Shown: positions 1 to 32,000 of the stretch, piece by piece | Position numbering within the stretch: position 1 is the stretch's first letter | How the letters are laid out: every line of letters begins with the position of its first letter | Origin: Horticoccus luteus | Lineage (GTDB): Bacteria; Verrucomicrobiota; Verrucomicrobiia; Opitutales; Opitutaceae | Assembly: GCF_019464535.1 (NCBI RefSeq) | Contig: NZ_CP080507.1 | Span: forward strand, 330,001 to 362,000 | Length of the DNA: 32,000 bases | Reading direction: 5' to 3' | Position numbers and translations under genes: made by a program | The notes under the pieces: model-generated | What the model saw: the letters and a program-made list of their open reading frames with translations, nothing else | What the model was told of the DNA's origin: nothing | Databases searched by the model: none

Positions 1-507
1 CATGGCTTTGATCGAGGTGGAGACGAAGACTCCGAGGCTTTTCAGCAGGAAGCGCACGGAGTTGATGAGGTTGACACGGCTGCGCACAAGGGCCTCGCGG
101 ACTTTGAGCCGCACGAGGGCGCGTTGCGTGTCCTCGCTGCGGTGGCGGACCGGGCTGAGCAGCTGCGGGTCGGCGCGGCCCAGGCGCGCGAGCATCCGCG
201 CGTCCTCGCGGTCGGACTTGGTCTGGCTTTGCGAGATGGCGCGCAGCTTGCGGGCGTTGGCGACGATGACGGGGTGGCCGAGTGTGGTGACGAGACGCGA
301 GATCCACGGGCTGTGCGTGCCGGTCTCCATCACGATGGTCGCGCCCGGGTAGCGGGCGCTGAACGCGGTCAGCACTTCGCGGGTGTTGACGATCACTTCC
401 TCGGCGAGGATCTCGCCCGAGGCATCGAGGACGCACGCGTGGTGGCGGCGGTCCCCGAGGTCCAAGCCAACGGTTAGTTTTTCAACAGGAGGGGTTTTGG
501 TTTTCAT
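1..507 (-). CDS. IS110-family (DEDD/RuvC-like) transposase, N-terminal part; gene runs off left edge
   Basis: Own translation of the minus strand from ATG at 507-505: MKTKTPPVEKLTVGLDLGDRRHHACVLDASGEILAEEVIVNTREVLTAFSARYPGATIVMETGTHSPWI... The GLDLGD..CVLD and VMETGTH motifs are typical of the IS110/IS1111 N-terminal domain. The ORF is absent from the supplied track because it has no stop inside the window. Confidence 0.75.
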   Translation of the reverse strand, partial: MKTKTPPVEKLTVGLDLGDRRHHACVLDASGEILAEEVIVNTREVLTAFSARYPGATIVMETGTHSPWISRLVTTLGHPVIVANARKLRAISQSQTKSDREDARMLARLGRADPQLLSPVRHRSEDTQRALVRLKVREALVRSRVNLINSVRFLLKSLGVFVSTSIKAM

Positions 508-545
508 ACGGCGGGAGATTATACACCCGCCTTCTCATCCCTACT

Positions 546-559
546 GGTTGAACCAAGCC
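546..559. repeat. Left inverted repeat of module A, GGTTGAACCAAGCC
   Basis: Its reverse complement matches 2970-2982 (GGCTTGTTCAACC) at 13 of 14 positions. It lies 3 bp inside the left repeat boundary. Confidence 0.7.
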
Positions 560-654
560 GCTGCGCGGCGGGGGTGAGCGGGTGTATATAGTGCGGGGCG
601 GGGCACGAGCGGAAGGATGGGCGGGAGGGCGGTGGCTGGCAAGGCTGCGGGTCT

Positions 655-1620
655 ATGCCCAAATCAAAATCGACGGGAAGAGAGTCCACGCACGCGTCCA
701 CGCTGCGGGGTGGCGCCAGGAAGATCGCGGCACCGGATCCGGAGTCGGTGCAGCGTTTCGCGGAGACGATGCGGCTGCGTTCGCTGGCGGCAGCGACGCA
801 GGCCGAGTATCTGCGGTTTGTCCGCAAGTTGGCGACGCGCCACGGGGGCGATCCGGCCGCGCTCGATGAGGCCGCGGTCCGCGCGCATCTGCTGCGGTTG
901 AAGGACGAACACCACTACTCGCCCTCGTCGATGCGAACCGCGGTGGCGGCGATGCGGGCCTACTTCGGCCTGCACCTCGGGCGCGACTGGAAGCTGTTCG
1001 ATCTGGTGCGTTCGCCCTCGGCGCAAAAGCTGCCGACGGTGCTCACGCGCGCAGAGGTGGCGCGGCTGTTCGCGGTGGTGCGCGAGTTGCGTTTCCGCAC
1101 ACTGCTGCGGTTGATCTACGCGTGCGGATTGCGCATCGGCGAGGCGGTCAACCTGGAGGTGCGCGATCTGCGCGAAGCGGGTCGCGTGCATATCCGCGAG
1201 GCGAAGGGCAACAAGGAGCGCTACGTGCCGCTGCCGGAGGCGATGTTGCACGAGTTGCGCGCGTTCTGGCGGACGCACCGGCATCCGCGGTGGATTTTCC
1301 CGGGGGTCGGCCGCGGCTGGCGCGAGCAACCGGCGCGCGCGGCGCAACTGGCCGCCGCCGTCGAGCCGCTGGGCGTGGGCTCGGTGCAGCATTGCCTGCG
1401 GCTGGCGCGGGCCGAGGCGCGGCTGCCGGCGGGCACGGTGGTGCATACGCTGCGGCATTCGTATGCGACGCATCTGCTCGAGGAGGGCGTGTCGATCCGG
1501 CTGATCTCGGCGTATCTGGGGCACGCTTCGCTGGAGACGACGCTGATCTATACGCATCTGACGGCGGTCAACGAGAGCCACGCTCGCGCGGCGGTCGCGC
1601 GGTTGCTCGAACCACGCTGA
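655..1620 (+). CDS. Tyrosine recombinase / phage-integrase-family protein (321 aa)
   Basis: ATG-started ORF. Catalytic-type motifs are present: ACGLRIGEA (Arg), [10 protein letters not shown] (Lys), [15 protein letters not shown] (HxxR), [15 protein letters not shown] (His..Tyr). An N-terminal SAM-like core-binding pattern is also present. Confidence 0.9.
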
Positions 1621-1623
1621 CCG

Positions 1624-2703
1624 GTGCCGGTCCTCGCCGACTGGCTGGCGCGCGTCCGCGTGCCGGAGCGTTGCGCGCCGCGGGCGCGGCGCGCGCTCGC
1701 AGCGATCCGCCGCTGCCGCACGCCCGCCTTGGGCGGGCATGTGTATCGCTGCACGGATTGCGCGGGCACGGACTTCGCGTATCACAGCTGCCACCACCGC
1801 GCGTGTCCGCGCTGCGGCGGCGAGCGCACCGCGGCGTGGACGGCGCAGCAGGAGGCGCGGCTGCTGCCGGTGCCGTATTTTTTGGTGACGTTCACCGTGC
1901 CGGAGGAACTGCGCGCGGTCTTCGCCGCCGAGCCGGCGTTGATGCACGACCGGCTCTTCCGCGAGAGCGCGGCGACGTTGCAACAAGTCGCGGCGGAGCG
2001 GCGGTTGCTCGGTGCGGAACTCGGCTTCGTCGGCGTGCTGCACACCTGGGGCCGGCAGCTCCAGCATCATCCGCACGTGCATTATATCGTGCCCGGCGGC
2101 GGGCTCAGCCCCGACGGCAAAAAATGGTTGAACGCGCGGCAACGCGACTGGCTGCTGCCGGTGGCGAAGCTGGCGGCGGTGTTTCGCGGGCGGATGGAGG
2201 CGGTGCTGCGCGCGAGCGCTACGGCGCGGCACGCTTCGATTCCGGCCGGCACGTGGCGGAGCCGTTGGGTCGTGCATTGCCAGTCGGCCGGCAGGGGCGA
2301 GGCGGTCGTGCGCTATCTCGCGCGCTACGTCAGCCGCACGGCGATCAGCGACGAGCGCCTCGTCGCCGCCGACGACGAGCGCGTGGTGTTTAACTATACC
2401 GATGCGAAGACCCAGCAGCGGCGGCAGTGCACGCTCGGCGCGGAAGAGTTCCTGCGGCGGTATTTGCAGCACGTGCCGCCGGCCGGCCAGCATCGCGTGC
2501 GTTACTTCGGCTGGTTGCACCCGGCGGCGCACGCCCGCCGGATGACGGTGGAGACGCTGCTGCAAAAGCCGATCGTGCTCGCGGCGCCGCCGCCGGAGGC
2601 GCCGCGCTGGCACTTGCGTTGTCCGCACTGCGAACGGTTCACGCTCGTGCGCGTGGGCACGCTGCCGCGGCAGGCGCGCGCGCCGCCCCTTTGCCAGCGA
2701 TGA
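1624..2703 (+). CDS. IS91-family transposase (Zn-binding N-terminus + Y2 HUH rolling-circle domain, 359 aa)
   Basis: GTG start lies 3 nt after the recombinase stop. The Cys/His cluster CTDCAG..HSCHHRACPRCG marks the transposase zinc-binding domain. HHPHVHYIVPGGG is an HUH motif and VRYLARYVSR is a YxxxY motif. Confidence 0.9.
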   Translation: MPVLADWLARVRVPERCAPRARRALAAIRRCRTPALGGHVYRCTDCAGTDFAYHSCHHRACPRCGGERTAAWTAQQEARLLPVPYFLVTFTVPEELRAVFAAEPALMHDRLFRESAATLQQVAAERRLLGAELGFVGVLHTWGRQLQHHPHVHYIVPGGGLSPDGKKWLNARQRDWLLPVAKLAAVFRGRMEAVLRASATARHASIPAGTWRSRWVVHCQSAGRGEAVVRYLARYVSRTAISDERLVAADDERVVFNYTDAKTQQRRQCTLGAEEFLRRYLQHVPPAGQHRVRYFGWLHPAAHARRMTVETLLQKPIVLAAPPPEAPRWHLRCPHCERFTLVRVGTLPRQARAPPLCQR

Positions 2704-2969
2704 GTATAAAGATCAGGGACCAACTTATTATATTATTGCGACTCGCTCCCCGTGTCGCCGGCGGAAGCCTTGGTCGCGACGGACGCAAGACGGCTCGCGA
2801 GCCCGGTGACGGGCGGCGGACACCCTCTCGGCGGGCGAAAACGGACGCCGCCGGCACGTGCGCCCGCGACCGGCGAAGGATGCCGCCGTCCGGCGCTCCG
2901 CCCATCGGCGGTGGGCGGCCACTACAAAACGCATAAGCGGCGGTCGGAACCGCGGACGCCTTCGAAACG

Positions 2970-2982
2970 GGCTTGTTCAACC
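2970..2982. repeat. Right inverted repeat of module A, GGCTTGTTCAACC
   Basis: Partner of 546-559. It lies 41 bp inside the right repeat boundary, so placement is asymmetric relative to the left end. Confidence 0.7.
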
Positions 2983-2990
2983 CGCGTCCC

Positions 2991-3010
2991 GCTGCGCGCT
3001 ACGGCGCAGC
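2991..3010. repeat. Perfect 7-bp stem / 6-nt loop hairpin GCTGCGC-GCTACG-GCGCAGC in the distal right end of module A
   Basis: Direct inspection. The hairpin is identical in module B at 5830-5849. Confidence 0.8.
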
Positions 3011-3023
3011 AGAACGCTCAGAG

Positions 3024-3314
3024 TTAGCCCTTTGGTTCATTTTCGATTTTCATCCGAAAATACAAGCGACGCGTGAACGATACGATTGCATCGAAGAAGA
3101 GTCCGACAACCAAACATTCAGTGGCGAGCAACAAGATAACGACTGCAGCATTCATGTCGTGCGGATTCCCGCTCACCGCGATGCCTGCTTCGATAGGAAG
3201 AATGACAGGATACTGATACCAATGAATCGTCGGACTATTCTTGGGCACGACGGCCGCACAATAACCGAAGAACACAAGAGCGCCGGCTATGACAGTGAGG
3301 ATGTGCCTCGTCAT
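3024..3314 (-). CDS. Hypothetical small membrane protein (about 96 aa, two predicted TM helices) in a low-GC islet
   Basis: Internal ATG at 3314 of track ORF 3024-3395; the longer form would start inside module B. Hydrophobic stretches are ILTVIAGALVFFGYCAAVV and AAVVILLLATECLVVGLFF. Local GC is about 47% against about 66% in the surroundings. The TAA stop is exactly adjacent to the module A boundary. Confidence 0.4.
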   Translation of the reverse strand: MTRHILTVIAGALVFFGYCAAVVPKNSPTIHWYQYPVILPIEAGIAVSGNPHDMNAAVVILLLATECLVVGLFFDAIVSFTRRLYFRMKIENEPKG

Positions 3315-3348
3315 TCTGGAGCTCGTTTTTTGGCTAACGTTTGAGATC

Positions 3349-3375
3349 AGCCACGGGCGCTTGGGCCCGTTGGCT
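3349..3375. repeat. Hairpin with 10-bp stem and one extrahelical T (AGCCACGGGC / GCCCG-T-TGGCT)
   Basis: Direct base-pair check: 3349-3358 pairs with 3365-3375, T3370 is bulged, and the loop is 3359-3364. It sits between the left end of module B and the small ORF start. Confidence 0.6.
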
Positions 3376-3493
3376 GTAGCGACTGGTTGAACCAAGCCGC
3401 TGCGCGGCGGGGGTGGGCGGGTGTATATAGTGCGGGGCGGGGCACGGGCGGAAGGATGGGCGGGAGGGCGGTGGCTGGCAAGGCTGCGGGTCT

Positions 3494-4459
3494 ATGCCCA
3501 AATCAAAATCGACGGGAAGAGAGTCCACGCACGCGTCCACGCTCCGGGGTGGCGCCAGGAAGATCGCCGCGCCCGATCCGGAGTCGGTGCAGCGTTTCGC
3601 GGAGACGATGCGGCTGCGTTCGCTGGCGGCGGCGACGCAGGCCGAGTATCTGCGGTTTGTCCGCCAGTTGGCGGCGCGCTGCGGCGGCGATCCGGCCGCG
3701 CTCGATGAGGCCGCGGTCCGCGCGCATCTGCTGCGGTTGAAGGACGAACACCACTACTCGCCTTCGTCGATGCGAACCGCAGTGGCGGCGATGCGGGCCT
3801 ACTTCGGCGTGCACCTCGGGCGCGACTGGAAGCTGTTCGATCTGGTGCGTTCGCCCTCGGCGCAAAAGCTGCCGACGGTGCTCACGCGCGCAGAGGTGGC
3901 GCGGCTGTTCGCGGTGGTGCGGGTGCCGCGGTTCCGCACACTGCTGCGGTTGATCTACGCGTGCGGATTGCGCATCGGCGAGGCGGTCAACCTGGAGGTG
4001 CGCGATCTGCGCGAAGCGGGTCGCGTGCATATCCGCGAGGCGAAGGGCAACAAGGAGCGCTACGTGCCGCTGCCGGAGGCGATGTTGCACGAGTTGCGCG
4101 CGTTCTGGCGGACGCACCGGCATCCGCGGTGGATTTTCCCGGGGGTCGGCCGCGGCTGGCGCGAGCAACCGGCGCGCGGGGCGCACCTGGCCGCCGCCGT
4201 CGAGCCGCTGGGCGTGGGCTCGGTGCAGCATTGCCTGCGGCTGGCGCGGACCGAGGCGCGGCTGCCGGCGGGCACGGTGGTGCATACGCTGCGGCATTCG
4301 TATGCGACGCATCTGCTCGAGGAGGGCGTGTCGATCCGGCTGATCTCGGCGTATCTGGGGCACGCTTCGCTGGAGACGACGTTGATCTATACGCATCTGA
4401 CGGCGGTCAACGAGAGCCACGCCCGCGCGGCGGTCGCGCGGTTGCTCGAACCACGCTGA
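3494..4459 (+). CDS. Tyrosine recombinase (copy B, 321 aa)
   Basis: About 9 amino-acid differences from 655-1620. All catalytic motifs are retained. Confidence 0.9.
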
Positions 4460-4462
4460 CCG

Positions 4463-5542
4463 GTGTCGGTGCTCGCCGACTGGCTGGCGCGCGCCCGCGT
4501 GCCGGAGCATTGCGCGCCGCGGGCGCGGCGCGCGCTCGCAGCGATCCGCTGCTGCCGCACGCCCGCCTTGGGCGGGCACGTGTATCGCTGCACGGAGTGC
4601 GCGGGCACGGACTTCGCGTATCACAGTTGTCACCATCGCGCTTGCCCGCGCTGCGGCGGCGAGCGCACCGCGGCGTGGACGGAGCGGCAGGAGGCGCGGC
4701 TGCTGCCGGTGCCGTATTTCCTGGTGACGTTCACCGTGCCGCAGGAACTGCGCGCGGTCTTCGCCGCCGAGCCGGCGTTGATGCACGACCGGCTCTTCCG
4801 CGAGAGCGCGGCGACGTTGCAACAAGTCGCGGCGGAGCGGCGGTTGCTCGGTGCGGAACTCGGCTTCGTCGGCGTGCTGCACACCTGGGGCCGGCAGCTC
4901 CAGCATCATCCGCACGTGCATTATATCGTGCCCGGCGGCGGGCTCAGCGCCGACGGCAAAAAATGGGTGAACGCGCGGCAACGCGACTGGCTGCTGCCGG
5001 TGGCGAAGCTGGCGGCAGTGTTTCGCGGGCGGATGGAGGCGGTGCTGCGCGCGAGCGCTCCGGCGCGGCACGCTTCGATTCCGGCCGGCACGTGGCGGAG
5101 CCGTTGGGTCGTGCACTGCCAGCCGGCCGGCAGCGGCGAGGCGGTCGTGCGCTATCTCGCGCGCTACGTCAGCCGCACTGCGATCAGCGACGAGCGCCTC
5201 GTCGTCGCCGATGACGAACGCGTGGTGTTTAACTATACCGACACGAAGACGCAGCAGCGGCGGCAGTGCACGCTCGGCGCGGAAGAGTTCCTGCGGCGGT
5301 ATTTGCAGCACGTGCCGCCGGCCGGCCAGCATCGCGTGCGTTACTTCGGCTGGCTGCACCCGGCGGCGCACGCCCGCCGGATGACGGTGGAGACGCTGCT
5401 GCAAAAGCCGATCGTGCTCGCGGCGCCGCCGCCGGAGGCGCCGCGCTGGCACTTGCGCTGCCCGCACTGCGAACGGTTCACGCTCGTGCGCGTGGGCACG
5501 CTGCCGCGGCAGGCGCGCGCGCCGCCCCTTTGCCAGCGATGA
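4463..5542 (+). CDS. IS91-family transposase (copy B, 359 aa)
   Basis: About 15 amino-acid differences from 1624-2703. Zn-binding, HUH and YxxxY motifs are retained. Confidence 0.9.
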   Translation: MSVLADWLARARVPEHCAPRARRALAAIRCCRTPALGGHVYRCTECAGTDFAYHSCHHRACPRCGGERTAAWTERQEARLLPVPYFLVTFTVPQELRAVFAAEPALMHDRLFRESAATLQQVAAERRLLGAELGFVGVLHTWGRQLQHHPHVHYIVPGGGLSADGKKWVNARQRDWLLPVAKLAAVFRGRMEAVLRASAPARHASIPAGTWRSRWVVHCQPAGSGEAVVRYLARYVSRTAISDERLVVADDERVVFNYTDTKTQQRRQCTLGAEEFLRRYLQHVPPAGQHRVRYFGWLHPAAHARRMTVETLLQKPIVLAAPPPEAPRWHLRCPHCERFTLVRVGTLPRQARAPPLCQR

Positions 5543-5837
5543 GTATAAAGATCAGGGACCAACTTATTATATTATTGCGGCCCGCGCCCCGTGCCGCCGG
5601 CGGCAGCCTTGGCCGCGACCGACGCAAGACGGCTCGCGCCCCCGGTGACGGGTGGCGGACTCCCTCTCGGCGGGCGAAAACGGACGCTACCGGCACGTGC
5701 GCCCGCGACCGGCGAAGGATGCCGCCGTCCGGCGCTCCGCCCATCGGCGGTCGGAGGCCACTACAAAACGCATAAGCGGCGGACGGAACCGCGGACGCCT
5801 TCGAAACGGGCTTGTTCAACCCGCGTCCCGCTGCGCG

Positions 5838-6110
5838 CTACGGCGCAGCAGAACGCTCAGAGATCGGCTCTTTCTGGGACGCGCGCAATAGAACGACGCG
5901 CTTTTCATCGGTCGCCGAAAGGCGGCCATAATCTACGTCGATCATGATCCCACGACAGGAACAACGGGCACTTTCTTTCGGGTGCGATTCGAGCACCTCG
6001 CCGCACGAGGGACACTGATAGTAAAGGTCCGCACCGGTAGGCCATCCCTTCGAGCAATCAAAGGGCACGACTTTACTGGCGAACCGGGAGTTGAACTCAG
6101 AAGCCGTCAT
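5838..6110 (-). CDS. Hypothetical small protein (90 aa) with Cys-rich zinc-ribbon-like pattern
   Basis: ATG start at 6110. The pattern CPSCGEVLESHPKESARCSC is present. Local GC is about 53%. The last 8 codons and the TAG stop lie inside the distal hairpin segment of module B. Confidence 0.45.
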   Translation of the reverse strand: MTASEFNSRFASKVVPFDCSKGWPTGADLYYQCPSCGEVLESHPKESARCSCRGIMIDVDYGRLSATDEKRVVLLRASQKEPISERSAAP

Positions 6111-6216
6111 TTCTTCCGCCGATCAGTGTTATTCGCCCATACTCAGTGTGGCAATGCCAGAACTGAACGAGAGCGGGGGTTGCAGTTGAGGTGGGGAACG
6201 GAAACTCGGTTAGCCG

Positions 6217-7692
6217 TTGTGTCGTCGTGGTTTGGTTTCATGCGACGGCGGTCGGTCGGCGGCGAAACCTTGGGAATCGGATTGCTCGGGGCCGCGCAAA
6301 AGCCACACTGGCAGTATGGCTTTAGCAGGCGAGCGCACAGAGCAAAATCTGGACGAAATCGTGTCATTTCCGGAGTGGCGCGAAGTGTTGAACGGGGCGA
6401 GCGCATGGTCGGCGGAAGTGAAGCAGGCGCATGTCAGGGCAATTTTAGGGTTGTTGCGAGCTTGCAAATCCACGGGCCGGCCGCTGTCGGCGGGTTTCAT
6501 CCGCTGGCATCTGGCGCGTGCTGGTTTGACGGAGAACGCGCGGCGGGCCGAGCGCGCGGCGTTCGCCTGGCTCTTCAAGGCGGCCAGAGCGGCGGGCAAG
6601 ACGCGCCCGGCGGCGCGCGGGTTTGGGGAGCCCGAGGTCGGGGCGCAACGGCCGGCGGATAACCCGCGGCGGTCGGGGCCGGGAGCGGGGGCGGGAGCGA
6701 GGCCGGCCGTGCCGCCGCTGGCGGCGGCGGATCAGGGCGGAGCGGAGTGGGAGCGCGCGTTGATCACGGCCATCCGGCGCAAGGGATTTTTGTGGCGCAC
6801 GGAGCAGACGTATCGGGCATGGGCGGCGCGGTTCGCGCGGTTCCTGGCGCCGCGCTCGCCCGAGGCGGCCTCCGGGGACGATGTGGCGGCGTTTCTCTCC
6901 GCGCTGGCCGTCGAGCAGCGCGCAGCGCCGTCCACGCAGAAGCAGGCGCTCAATGCGCTGGTGTTCTTCATGCAGGAAGCGTTGCGGATGGATCTGGGTG
7001 AAATGGATTTTCGGCGCGCGCGCGCTCGCGAGAGAATACCGACCGTGTTGAGCAAGGCGGAGGTGCGGCAGGTGCTGGAGCAACTGCCGGGCGGCTACCG
7101 ACTGATGGCGGAGGTGATGTATGGGAGCGGGCTGCGGTTGATGGAACTGCTGCGGCTGCGCGTGCACCACCTGGATCTGGCGCGCGGGCAATTGAACGTT
7201 TACGGCGGGAAAGGCGACAAGGACCGGCTGACGGTGCTGCCGGAATCGCTGCGGGAAAAACTGGAGGCTCATCTGGCCCGACTGCGGGAGATTTTCGCGC
7301 AGGACCGGGCGGCGGACGCGCCGGGAGTGTGGTTGCCGGAAGGGCTGGCCCGGAAATATCCCAAGGCGGGGGTGACGTGGGAGTGGCAGTGGTTGTGGCC
7401 GTCGCGCGAATTCATGCAGGACCCGGAGACGGGGCGGCGGCGGCGACATCATATCCTCGACGGGACGTTCCAGAATGCGGTGCGCAAGGCGGCGGGCGCG
7501 GCGGGGATGACGAAACGCGTGACGCCGCATGTGCTGCGGCACTCGTTTGCGACGCATCTGCTGGAGGCGGGCACCGATATCCGGACGGTGCAGGAACTAC
7601 TGGGCCACCAGAGCGTGGAGACGACGCAGATCTATACGCATGTGATGCAGAAGCCGGGGCTGGGCGTGCGGAGTCCGCTGGATGCGGGGTGA
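6217..7692 (+). CDS. intI: Integron-type integrase (IntI family) with long N-terminal extension; start uncertain (TTG 6217, ATG 6316 or GTG 6709)
   Basis: The C-terminal 320 aa align by eye to IntI1, including the IntI-specific insertion. Compare LPEGLARKYPKAGVTWEWQWLWPSREFMQDPETGRRRRHHILDGTFQNAVRKAAGAAGMTKRVTPHVLRHSFATHLL with IntI1 [70 protein letters not shown]. This is followed by DIRTVQELLGHQSVETTQIYTHV..GVRSPLD. Confidence 0.85.
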   Translation: MCRRGLVSCDGGRSAAKPWESDCSGPRKSHTGSMALAGERTEQNLDEIVSFPEWREVLNGASAWSAEVKQAHVRAILGLLRACKSTGRPLSAGFIRWHLARAGLTENARRAERAAFAWLFKAARAAGKTRPAARGFGEPEVGAQRPADNPRRSGPGAGAGARPAVPPLAAADQGGAEWERALITAIRRKGFLWRTEQTYRAWAARFARFLAPRSPEAASGDDVAAFLSALAVEQRAAPSTQKQALNALVFFMQEALRMDLGEMDFRRARARERIPTVLSKAEVRQVLEQLPGGYRLMAEVMYGSGLRLMELLRLRVHHLDLARGQLNVYGGKGDKDRLTVLPESLREKLEAHLARLREIFAQDRAADAPGVWLPEGLARKYPKAGVTWEWQWLWPSREFMQDPETGRRRRHHILDGTFQNAVRKAAGAAGMTKRVTPHVLRHSFATHLLEAGTDIRTVQELLGHQSVETTQIYTHVMQKPGLGVRSPLDAG

Positions 7693-7708
7693 AGGGGTGC
7701 GGGCGGGC

Positions 7709-7796
7709 GGACGGCGGCGGAGGACGGACGGCGGACGGCGGAGGACGGACGGCGGAGGACGGACGGCGGACGGCGGAGGACGGAGGACGGAGGAGG
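7709..7796. repeat. Degenerate heptanucleotide tandem repeat (GRCGGAS, about 12-13 units), G-rich on + strand
   Basis: Direct inspection of GGACGGC GGCGGAG GACGGAC GGCGGAC GGCGGAG ... It begins 17 bp after the intI stop. Confidence 0.8.
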
Positions 7797-7827
7797 GAAA
7801 CCTGAAGGAGCAGAGGGGGGCGCGAAA

Positions 7828-7859
7828 GGATGCCGGGTGAGGGCACCCGGCCCACAGGG
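7828..7859. repeat. REP-like unit GGATG(C/T)CGGGTGAGGGCACCCGGCCCACAGGG containing a CCGGGTG-AGGG-CACCCGG hairpin
   Basis: A 32-bp direct repeat with 7984-8015, one mismatch. Related units occur at 10901-10917 and 10947-10963. Confidence 0.8.
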
Positions 7860-7983
7860 ATGAGGTGAAGCGCGGAGGCGTTCCGCAACGGGACGAGCGG
7901 GCGGATTAGGCGATCGTTCTCGTTATCTTAATCTTTCTCGGGTTGGCGAGCGGAAGGGCGAGAGGGCGGAGAACACTGCGGTC

Positions 7984-8015
7984 GGATGTCGGGTGAGGGC
8001 ACCCGGCCCACAGGG
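7984..8015. repeat. REP-like unit, second direct copy
   Basis: See 7828-7859. Confidence 0.8.
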
Positions 8016-8037
8016 CGGGACGGACGGGCGCGAGAAC

Positions 8038-8061
8038 GATTACGATTATGATTACGATTAC
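8038..8061. repeat. Hexanucleotide tandem repeat GATTAC x4 (one unit GATTAT)
   Basis: Direct inspection. It is part of the low-GC CGAGAACGATTACG... repeat family. Confidence 0.8.
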
Positions 8062-8091
8062 GAAAATGGGGGAAATTTTGGTGGAGTCCTC

Positions 8092-9570
8092 TTACGCGGA
8101 GAGGTGGTGGCTGAGTTCTGATACGGGCATCGGTTCGAGTTGATGGGGGGCGTTGAATAGAGTGGCGAGGAGCGTGGCCTTCTCCGAGCTGTAGTGAGCA
8201 GTGAAGGCGGCGGCGGCTTTTTGCTGAAGGAGCGGGATGCCGTCTTTCCTCCGGCGGCGGTGGCCGATCGGGAAGTGCACTTCGATGCGGTCGGTGGCGG
8301 TGCCGTCGGTGAAGAAGATTTGGACGGCGTTGGCGATGGAGCGTTGCCCGGCGTCGAGGTAGTCGCGGCTGTAGGTTTTCTCTTCGCGCACAACCATCTT
8401 CGCGCGGAGGGCATCGATGCGGGGATCGGCGGCGATTTTGTCTTCGTAATGTTCGGCGGTGAGGTCGCCGAACAGGAGGCCGATGGCGGTCATATATTGC
8501 AGGCAGTGATCGCGGTCGGCGGGATTGTGGAGCGGGCCGGTTTTATCGATGATGCGGATGGCGGACTCGTGGGTGGTGAGTTCGATGCGGGCGATGTCGG
8601 CAAGGCGGTCGCGGACGAGCGGGTGGAGTTGCACGGCGCATTCGACGGCGGTCTGGGCGTGGAATTCGGCGGGGAAGGAGATTTTGAAGAGGACATTTTC
8701 CATCACATAGCTGCCGAGCGGGCGGGCGAGTTTGACGGGTTGGCCGCGGAAGGAGACATCTTGGAAGCCCCAGGTTTTGGCGGTGAGGACGGAGGGGTAG
8801 CCCATCTCGCCAGTGAGGGCGATGAGGGCGAGGCGGACGGCGCGGCTGGTGGCATCGCCGGCGGCCCAGGATTTACGGGAGCCGGTGTTGGGCGCGTGGC
8901 GGTAGGTGCGGAGGGCGGAGCCATCGAGCCACGCGTGGGAGAGGGCGTTGACGATTTGGTCGCGGGTGCCGCCGAGCATGGCGGTGGTGACGGCGGTGGA
9001 GGCGATGCGGACGAGGAGGACGTGATCGAGGCCGACGCGGTTGAAGGAGTTTTCGAGGGCGAGGATGCCTTGGATTTCGTGGGCCTTGATCATCGCGACG
9101 AGGAGGTCGCGGACGGTGAGGGAGGAAGGACGAATGGCGGATGACGAATTGAAGGCGCGGACGGGCGTGCCGGCGGCGGCGTTGCGCGAGAGCCAGTCGG
9201 CGGTGGCGAGAAGGGCGCCGAGGTTGTCGGAGGGATGACCCCATTCGGCGGCGAGCCAGGTGTCGTTGAAATCGAGCCAGCGGACGAGGGTGCCGATGTT
9301 GAAGGCGGCTTGCACAGGATCGAGCTCGTAGGGCGTGCCGGGGACGCGGGCGCCGTTGGCGATGGTGGTGCCGGGGACGACGGGGCCGAGGAGTTTCGTG
9401 CAGGCGGGATATTTCAGCGCCATGATGCCGCAGGCGAGGGTGTCGAGGAGGCACCAGCGGGCGGTGTCGAGCGCCTCGGCGGAGGGCGCGTTGTAGTGAA
9501 GCGCGTAGTCGGCGAGGGTGACCAGGAGGTCGTCGGGCGGCGGGCGGAGGTTGGAAATGGGAGAGGACAT
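8092..9570 (-). CDS. prpD: 2-methylcitrate dehydratase (MmgE/PrpD family)
   Basis: About 492 aa from the internal ATG at 9570 (MSSPISNL..). Length and sequence are typical of PrpD. The longer track ORF (to 9651, TTG) would start inside an intergenic palindrome. Confidence 0.85.
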
Positions 9571-9615
9571 GGAGGCAGTAGTGAGTAGCGGGTAGCGGGC
9601 CAGAGGTGCGCGAGG

Positions 9616-9698
9616 AATCGTTCTCGTTCTCTTACTCGTAATTTTTCTCAAGATTGGGAAATGGGAGAACGAGAAAGATTACGTGAACGAGAACGATT
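9616..9698. repeat. 83-bp imperfect palindrome, low GC (arms AATCGTTCTCGTTC / GAACGAGAACGATT plus inner CGTAAT..TTTCTC pairing)
   Basis: The outer arms at 9616-9629 and 9685-9698 form a perfect 14-bp inverted repeat. It fills the prpC-prpD gap and overlaps the prpC stop codon (9697-9699). Confidence 0.8.
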
Positions 9699-10872
9699 AT
9701 AGGCGTTGGTCGAGCGGGACGAAGGGGCGCGGGGCGGGGCCGGTGTAGTGCGCGCTGGGGCGGATGATTTTGCCGTCCTGGCGTTGCTCGATCACGTGGG
9801 CGCCCCAGCCAGCGGTGCGGGCGACGACGAAGAGCGGCGTGAACATGGGCGTGGGTATGCCCATGAGGTCGTAGGCGACCGCGCTATACCAATCGAGGTT
9901 GGGAAACATTTTCTTGAGTTCCCACATGACGTGTTCGATGCGCTCGGCGATGGCGAAGCGTTCGGGGCGGCCGCCGGCGGTGCAGAGTTCGCGCGCGATG
10001 TCTTTGATGATGGCGTTGCGCGGATCGCTGATCGTGTAAACGGGATGGCCGAAGCCGATGACGATTTCCTTGCGGGCGACGCGAGCGCGAAGGTCGGCCT
10101 CGGCTTCGTCGGCGGTGCGGTAGCGGAGTTGGATTTCGTGGGCGACTTCGTTGGCGCCGCCGTGTTTGGGGCCGCGGAGGGCGCCGATGGCGCCGGTGAG
10201 GCACGCATACATGCCGGAGCCGGTGCCGGCGATCACGCGCGCGGTGAACGTGGAGGCGTTGAACTCGTGTTCGGCGTAAAGAATGAGGGAGCGATCGAGG
10301 GCGCGCACATGCGCGGGATCGGGGGTGCGTTGATGGAGCAGGCGGAGGAAGTGCGCGGCGACGGAGGGTTCGGCGGTTTCGACGGCGATGCGTTGGCCGG
10401 TGGTCGAAAAATGATGCCAGTAGAGCAGCAGACCGGGCAGGCAGGCGATGAGGCGGTCGATGATGGCGCGGGCGGCGGGTGCATCGGTCGGGCCGGCGCT
10501 GCCGGGGGCGGAGGGCTCGGGGTTGAGTGCGCCGAGGGCGGATACGCCGGTGCGCAGGACGTCCATCGGATGGGTGGCGGCGGGGAGTTGTTCGAGGATG
10601 GCGAGGACGGGCGCGGGGAGGCTGCGGAGCGAGGCGAGGCGCGCGTGGTAGGCGGCAAGTTCGGCGCGATCGGGCAGGTGTTCGTGGATGAGGAGGTGCG
10701 CGACTTCCTCGTAGGTGGTCTCGCGCGCGAGGTCGGCGATGTCGTAGCCGCGGTAATGCAGGTCGTTGCCGGAATGACCGACGGTGCAGAGAGCGGTGTT
10801 GCCGGCGACGATGCCGGAGAGGGCGACGGACTTCTTGGGTTTGAAAGCGGGAGGTATATCGGAGGTGCTCAT
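9697..10872 (-). CDS. prpC: 2-methylcitrate synthase / citrate synthase family
   Basis: 391 aa from the ATG at 10872 ([20 protein letters not shown]..). Citrate-synthase motifs GFGHPVYT and ..HEFNAST.. are present. It lies between prpB and prpD. Confidence 0.85.
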
Positions 10873-10900
10873 GGCAAGGGGGGCGGAACTGGAGAACGCT

Positions 10901-10963
10901 GTGGGTGAAGTGCCCTCTCGCCGAACCTTGTGCACTCTGGCGGAGTGAGGGCACCCCGCCCAC
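10901..10963. repeat. Inverted pair of REP-like units (GTGGGTGAAGTGCCCTC ... GAGGGCACCCCGCCCAC)
   Basis: Arms 10901-10917 and 10947-10963 are reverse complements except for the central 4 nt. They lie in the prpB-prpC intercistronic gap. Confidence 0.7.
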
Positions 10964-11012
10964 AACTTCACGTTGGGTGGTTCTAACGGAGCGGCGCGGT
11001 GGGGGAGAGTGT

Positions 11013-11906
11013 TCAGGGTTTCGCGGGCGGGGTGTAGCCGAGAACGGAATAGAGTTCGGCGCGGGGTTGCATGCGGTCGAGGGTGGCGCGTTGGGTGCCG
11101 TCGCGTTGGAGAGCGGCGTAAACATCGCGCGAGGCGGCGGCGGCGGCGCGGGCGGCGCTGAGAGGATAAAGCGCGAGCGCGATGCCGGCGGAGCGAAGCT
11201 CGTCGAGGGTGAAGAGGGGCGTCTGGCCGAACTCGGTGAGGTTGGCGAGGACGGGGGCGCGGACGGCGGCGGTGAACGCGCGGTAGTCGTCGAGGGTGCG
11301 CAATGCTTCGGCGAAAATCATGTCGGCGCCGGCGGCGAGGTAGCTTTGCGCGCGGGCGATGGCGGCGGGGAGGCCTTCGACCGCGGCGGCATCGGTGCGC
11401 GCCATGACGACGAAGGTGGGATCAGGCTTGCCGGTGAGGGCGGCGCGGACGCGGGCGCACATTTCGTCGGACGACACGAGGTGTTTGCCGGGCAGGTGGC
11501 CGCAGAGTTTGGCGGGGACTTGATCTTCGAGATGAACGGCGGCGACTCCGGCGGCGGCGAGGGCGCGGACGGTGGCCGCGGGGTCGTCCCAACCGGTGTC
11601 GATATCAACGAGGAGCGGGAGGTCGACGCGGCGCGTGATGCGGCGGGCATCGGTGAGGACGTCGTCGAGGGTGGTGGTGCCGGTGTCGGGGAGGCCGCAG
11701 GAGTAATTGGCGACGCCGGCGCCGGAGAGGTAGAGGGCGCGGAAGCCGGCGCGTTGGGCGAGGAGCGCGGCGTAGGCGTTGAGGGTGCCGACGACTTGCA
11801 GCGGTGACGCGGCGGCGAGGGCGGAGCGGAATTTGGCGCCGGGAGTCGGGGAGGAGCTCACGGGCGCGAAGGTGTCACGGGAGCGGGGTGGTTGTCGAGG
11901 GGGCAC
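11013..11906 (-). CDS. prpB: Methylisocitrate lyase (PEP mutase/isocitrate lyase superfamily)
   Basis: Motifs include ..LYLSGAGVA.., [29 protein letters not shown]. Start is uncertain (GTG 11906 or GTG 11861). Confidence 0.85.
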
Positions 11907-12022
11907 AGAGGACGCAGAGCTCTGACACAGAGGAAGCCGGAGGCCGTGAGCGGGAGGGGTGGCGTGGGAGGCGGATAGGTGCCGATGGGGGATGGGCGAG
12001 GCGGCGGGGCGAAACGCTGACG

Positions 12023-12044
12023 CGTTCCGCTACGAGGCGGAACG
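12023..12044 (-). terminator. Hairpin CGTTCCGC-tacgag-GCGGAACG downstream of the aldo/keto reductase gene
   Basis: Perfect 8-bp stem about 35 bp after the stop at 12081. There is no clear U-tract. Confidence 0.3.
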
Positions 12045-12080
12045 GTGGCTTGGTGCGGTGCAGGGAGCGGGTTGCGGTGA

Positions 12081-13067
12081 TTACCAGGCGTAGGCTTCGG
12101 GGGCGGGGCCGCCGGGGCCGGGGAAGATTTCGTCGAGTTGGCGGAGCGTGTCGGGCGAGAGCGTGACGTCGAGGGCGCGGAGAGCGTCGGTGAGTTGCGC
12201 CATCGTGCGGGGGCCGATGATGGGGGCGGTGACGGCGGGTTGCGCGAGGAGCCAGGCGAGGGCGACGTCGGCCGGCGGGAGGTCGAGCGTGCGGCAGAGA
12301 GTTTCGTAGCGTTCCAGTTGGGGGCGCCTGGCCTCGATTTGTTTTTGGAAATCGGGGGCGGCGCGGCGGCCGGAGGCGGCTTTGGCGAGCGCGCCGCCGA
12401 GGAGACCGCCACCGAGGGGACTCCATGGGATGAGGCCGACGCCGAAGTGCGTGCAGGCGGGAATCACTTCGAGTTCGAGGGTGCGGGCGGTGAGGTTGTA
12501 GAGGCTTTGTTCGCTGACGAGGCGCGGTTGCTGGCGCAGGTCGGCGGTGGTGCAGGCGGTCGCGAGATCCCAGCCGGCGAAATTGCTGGAGCCGACGTAG
12601 TAGATTTTGCCTTGGCGCTGGAGCGTTTGCATGGCGCCGAGCCATTCGTCGATCGGGCAGGCGCGGTCGACGTGGTGCATTTGATAGAGATCGAGGTGAT
12701 CGGTCTGGAGGCGGCGGAGGCTGGCTTCGCATTCGCGCATGATTTTGCGCGCGCTGAGGCCGCGATCGAGATTCGGGTCGGGGCGTGCGGGGCGGTCCAT
12801 CATGCCGAAGACTTTGGTGGCGAGGACGACGAAGTCGCGGCGGCCGCCGCCTTGGGCGAGCCAGCGGCCGATGATGTTTTCGGTGACGCCTTCGCCGCGC
12901 TGGCGGCCGTAAACATCGGCGGTGTCGAAGAAATTAACGCCCTGCTCGACGGCGCGGTCCATGATGGCAAACGCGTCGGCTTCGCTCGTGAAGGGGCCGA
13001 AGTTCATGGTGCCGAGGCAGAGACGGGAGACGCGGAGGCCGGAGCGGCCGAGGTGGGTGTAGTGCAT
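12081..13067 (-). CDS. Aldo/keto reductase family oxidoreductase (328 aa)
   Basis: The N-terminus MHYTHLGRSGLRVSRLCLGTMNFG and overall AKR pattern (..FFDTADVYG..) are present. Confidence 0.85.
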   Translation of the reverse strand: MHYTHLGRSGLRVSRLCLGTMNFGPFTSEADAFAIMDRAVEQGVNFFDTADVYGRQRGEGVTENIIGRWLAQGGGRRDFVVLATKVFGMMDRPARPDPNLDRGLSARKIMRECEASLRRLQTDHLDLYQMHHVDRACPIDEWLGAMQTLQRQGKIYYVGSSNFAGWDLATACTTADLRQQPRLVSEQSLYNLTARTLELEVIPACTHFGVGLIPWSPLGGGLLGGALAKAASGRRAAPDFQKQIEARRPQLERYETLCRTLDLPPADVALAWLLAQPAVTAPIIGPRTMAQLTDALRALDVTLSPDTLRQLDEIFPGPGGPAPEAYAW

Positions 13068-13288
13068 AAAACGGGGGGGGCGAAAGGGTGGGTGATGCGG
13101 GTGAAGCGCGAACGGCGGCAGGGCGGGGCGGATGGCGCGGGCGCCGGGACGGAATAACCTGTGGTCAAGCGCGAGGGTTTTGCGAACGCGAGGGCGAGAT
13201 CAGCGGCGCGTCGGCCGGGGTTACGACCGGAGGGAAGCGTCGCTGAGAAATGCCGCGCGGGACACGCCGCCGAAATCGGACCGTGGGA

Positions 13289-13350
13289 GATCGTGCGCTT
13301 TTTCTTCGTCGAGTTCGTTCGCGAAAACGAGCGGGAGAAGGAGGACGATC
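13289..13350. repeat. Imperfect palindrome of the GATCGT..CGTTCGCGAAAACG..ACGATC family
   Basis: Ends GATCGT (13289-13294) and ACGATC (13345-13350), with central TTCGCGAA. It lies immediately downstream of the cfa-like stop and resembles 9616-9698. Confidence 0.5.
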
Positions 13351-13359
13351 GTGTGGGGA

Positions 13360-14373
13360 TCAGGCGGGTTTGGTGAAGAGGTAGTGGCTGACGAGCCACT
13401 CTTCGCCGTCGCGGTAGCGCCAGAGTTCGGAGCAGGCCAAATAGAACACGCGCCAGTAGGCCCACCATTTCACGGCGTGTTCGCGGCCGTAGATGTCGAC
13501 GAAGAGCGGGAGAATTTCGTCGCGATGAGCGTCCATGTTTTTCAACCAGTGCTCGGCGGTGCGGTGATAGTGGGTGCCATTGACGCGCCAGTCGGAGAGG
13601 AGGGTGAGATCGCGTTGAAACTGCGGCAGGAGGTCGTGAGCGGGCATTTGTCCGCCCGTGAAAAAGTAGCGACTCATCCAGTCGGAGGCGTCGCGGGCGA
13701 CGAAGTGATACGAGAGGCGGGTGTGGGTGAAGATATGAACGAAGAGGAGGCCGCCGGATTTGAGCCAGCGGGCGATGTGGGCGAGGAGTCGCTCGTAGTT
13801 TTTCAGGTGTTCGAACATCTCGATGGAGACGACGCGGTCGAATTGCGCGGGGGCGATGTCGAAGGCGTTGATATCGCAGGTGAGGATGCGGAGATTGATG
13901 AGGCCGCGTTTGCGCGCTTCGGTGTCGATAAACTCTTTTTGGGGGCGGGAGTTGGAGACGCCGGTGATCTGGGCGCGCGGGAAACGTTGCGCGAGATAGA
14001 GCGAGAGGGAGCCCCAGCCGCAGCCGAGTTCGAGGATGTGCTGGCCGTCGGCGAGGCGGGCGCGTGCGACGTAGAGCGCGAGCATGGCGTCTTCCGCGGC
14101 GGCGAGGGTGGCGTCGGGGCGTTCGTAGAGGCAGCAGGAGTATTTGAGGCGCGGGCCGAGGCAGAAGCGGAAGAACGGCGGCGGGACCTCGTAGTGTTGC
14201 TCGTTGGCGGCGCGGGTGTCTTCGGCGATCGGGCGGGTGCGGAGATCGGCGACGTAAGCGGCGCGGTCGTAATCGGCGGAAGCGGCGCGCAGGCGCTGGC
14301 GGAGCAGGCGGCGGATGCCGAGGCGAAGGAGCCAGTCGGGCAGGAGGTTTTTTTCGAGCAGGCGGTCGATCAT
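13360..14373 (-). CDS. Cyclopropane-fatty-acyl-phospholipid synthase-like SAM-dependent methyltransferase (337 aa)
   Basis: Starts at the internal ATG 14373 (MIDRLLEKNLLPDW..). The SAM motif ILELGCGWGSL is present. The Ser/Pro-rich 132-aa extension of the track ORF overlaps the upstream gene and is rejected. Confidence 0.85.
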   Translation of the reverse strand: MIDRLLEKNLLPDWLLRLGIRRLLRQRLRAASADYDRAAYVADLRTRPIAEDTRAANEQHYEVPPPFFRFCLGPRLKYSCCLYERPDATLAAAEDAMLALYVARARLADGQHILELGCGWGSLSLYLAQRFPRAQITGVSNSRPQKEFIDTEARKRGLINLRILTCDINAFDIAPAQFDRVVSIEMFEHLKNYERLLAHIARWLKSGGLLFVHIFTHTRLSYHFVARDASDWMSRYFFTGGQMPAHDLLPQFQRDLTLLSDWRVNGTHYHRTAEHWLKNMDAHRDEILPLFVDIYGREHAVKWWAYWRVFYLACSELWRYRDGEEWLVSHYLFTKPA

Positions 14374-14392
14374 GCGAAGGAGTGGAAGAGCG

Positions 14393-15190
14393 TTAGCGCG
14401 GGGCGCGGCGCGGAAGCCACGGGATGAACGCCGAAGTGGTTTGCTGATAGCGGTGGTAAGCGTCGCCCTTGGAGCGGAGGGATTGTTGCTCGGCGATCGG
14501 AATGCCCGTGACGCGCAGGAGCAGGTAGAGAATCGCGGCGGGAGCGATGACGGCGAGCCAGCCCCACGGGGCGGCGAGCGCGAAAAGGAAATAGGCGACC
14601 CACACGAGCCATTCGCAAAAATAATTGGGGTGACGGCTGAAGCGCCAGAGGCCGACGTCGCAGACGCGGCCGCGGTGGGAACGGTGGCGTTTGAAGGCGG
14701 CGAGTTGCGCATCGGCGGTGGCTTCGCCGAGGACGGCGAGGAGCCAGAGGGCGGCAGCGACGAATTCAACCGGGTGAAAACGCGGATCGCGGTGGAGAGC
14801 GATCAAGAGGAACGGGACGCCGAGGAGCACGACGGAGGCGGCTTGGAGTTGGAAGAAGCCGGCCATTTTGGGCGCGAAGTTTCCCGCCCAGTCACGGCGA
14901 AGCTGGGCGTAACGGGTGTCTTCGGCGGGATGGTGCCGGGCGATGCGGAGGAGGAGATGCGTGCCGAGGCGCGCGCTCCAGATGACCGCGAGCGCGCCGA
15001 GGAGGAGACGGCGCGGCAGCCAGCCGGGGGCGGCGAACGCGTAGAACGCGACGAGCAGGCCGAAGGCGTAGGACCACGCGATGTCGACGATGCCGTAGTT
15101 GTCGAGGCGACGCGCGAGGAGGTAGAGGCAACCGAACACCACGCACAGGGCCACGAGTGCGGCGAGGGGGAGGAGGAGAGCGGGCGGCAT
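14393..15190 (-). CDS. DUF1295-family membrane protein (steroid-reductase/ICMT-like fold, 265 aa)
   Basis: Starts at the internal ATG 15190 (MPPALLLPLAAL..). It has multiple TM helices and the family motif GLWRFSRHPNYFCEW. Confidence 0.8.
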   Translation of the reverse strand: MPPALLLPLAALVALCVVFGCLYLLARRLDNYGIVDIAWSYAFGLLVAFYAFAAPGWLPRRLLLGALAVIWSARLGTHLLLRIARHHPAEDTRYAQLRRDWAGNFAPKMAGFFQLQAASVVLLGVPFLLIALHRDPRFHPVEFVAAALWLLAVLGEATADAQLAAFKRHRSHRGRVCDVGLWRFSRHPNYFCEWLVWVAYFLFALAAPWGWLAVIAPAAILYLLLRVTGIPIAEQQSLRSKGDAYHRYQQTTSAFIPWLPRRAPR

Positions 15191-15194
15191 GGCG

Positions 15195-15590
15195 TCAGGC
15201 GAGAAAGAGGACCGCGATGCCAGCGGCGGCGAGGAGCGGACCGAGCAGGCCGATGCGGTGGGTGCGGCGCGTGAGCACCTCGGAGAAGGGGGCGGTGCGC
15301 GGGACGGAGCAGAGCTCGGAGAGCGAGAACGCGGCGAGGGCGATGTTGCCGAGGATAAGGATGGCGATGAGCCAAGCGAGGCGGGCGAGCCAGTGGGTGC
15401 GTTTATAAAACGCCCAGACGTAAAACGTGAGAAAACCGAAGAACGCGTCGAAGAGCGTGGCGATGAACCACGGATGGGTGAGGACAGGACGCGGGACGGC
15501 GAACAGGGGACATTGCGCGCCGGCCCAGATCGTGACGGCGAGCATCGCGACGAGGACGGCCACGGCGAGAAGGCGCAGGGTGACAATCAT
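15195..15590 (-). CDS. Small integral membrane protein (131 aa, about 4 TM), unknown function
   Basis: Starts at ATG 15590 (MIVTLRLLAVAVLVAML..). ATGA overlaps the stop of the upstream DUF1365 gene, consistent with translational coupling. Confidence 0.65.
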   Translation of the reverse strand: MIVTLRLLAVAVLVAMLAVTIWAGAQCPLFAVPRPVLTHPWFIATLFDAFFGFLTFYVWAFYKRTHWLARLAWLIAILILGNIALAAFSLSELCSVPRTAPFSEVLTRRTHRIGLLGPLLAAAGIAVLFLA

Positions 15591-16471
15591 GATGCGGACG
15601 AAAGAGGTTTGGGAGCGGGCGGCGGGGCAGCGGGCGTGGCGAGGGTACCGTGGGGGCGATAGACGTTGCGCTGGTCGGCGGGGCGGGCGGATTTCGCGAA
15701 CCACGGGACACGTTTCCACCAAAGGCGCAGGGCGTGGAAATGGATCAACGCGATAATGCGGAGCGTGAGGAGCGGATACTTGAGCGTGAACCACGCGAGG
15801 CGTGCGCGGGTGAGCTCGCGCCGGTGGCCGCAGACGGTGCTGGTGAGGGTGCGGGCGCCGGCGGTGTAGTCGTCGATTTGGAGGGAGAGGACGTCGCCGG
15901 GGAGGCGGAGGTGGAAATCGAAGGCGACATCGACGTCGGAAAACGGGGAGACGTAGAAGTGTTTGGGGACGCGCAGGTGAAAGCCGTCGGCGGTGCGGGT
16001 CGGCGGAGCGAAGAAGTAGGGTTTTACCTCTCGGAAGGTGTTGGTGACTTCGGCGATGGCGGCGGCGGGCGCGCCGGAAGCGTCGGTGCAAAAGTAGAAT
16101 GAGACGGGGTTGAAAAGGTAGCCGGCGATGCGCGGGAGGGTGATGAGGACGATGCGTCCGCCGGACAGATCGACGCCGTGGGCGGCGGCGAAGGCGACGA
16201 CGCGAGACTTGAGGGAGGCGGACGCGGCGCCGGGCGGAGGGCGCGGCGGCGGTGTGTCGGGGTGGTGGGCGGGACCGTCGAGGGGCAGGTAGTCGCGTTC
16301 GCGAAAACTGTAGAGATTGCGACGGTTGACGGACAGAAGCGCGGAAGTCGCGGGCAGCGCGGCGAGTTCGTCGAGATCGATCGCGAAGTAGAAGAGCCGA
16401 TACGAAAACCGGTGGCGGCGCGGAGCGAACCGCGCGTGCATGATCTGGCATTCGTAGAGGCAGGAGTTCAC
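15587..16471 (-). CDS. DUF1365-family protein (UfaO-like)
   Basis: Proposed GTG start at 16471 gives (M)NSCLYECQIMHARFAPRRHRFSYRLFYFAIDLDEL, the typical DUF1365 N-terminus. The Arg-rich upstream part of the track ORF overlaps the oxidoreductase gene. Confidence 0.75.
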   Translation of the reverse strand: MNSCLYECQIMHARFAPRRHRFSYRLFYFAIDLDELAALPATSALLSVNRRNLYSFRERDYLPLDGPAHHPDTPPPRPPPGAASASLKSRVVAFAAAHGVDLSGGRIVLITLPRIAGYLFNPVSFYFCTDASGAPAAAIAEVTNTFREVKPYFFAPPTRTADGFHLRVPKHFYVSPFSDVDVAFDFHLRLPGDVLSLQIDDYTAGARTLTSTVCGHRRELTRARLAWFTLKYPLLTLRIIALIHFHALRLWWKRVPWFAKSARPADQRNVYRPHGTLATPAAPPPAPKPLSSAS

Positions 16472-16488
16472 GGAGTAGCGAGGTGGTG

Positions 16489-17823
16489 TCAGGCGACGGC
16501 GACGAGGGGAGCGGCGGCGGCTTCGGGTTCGGCGACGGCGAATTGAGCCCAAGGGTCGCAGCCGAGGAGTTGCGTGCTCAGTTGGACGGCGCTCAGGAGG
16601 GCGTCTTCGTGGAAACCGTAGCGGAAATAGCTGCCGGCGAAAAACGTGCGCGTGGTGTCGGCGGCGAGGGCGTTCAGGCGCGGGAGATGCGGCTGGGCGC
16701 GGAGGGCGGCGAGGTCGAAGAGCGGATGGTCGTAGGCGAGCGTGCGCAGGATGCGGCGGGGATCGATGGCTTCGGCGCGGTTGAGGGAGACGAAATAGTT
16801 TTCGCGGTCGGAGACGCCTTGGAGCGAGTTCATCCAATAATGGGTCGCAGTGGAGGCGGGGATGTCGGCGGCGATTTCGTAGTTCCAACTCGACTAGGCG
16901 AGGCGGTGCCGCGGCATGACGCGGGTGTCGGTGTGGACGGTCGCGACGTTGGGTTGATAGCGGAAGGCGCGGAGCAGGCGGGCTTCATCGGTGGTGGGCG
17001 CGGCGAGCAGGCGAAGGGCCTGGTCGGCGTGGCACGCGAAGATGACGTGATCGAAGAGGTGATGTTCACCGCGCGCGGTGCGGAGCGTGACGCCGAGGGC
17101 ATGCCGTGCGACCTGGGTGACGGGGTCGCCGAGGCGGATGCGGTCGCGCCAAGGCGCGGAGATCCGCTGCACGTAAACGCGCGAGCCGCCGGCGACGGTG
17201 CGCCACGGGTGCTGGGTGTGAAGGCCGAGAAAGCCGTGGTTGTGGAAAAAGCGCAGGAGCGTGACGGCGGGGAACGAAGCCATCTGCTCGGGCGGCGCGC
17301 TCCACACCGCGGAACTCATGGGCGCGAGGTAGAGGTGGAGAAAATCGGCGCCGTAGTTCCCGGCGCGGGCGTAGTCGGCGACGGTCAAGCCGTCGAGTGA
17401 GGCGGTGTCGGCGAGGGCGCGGACGGCTTCGGCGTTGAAGCGATTGATCGCGGCGAGCATGCGATAGAAGCGCGGGCGGAGGAGGTTGCGGCGCTGGGCG
17501 AAGAGGTGGTTGAGGGACGAGCCGCAAAACTCCAACCCTGTGCCGGCGTGGCGGACGCTGAACGACATCGGGGCCGGCTGGGTAGGAATCTCCAGCAGAT
17601 CGAAGAGGCGCGAGAGGTGCGGATAGGTGACGCGGTTGAACACCATGAAACCGGTATCAAGCGCGACGGGGTGAGCGGCGCCCGGCTCAGGGACGTCGAT
17701 CGTGTGGGCGTGACCGCCGAGGCGCGGTTCGGCCTCGAAGAGGGTCAGATCGAACTGACGATGAAGAAAATGGGCGCAGCCGAGGCCGGCGATACCCGTT
17801 CCAATAATGGCGAGGCGAGACAT
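16489..17823 (-). pseudogene. FAD-dependent oxidoreductase (amine-oxidase/COG2907-like, UfaD-like) interrupted by a single in-frame TAG
   Basis: Track ORFs 16894-17823 (N-terminus MSRLAIIGTGIAGLGCAHFL, a Rossmann GxGxxG) and 16489-16833 are in the same frame. Own translation across the gap reads ..VMPRHRLA*SSWNYEIAADIPASTATHYWMNSLQG.., with TAG at 16894-16896. Confidence 0.75.
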
Positions 17824-17939
17824 GTGCGAAAGCGCTCATGCAAATTGCAGGAGACACTGCCATTGTGCCGGGGGTGGACGACCGCGCGAATTGAAACACA
17901 CGAAATACGAAGACTTTAATTCACTTCGAAATGCATCCA

Positions 17940-17951
17940 GACCGCGCGGTC
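17940..17951. promoter_or_regulatory. Perfect 12-bp palindrome GACCGCGCGGTC upstream of the lipid-modification operon (candidate operator)
   Basis: It lies about 120 bp upstream of the start at 17823. A partial copy (ACCGCGCG) is at 17881-17888. The same 10-bp core is at 19453-19462. Confidence 0.4.
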
Positions 17952-18063
17952 GTGACGTAACGGCGGGACGGCGCGGTGGGCGAAGGGGGCTCGGACGACG
18001 CGGGCGAGCGGTGTCCGTGCCGGCGCGCAGCGACACGGACGCGGGCGGCGAAGGGGGAACCGC

Positions 18064-18096
18064 AAAAGCAAAAAAGCCGCGCCGAAGGAGCGCGGC
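18064..18096 (-). terminator. Rho-independent terminator of the desaturase gene
   Basis: On the minus strand, GCCGCGC-tccttcg-GCGCGGC is followed by TTTTTTGCTTTTG. It lies 19 bp after the stop at 18115. Confidence 0.75.
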
Positions 18097-18114
18097 GAGG
18101 AGGGGGAGGCGGCT

Positions 18115-19314
18115 TTACGCCTGCGGGTCGATGTCGTGGGTGCGCTCGGTGACGTCGCGGTGCAGGGCGGCGCGTTCGGGGCGCTTCGGGACCTGGACGC
18201 TGGACGCTTGCACGGTGGCGAGCGCGATGGCGGCGGCGGCGGGCACGACTTTCTTGAAGGCGGAGAACTCCGGGTGTGCGAGCGCGGCGCGTTGCGCGGC
18301 GAGAATCGAAGCGCGGTGATCGGCCTCTTCTCCTTCGTTCAAAACGGAGGAAGGGACGGCCTTCAGGCCCCAGATGAAACCGACGGAGGCGAGGGCTTTG
18401 AGGACGTAGTAGGTGATGTCCATTTCCCACCAGTAAAAGCCGTTGCGCGTGGCGCTTTGGTAGCGGTGGTGGTTGTTATGCCAGCCTTCGCCGAGGGTGA
18501 TGATCGCGAGGATGAAGCTGTTGCGGGAATCGTCGGTGGTCTTGAAGCGGCGGCGGCCCATGAGGTGCGCCATGGAGTTAATGCACGCGGTGCCGTGGAA
18601 GAGGGCGGTGGTGCTGATGAAGAAGCCCCAGACGAGCAGTTGCAGGCCGTTGGTGTGGAGGCCGGGCGCGAACGTGGCGAGGAGGGCGCCGAGGCCGTAA
18701 ATGCCGGCGGCAAAAAGGAGGGGGACGAGCAGGTCGAACCGGTTGAGGAACACGAGCTCCGGGAACTTCGCGAGGTCCTTCACCTTCGAATAATCGGTGG
18801 GAAAATTCCGGCGGCTGGTGATCCAGCCGATGTGGGACCAGAGAAAGCCGTGCACATGCGGGGAGTGCGCGTCCTCGGCCTCATCGGAATGCTGGTGATG
18901 ATGGCGATGATGATACGCCCACCAGAGCGCACCGCGTTGAACCGTGGTGCCGCCAAAAACGGCGAGCAGGAACTGACCGAAGCGGGAGGTGCTGTAGGTC
19001 TTGTGGGAAAAATAGCGGTGATAGATGCCGGTGACGAAAAACATCCGCACGAAGTAAAGGGCGACGGCGGTCCAGACGGCGAAGCTGCTGACGCCGGTCC
19101 AGATCACACCCAGGCAACCGAGGTGCAGAAAGATAAACGGCAGGCAGCGCACGACGTCGACGCGATCGGGTTCCTGGCGCATTTTTTCGGGACCGTCCGA
19201 CGTGTAATCGGAATCGAACCACTGAGCGAAGGCGGTGCTGATGGTGCGCCACGGAGTGCGGCGGGCGGAGGAGCGAGAGGCGACGGAAGACACGAAAGGT
19301 TTACAGGGACGCAC
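18115..19314 (-). CDS. Acyl-CoA/acyl-lipid (delta-9-type) fatty acid desaturase
   Basis: Three His boxes are present: HRYFSH, HHRHHHQHSD, HNNHHRY. Start is uncertain (GTG 19314 or ATG 19182). Confidence 0.85.
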   Translation of the reverse strand: MRPCKPFVSSVASRSSARRTPWRTISTAFAQWFDSDYTSDGPEKMRQEPDRVDVVRCLPFIFLHLGCLGVIWTGVSSFAVWTAVALYFVRMFFVTGIYHRYFSHKTYSTSRFGQFLLAVFGGTTVQRGALWWAYHHRHHHQHSDEAEDAHSPHVHGFLWSHIGWITSRRNFPTDYSKVKDLAKFPELVFLNRFDLLVPLLFAAGIYGLGALLATFAPGLHTNGLQLLVWGFFISTTALFHGTACINSMAHLMGRRRFKTTDDSRNSFILAIITLGEGWHNNHHRYQSATRNGFYWWEMDITYYVLKALASVGFIWGLKAVPSSVLNEGEEADHRASILAAQRAALAHPEFSAFKKVVPAAAAIALATVQASSVQVPKRPERAALHRDVTERTHDIDPQA

Positions 19315-19451
19315 GCACGGCAGGATGGCCAGCGAAATGTGCAGACGGTGGCGGAGGTGACGCCGGGCGAGGGCGATGGATTTTTTCGGACGGAGGGGGA
19401 GTTCAGTCTTCTCAAACGGGTTAGGATGCCTAATAAGCTGAGGGACCCCGT

Positions 19452-19463
19452 CACCGCGCGGTC
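19452..19463. promoter_or_regulatory. Palindrome cACCGCGCGGTc in the desaturase/sdhC divergent intergenic region (candidate operator)
   Basis: It has the same 10-bp palindromic core as 17941-17950. Confidence 0.35.
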
Positions 19464-19535
19464 GATGAACTTTACATCGACGGCGTCAACCCCGACGGTG
19501 AGCACCTTGTTTTTATCCCCGGCATCTTTTGCGCG

Positions 19536-20333
19536 ATGAACGTTACTGGCAGGCTTTTCAGCTCCTCAATCGGTCGCAAGTTTCTCATGGCTCTCACGGG
19601 CCTGGTCCTGATCGGCTTCGTGATCGGACATCTCGTGGGCAACCTGCAGATCTTTCAGGCGCCCGATCATATCAATGGTTACGCGCATTTCCTGCATGGG
19701 CTGGGGCCCTTGTTGTGGGTGGCGCGCATCGGCCTGCTGGTGTGTCTGGTGATTCACGTGTGGGCGGCGACGGTGCTTACGTTGGAGGATCGGGCGGCAC
19801 GGGGGGCGCAGCCGTATGCGAAAGAGCGTTGGCTGCGGGCGGCGGTGACATCGCGCTACATGCGGTTGAGCGGCTACGTGGTGCTGGCGTTCATCGTTTA
19901 CCACCTGGCGCAGTTCACGGTGGGCGTGGGCGGGCGTTTCACGGAGACGGCGTCGTTCAAGGAGAACCTTCCGCTCTACACGATGCAGAGCGATTATCAT
20001 GTGGCGGGTGTGCCGGTCGTGCACGCGGGGGCACAGGTGCTCGATGTGCACAGCATGGTCATCCTGGGATTTCAGAACCCGATCGTATCGCTGTTTTACA
20101 TCATCGCGGTGGGCTTGCTGGCGATGCATCTGCGGCACGGTTCGGATAGTTTGTTTCAGACGCTGGGCTGGCGATCCGGTCGTTGGGCCAACGGCCTGCG
20201 GCGGGTGACGCTGGCGTTCGCGATCCTTTATTTCATCGGCAATCTGATCATCCCGGGCGCCGTGTTGACCGGGATGAAAGGGCTGCGGCCGGGCTATCAT
20301 CCGCCCCTCACGCAGACCGCCCTGCATCGCTAA
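19536..20333 (+). CDS. sdhC: Succinate dehydrogenase/fumarate reductase cytochrome b subunit, b558 (single large subunit) type
   Basis: The N-terminus ..SSIGRKFLMALTGLVLIGFVIGHLVGNLQIF is typical of the b558 family. It has 5 TM helices and lies directly upstream of sdhA/sdhB. Confidence 0.85.
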   Translation: MNVTGRLFSSSIGRKFLMALTGLVLIGFVIGHLVGNLQIFQAPDHINGYAHFLHGLGPLLWVARIGLLVCLVIHVWAATVLTLEDRAARGAQPYAKERWLRAAVTSRYMRLSGYVVLAFIVYHLAQFTVGVGGRFTETASFKENLPLYTMQSDYHVAGVPVVHAGAQVLDVHSMVILGFQNPIVSLFYIIAVGLLAMHLRHGSDSLFQTLGWRSGRWANGLRRVTLAFAILYFIGNLIIPGAVLTGMKGLRPGYHPPLTQTALHR

Positions 20334-20351
20334 CCTTTTCGCCGCCCAGCC

Positions 20352-22274
20352 ATGGCCCAACTCGATTCCAAAACTCCTTCCGGCCCGCTCGCGGACAAGT
20401 GGCGCAAGCACAAGGCGGACATCCGCCTCGTCAACCCGGCCAACAAGCGCAAATACGAGATCATCGTGGTGGGCGCCGGCCTGGCGGGTGCCTCGGCGGC
20501 CTCGACGCTCGCAGATCTGGGTTACAAGGTGAAGAGCTTCGTGTTTCACGATTCGCCGCGCCGGGCGCATTCGATCGCGGCGCAGGGCGGCATCAATGCA
20601 GCGAAGAATTACCAGAACGACGGCGACAGCGTTTACCGGTTGTTCTACGACACGATCAAGGGCGGCGATTACCGTTCGCGGGAAGCGAACGTGCAGCGGC
20701 TGGCGGAGGTGTCAGTCAACATCATCGATCAATGCGCGGCGCTCGGCGTGCCGTTTGCGCGGGAATACGGCGGGTTGCTGGCGAACCGGTCGTTCGGCGG
20801 TGCACAGGTTTCGCGGACGTTTTATGCCCGCGGGCAGACGGGGCAGCAGTTGCTGTTGGGCGCGTATTCCTCGCTCGCGCGCACCATCGCCGCCGGCACG
20901 GTCGAGATGCACACGCACAGCGAGATGCTGGATCTGGTGATAGTGGACGGACAGGCGAAGGGCATTGTGGTCCGCAATCTGATCACGGGCGAAATCACGC
21001 GGCATGCGGGCGATGCGGTGATTCTGGCGACGGGCGGCTACGGCAACGTTTTCGATCTCTCGACGTATGCGCGGCAGAGCAATGCGACGGCGATCTGGCG
21101 GGCTTACAAACGCGGCGCGTGTTTTGCGAACCCGTGTTTCACGCAGATCCATCCGACGTGCATCCCGGTCACGGGCGATTATCAATCGAAGCTCACGTTG
21201 ATGTCGGAGTCGTTGCGCAACGACGGCCGCATCTGGGTGCCGAAGAAGGCGGAGGACCGGCTGAAGGATCCGAGTTCGATTCCCGATGCGGCGCGCGATT
21301 ACTACCTCGAACGCATCTATCCGGGGTTTGGCAACCTGTGTCCGCGCGACGTGGCGTCGCGGGCGGCGAAGCGCGTGTGCGACGAAGGTCGCGGGGTTGG
21401 CGAGAGCGGACTCGGCGTTTACCTCGATTTTTCCGACGCGATCAAGCGCCTCGGGGAGACGGGCGTGCGCGAACGCTACGGCAATCTTTTCGATATCTAT
21501 CACGAGATCACGAACGAGAGCGCCTACCAGAAGCCGATGCGGATTTACCCGGCCGTGCACTATACGATGGGCGGCTTGTGGGTGGACTATAACCTGATGT
21601 CCAACGTCCCGGGCTTGTTCGTGTTGGGCGAGGCGAACTACTCCGATCACGGCGCGAACCGCCTCGGCGCGTCGGCGTTGATGCAAGGGCTGGCGGATGG
21701 ATTTTTCGTCATTCCCTACACGATCGCCGATTATCTGGCGTCGCAGAAACCCGGCTCCCGGCCCTCGCCCGACGGCGCGGAGTTCAAGGCGGCCGAGGCG
21801 GCGGTGACGGGCATGACGAAGCGTCTGCTCGACAACAAAGGGAGCGAGCCGGTGCGGCATTTCCACAAACGGCTGGGCAAGATTTTGTGGGAGCACTGCG
21901 GCATGGCGCGCACGCGCGAGGGCTTGGAGAAGGCGTTGCAGGAGATCCCGGCGTTGCGCGAAGAATATTGGGCGAATGTGCGGGTGCCGGGTTCAGGCGA
22001 CACGCTCAACCAGTCGTTGGAGCAGGCGGGCCGCGTGGCGGATTTTCTCGAGCTCGGCGAACTGATGTGCCTCGACGCGTTGAAGCGCGAAGAGAGCTGC
22101 GGCTGCCATTTCCGCGAGGAATACCAATATCCCGACGGCGAGTGCAAACGCGACGATGTGAACTTCAGCCACGTGGCGGCGTGGGAGTTTCAGGGCGAGG
22201 GCAAGGCACCGCTCCGCAACACCGAACCGCTCAACTACGAAGTCACGAAGATGAGCGTGCGTAACTACAAGTAA
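20352..22274 (+). CDS. sdhA: Succinate dehydrogenase/fumarate reductase flavoprotein subunit (640 aa)
   Basis: FAD-binding motifs [12 protein letters not shown] and [14 protein letters not shown] are present. Length and C-terminal domain are typical. Confidence 0.95.
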
Positions 22275-22290
22275 GCCGAGGAACATTCTC

Positions 22291-23100
22291 ATGGTCGCCG
22301 ACAACACGAAGAAAAACATCAGCGTGACGCTGCGGGTCTGGCGTCAGGCCGGGCCGAAGGACGCCGGCCGGTTCGTCGAATATCGCGCCACGAATCTCAA
22401 TCCCGACATGTCGTTTTTGGAGATGCTCGACGTGGTGAACGACGAGCTGACCCTGAAAGGCGAGGAGCCGATCGCGTTTGCGCACGACTGCCGCGAAGGC
22501 ATCTGCGGCACGTGTTCGCTGCAGATCGATGGCAAGCCGCATGGGCCGGGCGAGGGCATCGCGACCTGCCAGCTCTACATGCGCGCGTTTCGCGACGGCG
22601 ACGTGATCGTGGTCGAGCCGTTCCGCGCGCGGGCATTTCCGATTGTGAAGGACCTCGTGTCGGACCGCAGCGCGTTCGACAAGATTCAGCAGGCGGGCGG
22701 CTTCATCACCGCGCGCACCGGTTCGGCGCCGGATGCGAATTCGATCCTGGTGCCGAAGGCGGATGCGGACCTGGCGATGGACGCGGCGACGTGCATCCAA
22801 TGCGGCGCCTGCGTGGCGGCGTGCAAGAACTCGAGCGCGATGCTGTTTGTCGGCGCGAAAGTTTCGCACCTGGGCCTGCTGCCGCAAGGGCAGGCGGAAC
22901 GCGATCGCCGGGTGCTTTCGATGGTCGCCACGATGGATTCGCTGGGCTTCGGCAACTGCACGAACCAGGCGGAGTGCAGCGCCGCGTGCCCGAAACTCAT
23001 CAGCCAGGATTTCATCGCGCGTCTGAATCGCGACTATATCAAGGCGTCGTTCCGCGCGGCGTTTAAGCCGGAGCCGGCGGCGGCGGTGGGCGGCCACTAA
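22291..23100 (+). CDS. sdhB: Succinate dehydrogenase/fumarate reductase iron-sulfur subunit
   Basis: Three Cys clusters are present: [33 protein letters not shown]. Confidence 0.95.
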
Positions 23101-23130
23101 GCCGCAGGGGACGAACCGATTTTGCGAAAG

Positions 23131-23156
23131 GCGCGCCCGGTGGGGCGCGCTTTTTT
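23131..23156 (+). terminator. Rho-independent terminator after sdhB
   Basis: GCGCGCCC-GGTG-GGGCGCGC is followed by TTTTTT. Confidence 0.85.
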
Positions 23157-23248
23157 GTGGGCGGAAAGCGGACGGAGACGCGCGGCGGGCAAGATTCTGT
23201 AACTTTTCGCGGTGAGGGGTGTTTTGTGGACATCAACCACTTCTCATC

Positions 23249-23449
23249 ATGAAGACTTCACTCATCTCCATTCTCGCGGTGTCCGCCGCTCTTGTCGTTG
23301 TCCCGTTCAGCATCGAGGTCGTCGGTTCGCTGCTGTTCGCAGCGGGCATCGTGACGATGCTGATCACCGATTACCGCGTCACCAGCCCGGCCGCGACGGA
23401 TTCGCTACTGGCGCGGCGGCGGTCTGAATCGCTGCGGCTCGCGGCGTGA
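23249..23449 (+). CDS. Hypothetical small membrane protein (66 aa, two hydrophobic segments)
   Basis: ATG at 23249 (MKTSLISILAVSAALVVVPF..GSLLFAAGIVTMLI). It is bracketed by the sdh terminator and its own terminator. Confidence 0.45.
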   Translation: MKTSLISILAVSAALVVVPFSIEVVGSLLFAAGIVTMLITDYRVTSPAATDSLLARRRSESLRLAA

Positions 23450-23473
23450 GGCAGCGCGCCGCCGGTTTACCTG

Positions 23474-23520
23474 CTCCTGTCGATCGGCGGATGACGTCCG
23501 CCCGGTCGCAGGAGTTTTTT
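23474..23520 (+). terminator. Rho-independent terminator (compound hairpin CTCCTG..GGCGGA-tgacg-TCCGCC..CAGGAG + T6)
   Basis: Direct inspection. The T-run at 23515-23520 is on the + strand only. It overlaps the stop codon of the convergent lipoprotein gene. Confidence 0.7.
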
Positions 23521-24001
23521 ATTTCAACTGCGCAAACTCGGGGAGCTCGACGCTGCCTTCCGAGGAGGTGTTGATCTGGTTTTTGCGGTCGCCGATCGTC
23601 TGGGCGAGGGAGCTTTCGAGGCGGTAATGGACGGCGCCGTCGCGCGCGACTTGGGCGAGTTGACGCAACAGAGCGCCGTTATCGAGGTAGACGGTCACGT
23701 CTTGCGTCGCGGTGGTCATCGGAGCGAGGCCGATGGGCTGGTCACTGACGGCTTTGCCGACGAATTTGCCGTTGATGAAGAGGCGGTGGGTGCCACCGGA
23801 GAATCCGAGGGCAATGACGTTTTCGTTGGTGTAGCGGAGCGTCATCACGGCGGTGGTTTCCAGCGGAGCGACCGCGGAGGGGCGCAGATCGACGAGGTGG
23901 ACAGTGATCCCGCCGAGCCGCGGGACGGAGGTGCAACCGGCGATCACCAGGGCCAGCGCAGTGAAAAGAAACGCGCCGAGCGCGAAGGGGCGGAAGGTCA
24001 T
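23519..24001 (-). CDS. LEA_2/WHy-like (LEA14-like) lipoprotein
   Basis: ATG at 24001 gives MTFRPFALGAFLFTALALVIAGC, a signal peptide plus lipobox. The beta-rich body resembles Late-embryogenesis-abundant type 2 / NDR1-HIN1-like bacterial lipoproteins. Confidence 0.7.
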   Translation of the reverse strand: MTFRPFALGAFLFTALALVIAGCTSVPRLGGITVHLVDLRPSAVAPLETTAVMTLRYTNENVIALGFSGGTHRLFINGKFVGKAVSDQPIGLAPMTTATQDVTVYLDNGALLRQLAQVARDGAVHYRLESSLAQTIGDRKNQINTSSEGSVELPEFAQLK

Positions 24002-24052
24002 GGCGCGCGATGCAAACGGCTGCGGACGAAACCGCAAGGCTGCGCCGAGGCG

Positions 24053-24307
24053 TCAGAACATCGTGAGCGCCTTGGCGCTCTCGACGACCACCCAGGCTCC
24101 CGCGAGAACCGCGAGGGCGACGAGGCCGCGTTGGACGACGCGGCGGGCGCGGAGGCGGGCGTCGTAAGCGTCGGAGTTGCGCGAACGCGGGTCGGCCTGC
24201 GCGAGGAAGCTGGCGAAGCGCGGATTGCGATATTTGCTGCGTCGATCCTCCCCGAGGCCGAACCGCAGAGCGGGGCGGTGGAAGAGGCGTTTCAGCAGGG
24301 ATCGCAT
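24053..24307 (-). CDS. Hypothetical small protein (84 aa) with C-terminal TM segment
   Basis: ATG at 24307. It ends 50 bp upstream of the lipoprotein start on the same strand. The segment is LVALAVLAGAWVVV. Confidence 0.45.
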   Translation of the reverse strand: MRSLLKRLFHRPALRFGLGEDRRSKYRNPRFASFLAQADPRSRNSDAYDARLRARRVVQRGLVALAVLAGAWVVVESAKALTMF

Positions 24308-24392
24308 GGCAGCATGAGCGTGAGTAAATTTGAGGTGGTTTACTCAAGGGAAAACTCACTACGGTCGCGACTTTCAGGGTTATCGCCGCGCC

Positions 24393-25697
24393 ATGCACCA
24401 TTTCCATTACTCAGGTCCCAGTCTCCAGTGTGAAGCCGTCGACCTCGCCGCGGTCGCGCGGCTCTACGGCACGCCGACCTACGTTTACAGCGCGGCCACG
24501 ATCGCGGAAAACTTTCATCGGCTGCAGCAAAGCCTGGCGGGACTCGATGTGCAGATTTGCTATGCGGCGAAGGCGAACTCGAATCTGGCGGTGCTGCGGC
24601 ATTGCGCGAATCTGGGGGCGGGTTTCGACCTTGTGAGCGGCGGAGAAATCCGGCGGGTGATCGCGGCGGGCGGCGATCTGCAGGCGAGCGTGTTTGCGGG
24701 CGTGGGCAAGACGGAGGACGAGATCCGCCTCGCGCTCGAAAACGGCGTTTTCGCGTTGCACGTGGAGAGCGAGCCGGAACTCGCGCGCATCAACCACGTC
24801 GCGGGCAAATTGGGCGTGAAAGCGCCGATCGCGCTGCGGGTGAATCCCGACGTCGATGCGCACACGCACGCCAAAATCACGACCGGCCGCAGCGACAACA
24901 AATTCGGCATCCCGTTGAAGCAGGCCGCGGGTGCCTACGAGGTGGCGGCGAAGCTGAAGAACCTCACGTTGCGCGGCGTGCAGATGCATATCGGGTCGCA
25001 GTTGACGACCGTGGCGCCGTTTGCCGAAGCGGTGCAGAAAGTGGCGCCGCTGGTGGCCGATCTGCAGGCGAACCACGGCATCACGTATTTTTCCATCGGA
25101 GGCGGCATGGGGATCGTTTACAAGGACGCCCTGGCGAGTGGCGCCCAGGCGTGGTGGGATGCGCAACCGGCGGCGCAACGCCCGCTGACGCCGGAGGCTT
25201 ACGGCGAGACGCTGACGCCGCTGCTGGCGCCGCTGGGGCTGAAAGTGCTGCTGGAGCACGGGCGCTTCATCGTCGGCAATGCGGGCGTGCTGCTCACGCG
25301 CGTCGAGCACCTGAAGCGCGGCGCGAACAAAAATTTTCTCGTGGTGGATGCGGCGATGAACGACCTCGTGCGGCCCGCGATGTATGAGAGTTACCACGAG
25401 ATCGTGCCGGTGCAGCGGGACAGCTCGCGGCGGGCGTTGGTGGCCGATGTCGTCGGACCGGTGTGCGAGAGCGGCGATTGCTTCGCGAAAGACCGGCAAC
25501 TGCAGGAAGTCGGGGAGGGGGAGCTGCTCGCGTTGATGAGCGCGGGCGCCTACGGTTTCACGATGGCGAGTCGCTACAATACGCGCGCGCTGGCGGCGGA
25601 AGTATTGGTCAACGGCAGCGCGTTCGAACTGGTCCGCCAGCGGGAAACGTTTGCACAGATGATCGCGGGGGAAAAGGTGCCGGCGTTTTTGCAATGA
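24393..25697 (+). CDS. lysA: Diaminopimelate decarboxylase
   Basis: 434 aa from ATG 24393. PLP-dependent Orn/DAP/Arg decarboxylase motifs are present (YAAKANSN, ..GPVCESGD..). Confidence 0.9.
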   Translation: MHHFHYSGPSLQCEAVDLAAVARLYGTPTYVYSAATIAENFHRLQQSLAGLDVQICYAAKANSNLAVLRHCANLGAGFDLVSGGEIRRVIAAGGDLQASVFAGVGKTEDEIRLALENGVFALHVESEPELARINHVAGKLGVKAPIALRVNPDVDAHTHAKITTGRSDNKFGIPLKQAAGAYEVAAKLKNLTLRGVQMHIGSQLTTVAPFAEAVQKVAPLVADLQANHGITYFSIGGGMGIVYKDALASGAQAWWDAQPAAQRPLTPEAYGETLTPLLAPLGLKVLLEHGRFIVGNAGVLLTRVEHLKRGANKNFLVVDAAMNDLVRPAMYESYHEIVPVQRDSSRRALVADVVGPVCESGDCFAKDRQLQEVGEGELLALMSAGAYGFTMASRYNTRALAAEVLVNGSAFELVRQRETFAQMIAGEKVPAFLQ

Positions 25698-25774
25698 GCG
25701 GCGGCGGGCCGGCGGCCCCGCGGGGCGAGAAAATTATCCGTGCCAGCGGAGCGAAGGTGGGTTGAGGTGAGCGC

Positions 25775-26791
25775 ATGAAATTTGTCGTCCTTGGAGCCGG
25801 CGCCTGGGGCACGGCGTTCGCGCTGCACCTCGCCCGGGCGGACCAGGACGTGACGCTGGTGCCGCGACGGAAGGAGCATGCAGCGCTCTTGCAGGCGGAG
25901 CGCGAGAATCGTGAATACCTGCCCGGGATCGCGCTGCCGGGGACGTTGGCCGTCACGGGCGAGGCGGACGCGGTGGTCGGCGGCGCGGAGGTGGTGTTGC
26001 TGGCCTGTCCGGCGCAGGCGTTGCGGGACACGTGCAGCGCGCTGCGGACGCGGTTGGGCGGGGCGCGGGTGCGGTTGGTGGCGAGCCTCGCGAAGGGTCT
26101 GGAGTTGCGCACGCATCTGCGGCCGTCGGAGGTGATCGCGAGCGTGCTGCCGGGGTGTGCGACGGGCAGTGTGACGGGGCCGACGAATGCGGCGGAAGTG
26201 GCGCGGGGGTTGCCGGCGGCGTTGGTGCTGGCGACGGCGGCGGTCGATGAATTTGCGAACGAAGTGCAGGCGGCGATGAGCGGGCCGACGTTGCGCGTTT
26301 ATACGAGTGACGACGTGGCGGGGGCGGAATTCGGCGGGTGCTTGAAGAACGTTTATGCGATCGCCGCAGGGTGTTGCGAAGGGCTGCGGCTGGGCGACAA
26401 CGCGAAGGCGGCGCTGATGACGCGTGCGCTCGCGGAAATGGTGCGCGTGGGCGTGGCGCTGGGCGCACGGGCGGAGACATTTTACGGGTTGAGCGGCTTC
26501 GGCGATTTGGTGGCGACGTGCCATGGCGGGTGGAGCCGGAATCGCGAGTTTGGGCAACGGGTGGGCGAGGGTCGGGCGGTCGCGGAGCTCATGGCGCACC
26601 GGAAGACGGTGGTCGAGGGCTACAAGACCACGGCGGCGCTCGACGAACTTTGCCGCGAACGCGGCCTCGAGGCGCCGATTTTGCGGGAGATGCACGCGAT
26701 CTTGTTTGAAGGGAAGCAGCCGGCGGAGGCGCTGCGCGCGCTGATGTTGCGGGAGCTCAAACGTGAGACGGCGTCGCCGCTGCCCACGTGA
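25775..26791 (+). CDS. gpsA: NAD(P)H-dependent glycerol-3-phosphate dehydrogenase
   Basis: The N-terminus is MKFVVLGAGAWGTAFALHLA. The motifs ..GPTNAAEVA.. and LKNVYAIAAG are typical of GpsA. Confidence 0.9.
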   Translation: MKFVVLGAGAWGTAFALHLARADQDVTLVPRRKEHAALLQAERENREYLPGIALPGTLAVTGEADAVVGGAEVVLLACPAQALRDTCSALRTRLGGARVRLVASLAKGLELRTHLRPSEVIASVLPGCATGSVTGPTNAAEVARGLPAALVLATAAVDEFANEVQAAMSGPTLRVYTSDDVAGAEFGGCLKNVYAIAAGCCEGLRLGDNAKAALMTRALAEMVRVGVALGARAETFYGLSGFGDLVATCHGGWSRNREFGQRVGEGRAVAELMAHRKTVVEGYKTTAALDELCRERGLEAPILREMHAILFEGKQPAEALRALMLRELKRETASPLPT

Positions 26792-26860
26792 CAGAGAACG
26801 CGTGAGGTGCGGCTTGCGCTGGAGAAGCGCGGTGGCTTGGCTCCGCGCCTTCCTACCCCT

Positions 26861-28492
26861 ATGCCTCCCTCGACCCCGGCCCCGCTCGACCGCAACCATA
26901 AGCTCGTCGTTTTCGCGTCATCGCTCGGCACCGTGTTCGAGTGGTATGACTTTTATATTTACGGGACGTTGGCGGCGTTTTTCGGAAAGCTTTTCTTCCC
27001 GCCGGGCAACGACACGGCGGCGTTTCTTTCCAGTCTGGCGCTGTTCGGGGTGGGGTTTTCCGTGCGGCCGTTTGGCGCGCTGGTCTTCGGGCGCATCGGC
27101 GATCTGGTCGGGCGAAAATACACGTTTCTCGTCACGATCATCGTGATGGGCTTGTCGACGGCGTTGGTGGGCGTGCTGCCGACGTATGCGCAGATCGGTT
27201 TTTGGGCGCCGGTGATTCTGGTGCTGCTGCGGCTGGCCCAAGGTCTGGCCCTGGGCGGGGAATACGGCGGGGCGGCGACCTACGTGGCGGAGCATGCGCC
27301 GGCGGGGAAACGCGGCGCGTATACGAGCTGGATCCAAACGACGGCGACGATCGGCTTCTTTCTTTCGCTGGCGGTGATTCTGGGGGTGCGGCAGGTGATC
27401 ACGCCGGAGAGTTTTGCGGCGTGGGGCTGGCGCGTGCCGTTCATCGTGTCGGTGTTGCTGCTGGCGGTTTCCATTTACATCCGGATGAAGCTGCACGAGT
27501 CGCCGGTGTTTGCGCAGATGAAGGCGGAAGGGAAGACATCGAAGGCGCCGTTGCGGGAAAGTTTTCTGCACTGGCCGAACGCGAAGCTGGTGCTGGCGGC
27601 GTTGTTTGGCGCGACCGCGGGGCAGGGTGTCGTGTGGTATGCGGGGCAGTTTTACGCGCTGTATTTTCTGACGGCGACGCTGAAGGTGGAATACGTGACG
27701 GCGTATCTGCTGATCGCGGTGGCGTTGTTGATCGGCACGCCGCTGTTTCTGCTGTTTGGCCGCTGGTCGGATCGCATCGGCCGGAAGCCGATCATGCTCG
27801 CGGGTTTTTTGCTCTCGGTGCTCACGTATCAACCGATTTTCCACGGGTTGACGCGGGCGGCGAATCCGGCGCTGGCCACGGCGATGGAGCAGGCGCCGGT
27901 GGTGCTGCACACGAGCGAATATCACGGGCATCTCGCCGTGGCGTTTGAGGCGCTGGGCGATGCGGCGCGCAAGATCGTGCTGCCGAGCAAAGCGGTGACG
28001 GAGACGGATCACGCGCGGACCTTCCTGAACGCGCACGGGATTCCGTTCACGCTCGCGTCGGCGCGCAGCGAGGGGCCGTTGGTGTTAACGGTCGGCCCGG
28101 CGGCGGTGACAGGCTTCGATCAAGCGGCGTATGAGGCGGCGCTCGTGCCGGCGGGTTATCCGAAGAAGGCGGATCCGGCGGCGATCGATGAGGTGAAGGT
28201 GGTGGCGTTGCTCTCGGTGTTGATGCTTTACGTGGCGATGGTCTATGGGCCGATCGCGGCGTTTCTCGTGGAGCTGTTTCCGACGCGAATCCGCTACACG
28301 TCGATGTCGCTCCCGTATCATATCGGCAACGGCTGGTTCGGCGGTTTCCTGCCGTTGATTGCGGCGTCGATCGTGGTGTTCACGGGTAACATTTACTCGG
28401 GGCTGTGGTTTCCGATCGCGGTCGCGGCGATGTCGTTTGTCGTGGGCTGGTGGGCGCTGCCCGAAACGAAAGATAACGATCTGCGCGCGTAG
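26861..28492 (+). CDS. MFS transporter, metabolite:H+ symporter (MHS; ProP/KgtP-like) family with a roughly 120-aa insertion
   Basis: ATG at 26861. The FEWYDFYIYG and GRIGDLVGRK motifs are typical of the MHS family. It has 12 TM helices, with a soluble insert between TM9 and TM10. Confidence 0.85.
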   Translation: MPPSTPAPLDRNHKLVVFASSLGTVFEWYDFYIYGTLAAFFGKLFFPPGNDTAAFLSSLALFGVGFSVRPFGALVFGRIGDLVGRKYTFLVTIIVMGLSTALVGVLPTYAQIGFWAPVILVLLRLAQGLALGGEYGGAATYVAEHAPAGKRGAYTSWIQTTATIGFFLSLAVILGVRQVITPESFAAWGWRVPFIVSVLLLAVSIYIRMKLHESPVFAQMKAEGKTSKAPLRESFLHWPNAKLVLAALFGATAGQGVVWYAGQFYALYFLTATLKVEYVTAYLLIAVALLIGTPLFLLFGRWSDRIGRKPIMLAGFLLSVLTYQPIFHGLTRAANPALATAMEQAPVVLHTSEYHGHLAVAFEALGDAARKIVLPSKAVTETDHARTFLNAHGIPFTLASARSEGPLVLTVGPAAVTGFDQAAYEAALVPAGYPKKADPAAIDEVKVVALLSVLMLYVAMVYGPIAAFLVELFPTRIRYTSMSLPYHIGNGWFGGFLPLIAASIVVFTGNIYSGLWFPIAVAAMSFVVGWWALPETKDNDLRA

Positions 28493-28546
28493 CCGCTCCG
28501 GCGACGCGGTCGCCGCCGATTTAGCCACCCACTACGTTTTTCTATT

Positions 28547-30661
28547 ATGAGTCTTCTGGGCCTGCACTGGATCGATGCGTTGGTCGTCGTCATATATGTC
28601 GTCGCCGTTCTGGCGGTCGGCCAATACCTGGCGCGCAAGGTCAAGGGCGAGTCGGACTTCTTCCTGGCGGGGCGGAAGCTGGGGAAGTGGTTCCAGTTTT
28701 TCCTGAGCTTCGGGACGATGACGGATCCGGGGCAGGCGACGATCACGGCGAGTGCGGTTTACAAGCAAGGCGCCGGCGGCGGCTGGCTGGCACTGATCAC
28801 GTTGTTTCTCACGCCGTATTACTGGTTCACGAATGTGTGGTTCCGGCGCGTGCGGCTGACGACGATGGCGGACTTGTTCGAGGACCGCTTTGGGCGGCGG
28901 TTTCTCGCGACGCTTTACGCGGTGGTGAATCTGCTCGTGGCGATCGTCTCCATCGGCGGCGGCAACATCGTGGCGTTGAAAACCCTCGAGCCGATCATGG
29001 CGAAACCGGAGGCGGTTTACACGGTGGCGGAGCGGCAGAGCGTCGATGACTATCACGCGTTCGTGCAACTGCGGAAGGAGCGCGCGCAGGCGCCGCTCGC
29101 GCCGGAGAAGCTCGACCGTTACGAACGGTTGAAAGATCGCTACGAGCGCGGGGAGTTGAAGTCCTACGTTTCGTATCTGAAGCCGATTCCATTCTACCTG
29201 TCGTCGTCGCTGCTGGTGGCGATTTTCATCATGCTGGGCGGACTCAAGGCGTCGGCGATGGTGGATGCGTTGCAAGCGGTGCTGGTGATCGTGATTTCGG
29301 GGGTGCTGATTCCGTTCGGGTTGGCGCGCATCGGCGGCGTGTCGGGTCTGCACGCGAAAGTGCCGGACTACATGTTCAACCTGTTTGGGTCGACGTCGGT
29401 GAGCGAGTTCACGTGGTATTCGATCGCGGCGCTGCTGCTGGTGCAGTTCATCGGCATCATCGGTTCGCAGGCGAACATGACGGTGAGCGGTTCGGCGAAA
29501 AACGAATACGCGGCGCGCATCGGCGCGGTGACGGGCGGATTCAGCAAACGGTTTGTGACGATCGCGTGGTGTTTCTGCGGGTTGATCGCGGTGGCGCTGT
29601 TCGGGCCGAACCTGTCGGATCCCGATCAGACGTGGGGCCTGCTCACGCGCACGCTGCTGCCGGTCGGGCTGATCGGCGTGATGATTGTGGGCATTCTCGG
29701 AGGAAAACTCGCGGCGCTGGGCGCGAACTCGGTGGTGCTGTCGGGCCTCGTGGTGAAGAATCTTTACGAGCCGCTGTGGCCGGGGAAGAGCGAGCGGCAC
29801 TACATGTTGGTGGCGCGGGCGACGGTGCCGACGGTGCTCCTGCTGGGGATCGGCGTGGCGGTGTATCTCAACAGTGCGGTGTCGTTGTTGAAGTTCATGA
29901 TCGCGCTGCTGGTGATCTGGGGCGCGCCGATCCTGTTGATGTATACGTGGCGGCGGTTGACGGAGATGGCGGTGCGCGTGCAAGTGATCGCGACGATGCT
30001 CTTTATCGGCGTGGTGCCGTGGTTCGTCTCGGCGACGCCGGGATTGCGGCAGTTGCCGGCGTTGACCGTCGTGACACAGGAACGGAGCGCACGGGTGCAG
30101 ACGCGCGCGAATGCGGATGATGTGGCCGCCGGACGCGCCGCCGCGGTGGGCGAGCATGTGACGAAGGTGCAACGGCTGGAGCCGGTCTCGGTGTTTTTCG
30201 AGGAAGGTCTGGCGCACAGCAACCCGCAGGATTTTTCGTCGCCGATGGAAGGACTCGGGCGGTTCAACATCGAAGTGTGGTTGATATCGTTGACGGGCTT
30301 CGACGTGACGCGGTTGACGGCGGCGTGGCTGCTGACGGTGCGCTACCTCGTCGATGCGCTGCTGCCGATGGCGCTGCTGATCGTAGTCAGTTGGATGACG
30401 AAGCAGCGCGATCCGGAGCGCGTGGCGCGGTTTTATGTGCGCTTGAAGACGCCGGTGGGCGCGACGCTGGAAGAGGACGACAAAGCGGTGGCGGAAAGTT
30501 ACGCGAATCCGACGCGCTACGATCATCTGAAGCTTTTTCCGCGTTCGAACTGGGAGTTCACGAAGTGGGATCGCCTCGACACGATCGGCTTTCTGGGGTG
30601 CTGCGCGTTCGTGGGCTTCATCCTGTTGTTCTTCAAACTCGTGCTATCCCTCGGCGCGTGA
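28547..30661 (+). CDS. Sodium:solute symporter (SSF) family transporter, 704 aa
   Basis: The N-terminus ..IDALVVVIYVVAVLAVGQYLARKVKGESDFFLAGRKLG is typical of SSS. It has many TM helices. Confidence 0.8.
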   Translation: MSLLGLHWIDALVVVIYVVAVLAVGQYLARKVKGESDFFLAGRKLGKWFQFFLSFGTMTDPGQATITASAVYKQGAGGGWLALITLFLTPYYWFTNVWFRRVRLTTMADLFEDRFGRRFLATLYAVVNLLVAIVSIGGGNIVALKTLEPIMAKPEAVYTVAERQSVDDYHAFVQLRKERAQAPLAPEKLDRYERLKDRYERGELKSYVSYLKPIPFYLSSSLLVAIFIMLGGLKASAMVDALQAVLVIVISGVLIPFGLARIGGVSGLHAKVPDYMFNLFGSTSVSEFTWYSIAALLLVQFIGIIGSQANMTVSGSAKNEYAARIGAVTGGFSKRFVTIAWCFCGLIAVALFGPNLSDPDQTWGLLTRTLLPVGLIGVMIVGILGGKLAALGANSVVLSGLVVKNLYEPLWPGKSERHYMLVARATVPTVLLLGIGVAVYLNSAVSLLKFMIALLVIWGAPILLMYTWRRLTEMAVRVQVIATMLFIGVVPWFVSATPGLRQLPALTVVTQERSARVQTRANADDVAAGRAAAVGEHVTKVQRLEPVSVFFEEGLAHSNPQDFSSPMEGLGRFNIEVWLISLTGFDVTRLTAAWLLTVRYLVDALLPMALLIVVSWMTKQRDPERVARFYVRLKTPVGATLEEDDKAVAESYANPTRYDHLKLFPRSNWEFTKWDRLDTIGFLGCCAFVGFILLFFKLVLSLGA

Positions 30662-30686
30662 CGCCGGGCGCGCGCGGCGCCCGGCG
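30662..30686. terminator. GC-rich 10-bp-stem hairpin (CGCCGGGCGC-gcgcg-GCGCCCGGCG) between convergent genes
   Basis: Direct inspection. It starts 1 nt after the symporter stop. There is no U-tract. Confidence 0.4.
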
Positions 30687-30709
30687 GAGCATTGGGTCGT
30701 CTGGAACGT

Positions 30710-32000
30710 TCAGGTTTTGCGTTCGCGCAGGGCGTCGGCGACGAGGGTCTTGATCGGATCGCTGCCCCAGCGTTCGAATTCCTCTTCGGTCGGCAGAGGA
30801 GAGCCGGCGGCGATCAACGCGTGCGCGACGCCGGCATAATCGCCGTCCGGCTGCGGCCGGTTGACCTCAGCATAGTCAGTCCAGCCGAGGGGAGTGGCGT
30901 GGTAGGTCGAGTCGCGCACGTCGGCGGGCGCGCCGTGAGCGAGGAGGATGCGGGCAGCGGCGAGGTTGCCCGAGAAAGCGGCCCAATGCAGCGGAGTGGC
31001 GCCCATCGCGTCGGTGCCGGCAGGATCGAAGCCGGCGTCGAGCATGGTTTCGAGTGCGGTGGTGTCGCGGCGACCGGCGAGTTCGCGCGCGAGTTTTTTC
31101 GTGCCGGGGCGATCGAAGAGCGCGCGCAGCTTGGGTTCGGCGCGGAGCATCATGGCGACCTTGGCGCGGTCGCCGCGCATGCCGGCGGCGAGAAAGCGCT
31201 CCGTGCCGCTGAGTTCGTCGGCGCCATCGTGGGCGCGCAACCAGTCGGCGACGGCGATGTTGCCGTGGAGCGAGGCGAGCGCGAAGGGCGTGCGACCGTC
31301 GGCGCGGCGGGTGCGCAGATGAGCGCCGTGTTGAAAGAGAAGTTCGAGCATCGGCACATCCCAATGGCGTGCGGCGGCGTGGACGGGCGTCTCGGCGGCC
31401 TGCTCGGGGTAGCAAACGCGATTCGCATCGGCGCCGTGCGCGAGGAGCCAGGCGACTCCGCGGCGGACCGGAGCATCGTGCGAGAGCCCGGCAAAGTGGC
31501 CGAGGATGAAGAAGAGCGGCGTGTTGCCCCAGGAACGAGCGCCGTCGCCGCCGTCGGCGTGCGCTCCGTGGGCGGCGAGGAGATCGAGCATGGCGACGTC
31601 GCCGTTCTCCGCGGCGTGATAGCCGGATTCGCCGTCATCGGGCTGGGCGCCGGATTCCAAGAGGAGCTGCGCGAGAGCGTAGTGCCGGGCATGGCACGCC
31701 GCGGCCCAGAGCGCGGAGAGTTTTTGCTGCGGGTCGCCTTCCCAGGGGTAGCCGGTATTCACGTCGGCGCCCTGGCTCAGGAGCAGGCGCGCGGTGGCGA
31801 TGAGGCCGGCGGAGTTTTTGTCGACCCAGCGGGAGTGGGCGACATAGAGAAGCGGGGCCCATTTCAAGGGGCCGCCGGGACGCGTCGCCAGGCCGGGATC
31901 GGCGGCGAGATGACGAGCGACTACCGTGGCTTCGCCGAAAACGAGTGCGGCGTGGAAGTCTTTCGCGACGAGATCGGGAAAGAGCGTGCGGGCGCGTTCG
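30710..32000 (-). CDS. Ankyrin-repeat protein; N-terminus lies beyond the right edge
   Basis: Repeated ..G(A/D)..N........PL(H/F)(W/A)AA...G......LL..GA.. units are present. Own translation shows the frame stays open upstream of the track start (31867, a TTG) to position 31999: ..ERARTLFPDLVAKDFHAALVFGEATVVARHLAADPGLATRPGGPLKWAPLLYVA.. Confidence 0.8.
   Translation of the reverse strand, partial: ERARTLFPDLVAKDFHAALVFGEATVVARHLAADPGLATRPGGPLKWAPLLYVAHSRWVDKNSAGLIATARLLLSQGADVNTGYPWEGDPQQKLSALWAAACHARHYALAQLLLESGAQPDDGESGYHAAENGDVAMLDLLAAHGAHADGGDGARSWGNTPLFFILGHFAGLSHDAPVRRGVAWLLAHGADANRVCYPEQAAETPVHAAARHWDVPMLELLFQHGAHLRTRRADGRTPFALASLHGNIAVADWLRAHDGADELSGTERFLAAGMRGDRAKVAMMLRAEPKLRALFDRPGTKKLARELAGRRDTTALETMLDAGFDPAGTDAMGATPLHWAAFSGNLAAARILLAHGAPADVRDSTYHATPLGWTDYAEVNRPQPDGDYAGVAHALIAAGSPLPTEEEFERWGSDPIKTLVADALRERKT

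Follow-up and report, generated by a model that had tools for sequence, protein, structure and literature searches.

An IS91-family element with an integron-integrase-like recombinase, probably specialised for insertion into integron attC sites

In the window analysed here (a stretch of 32,000 nucleotides of the Horticoccus luteus contig NZ_CP080507.1, positions 330,001 to 362,000), two modules that each couple a tyrosine recombinase (YR) gene to an IS91-family Y2-HUH transposase (Tnp) gene follow one another on the same strand. The locus raises the question of what directed both to neighbouring positions and what purpose the added recombinase serves. ISfinder lists IS91-family entries in which an ORF of the phage-integrase type lies upstream; our search of the literature found no stated target or role for an IS91-associated YR, and full-text searches of openly searchable papers turned up no account of IS91-YR elements that target attC. 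The first-pass annotation took the clustering to mean a highly specific target, which it did not name, or a recombinase-driven mode, and we find that target to be the R'' core box of integron attC sites. We conclude that the module is most probably an IS91-family insertion sequence which, with its integron-integrase-like YR, is specialised for insertion in one orientation into the attC sites of cassette arrays. The two copies in the window inserted independently, into the attCs of cassettes 1 and 2, in the integron that has its integrase gene, intI, at 6217-7692 (Table 1).

Table 1. Positions in the window of the two elements, their parts and the surrounding integron
Feature	Position	Strand	Description
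IS110-family element end	1..542	-	transposase N-terminus 507->1, runs past window edge; six-frame translation, Pfam DEDD_Tnp_IS110 78 bits
Element copy 1 (IS91-family + YR)	547..3022	+	limits +/-1 nt
Left (ter-like) end	547..569	+	inverted repeat GTTGAACCAAGCC, overlapping subterminal palindrome GCCGCTGCGCGGC (557-569)
YR, copy 1	655..1620	+	321 aa, integron-integrase-like, without IntI-specific insertion
Tnp, copy 1	1624..2703	+	IS91-family Y2-HUH transposase, 359 aa; start codon 3 nt past YR stop
Right (ori-like) end	2970..3022	+	inverted repeat GGCTTGTTCAAC (2970-2981) and covarying hairpin 'Y' (2982-3022)
attC 2 target core box (R'')	3023..3029	-	GGCTAA|C; plus strand G|TTAGCC; holds TAA stop of cassette-2 ORF
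Gene cassette 2 ('358-bp spacer')	3024..3336	-	ORF 3311->3024, ~95 aa, hydrophobic
Rest of host attC 1, bottom strand	3332..3392	+	its final 7 nt (GTTGAAC) form the copy 2 left end
Element copy 2	3386..5861	+	YR 3494-4459, Tnp 4463-5542, right inverted repeat 5809-5820, hairpin 5821-5861
attC 1 target core box	5862..5868	-	GCCGAT|C; plus strand G|ATCGGC
Cassette-1 ORF	5838..6110	-	90 aa, weak DUF7695 match; last 25 nt run into copy 2 hairpin
Putative attI	6113..6140		block TTCTTCCGCCGATCAGTGTTATTCGCCC
Integron integrase	6217..7692	+	core from ~6730, after conserved N-terminal extension of ~170 aa

Compared at an offset of 2,839 bp, copy 1 (543-3023) and copy 2 (3382-5862) match without gaps over 2,481 bp each, the match falls to chance level outside these limits, and the intervening stretch (3024-3381) measures 358 bp. 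The copies differ at 75 nucleotides, of which the left 112 bp contain two and the final 79 bp none; the YRs (655-1620 and 3494-4459) differ at nine amino acids and the transposases (1624-2703 and 4463-5542) at 15, with dN/dS values of 0.31 and 0.27, respectively. These figures bear out the first-pass description of modules equal in length with a shared offset, of four intact ORFs differing at 9/321 and 15/359 residues, of constrained termini and of a diverged element that inserted twice, separately, and is under purifying selection. The element limits follow from where conservation begins and ends in about 30 left and 40 right ends. The conserved left end starts at GTTGAAC (547 and 3386, in an alignment with about 30 related copies), and the first four nucleotides of each repeat, ACTG (543-546 and 3382-3385), belong to the spacer of the target attC rather than to the element; the conserved right end is a covarying hairpin that stops before a shared G (3023 and 5862). 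The limits of copy 1 may shift by one nucleotide because G 547 and G 3023 are common to element and target.

The YR contains Phage_integrase and SAM_4 domains (Pfam/NCBIfam) and stays below the IntI family threshold, with TIGR02249 matched in two stretches at 160 bits against a cutoff of 265. In a pairwise alignment with the local IntI it is 32% identical, with 35 gap positions where IntI has extra sequence, and the additional domain of IntI, the insertion that reads extrahelical bases, is absent from it. The transposase has the Y2_Tnp and Zn_Tnp_IS91 domains (NF033538 at 368 bits, cutoff 125), and both copies match PF04986 (188 bits) and PF14319 (95 bits), that is, Y2_Tnp and an N-terminal zinc-binding domain; the HUH motif (HVH, in ...HHPHVHYIV...) and the YxxxY pair (in ...RYLARYVSR...) can be read from the translations of both. 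In about 50 related loci a YR lies upstream of tnp and coupled to it, and YR identity and Tnp identity, each measured against the window proteins, correlate (r = 0.93 overall and 0.75 inside the clade). Exact-protein look-ups with the YR and both transposases returned no record.

The integrase encoded at 6217-7692 has the IntI-specific domain (TIGR02249, 382.5 bits against a cutoff of 265), and the neighbours named in the first-pass annotation, this integrase and an IS110-family transposase on the minus strand, were both recovered. The cassette array of the integrase lies on the minus strand and contains both modules. Read in that direction, a cassette ORF is followed by the host R'' box (GGCTAA|C), the element hairpin ending in GTTGAAC, tnp and YR in antisense, GGCTTG-GTTCAA|C, the remaining host attC and the next cassette, an order that puts the break on the top strand of the array, at AA|C in the R'' box. 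The host IntI acts on the attC bottom strand, and the position of the element break is the mirror of that bottom-strand position. The left flank is the remainder of the host attC, and the right flank is the R'' box (RYYYAAC) of that attC with the stop of the neighbouring cassette ORF. The rest of host attC 1 matches our covariance model at 81.9 bits, a site that belonged to the training set, and the core-box variant of attC 1 also flanks relatives in three loci (L001, L003, L032). The head-to-tail placement of the copies 358 bp apart amounts simply to occupancy of two consecutive attCs. The cassette-2 ORF has no family match, and a metagenome scan with it found no relative. Between the first cassette and intI, the 28-bp block TTCTTCCGCCGATCAGTGTTATTCGCCC is invariant in four integrons whose IntI are 57-72% identical to that of the window.

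Related insertions define the target more closely. Upstream of GTTGAAC, relatives carry an imperfect palindrome with a variable covarying centre and an outer box of the RYYYAAC type, and at their left junctions a cassette ORF starts 5-20 nt past that box. Comparison of the flanks for a target consensus, the course suggested by the first-pass annotation, gave, at 40 distinct right-junction sites, G-T-T-N-G-G-C (G in 40, T in 35, T in 38, any base, G in 31, G in 26 and C in 32), followed by a T-rich stretch. This consensus, GTTNGGC, is the reverse complement of GCCNAAC. The tetranucleotide at the ori end, which in the IS91 family is of the GTTC/CTTG type, is GTTN in 33 of the 40 sites, the others being GATC (4), GATT, GTCA and GTGG, and target specificity goes past it, to GTTNGGC.

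To place these flanks among attC sites we used a covariance model of our own (R1), built from 12 flanks and one empty site and thus trained partly on the flanks in question, with 80 metagenome loci found by an IntI scan as an independent test set. R1 gave 77 matches in module-selected loci, all on the plus strand and in arrays, and 53 in the IntI-selected metagenome loci, all on the plus strand and all upstream of intI; in one locus (L050) six attC sites extend from module to intI. The total of 130 attC sites in related integrons have a single orientation relative to module or intI, and the 118 that were absent from the training set have the same architecture as attC 1. According to the model, these sites are imperfect palindromes whose cores read RYYYAAC/GTTRRRY and whose extrahelical base, a bulged T, is invariant, and they lie in one orientation with cassette ORFs between them. 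Automatic delimitation of attC by constrained folding chose distant GTT boxes and was kept for inspection by eye only. Free attCs of the same type are present in L010, L019 and L022; an orthologous empty site for the two window insertions was not found by exact-protein look-ups or by metagenome scans with the cassette-2 ORF and IntI, the best match of the IntI scan being only about 72% identical. Modules recur beside intI in five loci (L001, L010, L065, L050, L098), and consecutive attCs are occupied in four, with three modules in L011 and two each in L023, L025 and L068. A few insertions have non-attC right flanks (L026, L072, L052, L013, L016), and the left flank in L098 is atypical. Nine Acidobacteria loci gave no attC-model match; these relatives, with ends GTTTGAAC... 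/ ...CTAAC|GTTT, retain the YR but show no attC targets, so that possession of the YR does not by itself imply attC targeting.

As in the IS91 family, the two ends differ, the left one being GTTG plus GCCGCTGCGCGGC and the right one a covarying hairpin, which is kept with the element and shows compensatory changes in six of ten pairs. The flanks contain no direct repeat, that is, no target-site duplication. The ends have a 13-bp inverted repeat in common, which closes a hairpin at the predicted circle or tandem junction (minus strand, GTTCAAC|TCTGAGCG). This junction is computed to fold (-24.7 kcal/mol, z = -5.4) into a hairpin of 55-67 nt made up of a GTTCAAC/GTTGAAC stem, internal loops and two further stems, one of them variable. 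In two loci (L014 and L031) the right end is joined straight onto the left end at G|TTGAAC with the predicted sequence; these head-to-tail junctions are indirect evidence for the circle and could be tandem insertions. By structural analogy, the modelled hairpin appears to have some attC-like features, and element hairpin and host attC both carry their extra unpaired bases on the minus-strand 5' arm. We call the element hairpin attC-like in architecture only, because the host-attC model misses it at E <= 1. A gathering-threshold Rfam scan of the window gave no matches. In L008, a 14-nt remnant joined at GAAC|C could reflect cleavage after GAAC or, equally, a microhomology-mediated deletion.

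Our data suggest a model whereby the Y2-HUH enzyme would nick the strand complementary to tnp, 3' of NAAC beside the hairpin (ori) end, and rolling-circle replication would displace the nicked strand as far as the left (ter) end, ...GTTCAAC|, freeing a single-stranded circle; we infer the nick and the release of the circle from family membership and end architecture. The ori-ter junction of this circle is predicted to fold into the 55-67-nt hairpin, and the circle would then be joined into AA|C of an attC. The YR most likely provides attC recognition and possibly strand exchange, as IntI does for folded attC, and the HUH enzyme would supply the single-stranded substrate or itself carry out the transfer. 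The junctions fit IS91-type cleavage 3' of NAAC as exactly as integron-type AA|C and do not separate integration by YR from integration by HUH. The attC targeting suggests a purpose for the extra recombinase. Tentatively, the model may be extended to a 'mirror cassette', in which the YR would recombine the HUH-made single-stranded circle, through its attC-like ori-ter fold, with the attC top strand at AA|C of R''.

A serious contender, to which we give rather less than even weight, is that canonical IS91 HUH transposition accounts for everything by circle excision and transfer 3' of NAAC. Under this explanation attC would be favoured for having G-TT-N cores that are frequently extruded or single-stranded, and the YR would be an accessory in the position of IS91 Orf121, acting in targeting, termination accuracy, regulation or dimer resolution. 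A cut 3' of NAAC on the tnp-complementary strand does predict every junction, ori flank and ter end alike, 3 nt lie between the end of the YR gene and the tnp start, and the L008 remnant resembles post-GAAC cleavage as well as it does a deletion; moreover, TnpA alone suffices for IS91, in which the upstream Orf121 modulates termination and insertion and a bottom-strand circle is the substrate (PMC13181058). However, the consensus GTTNGGC with its T-rich stretch exceeds a tetranucleotide and tracks the structural position of R'', and the GATC boxes break the 'T at position 2' rule of IS91 (PMC13181058). In addition, some factor must read attC, for which the IntI-like YR is the obvious candidate, and canonical transposition is therefore a variant of our preferred explanation rather than a true alternative to it. 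It is more doubtful that excision and integration of the element are both the work of the YR alone, through hairpin-by-hairpin recombination on the top strand of the array, with both junctions (R''host-hairpin-GTTGAAC and GTTCAAC-attC body-R') as foldable attC-like sites in direct orientation and the HUH enzyme only making single-stranded copies or serving a separate dispersal route. AA|C boxes do lie in direct orientation on the minus strand at both junctions, each able to pair with GTT across a hairpin, the unpaired bases of the 5' arm are shared with host attC, and IS91-associated YRs group with IntI; but the YR is without the IntI extra domain, the HUH gene is intact and selected and full IS91-type ends are kept, and the Acidobacteria relatives have the same YR layout and no attC targets.

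Two further explanations can be set against the same evidence. It is very improbable that the host IntI, acting at G|TT of R' boxes, moves the modules as ordinary gene cassettes of very large size. The element is bounded by GTTGAAC-type boxes and the hybrid sites retain AAC/GTT pairing, and IntI could in principle move 'element + distal attC'. A cassette, however, is carried along with its distal attC, and here the distal attC body varies by locus; the hairpin conserved with the element is the proximal one, which on this explanation would be part of the neighbouring cassette, and the element genes run antisense to the array in all cases. We rejected this assignment. Equal length, same orientation and the fixed 2,839-bp offset would also suit a segmental duplication, an assembly artefact or a one-ended IS91 read-through of module and spacer, all of which are hardly credible given 75 substitutions at a dN/dS of about 0.3, a single spacer, flanks that represent two different attC/cassette contexts, and occupancy of consecutive attCs in unrelated MAGs as well. 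The 3% divergence between copies rules out an assembly duplication, and the first-pass alternative that read-through had captured the spacer is not supported; the spacer is an ordinary cassette with attC halves on both sides.

In IS91, the target tetranucleotide adjoins oriIS, the ter end opens with a GTTC-like tetranucleotide followed by a palindrome, and the functional intermediate is a bottom-strand ssDNA circle (PMC13181058). The module resembles IS91, IS801 and IS1294 in transposase family, in the lack of target duplication, in two different ends with subterminal palindromes, in a GTTC-like left end (here GTTG), in GTTN flanking the end downstream of tnp and in an upstream co-expressed ORF comparable to IS91 Orf121, and an ori-ter ssDNA circle is expected. 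It differs in that this ORF is a 321-aa tyrosine recombinase, that the target is a core of at least 7 bp in a structured attC and not a bare tetranucleotide, that orientation is strict relative to the array, and that its ends have a 13-bp inverted repeat closing the junction hairpin. IS91-element YRs have been classed as the closest relatives of IntI, in an 'Integron-like' tyrosine recombinase subgroup where they group with IntI and lack the IntI insertion (bioRxiv 10.1101/542381). The module shares with this subgroup and with the IS91-YR entries of ISfinder the gene pair and an IntI-like YR without that insertion, and is set apart by the target defined here for the Opitutaceae clade. Compared with integron cassettes, it likewise has its break in a core box, at AA|C / G|TT, would pass through a circle bearing a folded imperfect palindrome, and encodes a recombinase related to IntI; unlike them, it uses the R'' box, on the opposite strand and at the opposite end of attC, brings its own enzymes antisense to the array, and has a hairpin unseen by the host-attC model.

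For one clade, about 40 related insertion sites thus give a precise and testable answer on the target, the attC core box opposite to that used by the host integrase. With its structured hairpin the element restores, at each junction, a core site flanked by a hairpin, and every insertion splits one attC, fusing the upstream cassette ORF to element sequence. The system connects rolling-circle production of ssDNA with a recombinase family that acts on folded ssDNA, and it has implications for the origin of integrons and for the disruption of cassette arrays. If the 'mirror cassette' extension were true, it would be a second, strand-inverted recombination system inside integrons, would give the IS91-YR recombinase a first function and, because IS91-YRs are the closest IntI relatives, would offer a candidate for how IntI/attC arose or was parasitised. 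Integron annotation pipelines should recognise such modules and not read them as tandem duplications.

The IS1111-attC group of the IS110 family and the group IIC-attC introns insert site- and orientation-specifically into integron attC, and alongside them the module would add a third class of enzyme to the mobile elements that target attC. The likeness in attC-specific, orientation-specific insertion is a functional analogy only, since the DEDD transposase of the former and the reverse transcriptase/ribozyme of the latter are unrelated to the module enzymes. The module, with its HUH and YR enzymes, contains no IS110-type DEDD transposase, which is found only in the neighbour at 1-542. The end of this neighbour adjoins copy 1, 4 nt past its GTTCAAC box, in place of the remaining attC 2; an IS110-family element thus occupies the same attC as copy 1.

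An ungapped comparison within the window (offset 2,839 bp) placed two same-strand copies of the element at 543-3023 and 3382-5862, each 2,481 bp long and 358 bp apart, and matching fell to chance level beyond these limits. Each copy encodes a tyrosine recombinase (YR) of 321 aa with the Pfam domains Phage_integrase and Phage_int_SAM_4, and an IS91 Y2-HUH transposase (Tnp) of 359 aa that scored 368 bits on NF033538 (cutoff 125) and also matched Y2_Tnp and Zn_Tnp_IS91. Both transposases visibly carry the HUH motif (HVH) and the two tyrosines of YxxxY, and the catalytic Tyr of YR lies in ...LIYTHL. The ungapped comparison and the Pfam and NF033538 matches thus bore out the two modules, their spacing and all four ORFs as described in the first-pass annotation. 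The copies differ at 75 positions, two of them in the left 112 bp and none in the last 79 bp, and their proteins at 9 (YR) and 15 (Tnp) amino acids; dN/dS values of 0.31 for YR and 0.27 for Tnp indicate that both genes are under purifying selection. An assembly duplicate is ruled out by the 3% divergence between the copies. Directly after the Tnp stop, both copies carry the same AT-rich patch (GTATAAAGATCAGGGACCAACTTATTATATTATTGCG), in contrast to the ~70% GC of the rest of the element, and this patch may have a promoter function or serve replication.

Used as query in one scan of species-representative genomes, the transposase yielded 78 loci (numbered L001 onwards), most of them from Opitutaceae/Verrucomicrobiota MAGs (Tnp identity 52-85%) and a second clade from Acidobacteriota (41-46%). 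A YR gene lies directly upstream of tnp in about 50 loci, that is, wherever the contig permits, and the identities of YR and Tnp to the window proteins are correlated (r = 0.93 overall and 0.75 within the Opitutaceae clade). At the left end of the related copies, conserved sequence begins exactly at GTTGAACCAAGCCGCTGCGCGGCG and the preceding 4-5 nt are variable; thus the 2,481-bp repeat stands as drawn earlier, except that its first four bases (ACTG) are target sequence rather than element. The 55-100 bp upstream of the left ends form an imperfect palindrome with an outer box of the RYYYAAC type (GGCTAAC, GCCTAAC, GCCGAAC, GCCCATC and others), conserved arms (AGCCAC ... G-T-TGGCT) with an invariant bulged T, and a variable, covarying centre, and a minus-strand ORF starts 5-20 nt past the outer box. 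At the right end, an inverted repeat (GGCTTGTTCAAC) is followed by a hairpin of ~41 nt that is conserved with the element and whose stems covary, with compensatory changes in 6 of the 10 predicted pairs in a 32-sequence alignment. The 40 distinct right flanks read G (40/40) T (35) T (38) N G (31) G (26) C (32) and then a T-rich stretch; on the minus strand this consensus is A-rich and then GCCNAA|C, the R'' core box of attC, which often contains the stop codon of a cassette ORF, as in the window (GGC-TAA-C).

The platform hosting the modules is a bona fide integron, whose integrase (IntI) ORF matched TIGR02249, the model for integron integrases, at 382.5 bits (cutoff 265). Cassette ORFs typically read away from intI, and two small minus-strand ORFs, one in the spacer and one between copy 2 and intI, point in this direction. 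From the order of parts in the array, each copy interrupts an attC just before the final base of the R'' box. What separates the copies, 358 bp in all, is cassette 2 together with part of attC 1, and the earlier alternative of a one-ended read-through that captured the spacer is rejected; the highly specific target proposed at the same time can, from the 40 flanks and the attC model, be named as the attC R'' box.

Features of the integron array, listed from intI outwards, and of neighbouring sequence
Feature	Position	Strand	Remarks
intI	6217-7692		N-terminal extension of ~170 aa at 6217-6729
Putative attI	6113-6140		28-bp block, invariant in four integrons
Cassette 1	ORF 6110 to 5838	minus	between copy 2 and intI
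R'' box of cassette 1	5868-5862	minus	GCCGAT|C
Copy 2	5861-3386	antisense to array	end reads ...GGCTTG-GTTCAA|C on minus strand
Remainder of attC 1	3385-3337		R' = G|TTAGCC
Cassette 2	3336-3024	minus	ORF 3311 to 3024; stop codon within R'' GGCTAA|C (3029-3023)
Copy 1	3022-547	antisense to array	
attC 2 spacer			4 nt, beyond copy 1, then end of IS110-family element
IS110-family element	1-542		N-terminus of transposase (DEDD) on minus strand, 1-507
AT-rich patches	2700-2740, 5539-5579		
G-rich short tandem repeats	7682-7808		GGACGGCGGAGGACGGACGG, periods 7/14/21; right after intI stop
32-nt direct repeat	7828-7859, 7984-8015		GGATGYCGGGTGAGGGCACCCGGCCCACAGGG, 156 bp apart
PrpD/MmgE homologue	8092-9651	minus	

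A covariance model of the host attC (R1) was trained on one unoccupied site plus 12 from left flanks. Run on the Opitutaceae loci selected by the module, it returned 77 sites (E <= 1; 12 match by construction), all on the module-gene strand and lying in arrays; L008 and L059 have seven such sites apiece, and L050 has six in the stretch separating the module from intI. As an independent test, 80 metagenome loci were picked by IntI alone (80 of 553 relatives listed), and in the 29 longest R1 found 53 sites (E <= 0.1), all on the intI-sense strand and all upstream of intI. In addition, unoccupied attC sites in L010, L019 and L022 have GCCGAAC or GGCTAAC in place of the element's GTTCAAC at occupied sites. 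Judged by sequence and covariance, then, the palindromes beside the element represent the attC sites of the host integrons. The element's own hairpin was not detected by R1, and the module is not itself an integron cassette, since it lies antisense to the array and the hairpin that moves with it is the wrong one for a cassette.

The association recurs in other genomes. A bona fide, co-oriented intI lies 1.2-5 kb downstream of the module in L001, L010, L065 and L050; separate copies occupy consecutive attCs in L011 (three) and in L023, L025 and L068 (two each); and module genes occur in 2 of the 18 IntI-selected loci having >1.5 kb upstream (complete in L098, a fragment in L090). The cassette-1 ORF of the window runs into copy 2 (5838-5862), and a cassette ORF is likewise fused in L001 (1868-1931); the two share the element-encoded C-terminal tail ...EPISERSAAP, indicating that the element changes the C-terminus of the cassette protein upstream of its insertion.

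In active members of the IS91 family, the target tetranucleotide (GTTC/CTTG) abuts oriIS downstream of tnpA, the ter end opens with a GTTC-type tetranucleotide and continues into a subterminal palindrome, ori also has palindromes, and the functional intermediate is a circle of bottom-strand ssDNA in which ori and ter are joined (PMC13181058). Similarly, the left (ter) end of the module is GTTG + GCCGCTGCGCGGC and its right (ori) end is the hairpin followed by GTTN, and by the features tested the element falls within the IS91 family. The strand reading NAAC|element...GTTCAAC| at the junctions is the one complementary to tnp. We infer an intermediate in which a minus-strand ssDNA circle would carry the ori-ter junction ...GGCTTGGTTCAAC|TCTGAGCG... 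and would be joined at AA|C of the host R'' box. On the strand complementary to tnp the joined ends read GGCTTGGTTCAAC|TCTGA GCGT TCT GCTGCGC CGTAGC GCGCAGC GGG ACGC GG GTTGAACAAGCCC, with a predicted fold of -24.7 kcal/mol (z = -5.4 versus shuffles) whose core-box stem, internal loops and variable stem loosely resemble the attC architecture. L014 and L031 contain this very head-to-tail junction (hairpin-G|TTGAAC...), either because copies inserted in tandem or because a circle was assembled.

The junctions expected from HUH cleavage 3' of NAAC coincide, within one shared G, with those expected if YR cut at AA|C in the integron manner. Insertion may accordingly be driven by the recombinase, as the first-pass annotation suggested, or by rolling-circle transposition. 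We favour a role of YR in recognizing attC, and possibly also in catalysis, because the specificity reaches far beyond a tetranucleotide, because it follows where the box sits in the attC structure, GATC variants included, and because the nearest relatives of YR act on folded attC DNA. The GATC variants also break the 'T at position 2' rule of IS91 targets (PMC13181058). The module YR is nevertheless not an IntI: TIGR02249 is its best model, yet the match reaches only 160 bits in two pieces (cutoff 265), and its alignment with the local IntI (32% identity) has 35 gap positions opposite extra IntI sequence, which we take to be the IntI family-specific insertion. This agrees with a published classification that places YRs of IS91 elements, which lack the IntI insertion, in an IntI-related 'Integron-like' subgroup (bioRxiv 10.1101/542381).

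A simple IntI-like mode of YR action, on the other hand, is argued against by the missing IntI extra domain, by the failure of the host-attC model to pick up the element hairpin, and by the Acidobacteria relatives, which retain YR and a long ori hairpin yet insert at non-attC sites. These relatives (L036-L066; for example L043, 4921-7440) have the same layout in ~2.5 kb, with YR 25-34% identical, inverted repeats GTTTGAAC/GTTCAAAC and an ori hairpin of ~100 nt ending ...CTAAC|GTTT. Their flanks share a weak consensus, ...AAG(C/G)GC| ahead of the element and |GTTTNNCGGTAC (beginning GTTT...) after it, and R1 found no attC in nine Acidobacteria loci; thus these flanks are not attC.

Mobile elements specific to attC are already known, namely IS1111-attC and group IIC-attC introns; they share the specificity of the element described here, but their enzymes are unrelated. 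IS91 elements with an integrase-like ORF have likewise been catalogued, and the full-text literature, ISfinder/TnPedia text and subscription journals aside, yielded no report of target or attC specificity for them. The finding goes beyond a mere pair of tandem IS copies: the role of the IS91-associated recombinase, a long-standing question, becomes directly testable and is now tied to integron biology.

Several smaller observations concern the array and its relatives. The IS110-family element, whose other end is outside the window, stops 4 nt past the GTTCAAC box of copy 1, where attC 2 should be; it may be an IS1111-attC-like IS that itself targets attC and is nested beside the IS91-type element. 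The N-terminal extension of the window IntI has no Pfam match and is kept in relatives (motif ...SFPEWK/R.AL...); most metagenome IntI matches among those listed (80 of 553 relatives) start at query residues 1-16, inside the extension, which thus appears to mark a whole lineage of IntI. Past the right end of the element in L008 (~7380-7400), the sequence CCCTCAGAG-TTGAAC-CCTCAGAG-TTAGGC includes a 14-nt remnant of a second tandem copy, whose initial 6 nt are joined at GAAC|C to its terminal 8 nt, a trace left either by deletion or by cleavage. A ~290-bp derivative in L062 (9129-9420) keeps the two element ends but no ORF; it adjoins an attC match (9031-9135) and looks like a MITE-like non-autonomous copy. 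Close relatives of the Opitutaceae type on short contigs binned elsewhere (L014, 2,603 bp, Gemmatimonadaceae; L009, Phycisphaerales; L026, Thiobacillus) point either to horizontal transfer or to a repeated element having been binned wrongly. Finally, GC skew is strongly positive (+0.25 to +0.36 in 1-kb windows, 6500-19000) across minus-strand housekeeping genes, the PrpD/MmgE homologue among them, and far weaker within both modules.

Follow-up and report, generated by a model that had tools for sequence, protein, structure and literature searches.

An IS91-family element with an integron-like recombinase and a hairpin end resembling an integron recombination site occupies attC sites in Horticoccus luteus

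The mobile elements known to home to integron attC sites have so far been of two kinds. IS1111-attC elements, such as ISPa21 and ISPst6, are attC-specific and insert near the attC 5' end, antisense to the cassettes (PMC3001079); the group has a DEDD transposase and RNA-guided targeting (PMC11187229). Group IIC-attC introns target folded attC, lie opposite to cassette transcription and, when in the first cassette, can block Pc-driven expression (PMC3001079). The integron integrase IntI recombines the attC bottom strand at the R' box with an approximately 10^4-fold preference, and crossover in the R'' box, as defined in the same paper, corresponds to top-strand recombination (PMC2727003). IS91 elements insert without target duplication and with the target tetranucleotide beside oriIS; oriIS comprises one or two palindromes downstream of tnpA, in terIS a single palindrome precedes a similar terminal tetranucleotide, and the inserting form is a bottom-strand single-stranded circle (PMC13181058). 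In one IS91 subgroup there is a second ORF whose product belongs to the phage-integrase family (Siguier et al. 2014, cited in PMC8496243), and IS91-borne recombinases are the closest homologues of IntI, forming an "integron-like" subgroup (Smyshlyaev et al., bioRxiv 10.1101/542381). The literature searched on the integrase-bearing subgroup yielded nothing on its ends or targets. The locus described here suggests an integron parasite of a kind not described before.

The window, that is, the whole 32,000-nucleotide stretch of Horticoccus luteus DNA analyzed, was compared with itself, which revealed two repeat copies at 543-3023 and 3382-5862 (offset 2839). Of 2481 aligned positions, 75 are different (97.0% identity), and the likeness of the copies breaks off precisely at 543 and 3023. 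Element boundaries were mapped with 15 complete copies and about 90 ends found in other genomes and in metagenomes; the set of related loci numbered 78 and did not include the source genome. Copy 1 accordingly occupies 548-3023 (TTGAAC...CTCAGAG) and copy 2 occupies 3387-5862, each being 2,476 bp in length and on the plus strand. The five nucleotides to the left of copy 1, ACTGG (543-547), recur at 3382-3386 and are the last five nucleotides of the host attC arm before the crossover, and hence host DNA outside the element. At this position the sequence varies by locus (NCTGG, CCTTG, CGCGG and others) and is constant from TTGAAC onward. The boundary falls exactly at G|TT, and the module termini do mimic integron core sites, as an earlier note on this DNA suggested. 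An occupied site is a free site with the element added and no target sequence duplicated. Judged from these sequence comparisons, the two modules are copies of one mobile element with a hairpin end that imitates an integron recombination site.

The right inverted repeat (2970-2982, GGCTTGTTCAACC) contains an R''-like box, GTTCAAC, at 2975-2981, and GGGCTTGTTCAAC shows no variation across 36 distinct copies. It is followed by a 41-bp segment (2983-3023) that forms two stems and a tail: 2984-2987 pairs with 3014-3017, 2991-2997 pairs with 3004-3010, and an unpaired 5-nt tail, TCAGA, leads to the crossover G at 3023. The hairpin GCTGCGC-GCTACG-GCGCAGC (2991-3010) lies within the 41 bp shared by both copies, and 2969-3023 shows no differences from its counterpart in copy 2, where the right inverted repeat is at 5809-5821 and the hairpin segment at 5822-5862. 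In 36 distinct copies of other genomes, and in 54 metagenome contigs, the right inverted repeat is likewise followed by a homologous hairpin, and flank sequences part ways immediately past its final G. Compensatory changes occur in 8 of 12 stem pairs, 95.4% of the hairpin alignment cells are paired, and 83 double-change cells were observed versus 24 in shuffles, with none of 500 shuffles matching the observed value. Because the same hairpin is present in every copy, with covarying stems and divergence directly after the last G, the segment is the element's own end, a folded site, and probably its own recombination site. Its geometry is distinctive: the spacers are of 1 nt versus 5 nt, the stems are broken by a 3x3 loop that is G.T-paired on the minus strand, and they have no single-base bulge, so that the L''/L' architecture of attC is not reproduced. 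Covariance model R1, for which 13 free attCs from the arrays were used, gave no match in 2969-3029 or 5808-5868 on either strand with E up to 10, and an Rfam scan of 1-9000 gave no family match.

At the other end, the left inverted repeat (547-559) contains an R'-like box, G|TTGAAC, at 547-553, with the crossover between 547 and 548; TTGAACNAAGCCGCTGCGCGGCG is kept in all left ends. The sequence GGTTGAACCAAGCC (546-559) is complementary to the right repeat with one bulged C. The window is GC-rich (66% GC), and imperfect inverted repeats of this size are frequent in it, with 345 pairs of 12 nt or more within 2.6 kb. The window by itself therefore gives these repeats no significance, which comes instead from their conservation in about 90 copies elsewhere. 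A small hairpin, GCCGC-TGC-GCGGC (557-569), is a candidate for the subterminal palindrome that is present in terIS ends of the IS91 family (PMC13181058); this 13-nt palindrome is identical in nearly all Opitutaceae-type copies and has a close variant in Acidobacteria. The sequence features recorded in the earlier note (inverted repeats, 41-bp identity, hairpin, ORF ends and a 10-bp direct repeat) were all recovered at their positions. The direct repeat, CCGCTGCGCG, is present at 558-567, at 2989-2998 and also in copy 2 (4 matches in the window versus 1.2 expected), and had been offered as a possible recombinase crossover core. It is not conserved, and its right-hand copy lies in a stem that covaries freely in other subfamilies; on these grounds it was discarded as a crossover core.

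Head-to-tail element junctions occur in two loci (L014 and L031), in assembled contigs in which tandem copies and circles are not distinguishable. When the ends are joined, the inverted repeats are predicted to form an R box, with GTTCAAC opposite G|TTGAAC, that encloses the covarying stem-loop, which would give an attC-like folded site; as in attC, the R'' and R' boxes (RYYYAAC and GTTRRRY) are complementary in the circular unit and the crossover lies between G and TT. The joined ends have a folding energy of -22.0 kcal/mol (z -4.9) on the plus strand and -26.1 kcal/mol (z -5.9) on the minus strand. Wobble-pair counts initially favored the plus strand, and favored the minus strand once two conserved CxA positions were included: these mismatches on plus become G.T pairs on minus, where 92% of positions are pairable versus 86.5%. 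One edge pair favors plus. The internal loop of the Acidobacteria relatives has the same pattern of mismatches on plus and G.T pairs on minus, and the wobble pairs lend moderate support to minus as the folding strand.

Two genes lie between the ends. The ORF at 655-1620 (plus strand; 3494-4459 in copy 2) encodes a predicted tyrosine recombinase of the integron-like subgroup with Phage_integrase and SAM_4 domains and without the IntI-specific insertion. Its best NCBIfam match is TIGR02249 at 160 bits, under the cutoff of 265 and in two stretches, and it is 32% identical to the IntI of the window, with gaps at the extra helices of IntI (the KYPxAxxxWxWQW region). With a score below the cutoff and the extra helices missing, it would not be classed as an IntI. 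The ORF at 1624-2703 (plus strand; 4463-5542 in copy 2) encodes a predicted IS91-family Y2 HUH transposase (NF033538, 368 bits against a cutoff of 125) with Y2_Tnp and Zn_Tnp_IS91 domains (PF04986 and PF14319), and its HPH (residue 149) and YLARY (residue 231) motifs are intact in both copies. Exact look-ups of the transposase proteins of the two copies matched no recorded protein. The HUH motif, the two tyrosines and the zinc-binding N-terminal domain are those of the IS91 family, and so are the absence of target duplication and the distinct ends with subterminal palindromes (the 13-nt palindrome on the left, the two-stem hairpin on the right). Its predicted proteins place the element in the integrase-bearing IS91 subgroup, with which it shares the zinc-binding Y2 HUH transposase, the recombinase gene immediately upstream, the distinct ends, insertion without duplication and site specificity. 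The module encodes neither a DEDD transposase nor a group II intron RNA or reverse transcriptase, according to domain and Rfam searches.

The host of the two copies is an integron. The ORF at 6316-7692 (plus strand) encodes a predicted IntI (TIGR02249, 382.5 bits against a cutoff of 265; PRK15417, 286 bits), scoring above the cutoff and lying divergent from minus-strand cassettes with an attC at 3332-3393; in three other loci (L001, L010 and L065) an IntI homologue is found downstream of the element and on its strand. The earlier note did not mention this integrase; it had likened the position of the hairpin segment, at the end of the small minus-strand ORFs, to that of an attC relative to a cassette ORF. 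Given IntI, these ORFs are real cassettes, and both stops lie where the note had them. Cassette ORFs of related arrays are all on the same strand as those of the window and start beside attC. Cassette 1, the first after attI, spans 5863-6140 on the minus strand, with an ORF from 6110 to 5838 that has a weak DUF7695 match and whose final 8 codons and stop TAG (5840-5838) are now supplied by the element hairpin. Its flank, ATCGGCTCTTTC, resembles R''-side flanks at other loci, and GCCCATAC at 6133-6140 is similar to R-box variants of the arrays. The attI site and promoter region presumably occupy 6141-6315, judging by position between cassette 1 and the divergent intI. Cassette 2 (3024-3331, minus strand) has an ORF for a small membrane protein from 3314 to 3024, whose stop TAA (3026-3024) lies within the R'' box GGCTAA|C.

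In order to locate attC sites, a profile and a covariance model (R1) were used, both built from free attCs. The attC of cassette 1 was found by R1 (3332-3393, 44 bits, E 5e-13) and also by the profile. It occupies 3332-3386, where the plus strand shows its bottom strand, with the R' box GGCTAAC at 3343-3349 followed by L stems and an extrahelical T; its R'' box is split by copy 2, with the remainder ATCGGC at 5863-5868. The bulged T sits on the 3' arm, adjoining the insertion, which by the definitions of PMC2727003 makes the interrupted box R''. Each module is inserted between the G and the TT or AT of a host attC R'' box, inverted relative to the cassettes. The earlier proposal of site-specific insertion into attC therefore holds for the target, and not for the segment that was taken to be it, as the real attC consists of 3332-3386 on the left and of the remainders TTAGCC and ATCGGC on the right. 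Free attCs read ...NCTGG|TTNGSC, which is the left flank plus the right flank. In 55 loci, 61 complete attCs were located, 17 of them occupied and 44 free, and every one has the orientation of the element. Among metagenome right flanks, 46 of 52 follow the pattern [AT]TNG[CG][CT]. Copies outside recognizable attCs are a minority (L026, L013, L016, L052 and L072).

The terminal design extends beyond these arrays. Acidobacteria relatives (40-45% transposase identity, 31-34% recombinase identity) lie outside attC arrays and have in common the R boxes, spacers of 1 nt versus 5 nt, two stems, a variable tip and a G|TT(T) crossover; their targets share ...GCG...G|TT and are not hairpins. A relative on a Sphingobium plasmid likewise has the inverted repeat followed by an external hairpin. 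That the same design is present in relatives indicates that the site travels with the element's own proteins and not with the host IntI. A second, nested set of breakpoints consists of 14-nt relics (TTGAAC plus NCTCAGAG) in L008, L104 and L108, which resemble the donor joints that an IS91-type excision would leave at internal GTTC sites.

From the observed boundaries, target, orientation, conserved structure and family-wide design we infer the acting enzyme, the reacting strand, and the division of labor between recombinase and transposase as follows. We lean, by a modest amount, toward an IS91-family element with an IntI-like recombinase and an attC-like joined site that is exchanged by its own recombinase at the R'' box of a host attC. 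The recombinase would perform a single-strand exchange with an AA|C cut on the antisense strand of the element genes; the folded site of the element would be one partner and the host attC top strand the other. This polarity would be the mirror image of the IntI reaction at R' on the bottom strand, and replication would then resolve the junction. Homology between the partner sites at the crossover amounts to only 1-3 nt (G, TT), which fits single-strand exchange and not a classical 6-8-bp overlap. The Y2 transposase would most likely be the source of single-stranded circles, through rolling-circle replication from the hairpin, or oriIS-like, end.

Several observations weigh against this account, and they bear mainly on whether the recombinase or the Y2 transposase is the actor. 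IS91-family elements also insert without duplication beside a short motif and have palindromes at both ends, and the 14-nt relics fit IS91-type excision. The element site departs from canonical attCs in its spacers, its lack of extrahelical nucleotides and its failure to score with the host-attC model, and the strand evidence from wobble pairs is modest. The I2 helix has been tied to single-strand recombination (PMC7790495); the element recombinase is without it, and may read the attC arm as ordinary double-stranded sequence, a reading to which the non-hairpin targets of the Acidobacteria relatives are relevant. The copies beyond recognizable attCs must also be reckoned with. A rather unlikely but serious alternative would dispense with the recombinase in the main reaction: the Y2 HUH transposase would by itself cut the antisense strand and paste a single-stranded circle into single-stranded attC, cutting after YNAA|C in the R'' box and TCAA|C at the terIS-like left end, and the recombinase, as an accessory, might serve to resolve copies in tandem or multimeric form, or to govern termination in the manner of IS91 Orf121. 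The layout matches: the upstream end has the palindrome GCCGCTGCGCGGC, and tnp is followed by the two-stem hairpin; CTTG and GTTC both lie within the terminal repeats, an antisense GTYN tetranucleotide precedes the hairpin in 36 of 36 copies, the recurring 14-nt relics suit a donor joint at GTTC sites, and tandem copies exist as a possible resolvase substrate. The candidate joints differ, being CTCAGAG|TTGAAC for the whole unit versus ...GGCTTGGTTC|TGCTGCGCC on the antisense strand for an IS91-type core. However, the antisense strand at the unit boundary reads YNAA|C and not CTTG/GTTC: G|TT / AA|C is the canonical integron crossover, and does not lie after a CTTG/GTTC motif with T at position 2. 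GTYN is located 8 nt in from the right end and CTTG-GTTC 2-3 nt in from the left, and the relics would fit cuts at these places. The 8-nt tail past the internal GTYN covaries with the stem and accompanies every copy, which argues that the moving unit is not the GTTC-bounded core. Nor can a 4-nt motif account for the near-exclusive use of one attC box, and the 13-bp terminal repeats, which make an R box only once the ends are joined, would have no role.

The host enzyme could instead be the actor if the module were a very large gene cassette, the hairpin its attC and the element enzymes cargo, with mobilization by IntI. G|TT bounds both sides as in cassettes, the folded site lies 3' of the module genes, the module sits in arrays beside intI in four genomes, and it can insert into its own site, as happens in attC x attC recombination. 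We nevertheless consider this improbable, as a cassette would sit at R' of the preceding site, co-oriented with its array, and the module is always at R'' and inverted, 17 of 61 attCs being occupied in this non-canonical manner; moreover, the site geometry is unlike that of host attCs and is unscored by their model, and the Acidobacteria relatives keep the design outside attC arrays. Far less probable still, to the point of being negligible, is the earlier note's reading of the 41 bp as conserved attC-like target DNA, with the element ending at its 13/14-bp inverted repeats. The copies do share 41 bp past the right repeat versus only 3-5 bp past the left, and small ORFs do terminate at the segment. 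Yet the segment goes with the element, and covaries with it, in all contexts examined, an outcome that the earlier note had itself named as refuting its idea. The free attCs of the same arrays are without it, and the host-attC model gives it no score on either strand. No element-independent copy of the hairpin was found: all 54 metagenome matches are joined to at least TTCAACC of the right inverted repeat or to a truncated module, and hairpins that lack an element body still bear TTCAACC. Two related arrangements were rejected. A canonical cassette, comprising module and host attC on the array top strand with the 41 bp as the attC of its neighbor, is out because the hairpin and not the host attC travels; a split attC, with the 41 bp and the left flank as halves, is out because each hairpin is complete and free attCs lack the 41 bp.

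The element would be a third kind of attC-homing element, with a different and closer strategy: it brings along a look-alike of attC together with an IntI-like recombinase, and would work at the box and strand that IntI passes over. It resembles IS1111-attC elements in being attC-specific, near the 5' end and antisense to the cassettes, and differs in having a Y2 transposase and a tyrosine recombinase; IS1111-attC elements carry no attC-like site. Group IIC-attC introns, in contrast, have a ribozyme and reverse transcriptase, insert in the bottom strand, and have neither a recombinase nor a hairpin mimic. With integron cassettes the element shares pairing AAC/GTT R boxes in the circular unit, an imperfect stem with a variable tip, the G/TT crossover, arrays beside intI and insertion into its own site. 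Unlike cassettes, it crosses over in host R'' rather than R', is inverted relative to the cassettes, and carries its own transposase and a recombinase without IntI-specific helices; its spacers of 1 nt versus 5 nt contrast with the symmetric unpaired spacer and single extrahelical bases of attC. Unlike classical IS91, it has attC-like joined ends, a G|TT boundary and an attC R'' target, and the rule of CTTG/GTTC next to oriIS does not seem to describe its boundary. The earlier note was aware of no such IS91-like element, and we likewise found no description of an attC-targeting IS91 in the literature searched.

This arrangement would give a concrete, testable role to the integrase-type second ORF of the IS91 subgroup, and would tie the closest relatives of IntI to folded sites with an AAC/GTT crossover in at least three phyla. 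Single-strand recombination is currently linked to acquisition of the I2 helix, which the element recombinases are without. We tentatively raise the possibility, short of an even chance, that IS91-borne recombinases without I2 may recombine folded single-stranded hairpins (AAC/GTT R boxes, G|TT) with polarity opposite to that of IntI. Hairpin recombination would then not be an integron invention; the integron attC/IntI system and these elements would have a common ancestor, or one would derive from the other, and the Opitutaceae lineage would have turned this relationship into array parasitism. As the insertions split the first attCs and face against Pc, they should freeze and silence downstream cassettes. 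Element ends are also liable to be misread as odd attC sites by integron-annotation tools.

Among 5'-truncated copies, the left breakpoints are heterogeneous and often adjoin the end of another element, so that these copies do not inform on premature rolling-circle termination. The flanks of copy 2 in the window and of L001 and L032 share only about 12 nt, too little to map canonical cassette boundaries from neighboring cassettes. A fragment of an IS110-family element occupies 1-542 on the minus strand (DEDD_Tnp_IS110 in Pfam, NF033542), comprising the transposase N-terminus with an ATG at 507. The end of that element, at 542/543, falls within the host attC spacer of cassette 2 and is 5 nt away from the module junction, and this IS110-family piece in the neighboring attC is an element separate from the modules.

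The two modules (548-3023 and 3387-5862) are copies of an IS91-family element that is at the same time an attC-targeting one. They align at an offset of 2839 (543-3023 against 3382-5862) with 75 of 2481 positions differing, and their similarity breaks off abruptly at both ends. Each copy encodes a tyrosine recombinase (655-1620 in copy 1) and an IS91-family Y2 transposase (1624-2703; NF033538, 368 bits). The top family match of the recombinase is also "integron integrase" (160 bits, under the cutoff), although it is without the IntI-specific insertion. A genuine intI, overlooked in the earlier note, lies at 6316-7692 on the plus strand (TIGR02249, 382 bits against a cutoff of 265). Because the two small minus-strand ORFs (6110-5838 and 3314-3024) diverge from it, they are the first two cassettes of an integron array. 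The terminal features already recorded were confirmed: the repeats GGTTGAACCAAGCC (546-559) and GGCTTGTTCAACC (2970-2982) are complementary except for one bulged C, the 41 bp beyond the right repeat (2983-3023 and 5822-5862) are without difference between copies and contain the perfect hairpin GCTGCGC-GCTACG-GCGCAGC, the stops of the two minus-strand ORFs fall at 3026-3024 and 5840-5838, and every module has CCGCTGCGCG once near either end. Since 2.6 kb of window DNA at 66% GC hold 345 imperfect inverted pairs, the terminal repeats are statistically unremarkable on the window alone, and it is the comparison with copies elsewhere that gives them meaning.

Scanning one genome per species gave 78 related loci, mostly from Opitutaceae MAGs. 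A homologue of the 41-bp segment comes directly after the right repeat GGGCTTGTTCAAC in 36 distinct copies, and the flanking DNA diverges straight after the last G of this segment. Stem 2 covaries (CTGCGC/GCGCAG, ATTCGC/GCGAAT, TGGCGC/GCGCCA, TGTGTCG/CGACACA), as does a further stem (GCGT/ACGC, GGGT/ACCC, GAGT/ACTC). Paired cells make up 95.4% of the hairpin alignment and double-change cells number 83 against 24 in shuffles, with 0 of 500 shuffles reaching the observed score. Metagenomes searched with the hairpin by exact match yielded 54 further sites, 47 of them with the right repeat upstream; the others have a slightly altered or partial repeat, or the end of another element. The segment thus accompanies the element in every context examined, as its own end, and the earlier proposal that it is attC-like target DNA is refuted on the terms that the note itself had set.

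Solo hairpins without an element body occur in three loci (L128, ~2580-2640 on the minus strand; L123; L127). In one example, a host attC reads ...GTAGCGTCTGG↓TTG-TTCAACC-hairpin-CAGAG↓TTAGCC (arrows, junctions or crossovers), the deletion spanning the left-end TTG to the TTG within the right repeat; such hairpins may represent miniature derivatives or scars of excision. Many 5'-truncated element copies are adjoined by the motif (A/G)CCTGACCC(C/T)(A/T)T (L050 ~5975-5998, L062 ~5965-5999, L065 ~5970-6000, L071 ~3865-3886, L075 ~1745-1774, and L059), with AACCCCAAACCCCAAGG directly before it in L059 and L075. The motif abuts the hairpin itself in three metagenome contigs (L093, L118 and L130), and is probably the end of another insertion sequence landing repeatedly inside the element.

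What the element really targets lies on the outer side of both junctions and is a host attC. The conserved left end of the element starts at TTGAAC (548), and the upstream flank in most loci is a typical attC, reading on the plus strand GCCTAAC, GGCTAAC or GCCCATC, then GTTTGAG, ATCAGCCAC, a variable hairpin, GTTGGCTGT, RGCG and NCTGG↓. A survey using a profile and then a covariance model, both from unoccupied sites, identified 61 complete attCs in 55 loci (17 occupied, 44 free), all on the same strand as the element genes. Free sites read ...NCTGG↓TTCGCC, ↓ATCGGC, ↓TTGGCC or ↓TTAGCC, which is exactly the left plus the right flank of occupied sites, so that insertion is precise, without duplication, between G and TT/AT. 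Among metagenome right flanks, 46 of 52 fit [AT]TNG[CG][CT]. The host-attC model has a sole match in the window (3332-3393, 44 bits, E 5e-13) and matches neither of its 41-bp segments. As in the window, three other loci (L001, L010, L065) have an IntI homologue downstream of the element and on its strand. The spacer of the host attC holding copy 1 also contains the end (542/543) of an IS110-family element, whose start occupies 1-542 on the minus strand, 5 nt from the copy 1 junction, so that a single attC has been struck by two unrelated mobile elements. With only 36 nt from its transposase ATG (507) to its end, any guide RNA of the IS110-family element must be downstream, an IS1111-like layout.

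All long ORFs of these arrays are on the minus strand, divergent from intI. Each is preceded by a purine-rich stretch for ribosome binding, begins immediately at the edge of the attC that is left-hand in plus coordinates, and ends in or near the right-hand box. The sole bulged base of the host attC is a T (plus strand) on the arm adjoining that right-hand box. Extrahelical bases mark the R''-L'' arm, R'' being the box beside the cassette's own ORF (Bouvier et al., PMC2727003); from ORF polarity, the bulged T and these definitions, it follows that the element sits in R''. Canonical IntI crossover takes place in R' on the bottom strand, and crossover in R'' is a sign of top-strand recombination (PMC2727003). 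Without exception the element is oriented opposite to the cassettes, and the two known attC-targeting element types are likewise found near the 5' end of attC, antisense to cassettes (PMC3001079). In the window, the natural C-terminus of the cassette 1 protein has been replaced (5838-5862), its last 8 codons and stop coming from the element hairpin, and the TAA of cassette 2, within R'' (3024-3029), was left intact. With both attCs split, IntI can probably no longer excise these cassettes as it normally would.

A head-to-tail joint of the two ends has the sequence GGGCTTG-GTTCAAC-C-(stem 1, 3x3 loop, stem 2, loop)-TCAGA-G↓TTGAAC-CAAGCC, and actual junctions of this form occur in L014 and L031. 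The supposed inverted repeats are two R box halves (RYYYAAC and GTTRRRY) that pair only in circular or tandem form, with the 41 bp as the stem-loop between them. Folding energies of the joined site are -22.0 kcal/mol for the plus strand (z -4.9) and -26.1 kcal/mol for the minus strand (z -5.9). Where the plus strand has two conserved CxA mismatches, the minus strand has G.T pairs, which render its stem continuous (92% against 86.5% of cells pairable), so the antisense strand is probably the folding one, as in integron cassettes and in IS91, whose bottom-strand circle inserts (PMC13181058). The crossover on this strand, 5'-GTTCAA↓C, equals the AA↓C of integrons. Unlike an attC, however, the element site has its unpaired bases, a tail of 5 nt facing 1 nt, on the cleaved arm, is without single-base bulges, and is not recognised by the local attC model; it is thus an attC mimic rather than an attC.

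Relatives in Acidobacteria (transposase identity 40-45%, recombinase identity 31-34%) have the left end G↓TTTGAACTAAGCCGCTGGCGCGGCGG and the right end GGCTCAGTTCAAA-C-GACCCTATCG-AAA-CTGCCCCG-(about 35 variable nt)-CGGGGCAG-TCC-CGATAGGGNC-CTAAC-G↓TTT. Common to these and the Opitutaceae elements are the R boxes, the 1-nt and 5-nt spacers, the variable tip, the G↓TT crossover, and two stems interrupted by a loop whose bases form G.T pairs on the antisense strand. A copy on a Sphingobium plasmid is laid out in the same manner, with terminal repeats and then an external hairpin. The site thus co-evolves with the proteins that the element itself encodes. In Acidobacteria the targets (...GCG↓TTTNNCGGTAC) are not attC arrays; the Opitutaceae lineage is specialised on integron attCs. 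Left flanks in the Acidobacteria loci L036-L060 end in ...(A/C)AGCGCG↓ or ...GGGCG↓ (e.g. L040, 4927 and 7439) and right flanks begin TTTNNCGGTAC(T/C), a target preference here too; their reconstructed empty site has no evident hairpin. Within the transposase gene, GGTTGAAC (2126-2133) resembles the terminal R'-like box, and in L032 (5976-6002) the right repeat and first hairpin bases are fused to the transposase gene exactly at this point, which suggests occasional recombination at a pseudo-site.

Boundaries, target, orientation, conserved structure and joined form are established, and the enzyme is what we infer: we favour an integron-style single-strand exchange by the element's own recombinase, for which the Y2 transposase would supply single-stranded circles. 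This is favoured because the crossover is the integron one, partner sites share only 1-3 nt, R boxes arise only on joining of the ends, the recombinase belongs to IntI's closest homologues (bioRxiv 10.1101/542381), and the design persists without an integron. It is unlikely that host IntI mobilises the element as a giant cassette, given that every insertion is in R'' and in inverted orientation. The main rival is that the transposase carries out the whole reaction, leaving the recombinase to resolve tandems or regulate termination. The IS91-type end architecture and the CTTG and GTTC motifs within the terminal repeats agree with this, as do recurrent 14-nt relics (TTGAAC+NCTCAGAG) resembling donor joints at internal GTTC sites, but the 8-nt tail past the internal GTTC site covaries with the stem and accompanies every copy. 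Each relic consists of 6 nt from the start and 8 nt from the end of the element and immediately follows a full element; three independent contigs have one (L008 7389-7402, L104 just after 6458, L108 just after 655), and a 10-nt variant, AT+GCTCAGAG, occurs in L121. Such a relic would be the expected remainder after removal of the core between two GAAC (antisense GTTC↓) sites, and is possibly an IS91-type donor joint, evidence of a second, nested breakpoint pair.

An integrase-family ORF in some IS91 members was already known (Siguier et al. 2014 as cited in PMC8496243), as was the grouping of IS91-borne recombinases with IntI, without its extra helices (bioRxiv 10.1101/542381). In the literature searched, which did not cover ISfinder or TnPedia, we found no description of the ends of integrase-bearing IS91 elements, nor of an attC-like site, nor of IS91-type elements that target attCs. 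On a more ambitious reading, the element may bear on the ancestry of integron recombination.

The IntI of the window has an N-terminal extension of ~150 residues (6316-6860) ahead of its SAM-like domain, including a Gly/Pro/Ala-rich linker; it is conserved at least in L065, where the IntI homologue aligns from residue 42. Just 3' of intI (7700-7800) is a G-rich tract with GGACGGCGGAGGACGGAC-type repeats at spacings of 14 and 21 nt, beyond which the 32-nt sequence GGATGYCGGGTGAGGGCACCCGGCCCACAGGG is present in two copies (7828-7859 and 7984-8015), 156 nt apart.

Follow-up and report, generated by a model that had tools for sequence, protein, structure and literature searches.

The closest described systems to the locus analysed here are sedentary chromosomal integrons and the mobile elements that insert at attC sites. 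One such set of elements, the IS1111-attC group, was reportedly described by Tetu and Holmes in 2008 and by Post and Hall in 2009. This group belongs to the IS110/IS1111 family and includes ISKpn4 and ISPst6 (PMC11187229). Group IIC-attC introns are mobile elements specialised for the folded bottom or top strand of attC, which they enter in a single orientation (PMC3001079). Elements of the IS91 family insert in a specific orientation beside a short conserved sequence, generate no target duplication and form ssDNA circles (reviewed in PMC5714925).

The window, by which we mean the whole stretch of 32,000 nucleotides analysed, derives from the chromosome of the soil bacterium Horticoccus luteus (Opitutaceae), and its first 7692 nucleotides very probably form a complete chromosomal integron in which attC-specific mobile elements of two kinds have settled. 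As an integron the locus is ordinary, its integrase gene being already labelled as such by NCBI and large arrays being carried by Opitutaceae relatives. With sedentary chromosomal integrons it shares an IntI containing the family-specific insertion, divergent intI and cassettes, attC boxes of the type RYYYAAC...GTTRRRY with an extra base in the L'' arm, and low-GC cassettes of unknown function without obvious promoters, one of which is common to two genera. It differs from them in an IntI N-terminal extension of about 150 aa, in its two visible cassettes with both attC sites interrupted, and in one cassette whose R box is of GATC type in place of GTT/AAC.

Layout of the integron locus

Along the minus strand, starting from intI, the candidate attI is followed by cassette 1 (ORF90), the second copy of a 2.48-kb unit that encodes a tyrosine recombinase together with a HUH/Y2 transposase of the IS91 family, the distal attC part of cassette 1, cassette 2 (ORF96), the first copy of the same unit and an IS1111-type IS110 element running past the window edge. 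Both attC sites of this two-cassette array are split by copies of the unit. The features are as follows, with scores from the covariance model R1 described below and with an arrow marking junctions or crossover points.

1-546, minus strand: partial IS110-family element of the IS1111-attC type; DEDD transposase from 507 to 1, off the window edge
547-3022 (548-3023 if the crossover is at G↓TT), plus strand: unit copy 1; recombinase 655-1620, IS91 Y2 transposase 1624-2703
3023-3337, minus strand: cassette 2, starting TTAGCC (3337 to 3332); ORF96 from 3314 to 3024; GC 49.5%
3332-3392, plus strand (bottom strand on plus): attC; 53.9 bits with R1, E 5.8e-12, full-length match
3386-5861 (3387-5862 if the crossover is at G↓TT), plus strand: unit copy 2; recombinase 3494-4459, transposase 4463-5542
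5862-6124, minus strand: cassette 1, starting (G)ATCGGC (6124 to 6118); ORF90 from 6110 to 5838; variant R'' box GCCGATC (5868 to 5862)
6125-6160, minus strand: candidate attI region of putative function; the cassette strand reads ...GGGCGAATAACACT↓GATCGGC
6316-7692, plus strand: intI, 458 aa from the ATG at 6316; ORF open from 6217

A preliminary description had proposed a degenerate or IS-invaded integron whose two-cassette array, opposite to intI, is interrupted by recombinase and IS91 modules and by an IS110 element. The attC match, the attI junction and related loci all agree with this array, but the integron is not degenerate because intI is full length and a conserved candidate attI is present.

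The ORF at 6217-7692 matches TIGR02249 with 382.5 bits (cutoff 265) over residues 184-490 and model positions 7-314 of 315, and the IntI-specific additional domain is present as the segment KYPKAG...WQW...RRRHH, so that the assignment to the IntI family already made from this segment stands. In GenBank the gene is annotated from the ATG at 6316, and the product matches exactly QYM79280.1, "integron integrase [Horticoccus luteus]". Proteins homologous to it, of about 450 aa, are found throughout the Opitutaceae. The IntI core is preceded by the N-terminal extension mentioned above, which contains no known domain. A sigma-70 consensus scan of 2900-6500, which covers this promoter type only and is uncalibrated for Verrucomicrobiota, yielded 0 sites for a Pc promoter.

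attC sites, attI and cassettes

To build the covariance model R1, 124 attC sites were taken from related integrons (IntI loci) of Opitutaceae; all of these sites lie upstream of intI in the same strand sense as the attC of the window, except in locus L043. A search for attC with such a model had been suggested as a check, and it gave one strong site in array orientation, 3332-3392, which is the sole significant R1 match of the window (next best E 0.18). This site is 93% identical to an uninterrupted attC (L029:8127-8187), and its ssDNA folds have z-scores of -2.6 and -3.1. Positions 3338-3385 represent the distal part of the cassette 1 attC and the last six bases, TTGAAC, belong to the left end of unit copy 2. 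The site lies 5' of intI, on the side to which the array had been assigned and where relatives carry 9-17 cassettes. The second suggested check, cassette variability in relatives, likewise came out in favour of the integron, as related IntI loci have large and entirely different arrays on the intI 5' side. In the arrays of L010, L012, L038, L060, L021 and L016, the only cassette common with the window is the ORF90 cassette, which occurs in L016 at another array position. Judged from these array comparisons, the cassettes are mobile and variable between genomes.

The two small minus-strand ORFs reported at 3024-3314 and 5838-6110 both exist. The low GC of 47-53% given for them applies to ORF96 (49.5%), whereas ORF90 lies somewhat above that range (57.1%); neighbouring genes have 67-72%. 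Cassette 1 shows 94% DNA identity to positions 8864-9126 of L016 (Lacunisphaera), with the match stopping exactly at 5862 and 6124, and the ORF90 proteins of both loci share 96% of their amino acids with a dN/dS of 0.06, despite the IntI of L016 being only 60% identical to that of the window. The final 8 codons of ORF90 extend into the end of the IS91/recombinase unit. The ORF90 protein has a weak match to DUF7695, and for ORF96 a profile search for protein families gave no match. R'' and R' are complementary in both cassettes, which is the cassette rule; in cassette 2 this is GGCTAAC versus G+TTAGCC. The R'' box of cassette 2 (GGCTAAC, 3029 to 3023) overlaps the ORF96 stop codon, and unit copy 1 and the IS110 element have pushed the remainder of its attC past the window edge.

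The heptamer GTTAGCC/GGCTAAC is present exactly where it had been located (3023-3029, 3332-3338 and 6209-6215), and its number is, as also anticipated, unremarkable (3 observed versus 1.38 expected, with at least 3 in 18 of 100 shuffles); GTTRRRY as a whole occurs at chance level (39 versus 36 expected). The copies at 3023-3029 (R'' of the ORF96 cassette) and 3332-3338 (R' at the start of this same cassette) are real recombination boxes, whereas that at 6209-6215 is a chance occurrence. The latter was also rejected as attI, since homology to L016, L021, L001 and L003 places the attI/cassette junction at 6118-6124, where a GATC variant core is used. This intI-proximal junction is conserved in L016 (9838-), L021 (9223-), L001 (441-475) and L003 (411-450): L001 and L003 match window positions 6118-6159, and in the window (6125-6138), L016 and L021 the first cassette border is immediately followed by the motif AGTGTTATTCG(C/G)C. 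The site beside ORF90 does lack an AAC core as described; rather than decay, this reflects a recurrent variant R box, GCCGATC/GATCGGC, that is also found in attC sites of L005, L012, L016, L023, L044 and L052.

The IS91/recombinase unit

The two unit copies form a repeat of about 97% identity (543-3023 and 3382-5862, offset 2839 bp) in which both ORF pairs are intact. Between the copies dS is 0.05-0.07 and dN/dS is 0.31 for the recombinase and 0.27 for the transposase; both genes are under purifying selection. The transposase matches NF033538 (IS91) with 367 bits (cutoff 125) as well as PF04986 and PF14319, and the HVH and YLARY motifs of HUH/Y2 enzymes are found in both copies. For the recombinase, TIGR02249 is the best model with 160 bits, under the cutoff of 265, and the protein, in which the IntI insertion is missing, shares 32% identity with IntI. 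Unit copy 1 has the left end GTTGAACCAAGCCGCTGCGCGGCG and the right inverted repeat GGCTTGTTCAAC (2969-2981), followed by a hairpin site ending ...CTCAGA; in copy 2 the hairpin site is at 5814-5861. Both small ORFs had been described as ending at a shared hairpin, and this was confirmed as the identical segment at 2982-3022 and 5821-5861 within the repeat. An interpretation of this segment as the attC of the small ORFs was ruled out; it is the conserved right end of the unit.

When the unit ends are joined, a perfect R box (GTTCAAC/GTTGAAC) surrounds a conserved imperfect hairpin, and the ssDNA fold has -15.3 kcal/mol (z -3.0). Hairpin pairing is 99.5%, three pairs are changed on both sides and the observed covariation was reached in 0 of 500 shuffles, although independent covariation is limited to the outer pair and one flanking copy, and in the main stem any variation of the 5' arm is excluded by ascertainment because most right ends were retrieved with a fixed 19-nt pattern. 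With R1 the hairpin site scores 7 bits, versus 54-99 for real attC sites, and because the family model fails to recognise it, it is attC-like on geometry alone. From its ends, the unit looks like a mirror-image cassette.

ISAzo26 and its relatives (ISfinder) have the same gene order, a recombinase followed by an IS91 transposase, at about 41% identity. In ISAzo26 the terminal inverted repeats also start with a GTTRRRY-type core (GTTGGACT(A/G)AACCGC), with a hairpin just outside the right repeat. What sets the lineage in the window apart is an end site of 55 nt that is distinct and highly conserved. For ISAzo26, the copy inspected is located on a plasmid among other IS elements, outside an integron, and we found no report of attC targeting by IS91 elements of the ISAzo26 type.

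Insertion of the units and of the IS110 element in attC

On the plus strand, the unit junctions read ...CTG G↓TTGAAC...unit...CTCAGA G↓TTRGGC, which places the insertion exactly at the R'' box. The same position and orientation were observed in more than 20 independent metagenomic insertions without target duplication. Among 21 right ends collected from the window, MAGs and metagenomes, the following 7-mer is an R'' complement (GTTAGGC, GTTCGGC, GATCGGC or GTTAGCC) in 15, in most of which the 3' end of a minus-strand ORF comes next; the remaining 6 have GTTGAAC (3), GTTAGCA, ATTAGGC or GATGCTC. Left ends adjoin distal attC sequence in the window as well as in L084, L087, L099, L063, L103, L109 and L110, whereas in the left flanks of L088 and L085 an attC was not obvious. 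The left flank is nearly always ...CTG. In an empty-site comparison, the joined flanks of the L084 unit correspond to the uninterrupted attC of L005:8554-8620, and together with the 15 right ends this reveals IS91-type behaviour, namely orientation-specific insertion beside a short conserved target without target-site duplication. The sequence GAAC-CAAG sits inside the left terminus of the unit, not outside it, and the flanks are CTG↓G... and ...↓GTTR or GATC. Locus L109 has the architecture of the window (unit, cassette, unit, cassettes, IntI), L087 contains a unit derivative of about 310 nt without genes, and L092 a head-to-tail unit junction, CTCAGA-GTTGAAC. By these junctions the unit seems to insert only at the attC R'' box, inverted relative to the cassettes, a behaviour for which no published description was found.

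The proposed IS110 element is real (1-507, minus strand, PF01548 (DEDD_Tnp_IS110), 78 bits). Its end at 546 abuts ...GTTCAAC CAGT↓ in the outer attC, and a homologous element in L037 occupies the equivalent position of an ordinary attC, GCCCAAC CAGT↓AGGAATGAGAAGG; insertion point and orientation (R''+CAGT↓) are fixed in both loci, and in the H. luteus locus the 3' end and the guide-RNA region lie outside the window. The element resembles the IS1111-attC group in its fixed position and orientation in an attC arm, 4 nt inside R'', and in the very short non-coding region (39 nt) upstream of the transposase gene. The IS91/recombinase unit is like this group in concept, being an attC-specific insertion element, but its insertion point is the very boundary of R'', its G↓TT junctions are like those of cassettes, and in place of a DEDD transposase with guide RNA it has an unrelated HUH/Y2 transposase and a tyrosine recombinase. 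Unlike the units, group IIC-attC introns are retroelements with a ribozyme and a reverse transcriptase, and an Rfam search of the window found no RNA of such introns.

Possible mechanism of unit movement

The unit may move as TTGAAC...CTCAGAG via a circular, probably single-stranded, copy. In such a pathway rolling-circle replication by the IS91 transposase would yield the circle, and a subsequent crossover at G↓TT would join the hairpin site of the unit to the top strand, in folded form, of a resident attC. For catalysis at G↓TT the IntI-related recombinase of the unit itself is the strongest candidate, with about an even chance; catalysis by the host IntI is improbable. We tentatively propose that the units could be an undescribed class of integron parasite, in which an ssDNA circle made by the HUH enzyme is joined through its hairpin to the attC top strand (R'' arm) by the unit's own recombinase. 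If this is true, the strand choice of the unit recombinase is the reverse of that of IntI.

A possible though somewhat doubtful alternative is that the unit takes a rolling-circle or single-strand route in which the HUH/Y2 IS91 transposase acts alone, with nicks at the left end and 3' of the hairpin at the right end and with folded attC strands as targets, while the tyrosine recombinase merely resolves multimers or has another role. Such a route would match the IS91-family behaviour introduced at the outset (no target duplication, oriented insertion beside a short conserved sequence, ssDNA circles). Also consistent with it are the direct repeat CCGCTGCGCG, which is present at both unit ends and can form a hairpin on the same strand, and the left flank CTG, which is almost without exception. 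The left terminus GTT-GAAC-CAAG-CC also contains the classical IS91 target tetranucleotides GTTC/CTTG (GAAC/CAAG), known from IS91, IS801 and IS1294, and 14-nt units (TTGAAC+NCTCAGAG) after the right end in L088 and L090 resemble donor joints from cleavage 3' of GAAC. However, the unit begins and ends at precisely the G↓TT where integron-type boxes undergo crossover, its conserved recombinase resembles IntI most closely, and inverted repeats of 12-13 bp resembling recombinase-binding arms would be left unexplained.

It is quite unlikely that the units are ordinary, though inverted, gene cassettes captured and duplicated by the host IntI, with the terminal hairpin as their attC. They do resemble cassettes in having borders at the G↓TT of GTTRRRY-type boxes, in first six bases (TTGAAC) that complement the R''-like GTTCAAC of the hairpin site at the other end, as the cassette rule demands, and in the joined junction of L092. 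Against this, the R1 score of 7 bits means that no terminal attC is recognised, the spacing from the R box to the next stem is 2 and 5 nt in the unit versus 9 and 9 in the host attC, and the unit is inverted in every case and sits at R'' rather than R', which is the mirror of the known bottom-strand reaction of IntI. Furthermore, its terminal inverted repeats exceed the 7-bp box, it encodes its own mobility genes, both under purifying selection, and ISAzo26 with the same gene order lies outside any integron. An origin of the two units in a local segmental duplication by homologous recombination is extremely unlikely, for although they are direct repeats at a fixed offset of 2839 bp, their flanks are unrelated (ORF96 versus ORF90, IS110 flank versus attC flank), the copies differ by about 3% with the dS and dN/dS (about 0.3) given above, and the unit occurs at equivalent attC positions in many unrelated contigs.

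With this lineage, attC targeting would have a third enzymatic solution besides IS1111-attC elements and group IIC-attC introns. The lineage also suggests a role for the unexplained tyrosine recombinase gene of the ISAzo26-type IS91 subgroup, and it offers a natural model in which to study how a strand is chosen when single-stranded recombination sites fold. The units create hybrid attC sites that could confuse cassette calling, probably break metagenome assemblies at integrons, and supply direct repeats able to delete or shuffle cassettes. In the 4.32-Mb genome that contains the window, protein records with at least 90% identity include 6 recombinases and 7 IS91 transposases, and therefore at least 6 units are present.

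Organization of the locus and its integron integrase

The window is part of the 4.32-Mb chromosome of Horticoccus luteus (Verrucomicrobiota, Opitutaceae), and the integron integrase IntI, both recombinases and both IS91 transposases encoded in it have exact GenBank matches (QYM79275-79280). The features of the locus are as follows (carets mark junctions):

1-507, minus strand: truncated IS110-family transposase gene (PF01548, 78 bits)
543-3023 and 3382-5862, plus strand: copies 1 and 2 of a 2.48-kb repeat (offset 2839, about 97% identity), the IS91/recombinase unit
3494-4459 and 4463-5542, plus strand: recombinase and IS91 transposase genes of copy 2
3024-3314 and 5838-6110, minus strand: short low-GC ORFs, one after each repeat (ORF96 and ORF90, respectively)
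Cassette 1, minus strand: start G^ATCGGC (6124 to 6118), ORF90, R'' box GCCGATC (5868 to 5862)
Cassette 2, minus strand: start TTAGCC (3337 to 3332), ORF96, R'' box GGCTAAC (3029 to 3023)
6316-7692, plus strand: intI (ORF open from 6217)

The main interpretation of the preliminary description, an integron with a two-cassette array interrupted by recombinase+IS91 modules and an IS110 element, was right, and the integron itself is of an ordinary, known kind and already annotated. The assignment of the ORF at 6217-7692 to the integron integrases is borne out by a match to the integron-integrase model TIGR02249 with 382.5 bits (cutoff 265), which covers the whole model, and the protein contains Phage_int_SAM_4 and Phage_integrase domains. 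Its actual start codon is the ATG at 6316, which yields a protein of 458 aa, as in the GenBank record. Residues 1-150 (window 6316-6765) form an N-terminal extension preceding the SAM-like domain, for which Pfam and NCBIfam gave no match; proteins of about 450 aa that are homologous to IntI and likewise carry this extension of about 150 aa occur widely in Opitutaceae genomes and metagenomes. The H. luteus genome encodes three integron integrases with a mutual identity of 96-97% (QYM77846.1, P0002, and QYM79280.1), and this similarity suggests that entire integron platforms were recently duplicated or are mobile. The genes prpD, prpC, and prpB are located 3' of intI. The gap between intI and prpD (7682-8030) contains a G-rich tandem repeat of the GGACGG/GGCGGA type with units of 7, 14, and 21 nt, as well as a 32-nt palindromic segment present twice (7828-7859 and 7984-8015). 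A search of positions 1-8200 against Rfam with E values up to 1 returned no family, and a scan of 2900-6500 with the sigma-70 promoter consensus gave 0 sites.

attC sites in related arrays and in the window

Among 80 fetched loci encoding relatives of the window IntI, the upstream flank of the related intI genes, where present, contains cassette arrays; L010 (Horticoccus sp.), for example, has 17 repeats, the related locus L038 has 14-15, and L012 has 9. On the intI strand the shared attC of these relatives reads GCCYAACGTCAAAGATGAGCCACG...CGTTGGCTCTGGCGCCTTGTTRGGC, and the cassette ORFs are encoded on the opposite strand and end just ahead of the R'' box. When the site is read on the intI strand, the extra base of attC falls within the 3' half, so that this strand is the bottom strand of attC, as is likewise the case in classical integrons. 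A covariance model was built from 124 attC sites gathered from the related loci and was used to search the window with filters off. A single significant match was obtained at 3332-3392 on the plus strand (53.9 bits, E 5.8e-12; runner-up, E 0.18), on the side and in the sense that had been predicted for the array. This site is a hybrid of the distal 48 nt of the attC of cassette 1 and the first bases of unit copy 2, and it is 93% identical to an uninterrupted attC of a related locus (L029:8127-8187).

The heptamer GTTAGCC/GGCTAAC is indeed present three times, at 3023-3029, 3332-3338, and 6209-6215, and had rightly been called unremarkable in number (3 versus 1.4 expected); as GTTRRRY is also at chance level, heptamer statistics were dropped as evidence. 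The copy at 6209-6215, previously noted just upstream of intI, has no counterpart and is attributed to chance; it was also rejected as attI, since homology places the attI junction at 6118-6138.

In L043, a metagenome-assembled genome (MAG), the intI fragment (IntI match at 10001-11035) has 14 attC sites downstream of it in the opposite strand sense (12090-20568, minus strand), a placement unlike that at every other locus examined, which could be an inversion or a second array. Many MAG contigs end 0.1-2 kb upstream of intI (e.g. L002, L007, L008, L014, L018, L032, L040, and L047), which fits assembly breaks at repeated attC sites or IS units.

Two cassettes and the putative attI junction

Positions 5862-6124, comprising cassette 1, show 94% DNA identity to L016:8864-9126 from a Lacunisphaera MAG, although the IntI proteins share only 60% identity, and the DNA identity ends exactly at the boxes at 5862 and 6124. 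The ORF90 protein and its L016 counterpart are 96% identical with a dN/dS of 0.06, and from these values it follows that ORF90 is a real gene and that the cassette has been horizontally shared. ORF90 is unannotated in GenBank, where QYM79279 and QYM79280 are consecutive. In L016, the attC of the ORF90-type cassette runs on as GCCGATC CAGT CCTCAGAGACAACG...GTTAGGC and the ORF reads about 12 codons into its own attC, whereas in the window the last 8 codons and the stop codon of ORF90 (5838-5861) fall inside the end of the IS unit, indicating that the C-terminal tail was replaced by the insertion.

The site beside ORF90 had been reported to lack an AAC inverse core, an absence explained by a variant R box, GCCGATC/GATCGGC, with GAT for the near-invariant GTT, which recurs in attC sites of the related loci L005, L012, L016, L023, L044, and L052. 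Boxes of this type are positioned at 5862-5868 and 6118-6124 in the window and at 8870-8877, 9120-9126, and 9244-9250 in L016, and they occur in functional-looking attC sites. The variant box has evidently been recombined, judging from its presence also at the attI junction of the window. On the intI-proximal side, 6124 is adjoined by AGTGTTATTCGCCC, a motif conserved at the array/intI junction of L016 and of the related locus L021, and two further loci (L001 and L003) match window positions 6118-6159 at 94-95%. By sequence comparison, the segment adjoining 6124 is the putative attI side of the first junction.

ORF96 of cassette 2 encodes a small hydrophobic protein, for which no family was found in Pfam or NCBIfam. 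The R'' box of this cassette, GGCTAAC, is perfectly complementary to G+TTAGCC, in line with the cassette rule.

Insertion of the IS91/recombinase unit at attC sites

Immediately beyond the R'' box of each cassette, the unit is found in inverted orientation. On the plus strand, the left junction of copy 2 reads ...GGCTGTAGCGACTG G^TTGAACCAAGCC... and its right end reads ...GGCTTGTTCAAC CCGC GTCCC GCTGCGC GCTACG GCGCAGC AGAAC GCTCAGA G^ATCGGC; the junctions of copy 1 are the same, except that the right junction is G^TTAGCC. A 19-nt stretch of the hairpin, used to scan metagenome contigs, was present in 21 of them, including 17 with the full right-end site, and L103-L112 were added via protein-guided look-ups. 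The 7-mer after the right end is GTTAGGC, GTTCGGC, GATCGGC, or GTTAGCC, the complement of an R'' box, for 15 of 21 right ends compared, and most of these 7-mers lead into the 3' end of a minus-strand ORF; after the remaining six right ends stands GTTGAAC (three), GTTAGCA, ATTAGGC, or GATGCTC. In the window and in L084, L087, L099, L063, L103, L109, and L110, the distal portion of an attC lies ahead of the left end, and several left flanks were detected by the covariance model as an attC ending at the unit. Rejoining the flanks in L084 yields an attC almost identical to the intact site L005:8554-8620, which shows that the insertion was precise and left no target duplication. The orientation of the unit relative to intI and cassettes is identical for both copies in the window and in L004, L063, L022, and L109, and the whole architecture of the window recurs in L109 as unit, cassette, unit, two small ORFs, and IntI.

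H. luteus protein records at ≥90% identity comprise six recombinases and seven IS91 transposases, so that at least six units are present in this genome; several alternate with single genes (QYM77714-77721 and QYM77849 among the records), and one is three genes away from another intI. Derivatives include a version of about 310 nt without genes that has kept both ends (L087), a deleted copy (L099), and solo hairpin sites (L098, L096, and L021), and L092 contains a head-to-tail junction, CTCAGA-GTTGAAC. After the right ends of units in L088 (6459-6474) and L090 (656-671) there are 14 nt consisting of TTGAAC+NCTCAGAG, and in L094 (about 510-530) a 10-nt duplication of GCTCAGAGAT follows the right end. 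These short sequences, found only next to an IS copy, may represent footprints of excision or aberrant joints.

IS1111 elements and group IIC-attC introns that target attC are well known (PMC11187229, PMC3001079, PMC11089894). For IS91-family elements, the only description of attC targeting that literature searches yielded was a single sentence on ISShvi3 in Shewanella, and nothing was found on the recombinase-bearing IS91 subgroup and attC. Within a known IS family, the recombinase+IS91 unit thus far appears to represent a new variant with specificity for attC.

Genes and folded end of the unit

The two copies in the window differ by about 3%, with dN/dS values of 0.31 (recombinase) and 0.27 (transposase), indicating that both genes are maintained and that the pair did not arise by a recent local duplication. 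The recombinase has a complete set of catalytic motifs, is 32% identical to IntI and is without the IntI insertion; among the NCBIfam models it fits that of the integron integrase best, with a score of 160 bits, below the cutoff. Profile matches identify the transposase as a full IS91 Y2 enzyme.

When the ends of the unit are joined, GTTCAAC...GTTGAAC is obtained, a perfect 7-bp box enclosing a hairpin, with a single-stranded DNA fold of -15.3 kcal/mol (z -3.0). Across 20 sites, 99.5% of the cells in the hairpin are paired, and three pairs vary in both partners: C-G, G-C, and A-T all occur as the outer pair, and the main stem of one copy carries GTTTCGC/GCGAAAC. This covariation was reached in 0 of 500 shuffles, with the caveat that the retrieval pattern left little of the 5' arm free to vary. 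As the preliminary description had it, the two small ORFs extend into an identical hairpin segment, which corresponds to the final 41 nt of the 2.48-kb repeat. Its interpretation as the attC of these ORFs was examined for either strand and rejected, because the segment accompanies the IS unit in more than 20 contexts and scores 7 bits with the attC model.

ISAzo26 has a transposase about 41% identical to that of the unit and the same two-gene order; its inverted repeats begin with GTTGGAC, and a hairpin is located beyond the right one. At the ISAzo26 locus L102 (NC_006824.1, 95.1-98.0 kb), this hairpin is long (about 85 nt) and imperfect and lies just outside the right repeat. An attC-like end architecture may be general to the recombinase-bearing IS91 subgroup.

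Possible routes of insertion

Beyond the observed position, orientation, and borders of the unit, its duplication-free insertion and its conserved folded end, we infer that the reaction would be the mirror image of the bottom-strand reaction of IntI, since the borders lie at G^TT of GTTRRRY-type boxes in both unit and target, but in the R'' arm. The favoured route has two steps, in which the IS91 transposase would generate a single-stranded circle of the unit and the unit's own recombinase would integrate this circle at the folded top strand of attC. A serious rival is that the HUH transposase acts alone in moving the unit, which is consistent with IS91-family behaviour, with the CCGCTGCGCG hairpin motifs common to both ends in direct orientation, with the CTG that terminates left flanks, and with the resemblance of the 14-nt sequences in L088 and L090 to donor joints of cleavage 3' of GAAC. 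Catalysis by the host IntI is unlikely in view of the mirror-image reaction, the failure of the family attC model to recognise the unit hairpin, and a box-to-stem spacing of 2 and 5 nt in the unit versus 9 and 9 in host attC sites.

The IS110-family element beside copy 1

To the left of copy 1, CAGT (top strand) is followed by the end of the IS110-family element, and in the related locus L037 a homologous element occupies the same position within an ordinary attC (GCCCAAC CAGT^AGGAATGAGAAGG). The element has only 39 nt of non-coding sequence upstream, as in IS1111-type elements, some of which target attC (PMC11187229). Window positions 480-553 had been considered as the remaining half-attC of cassette 2 owing to their good fold (z -3.8); the transposase start at 507 and the L037 homologue identify this segment as the end of the IS110 element.
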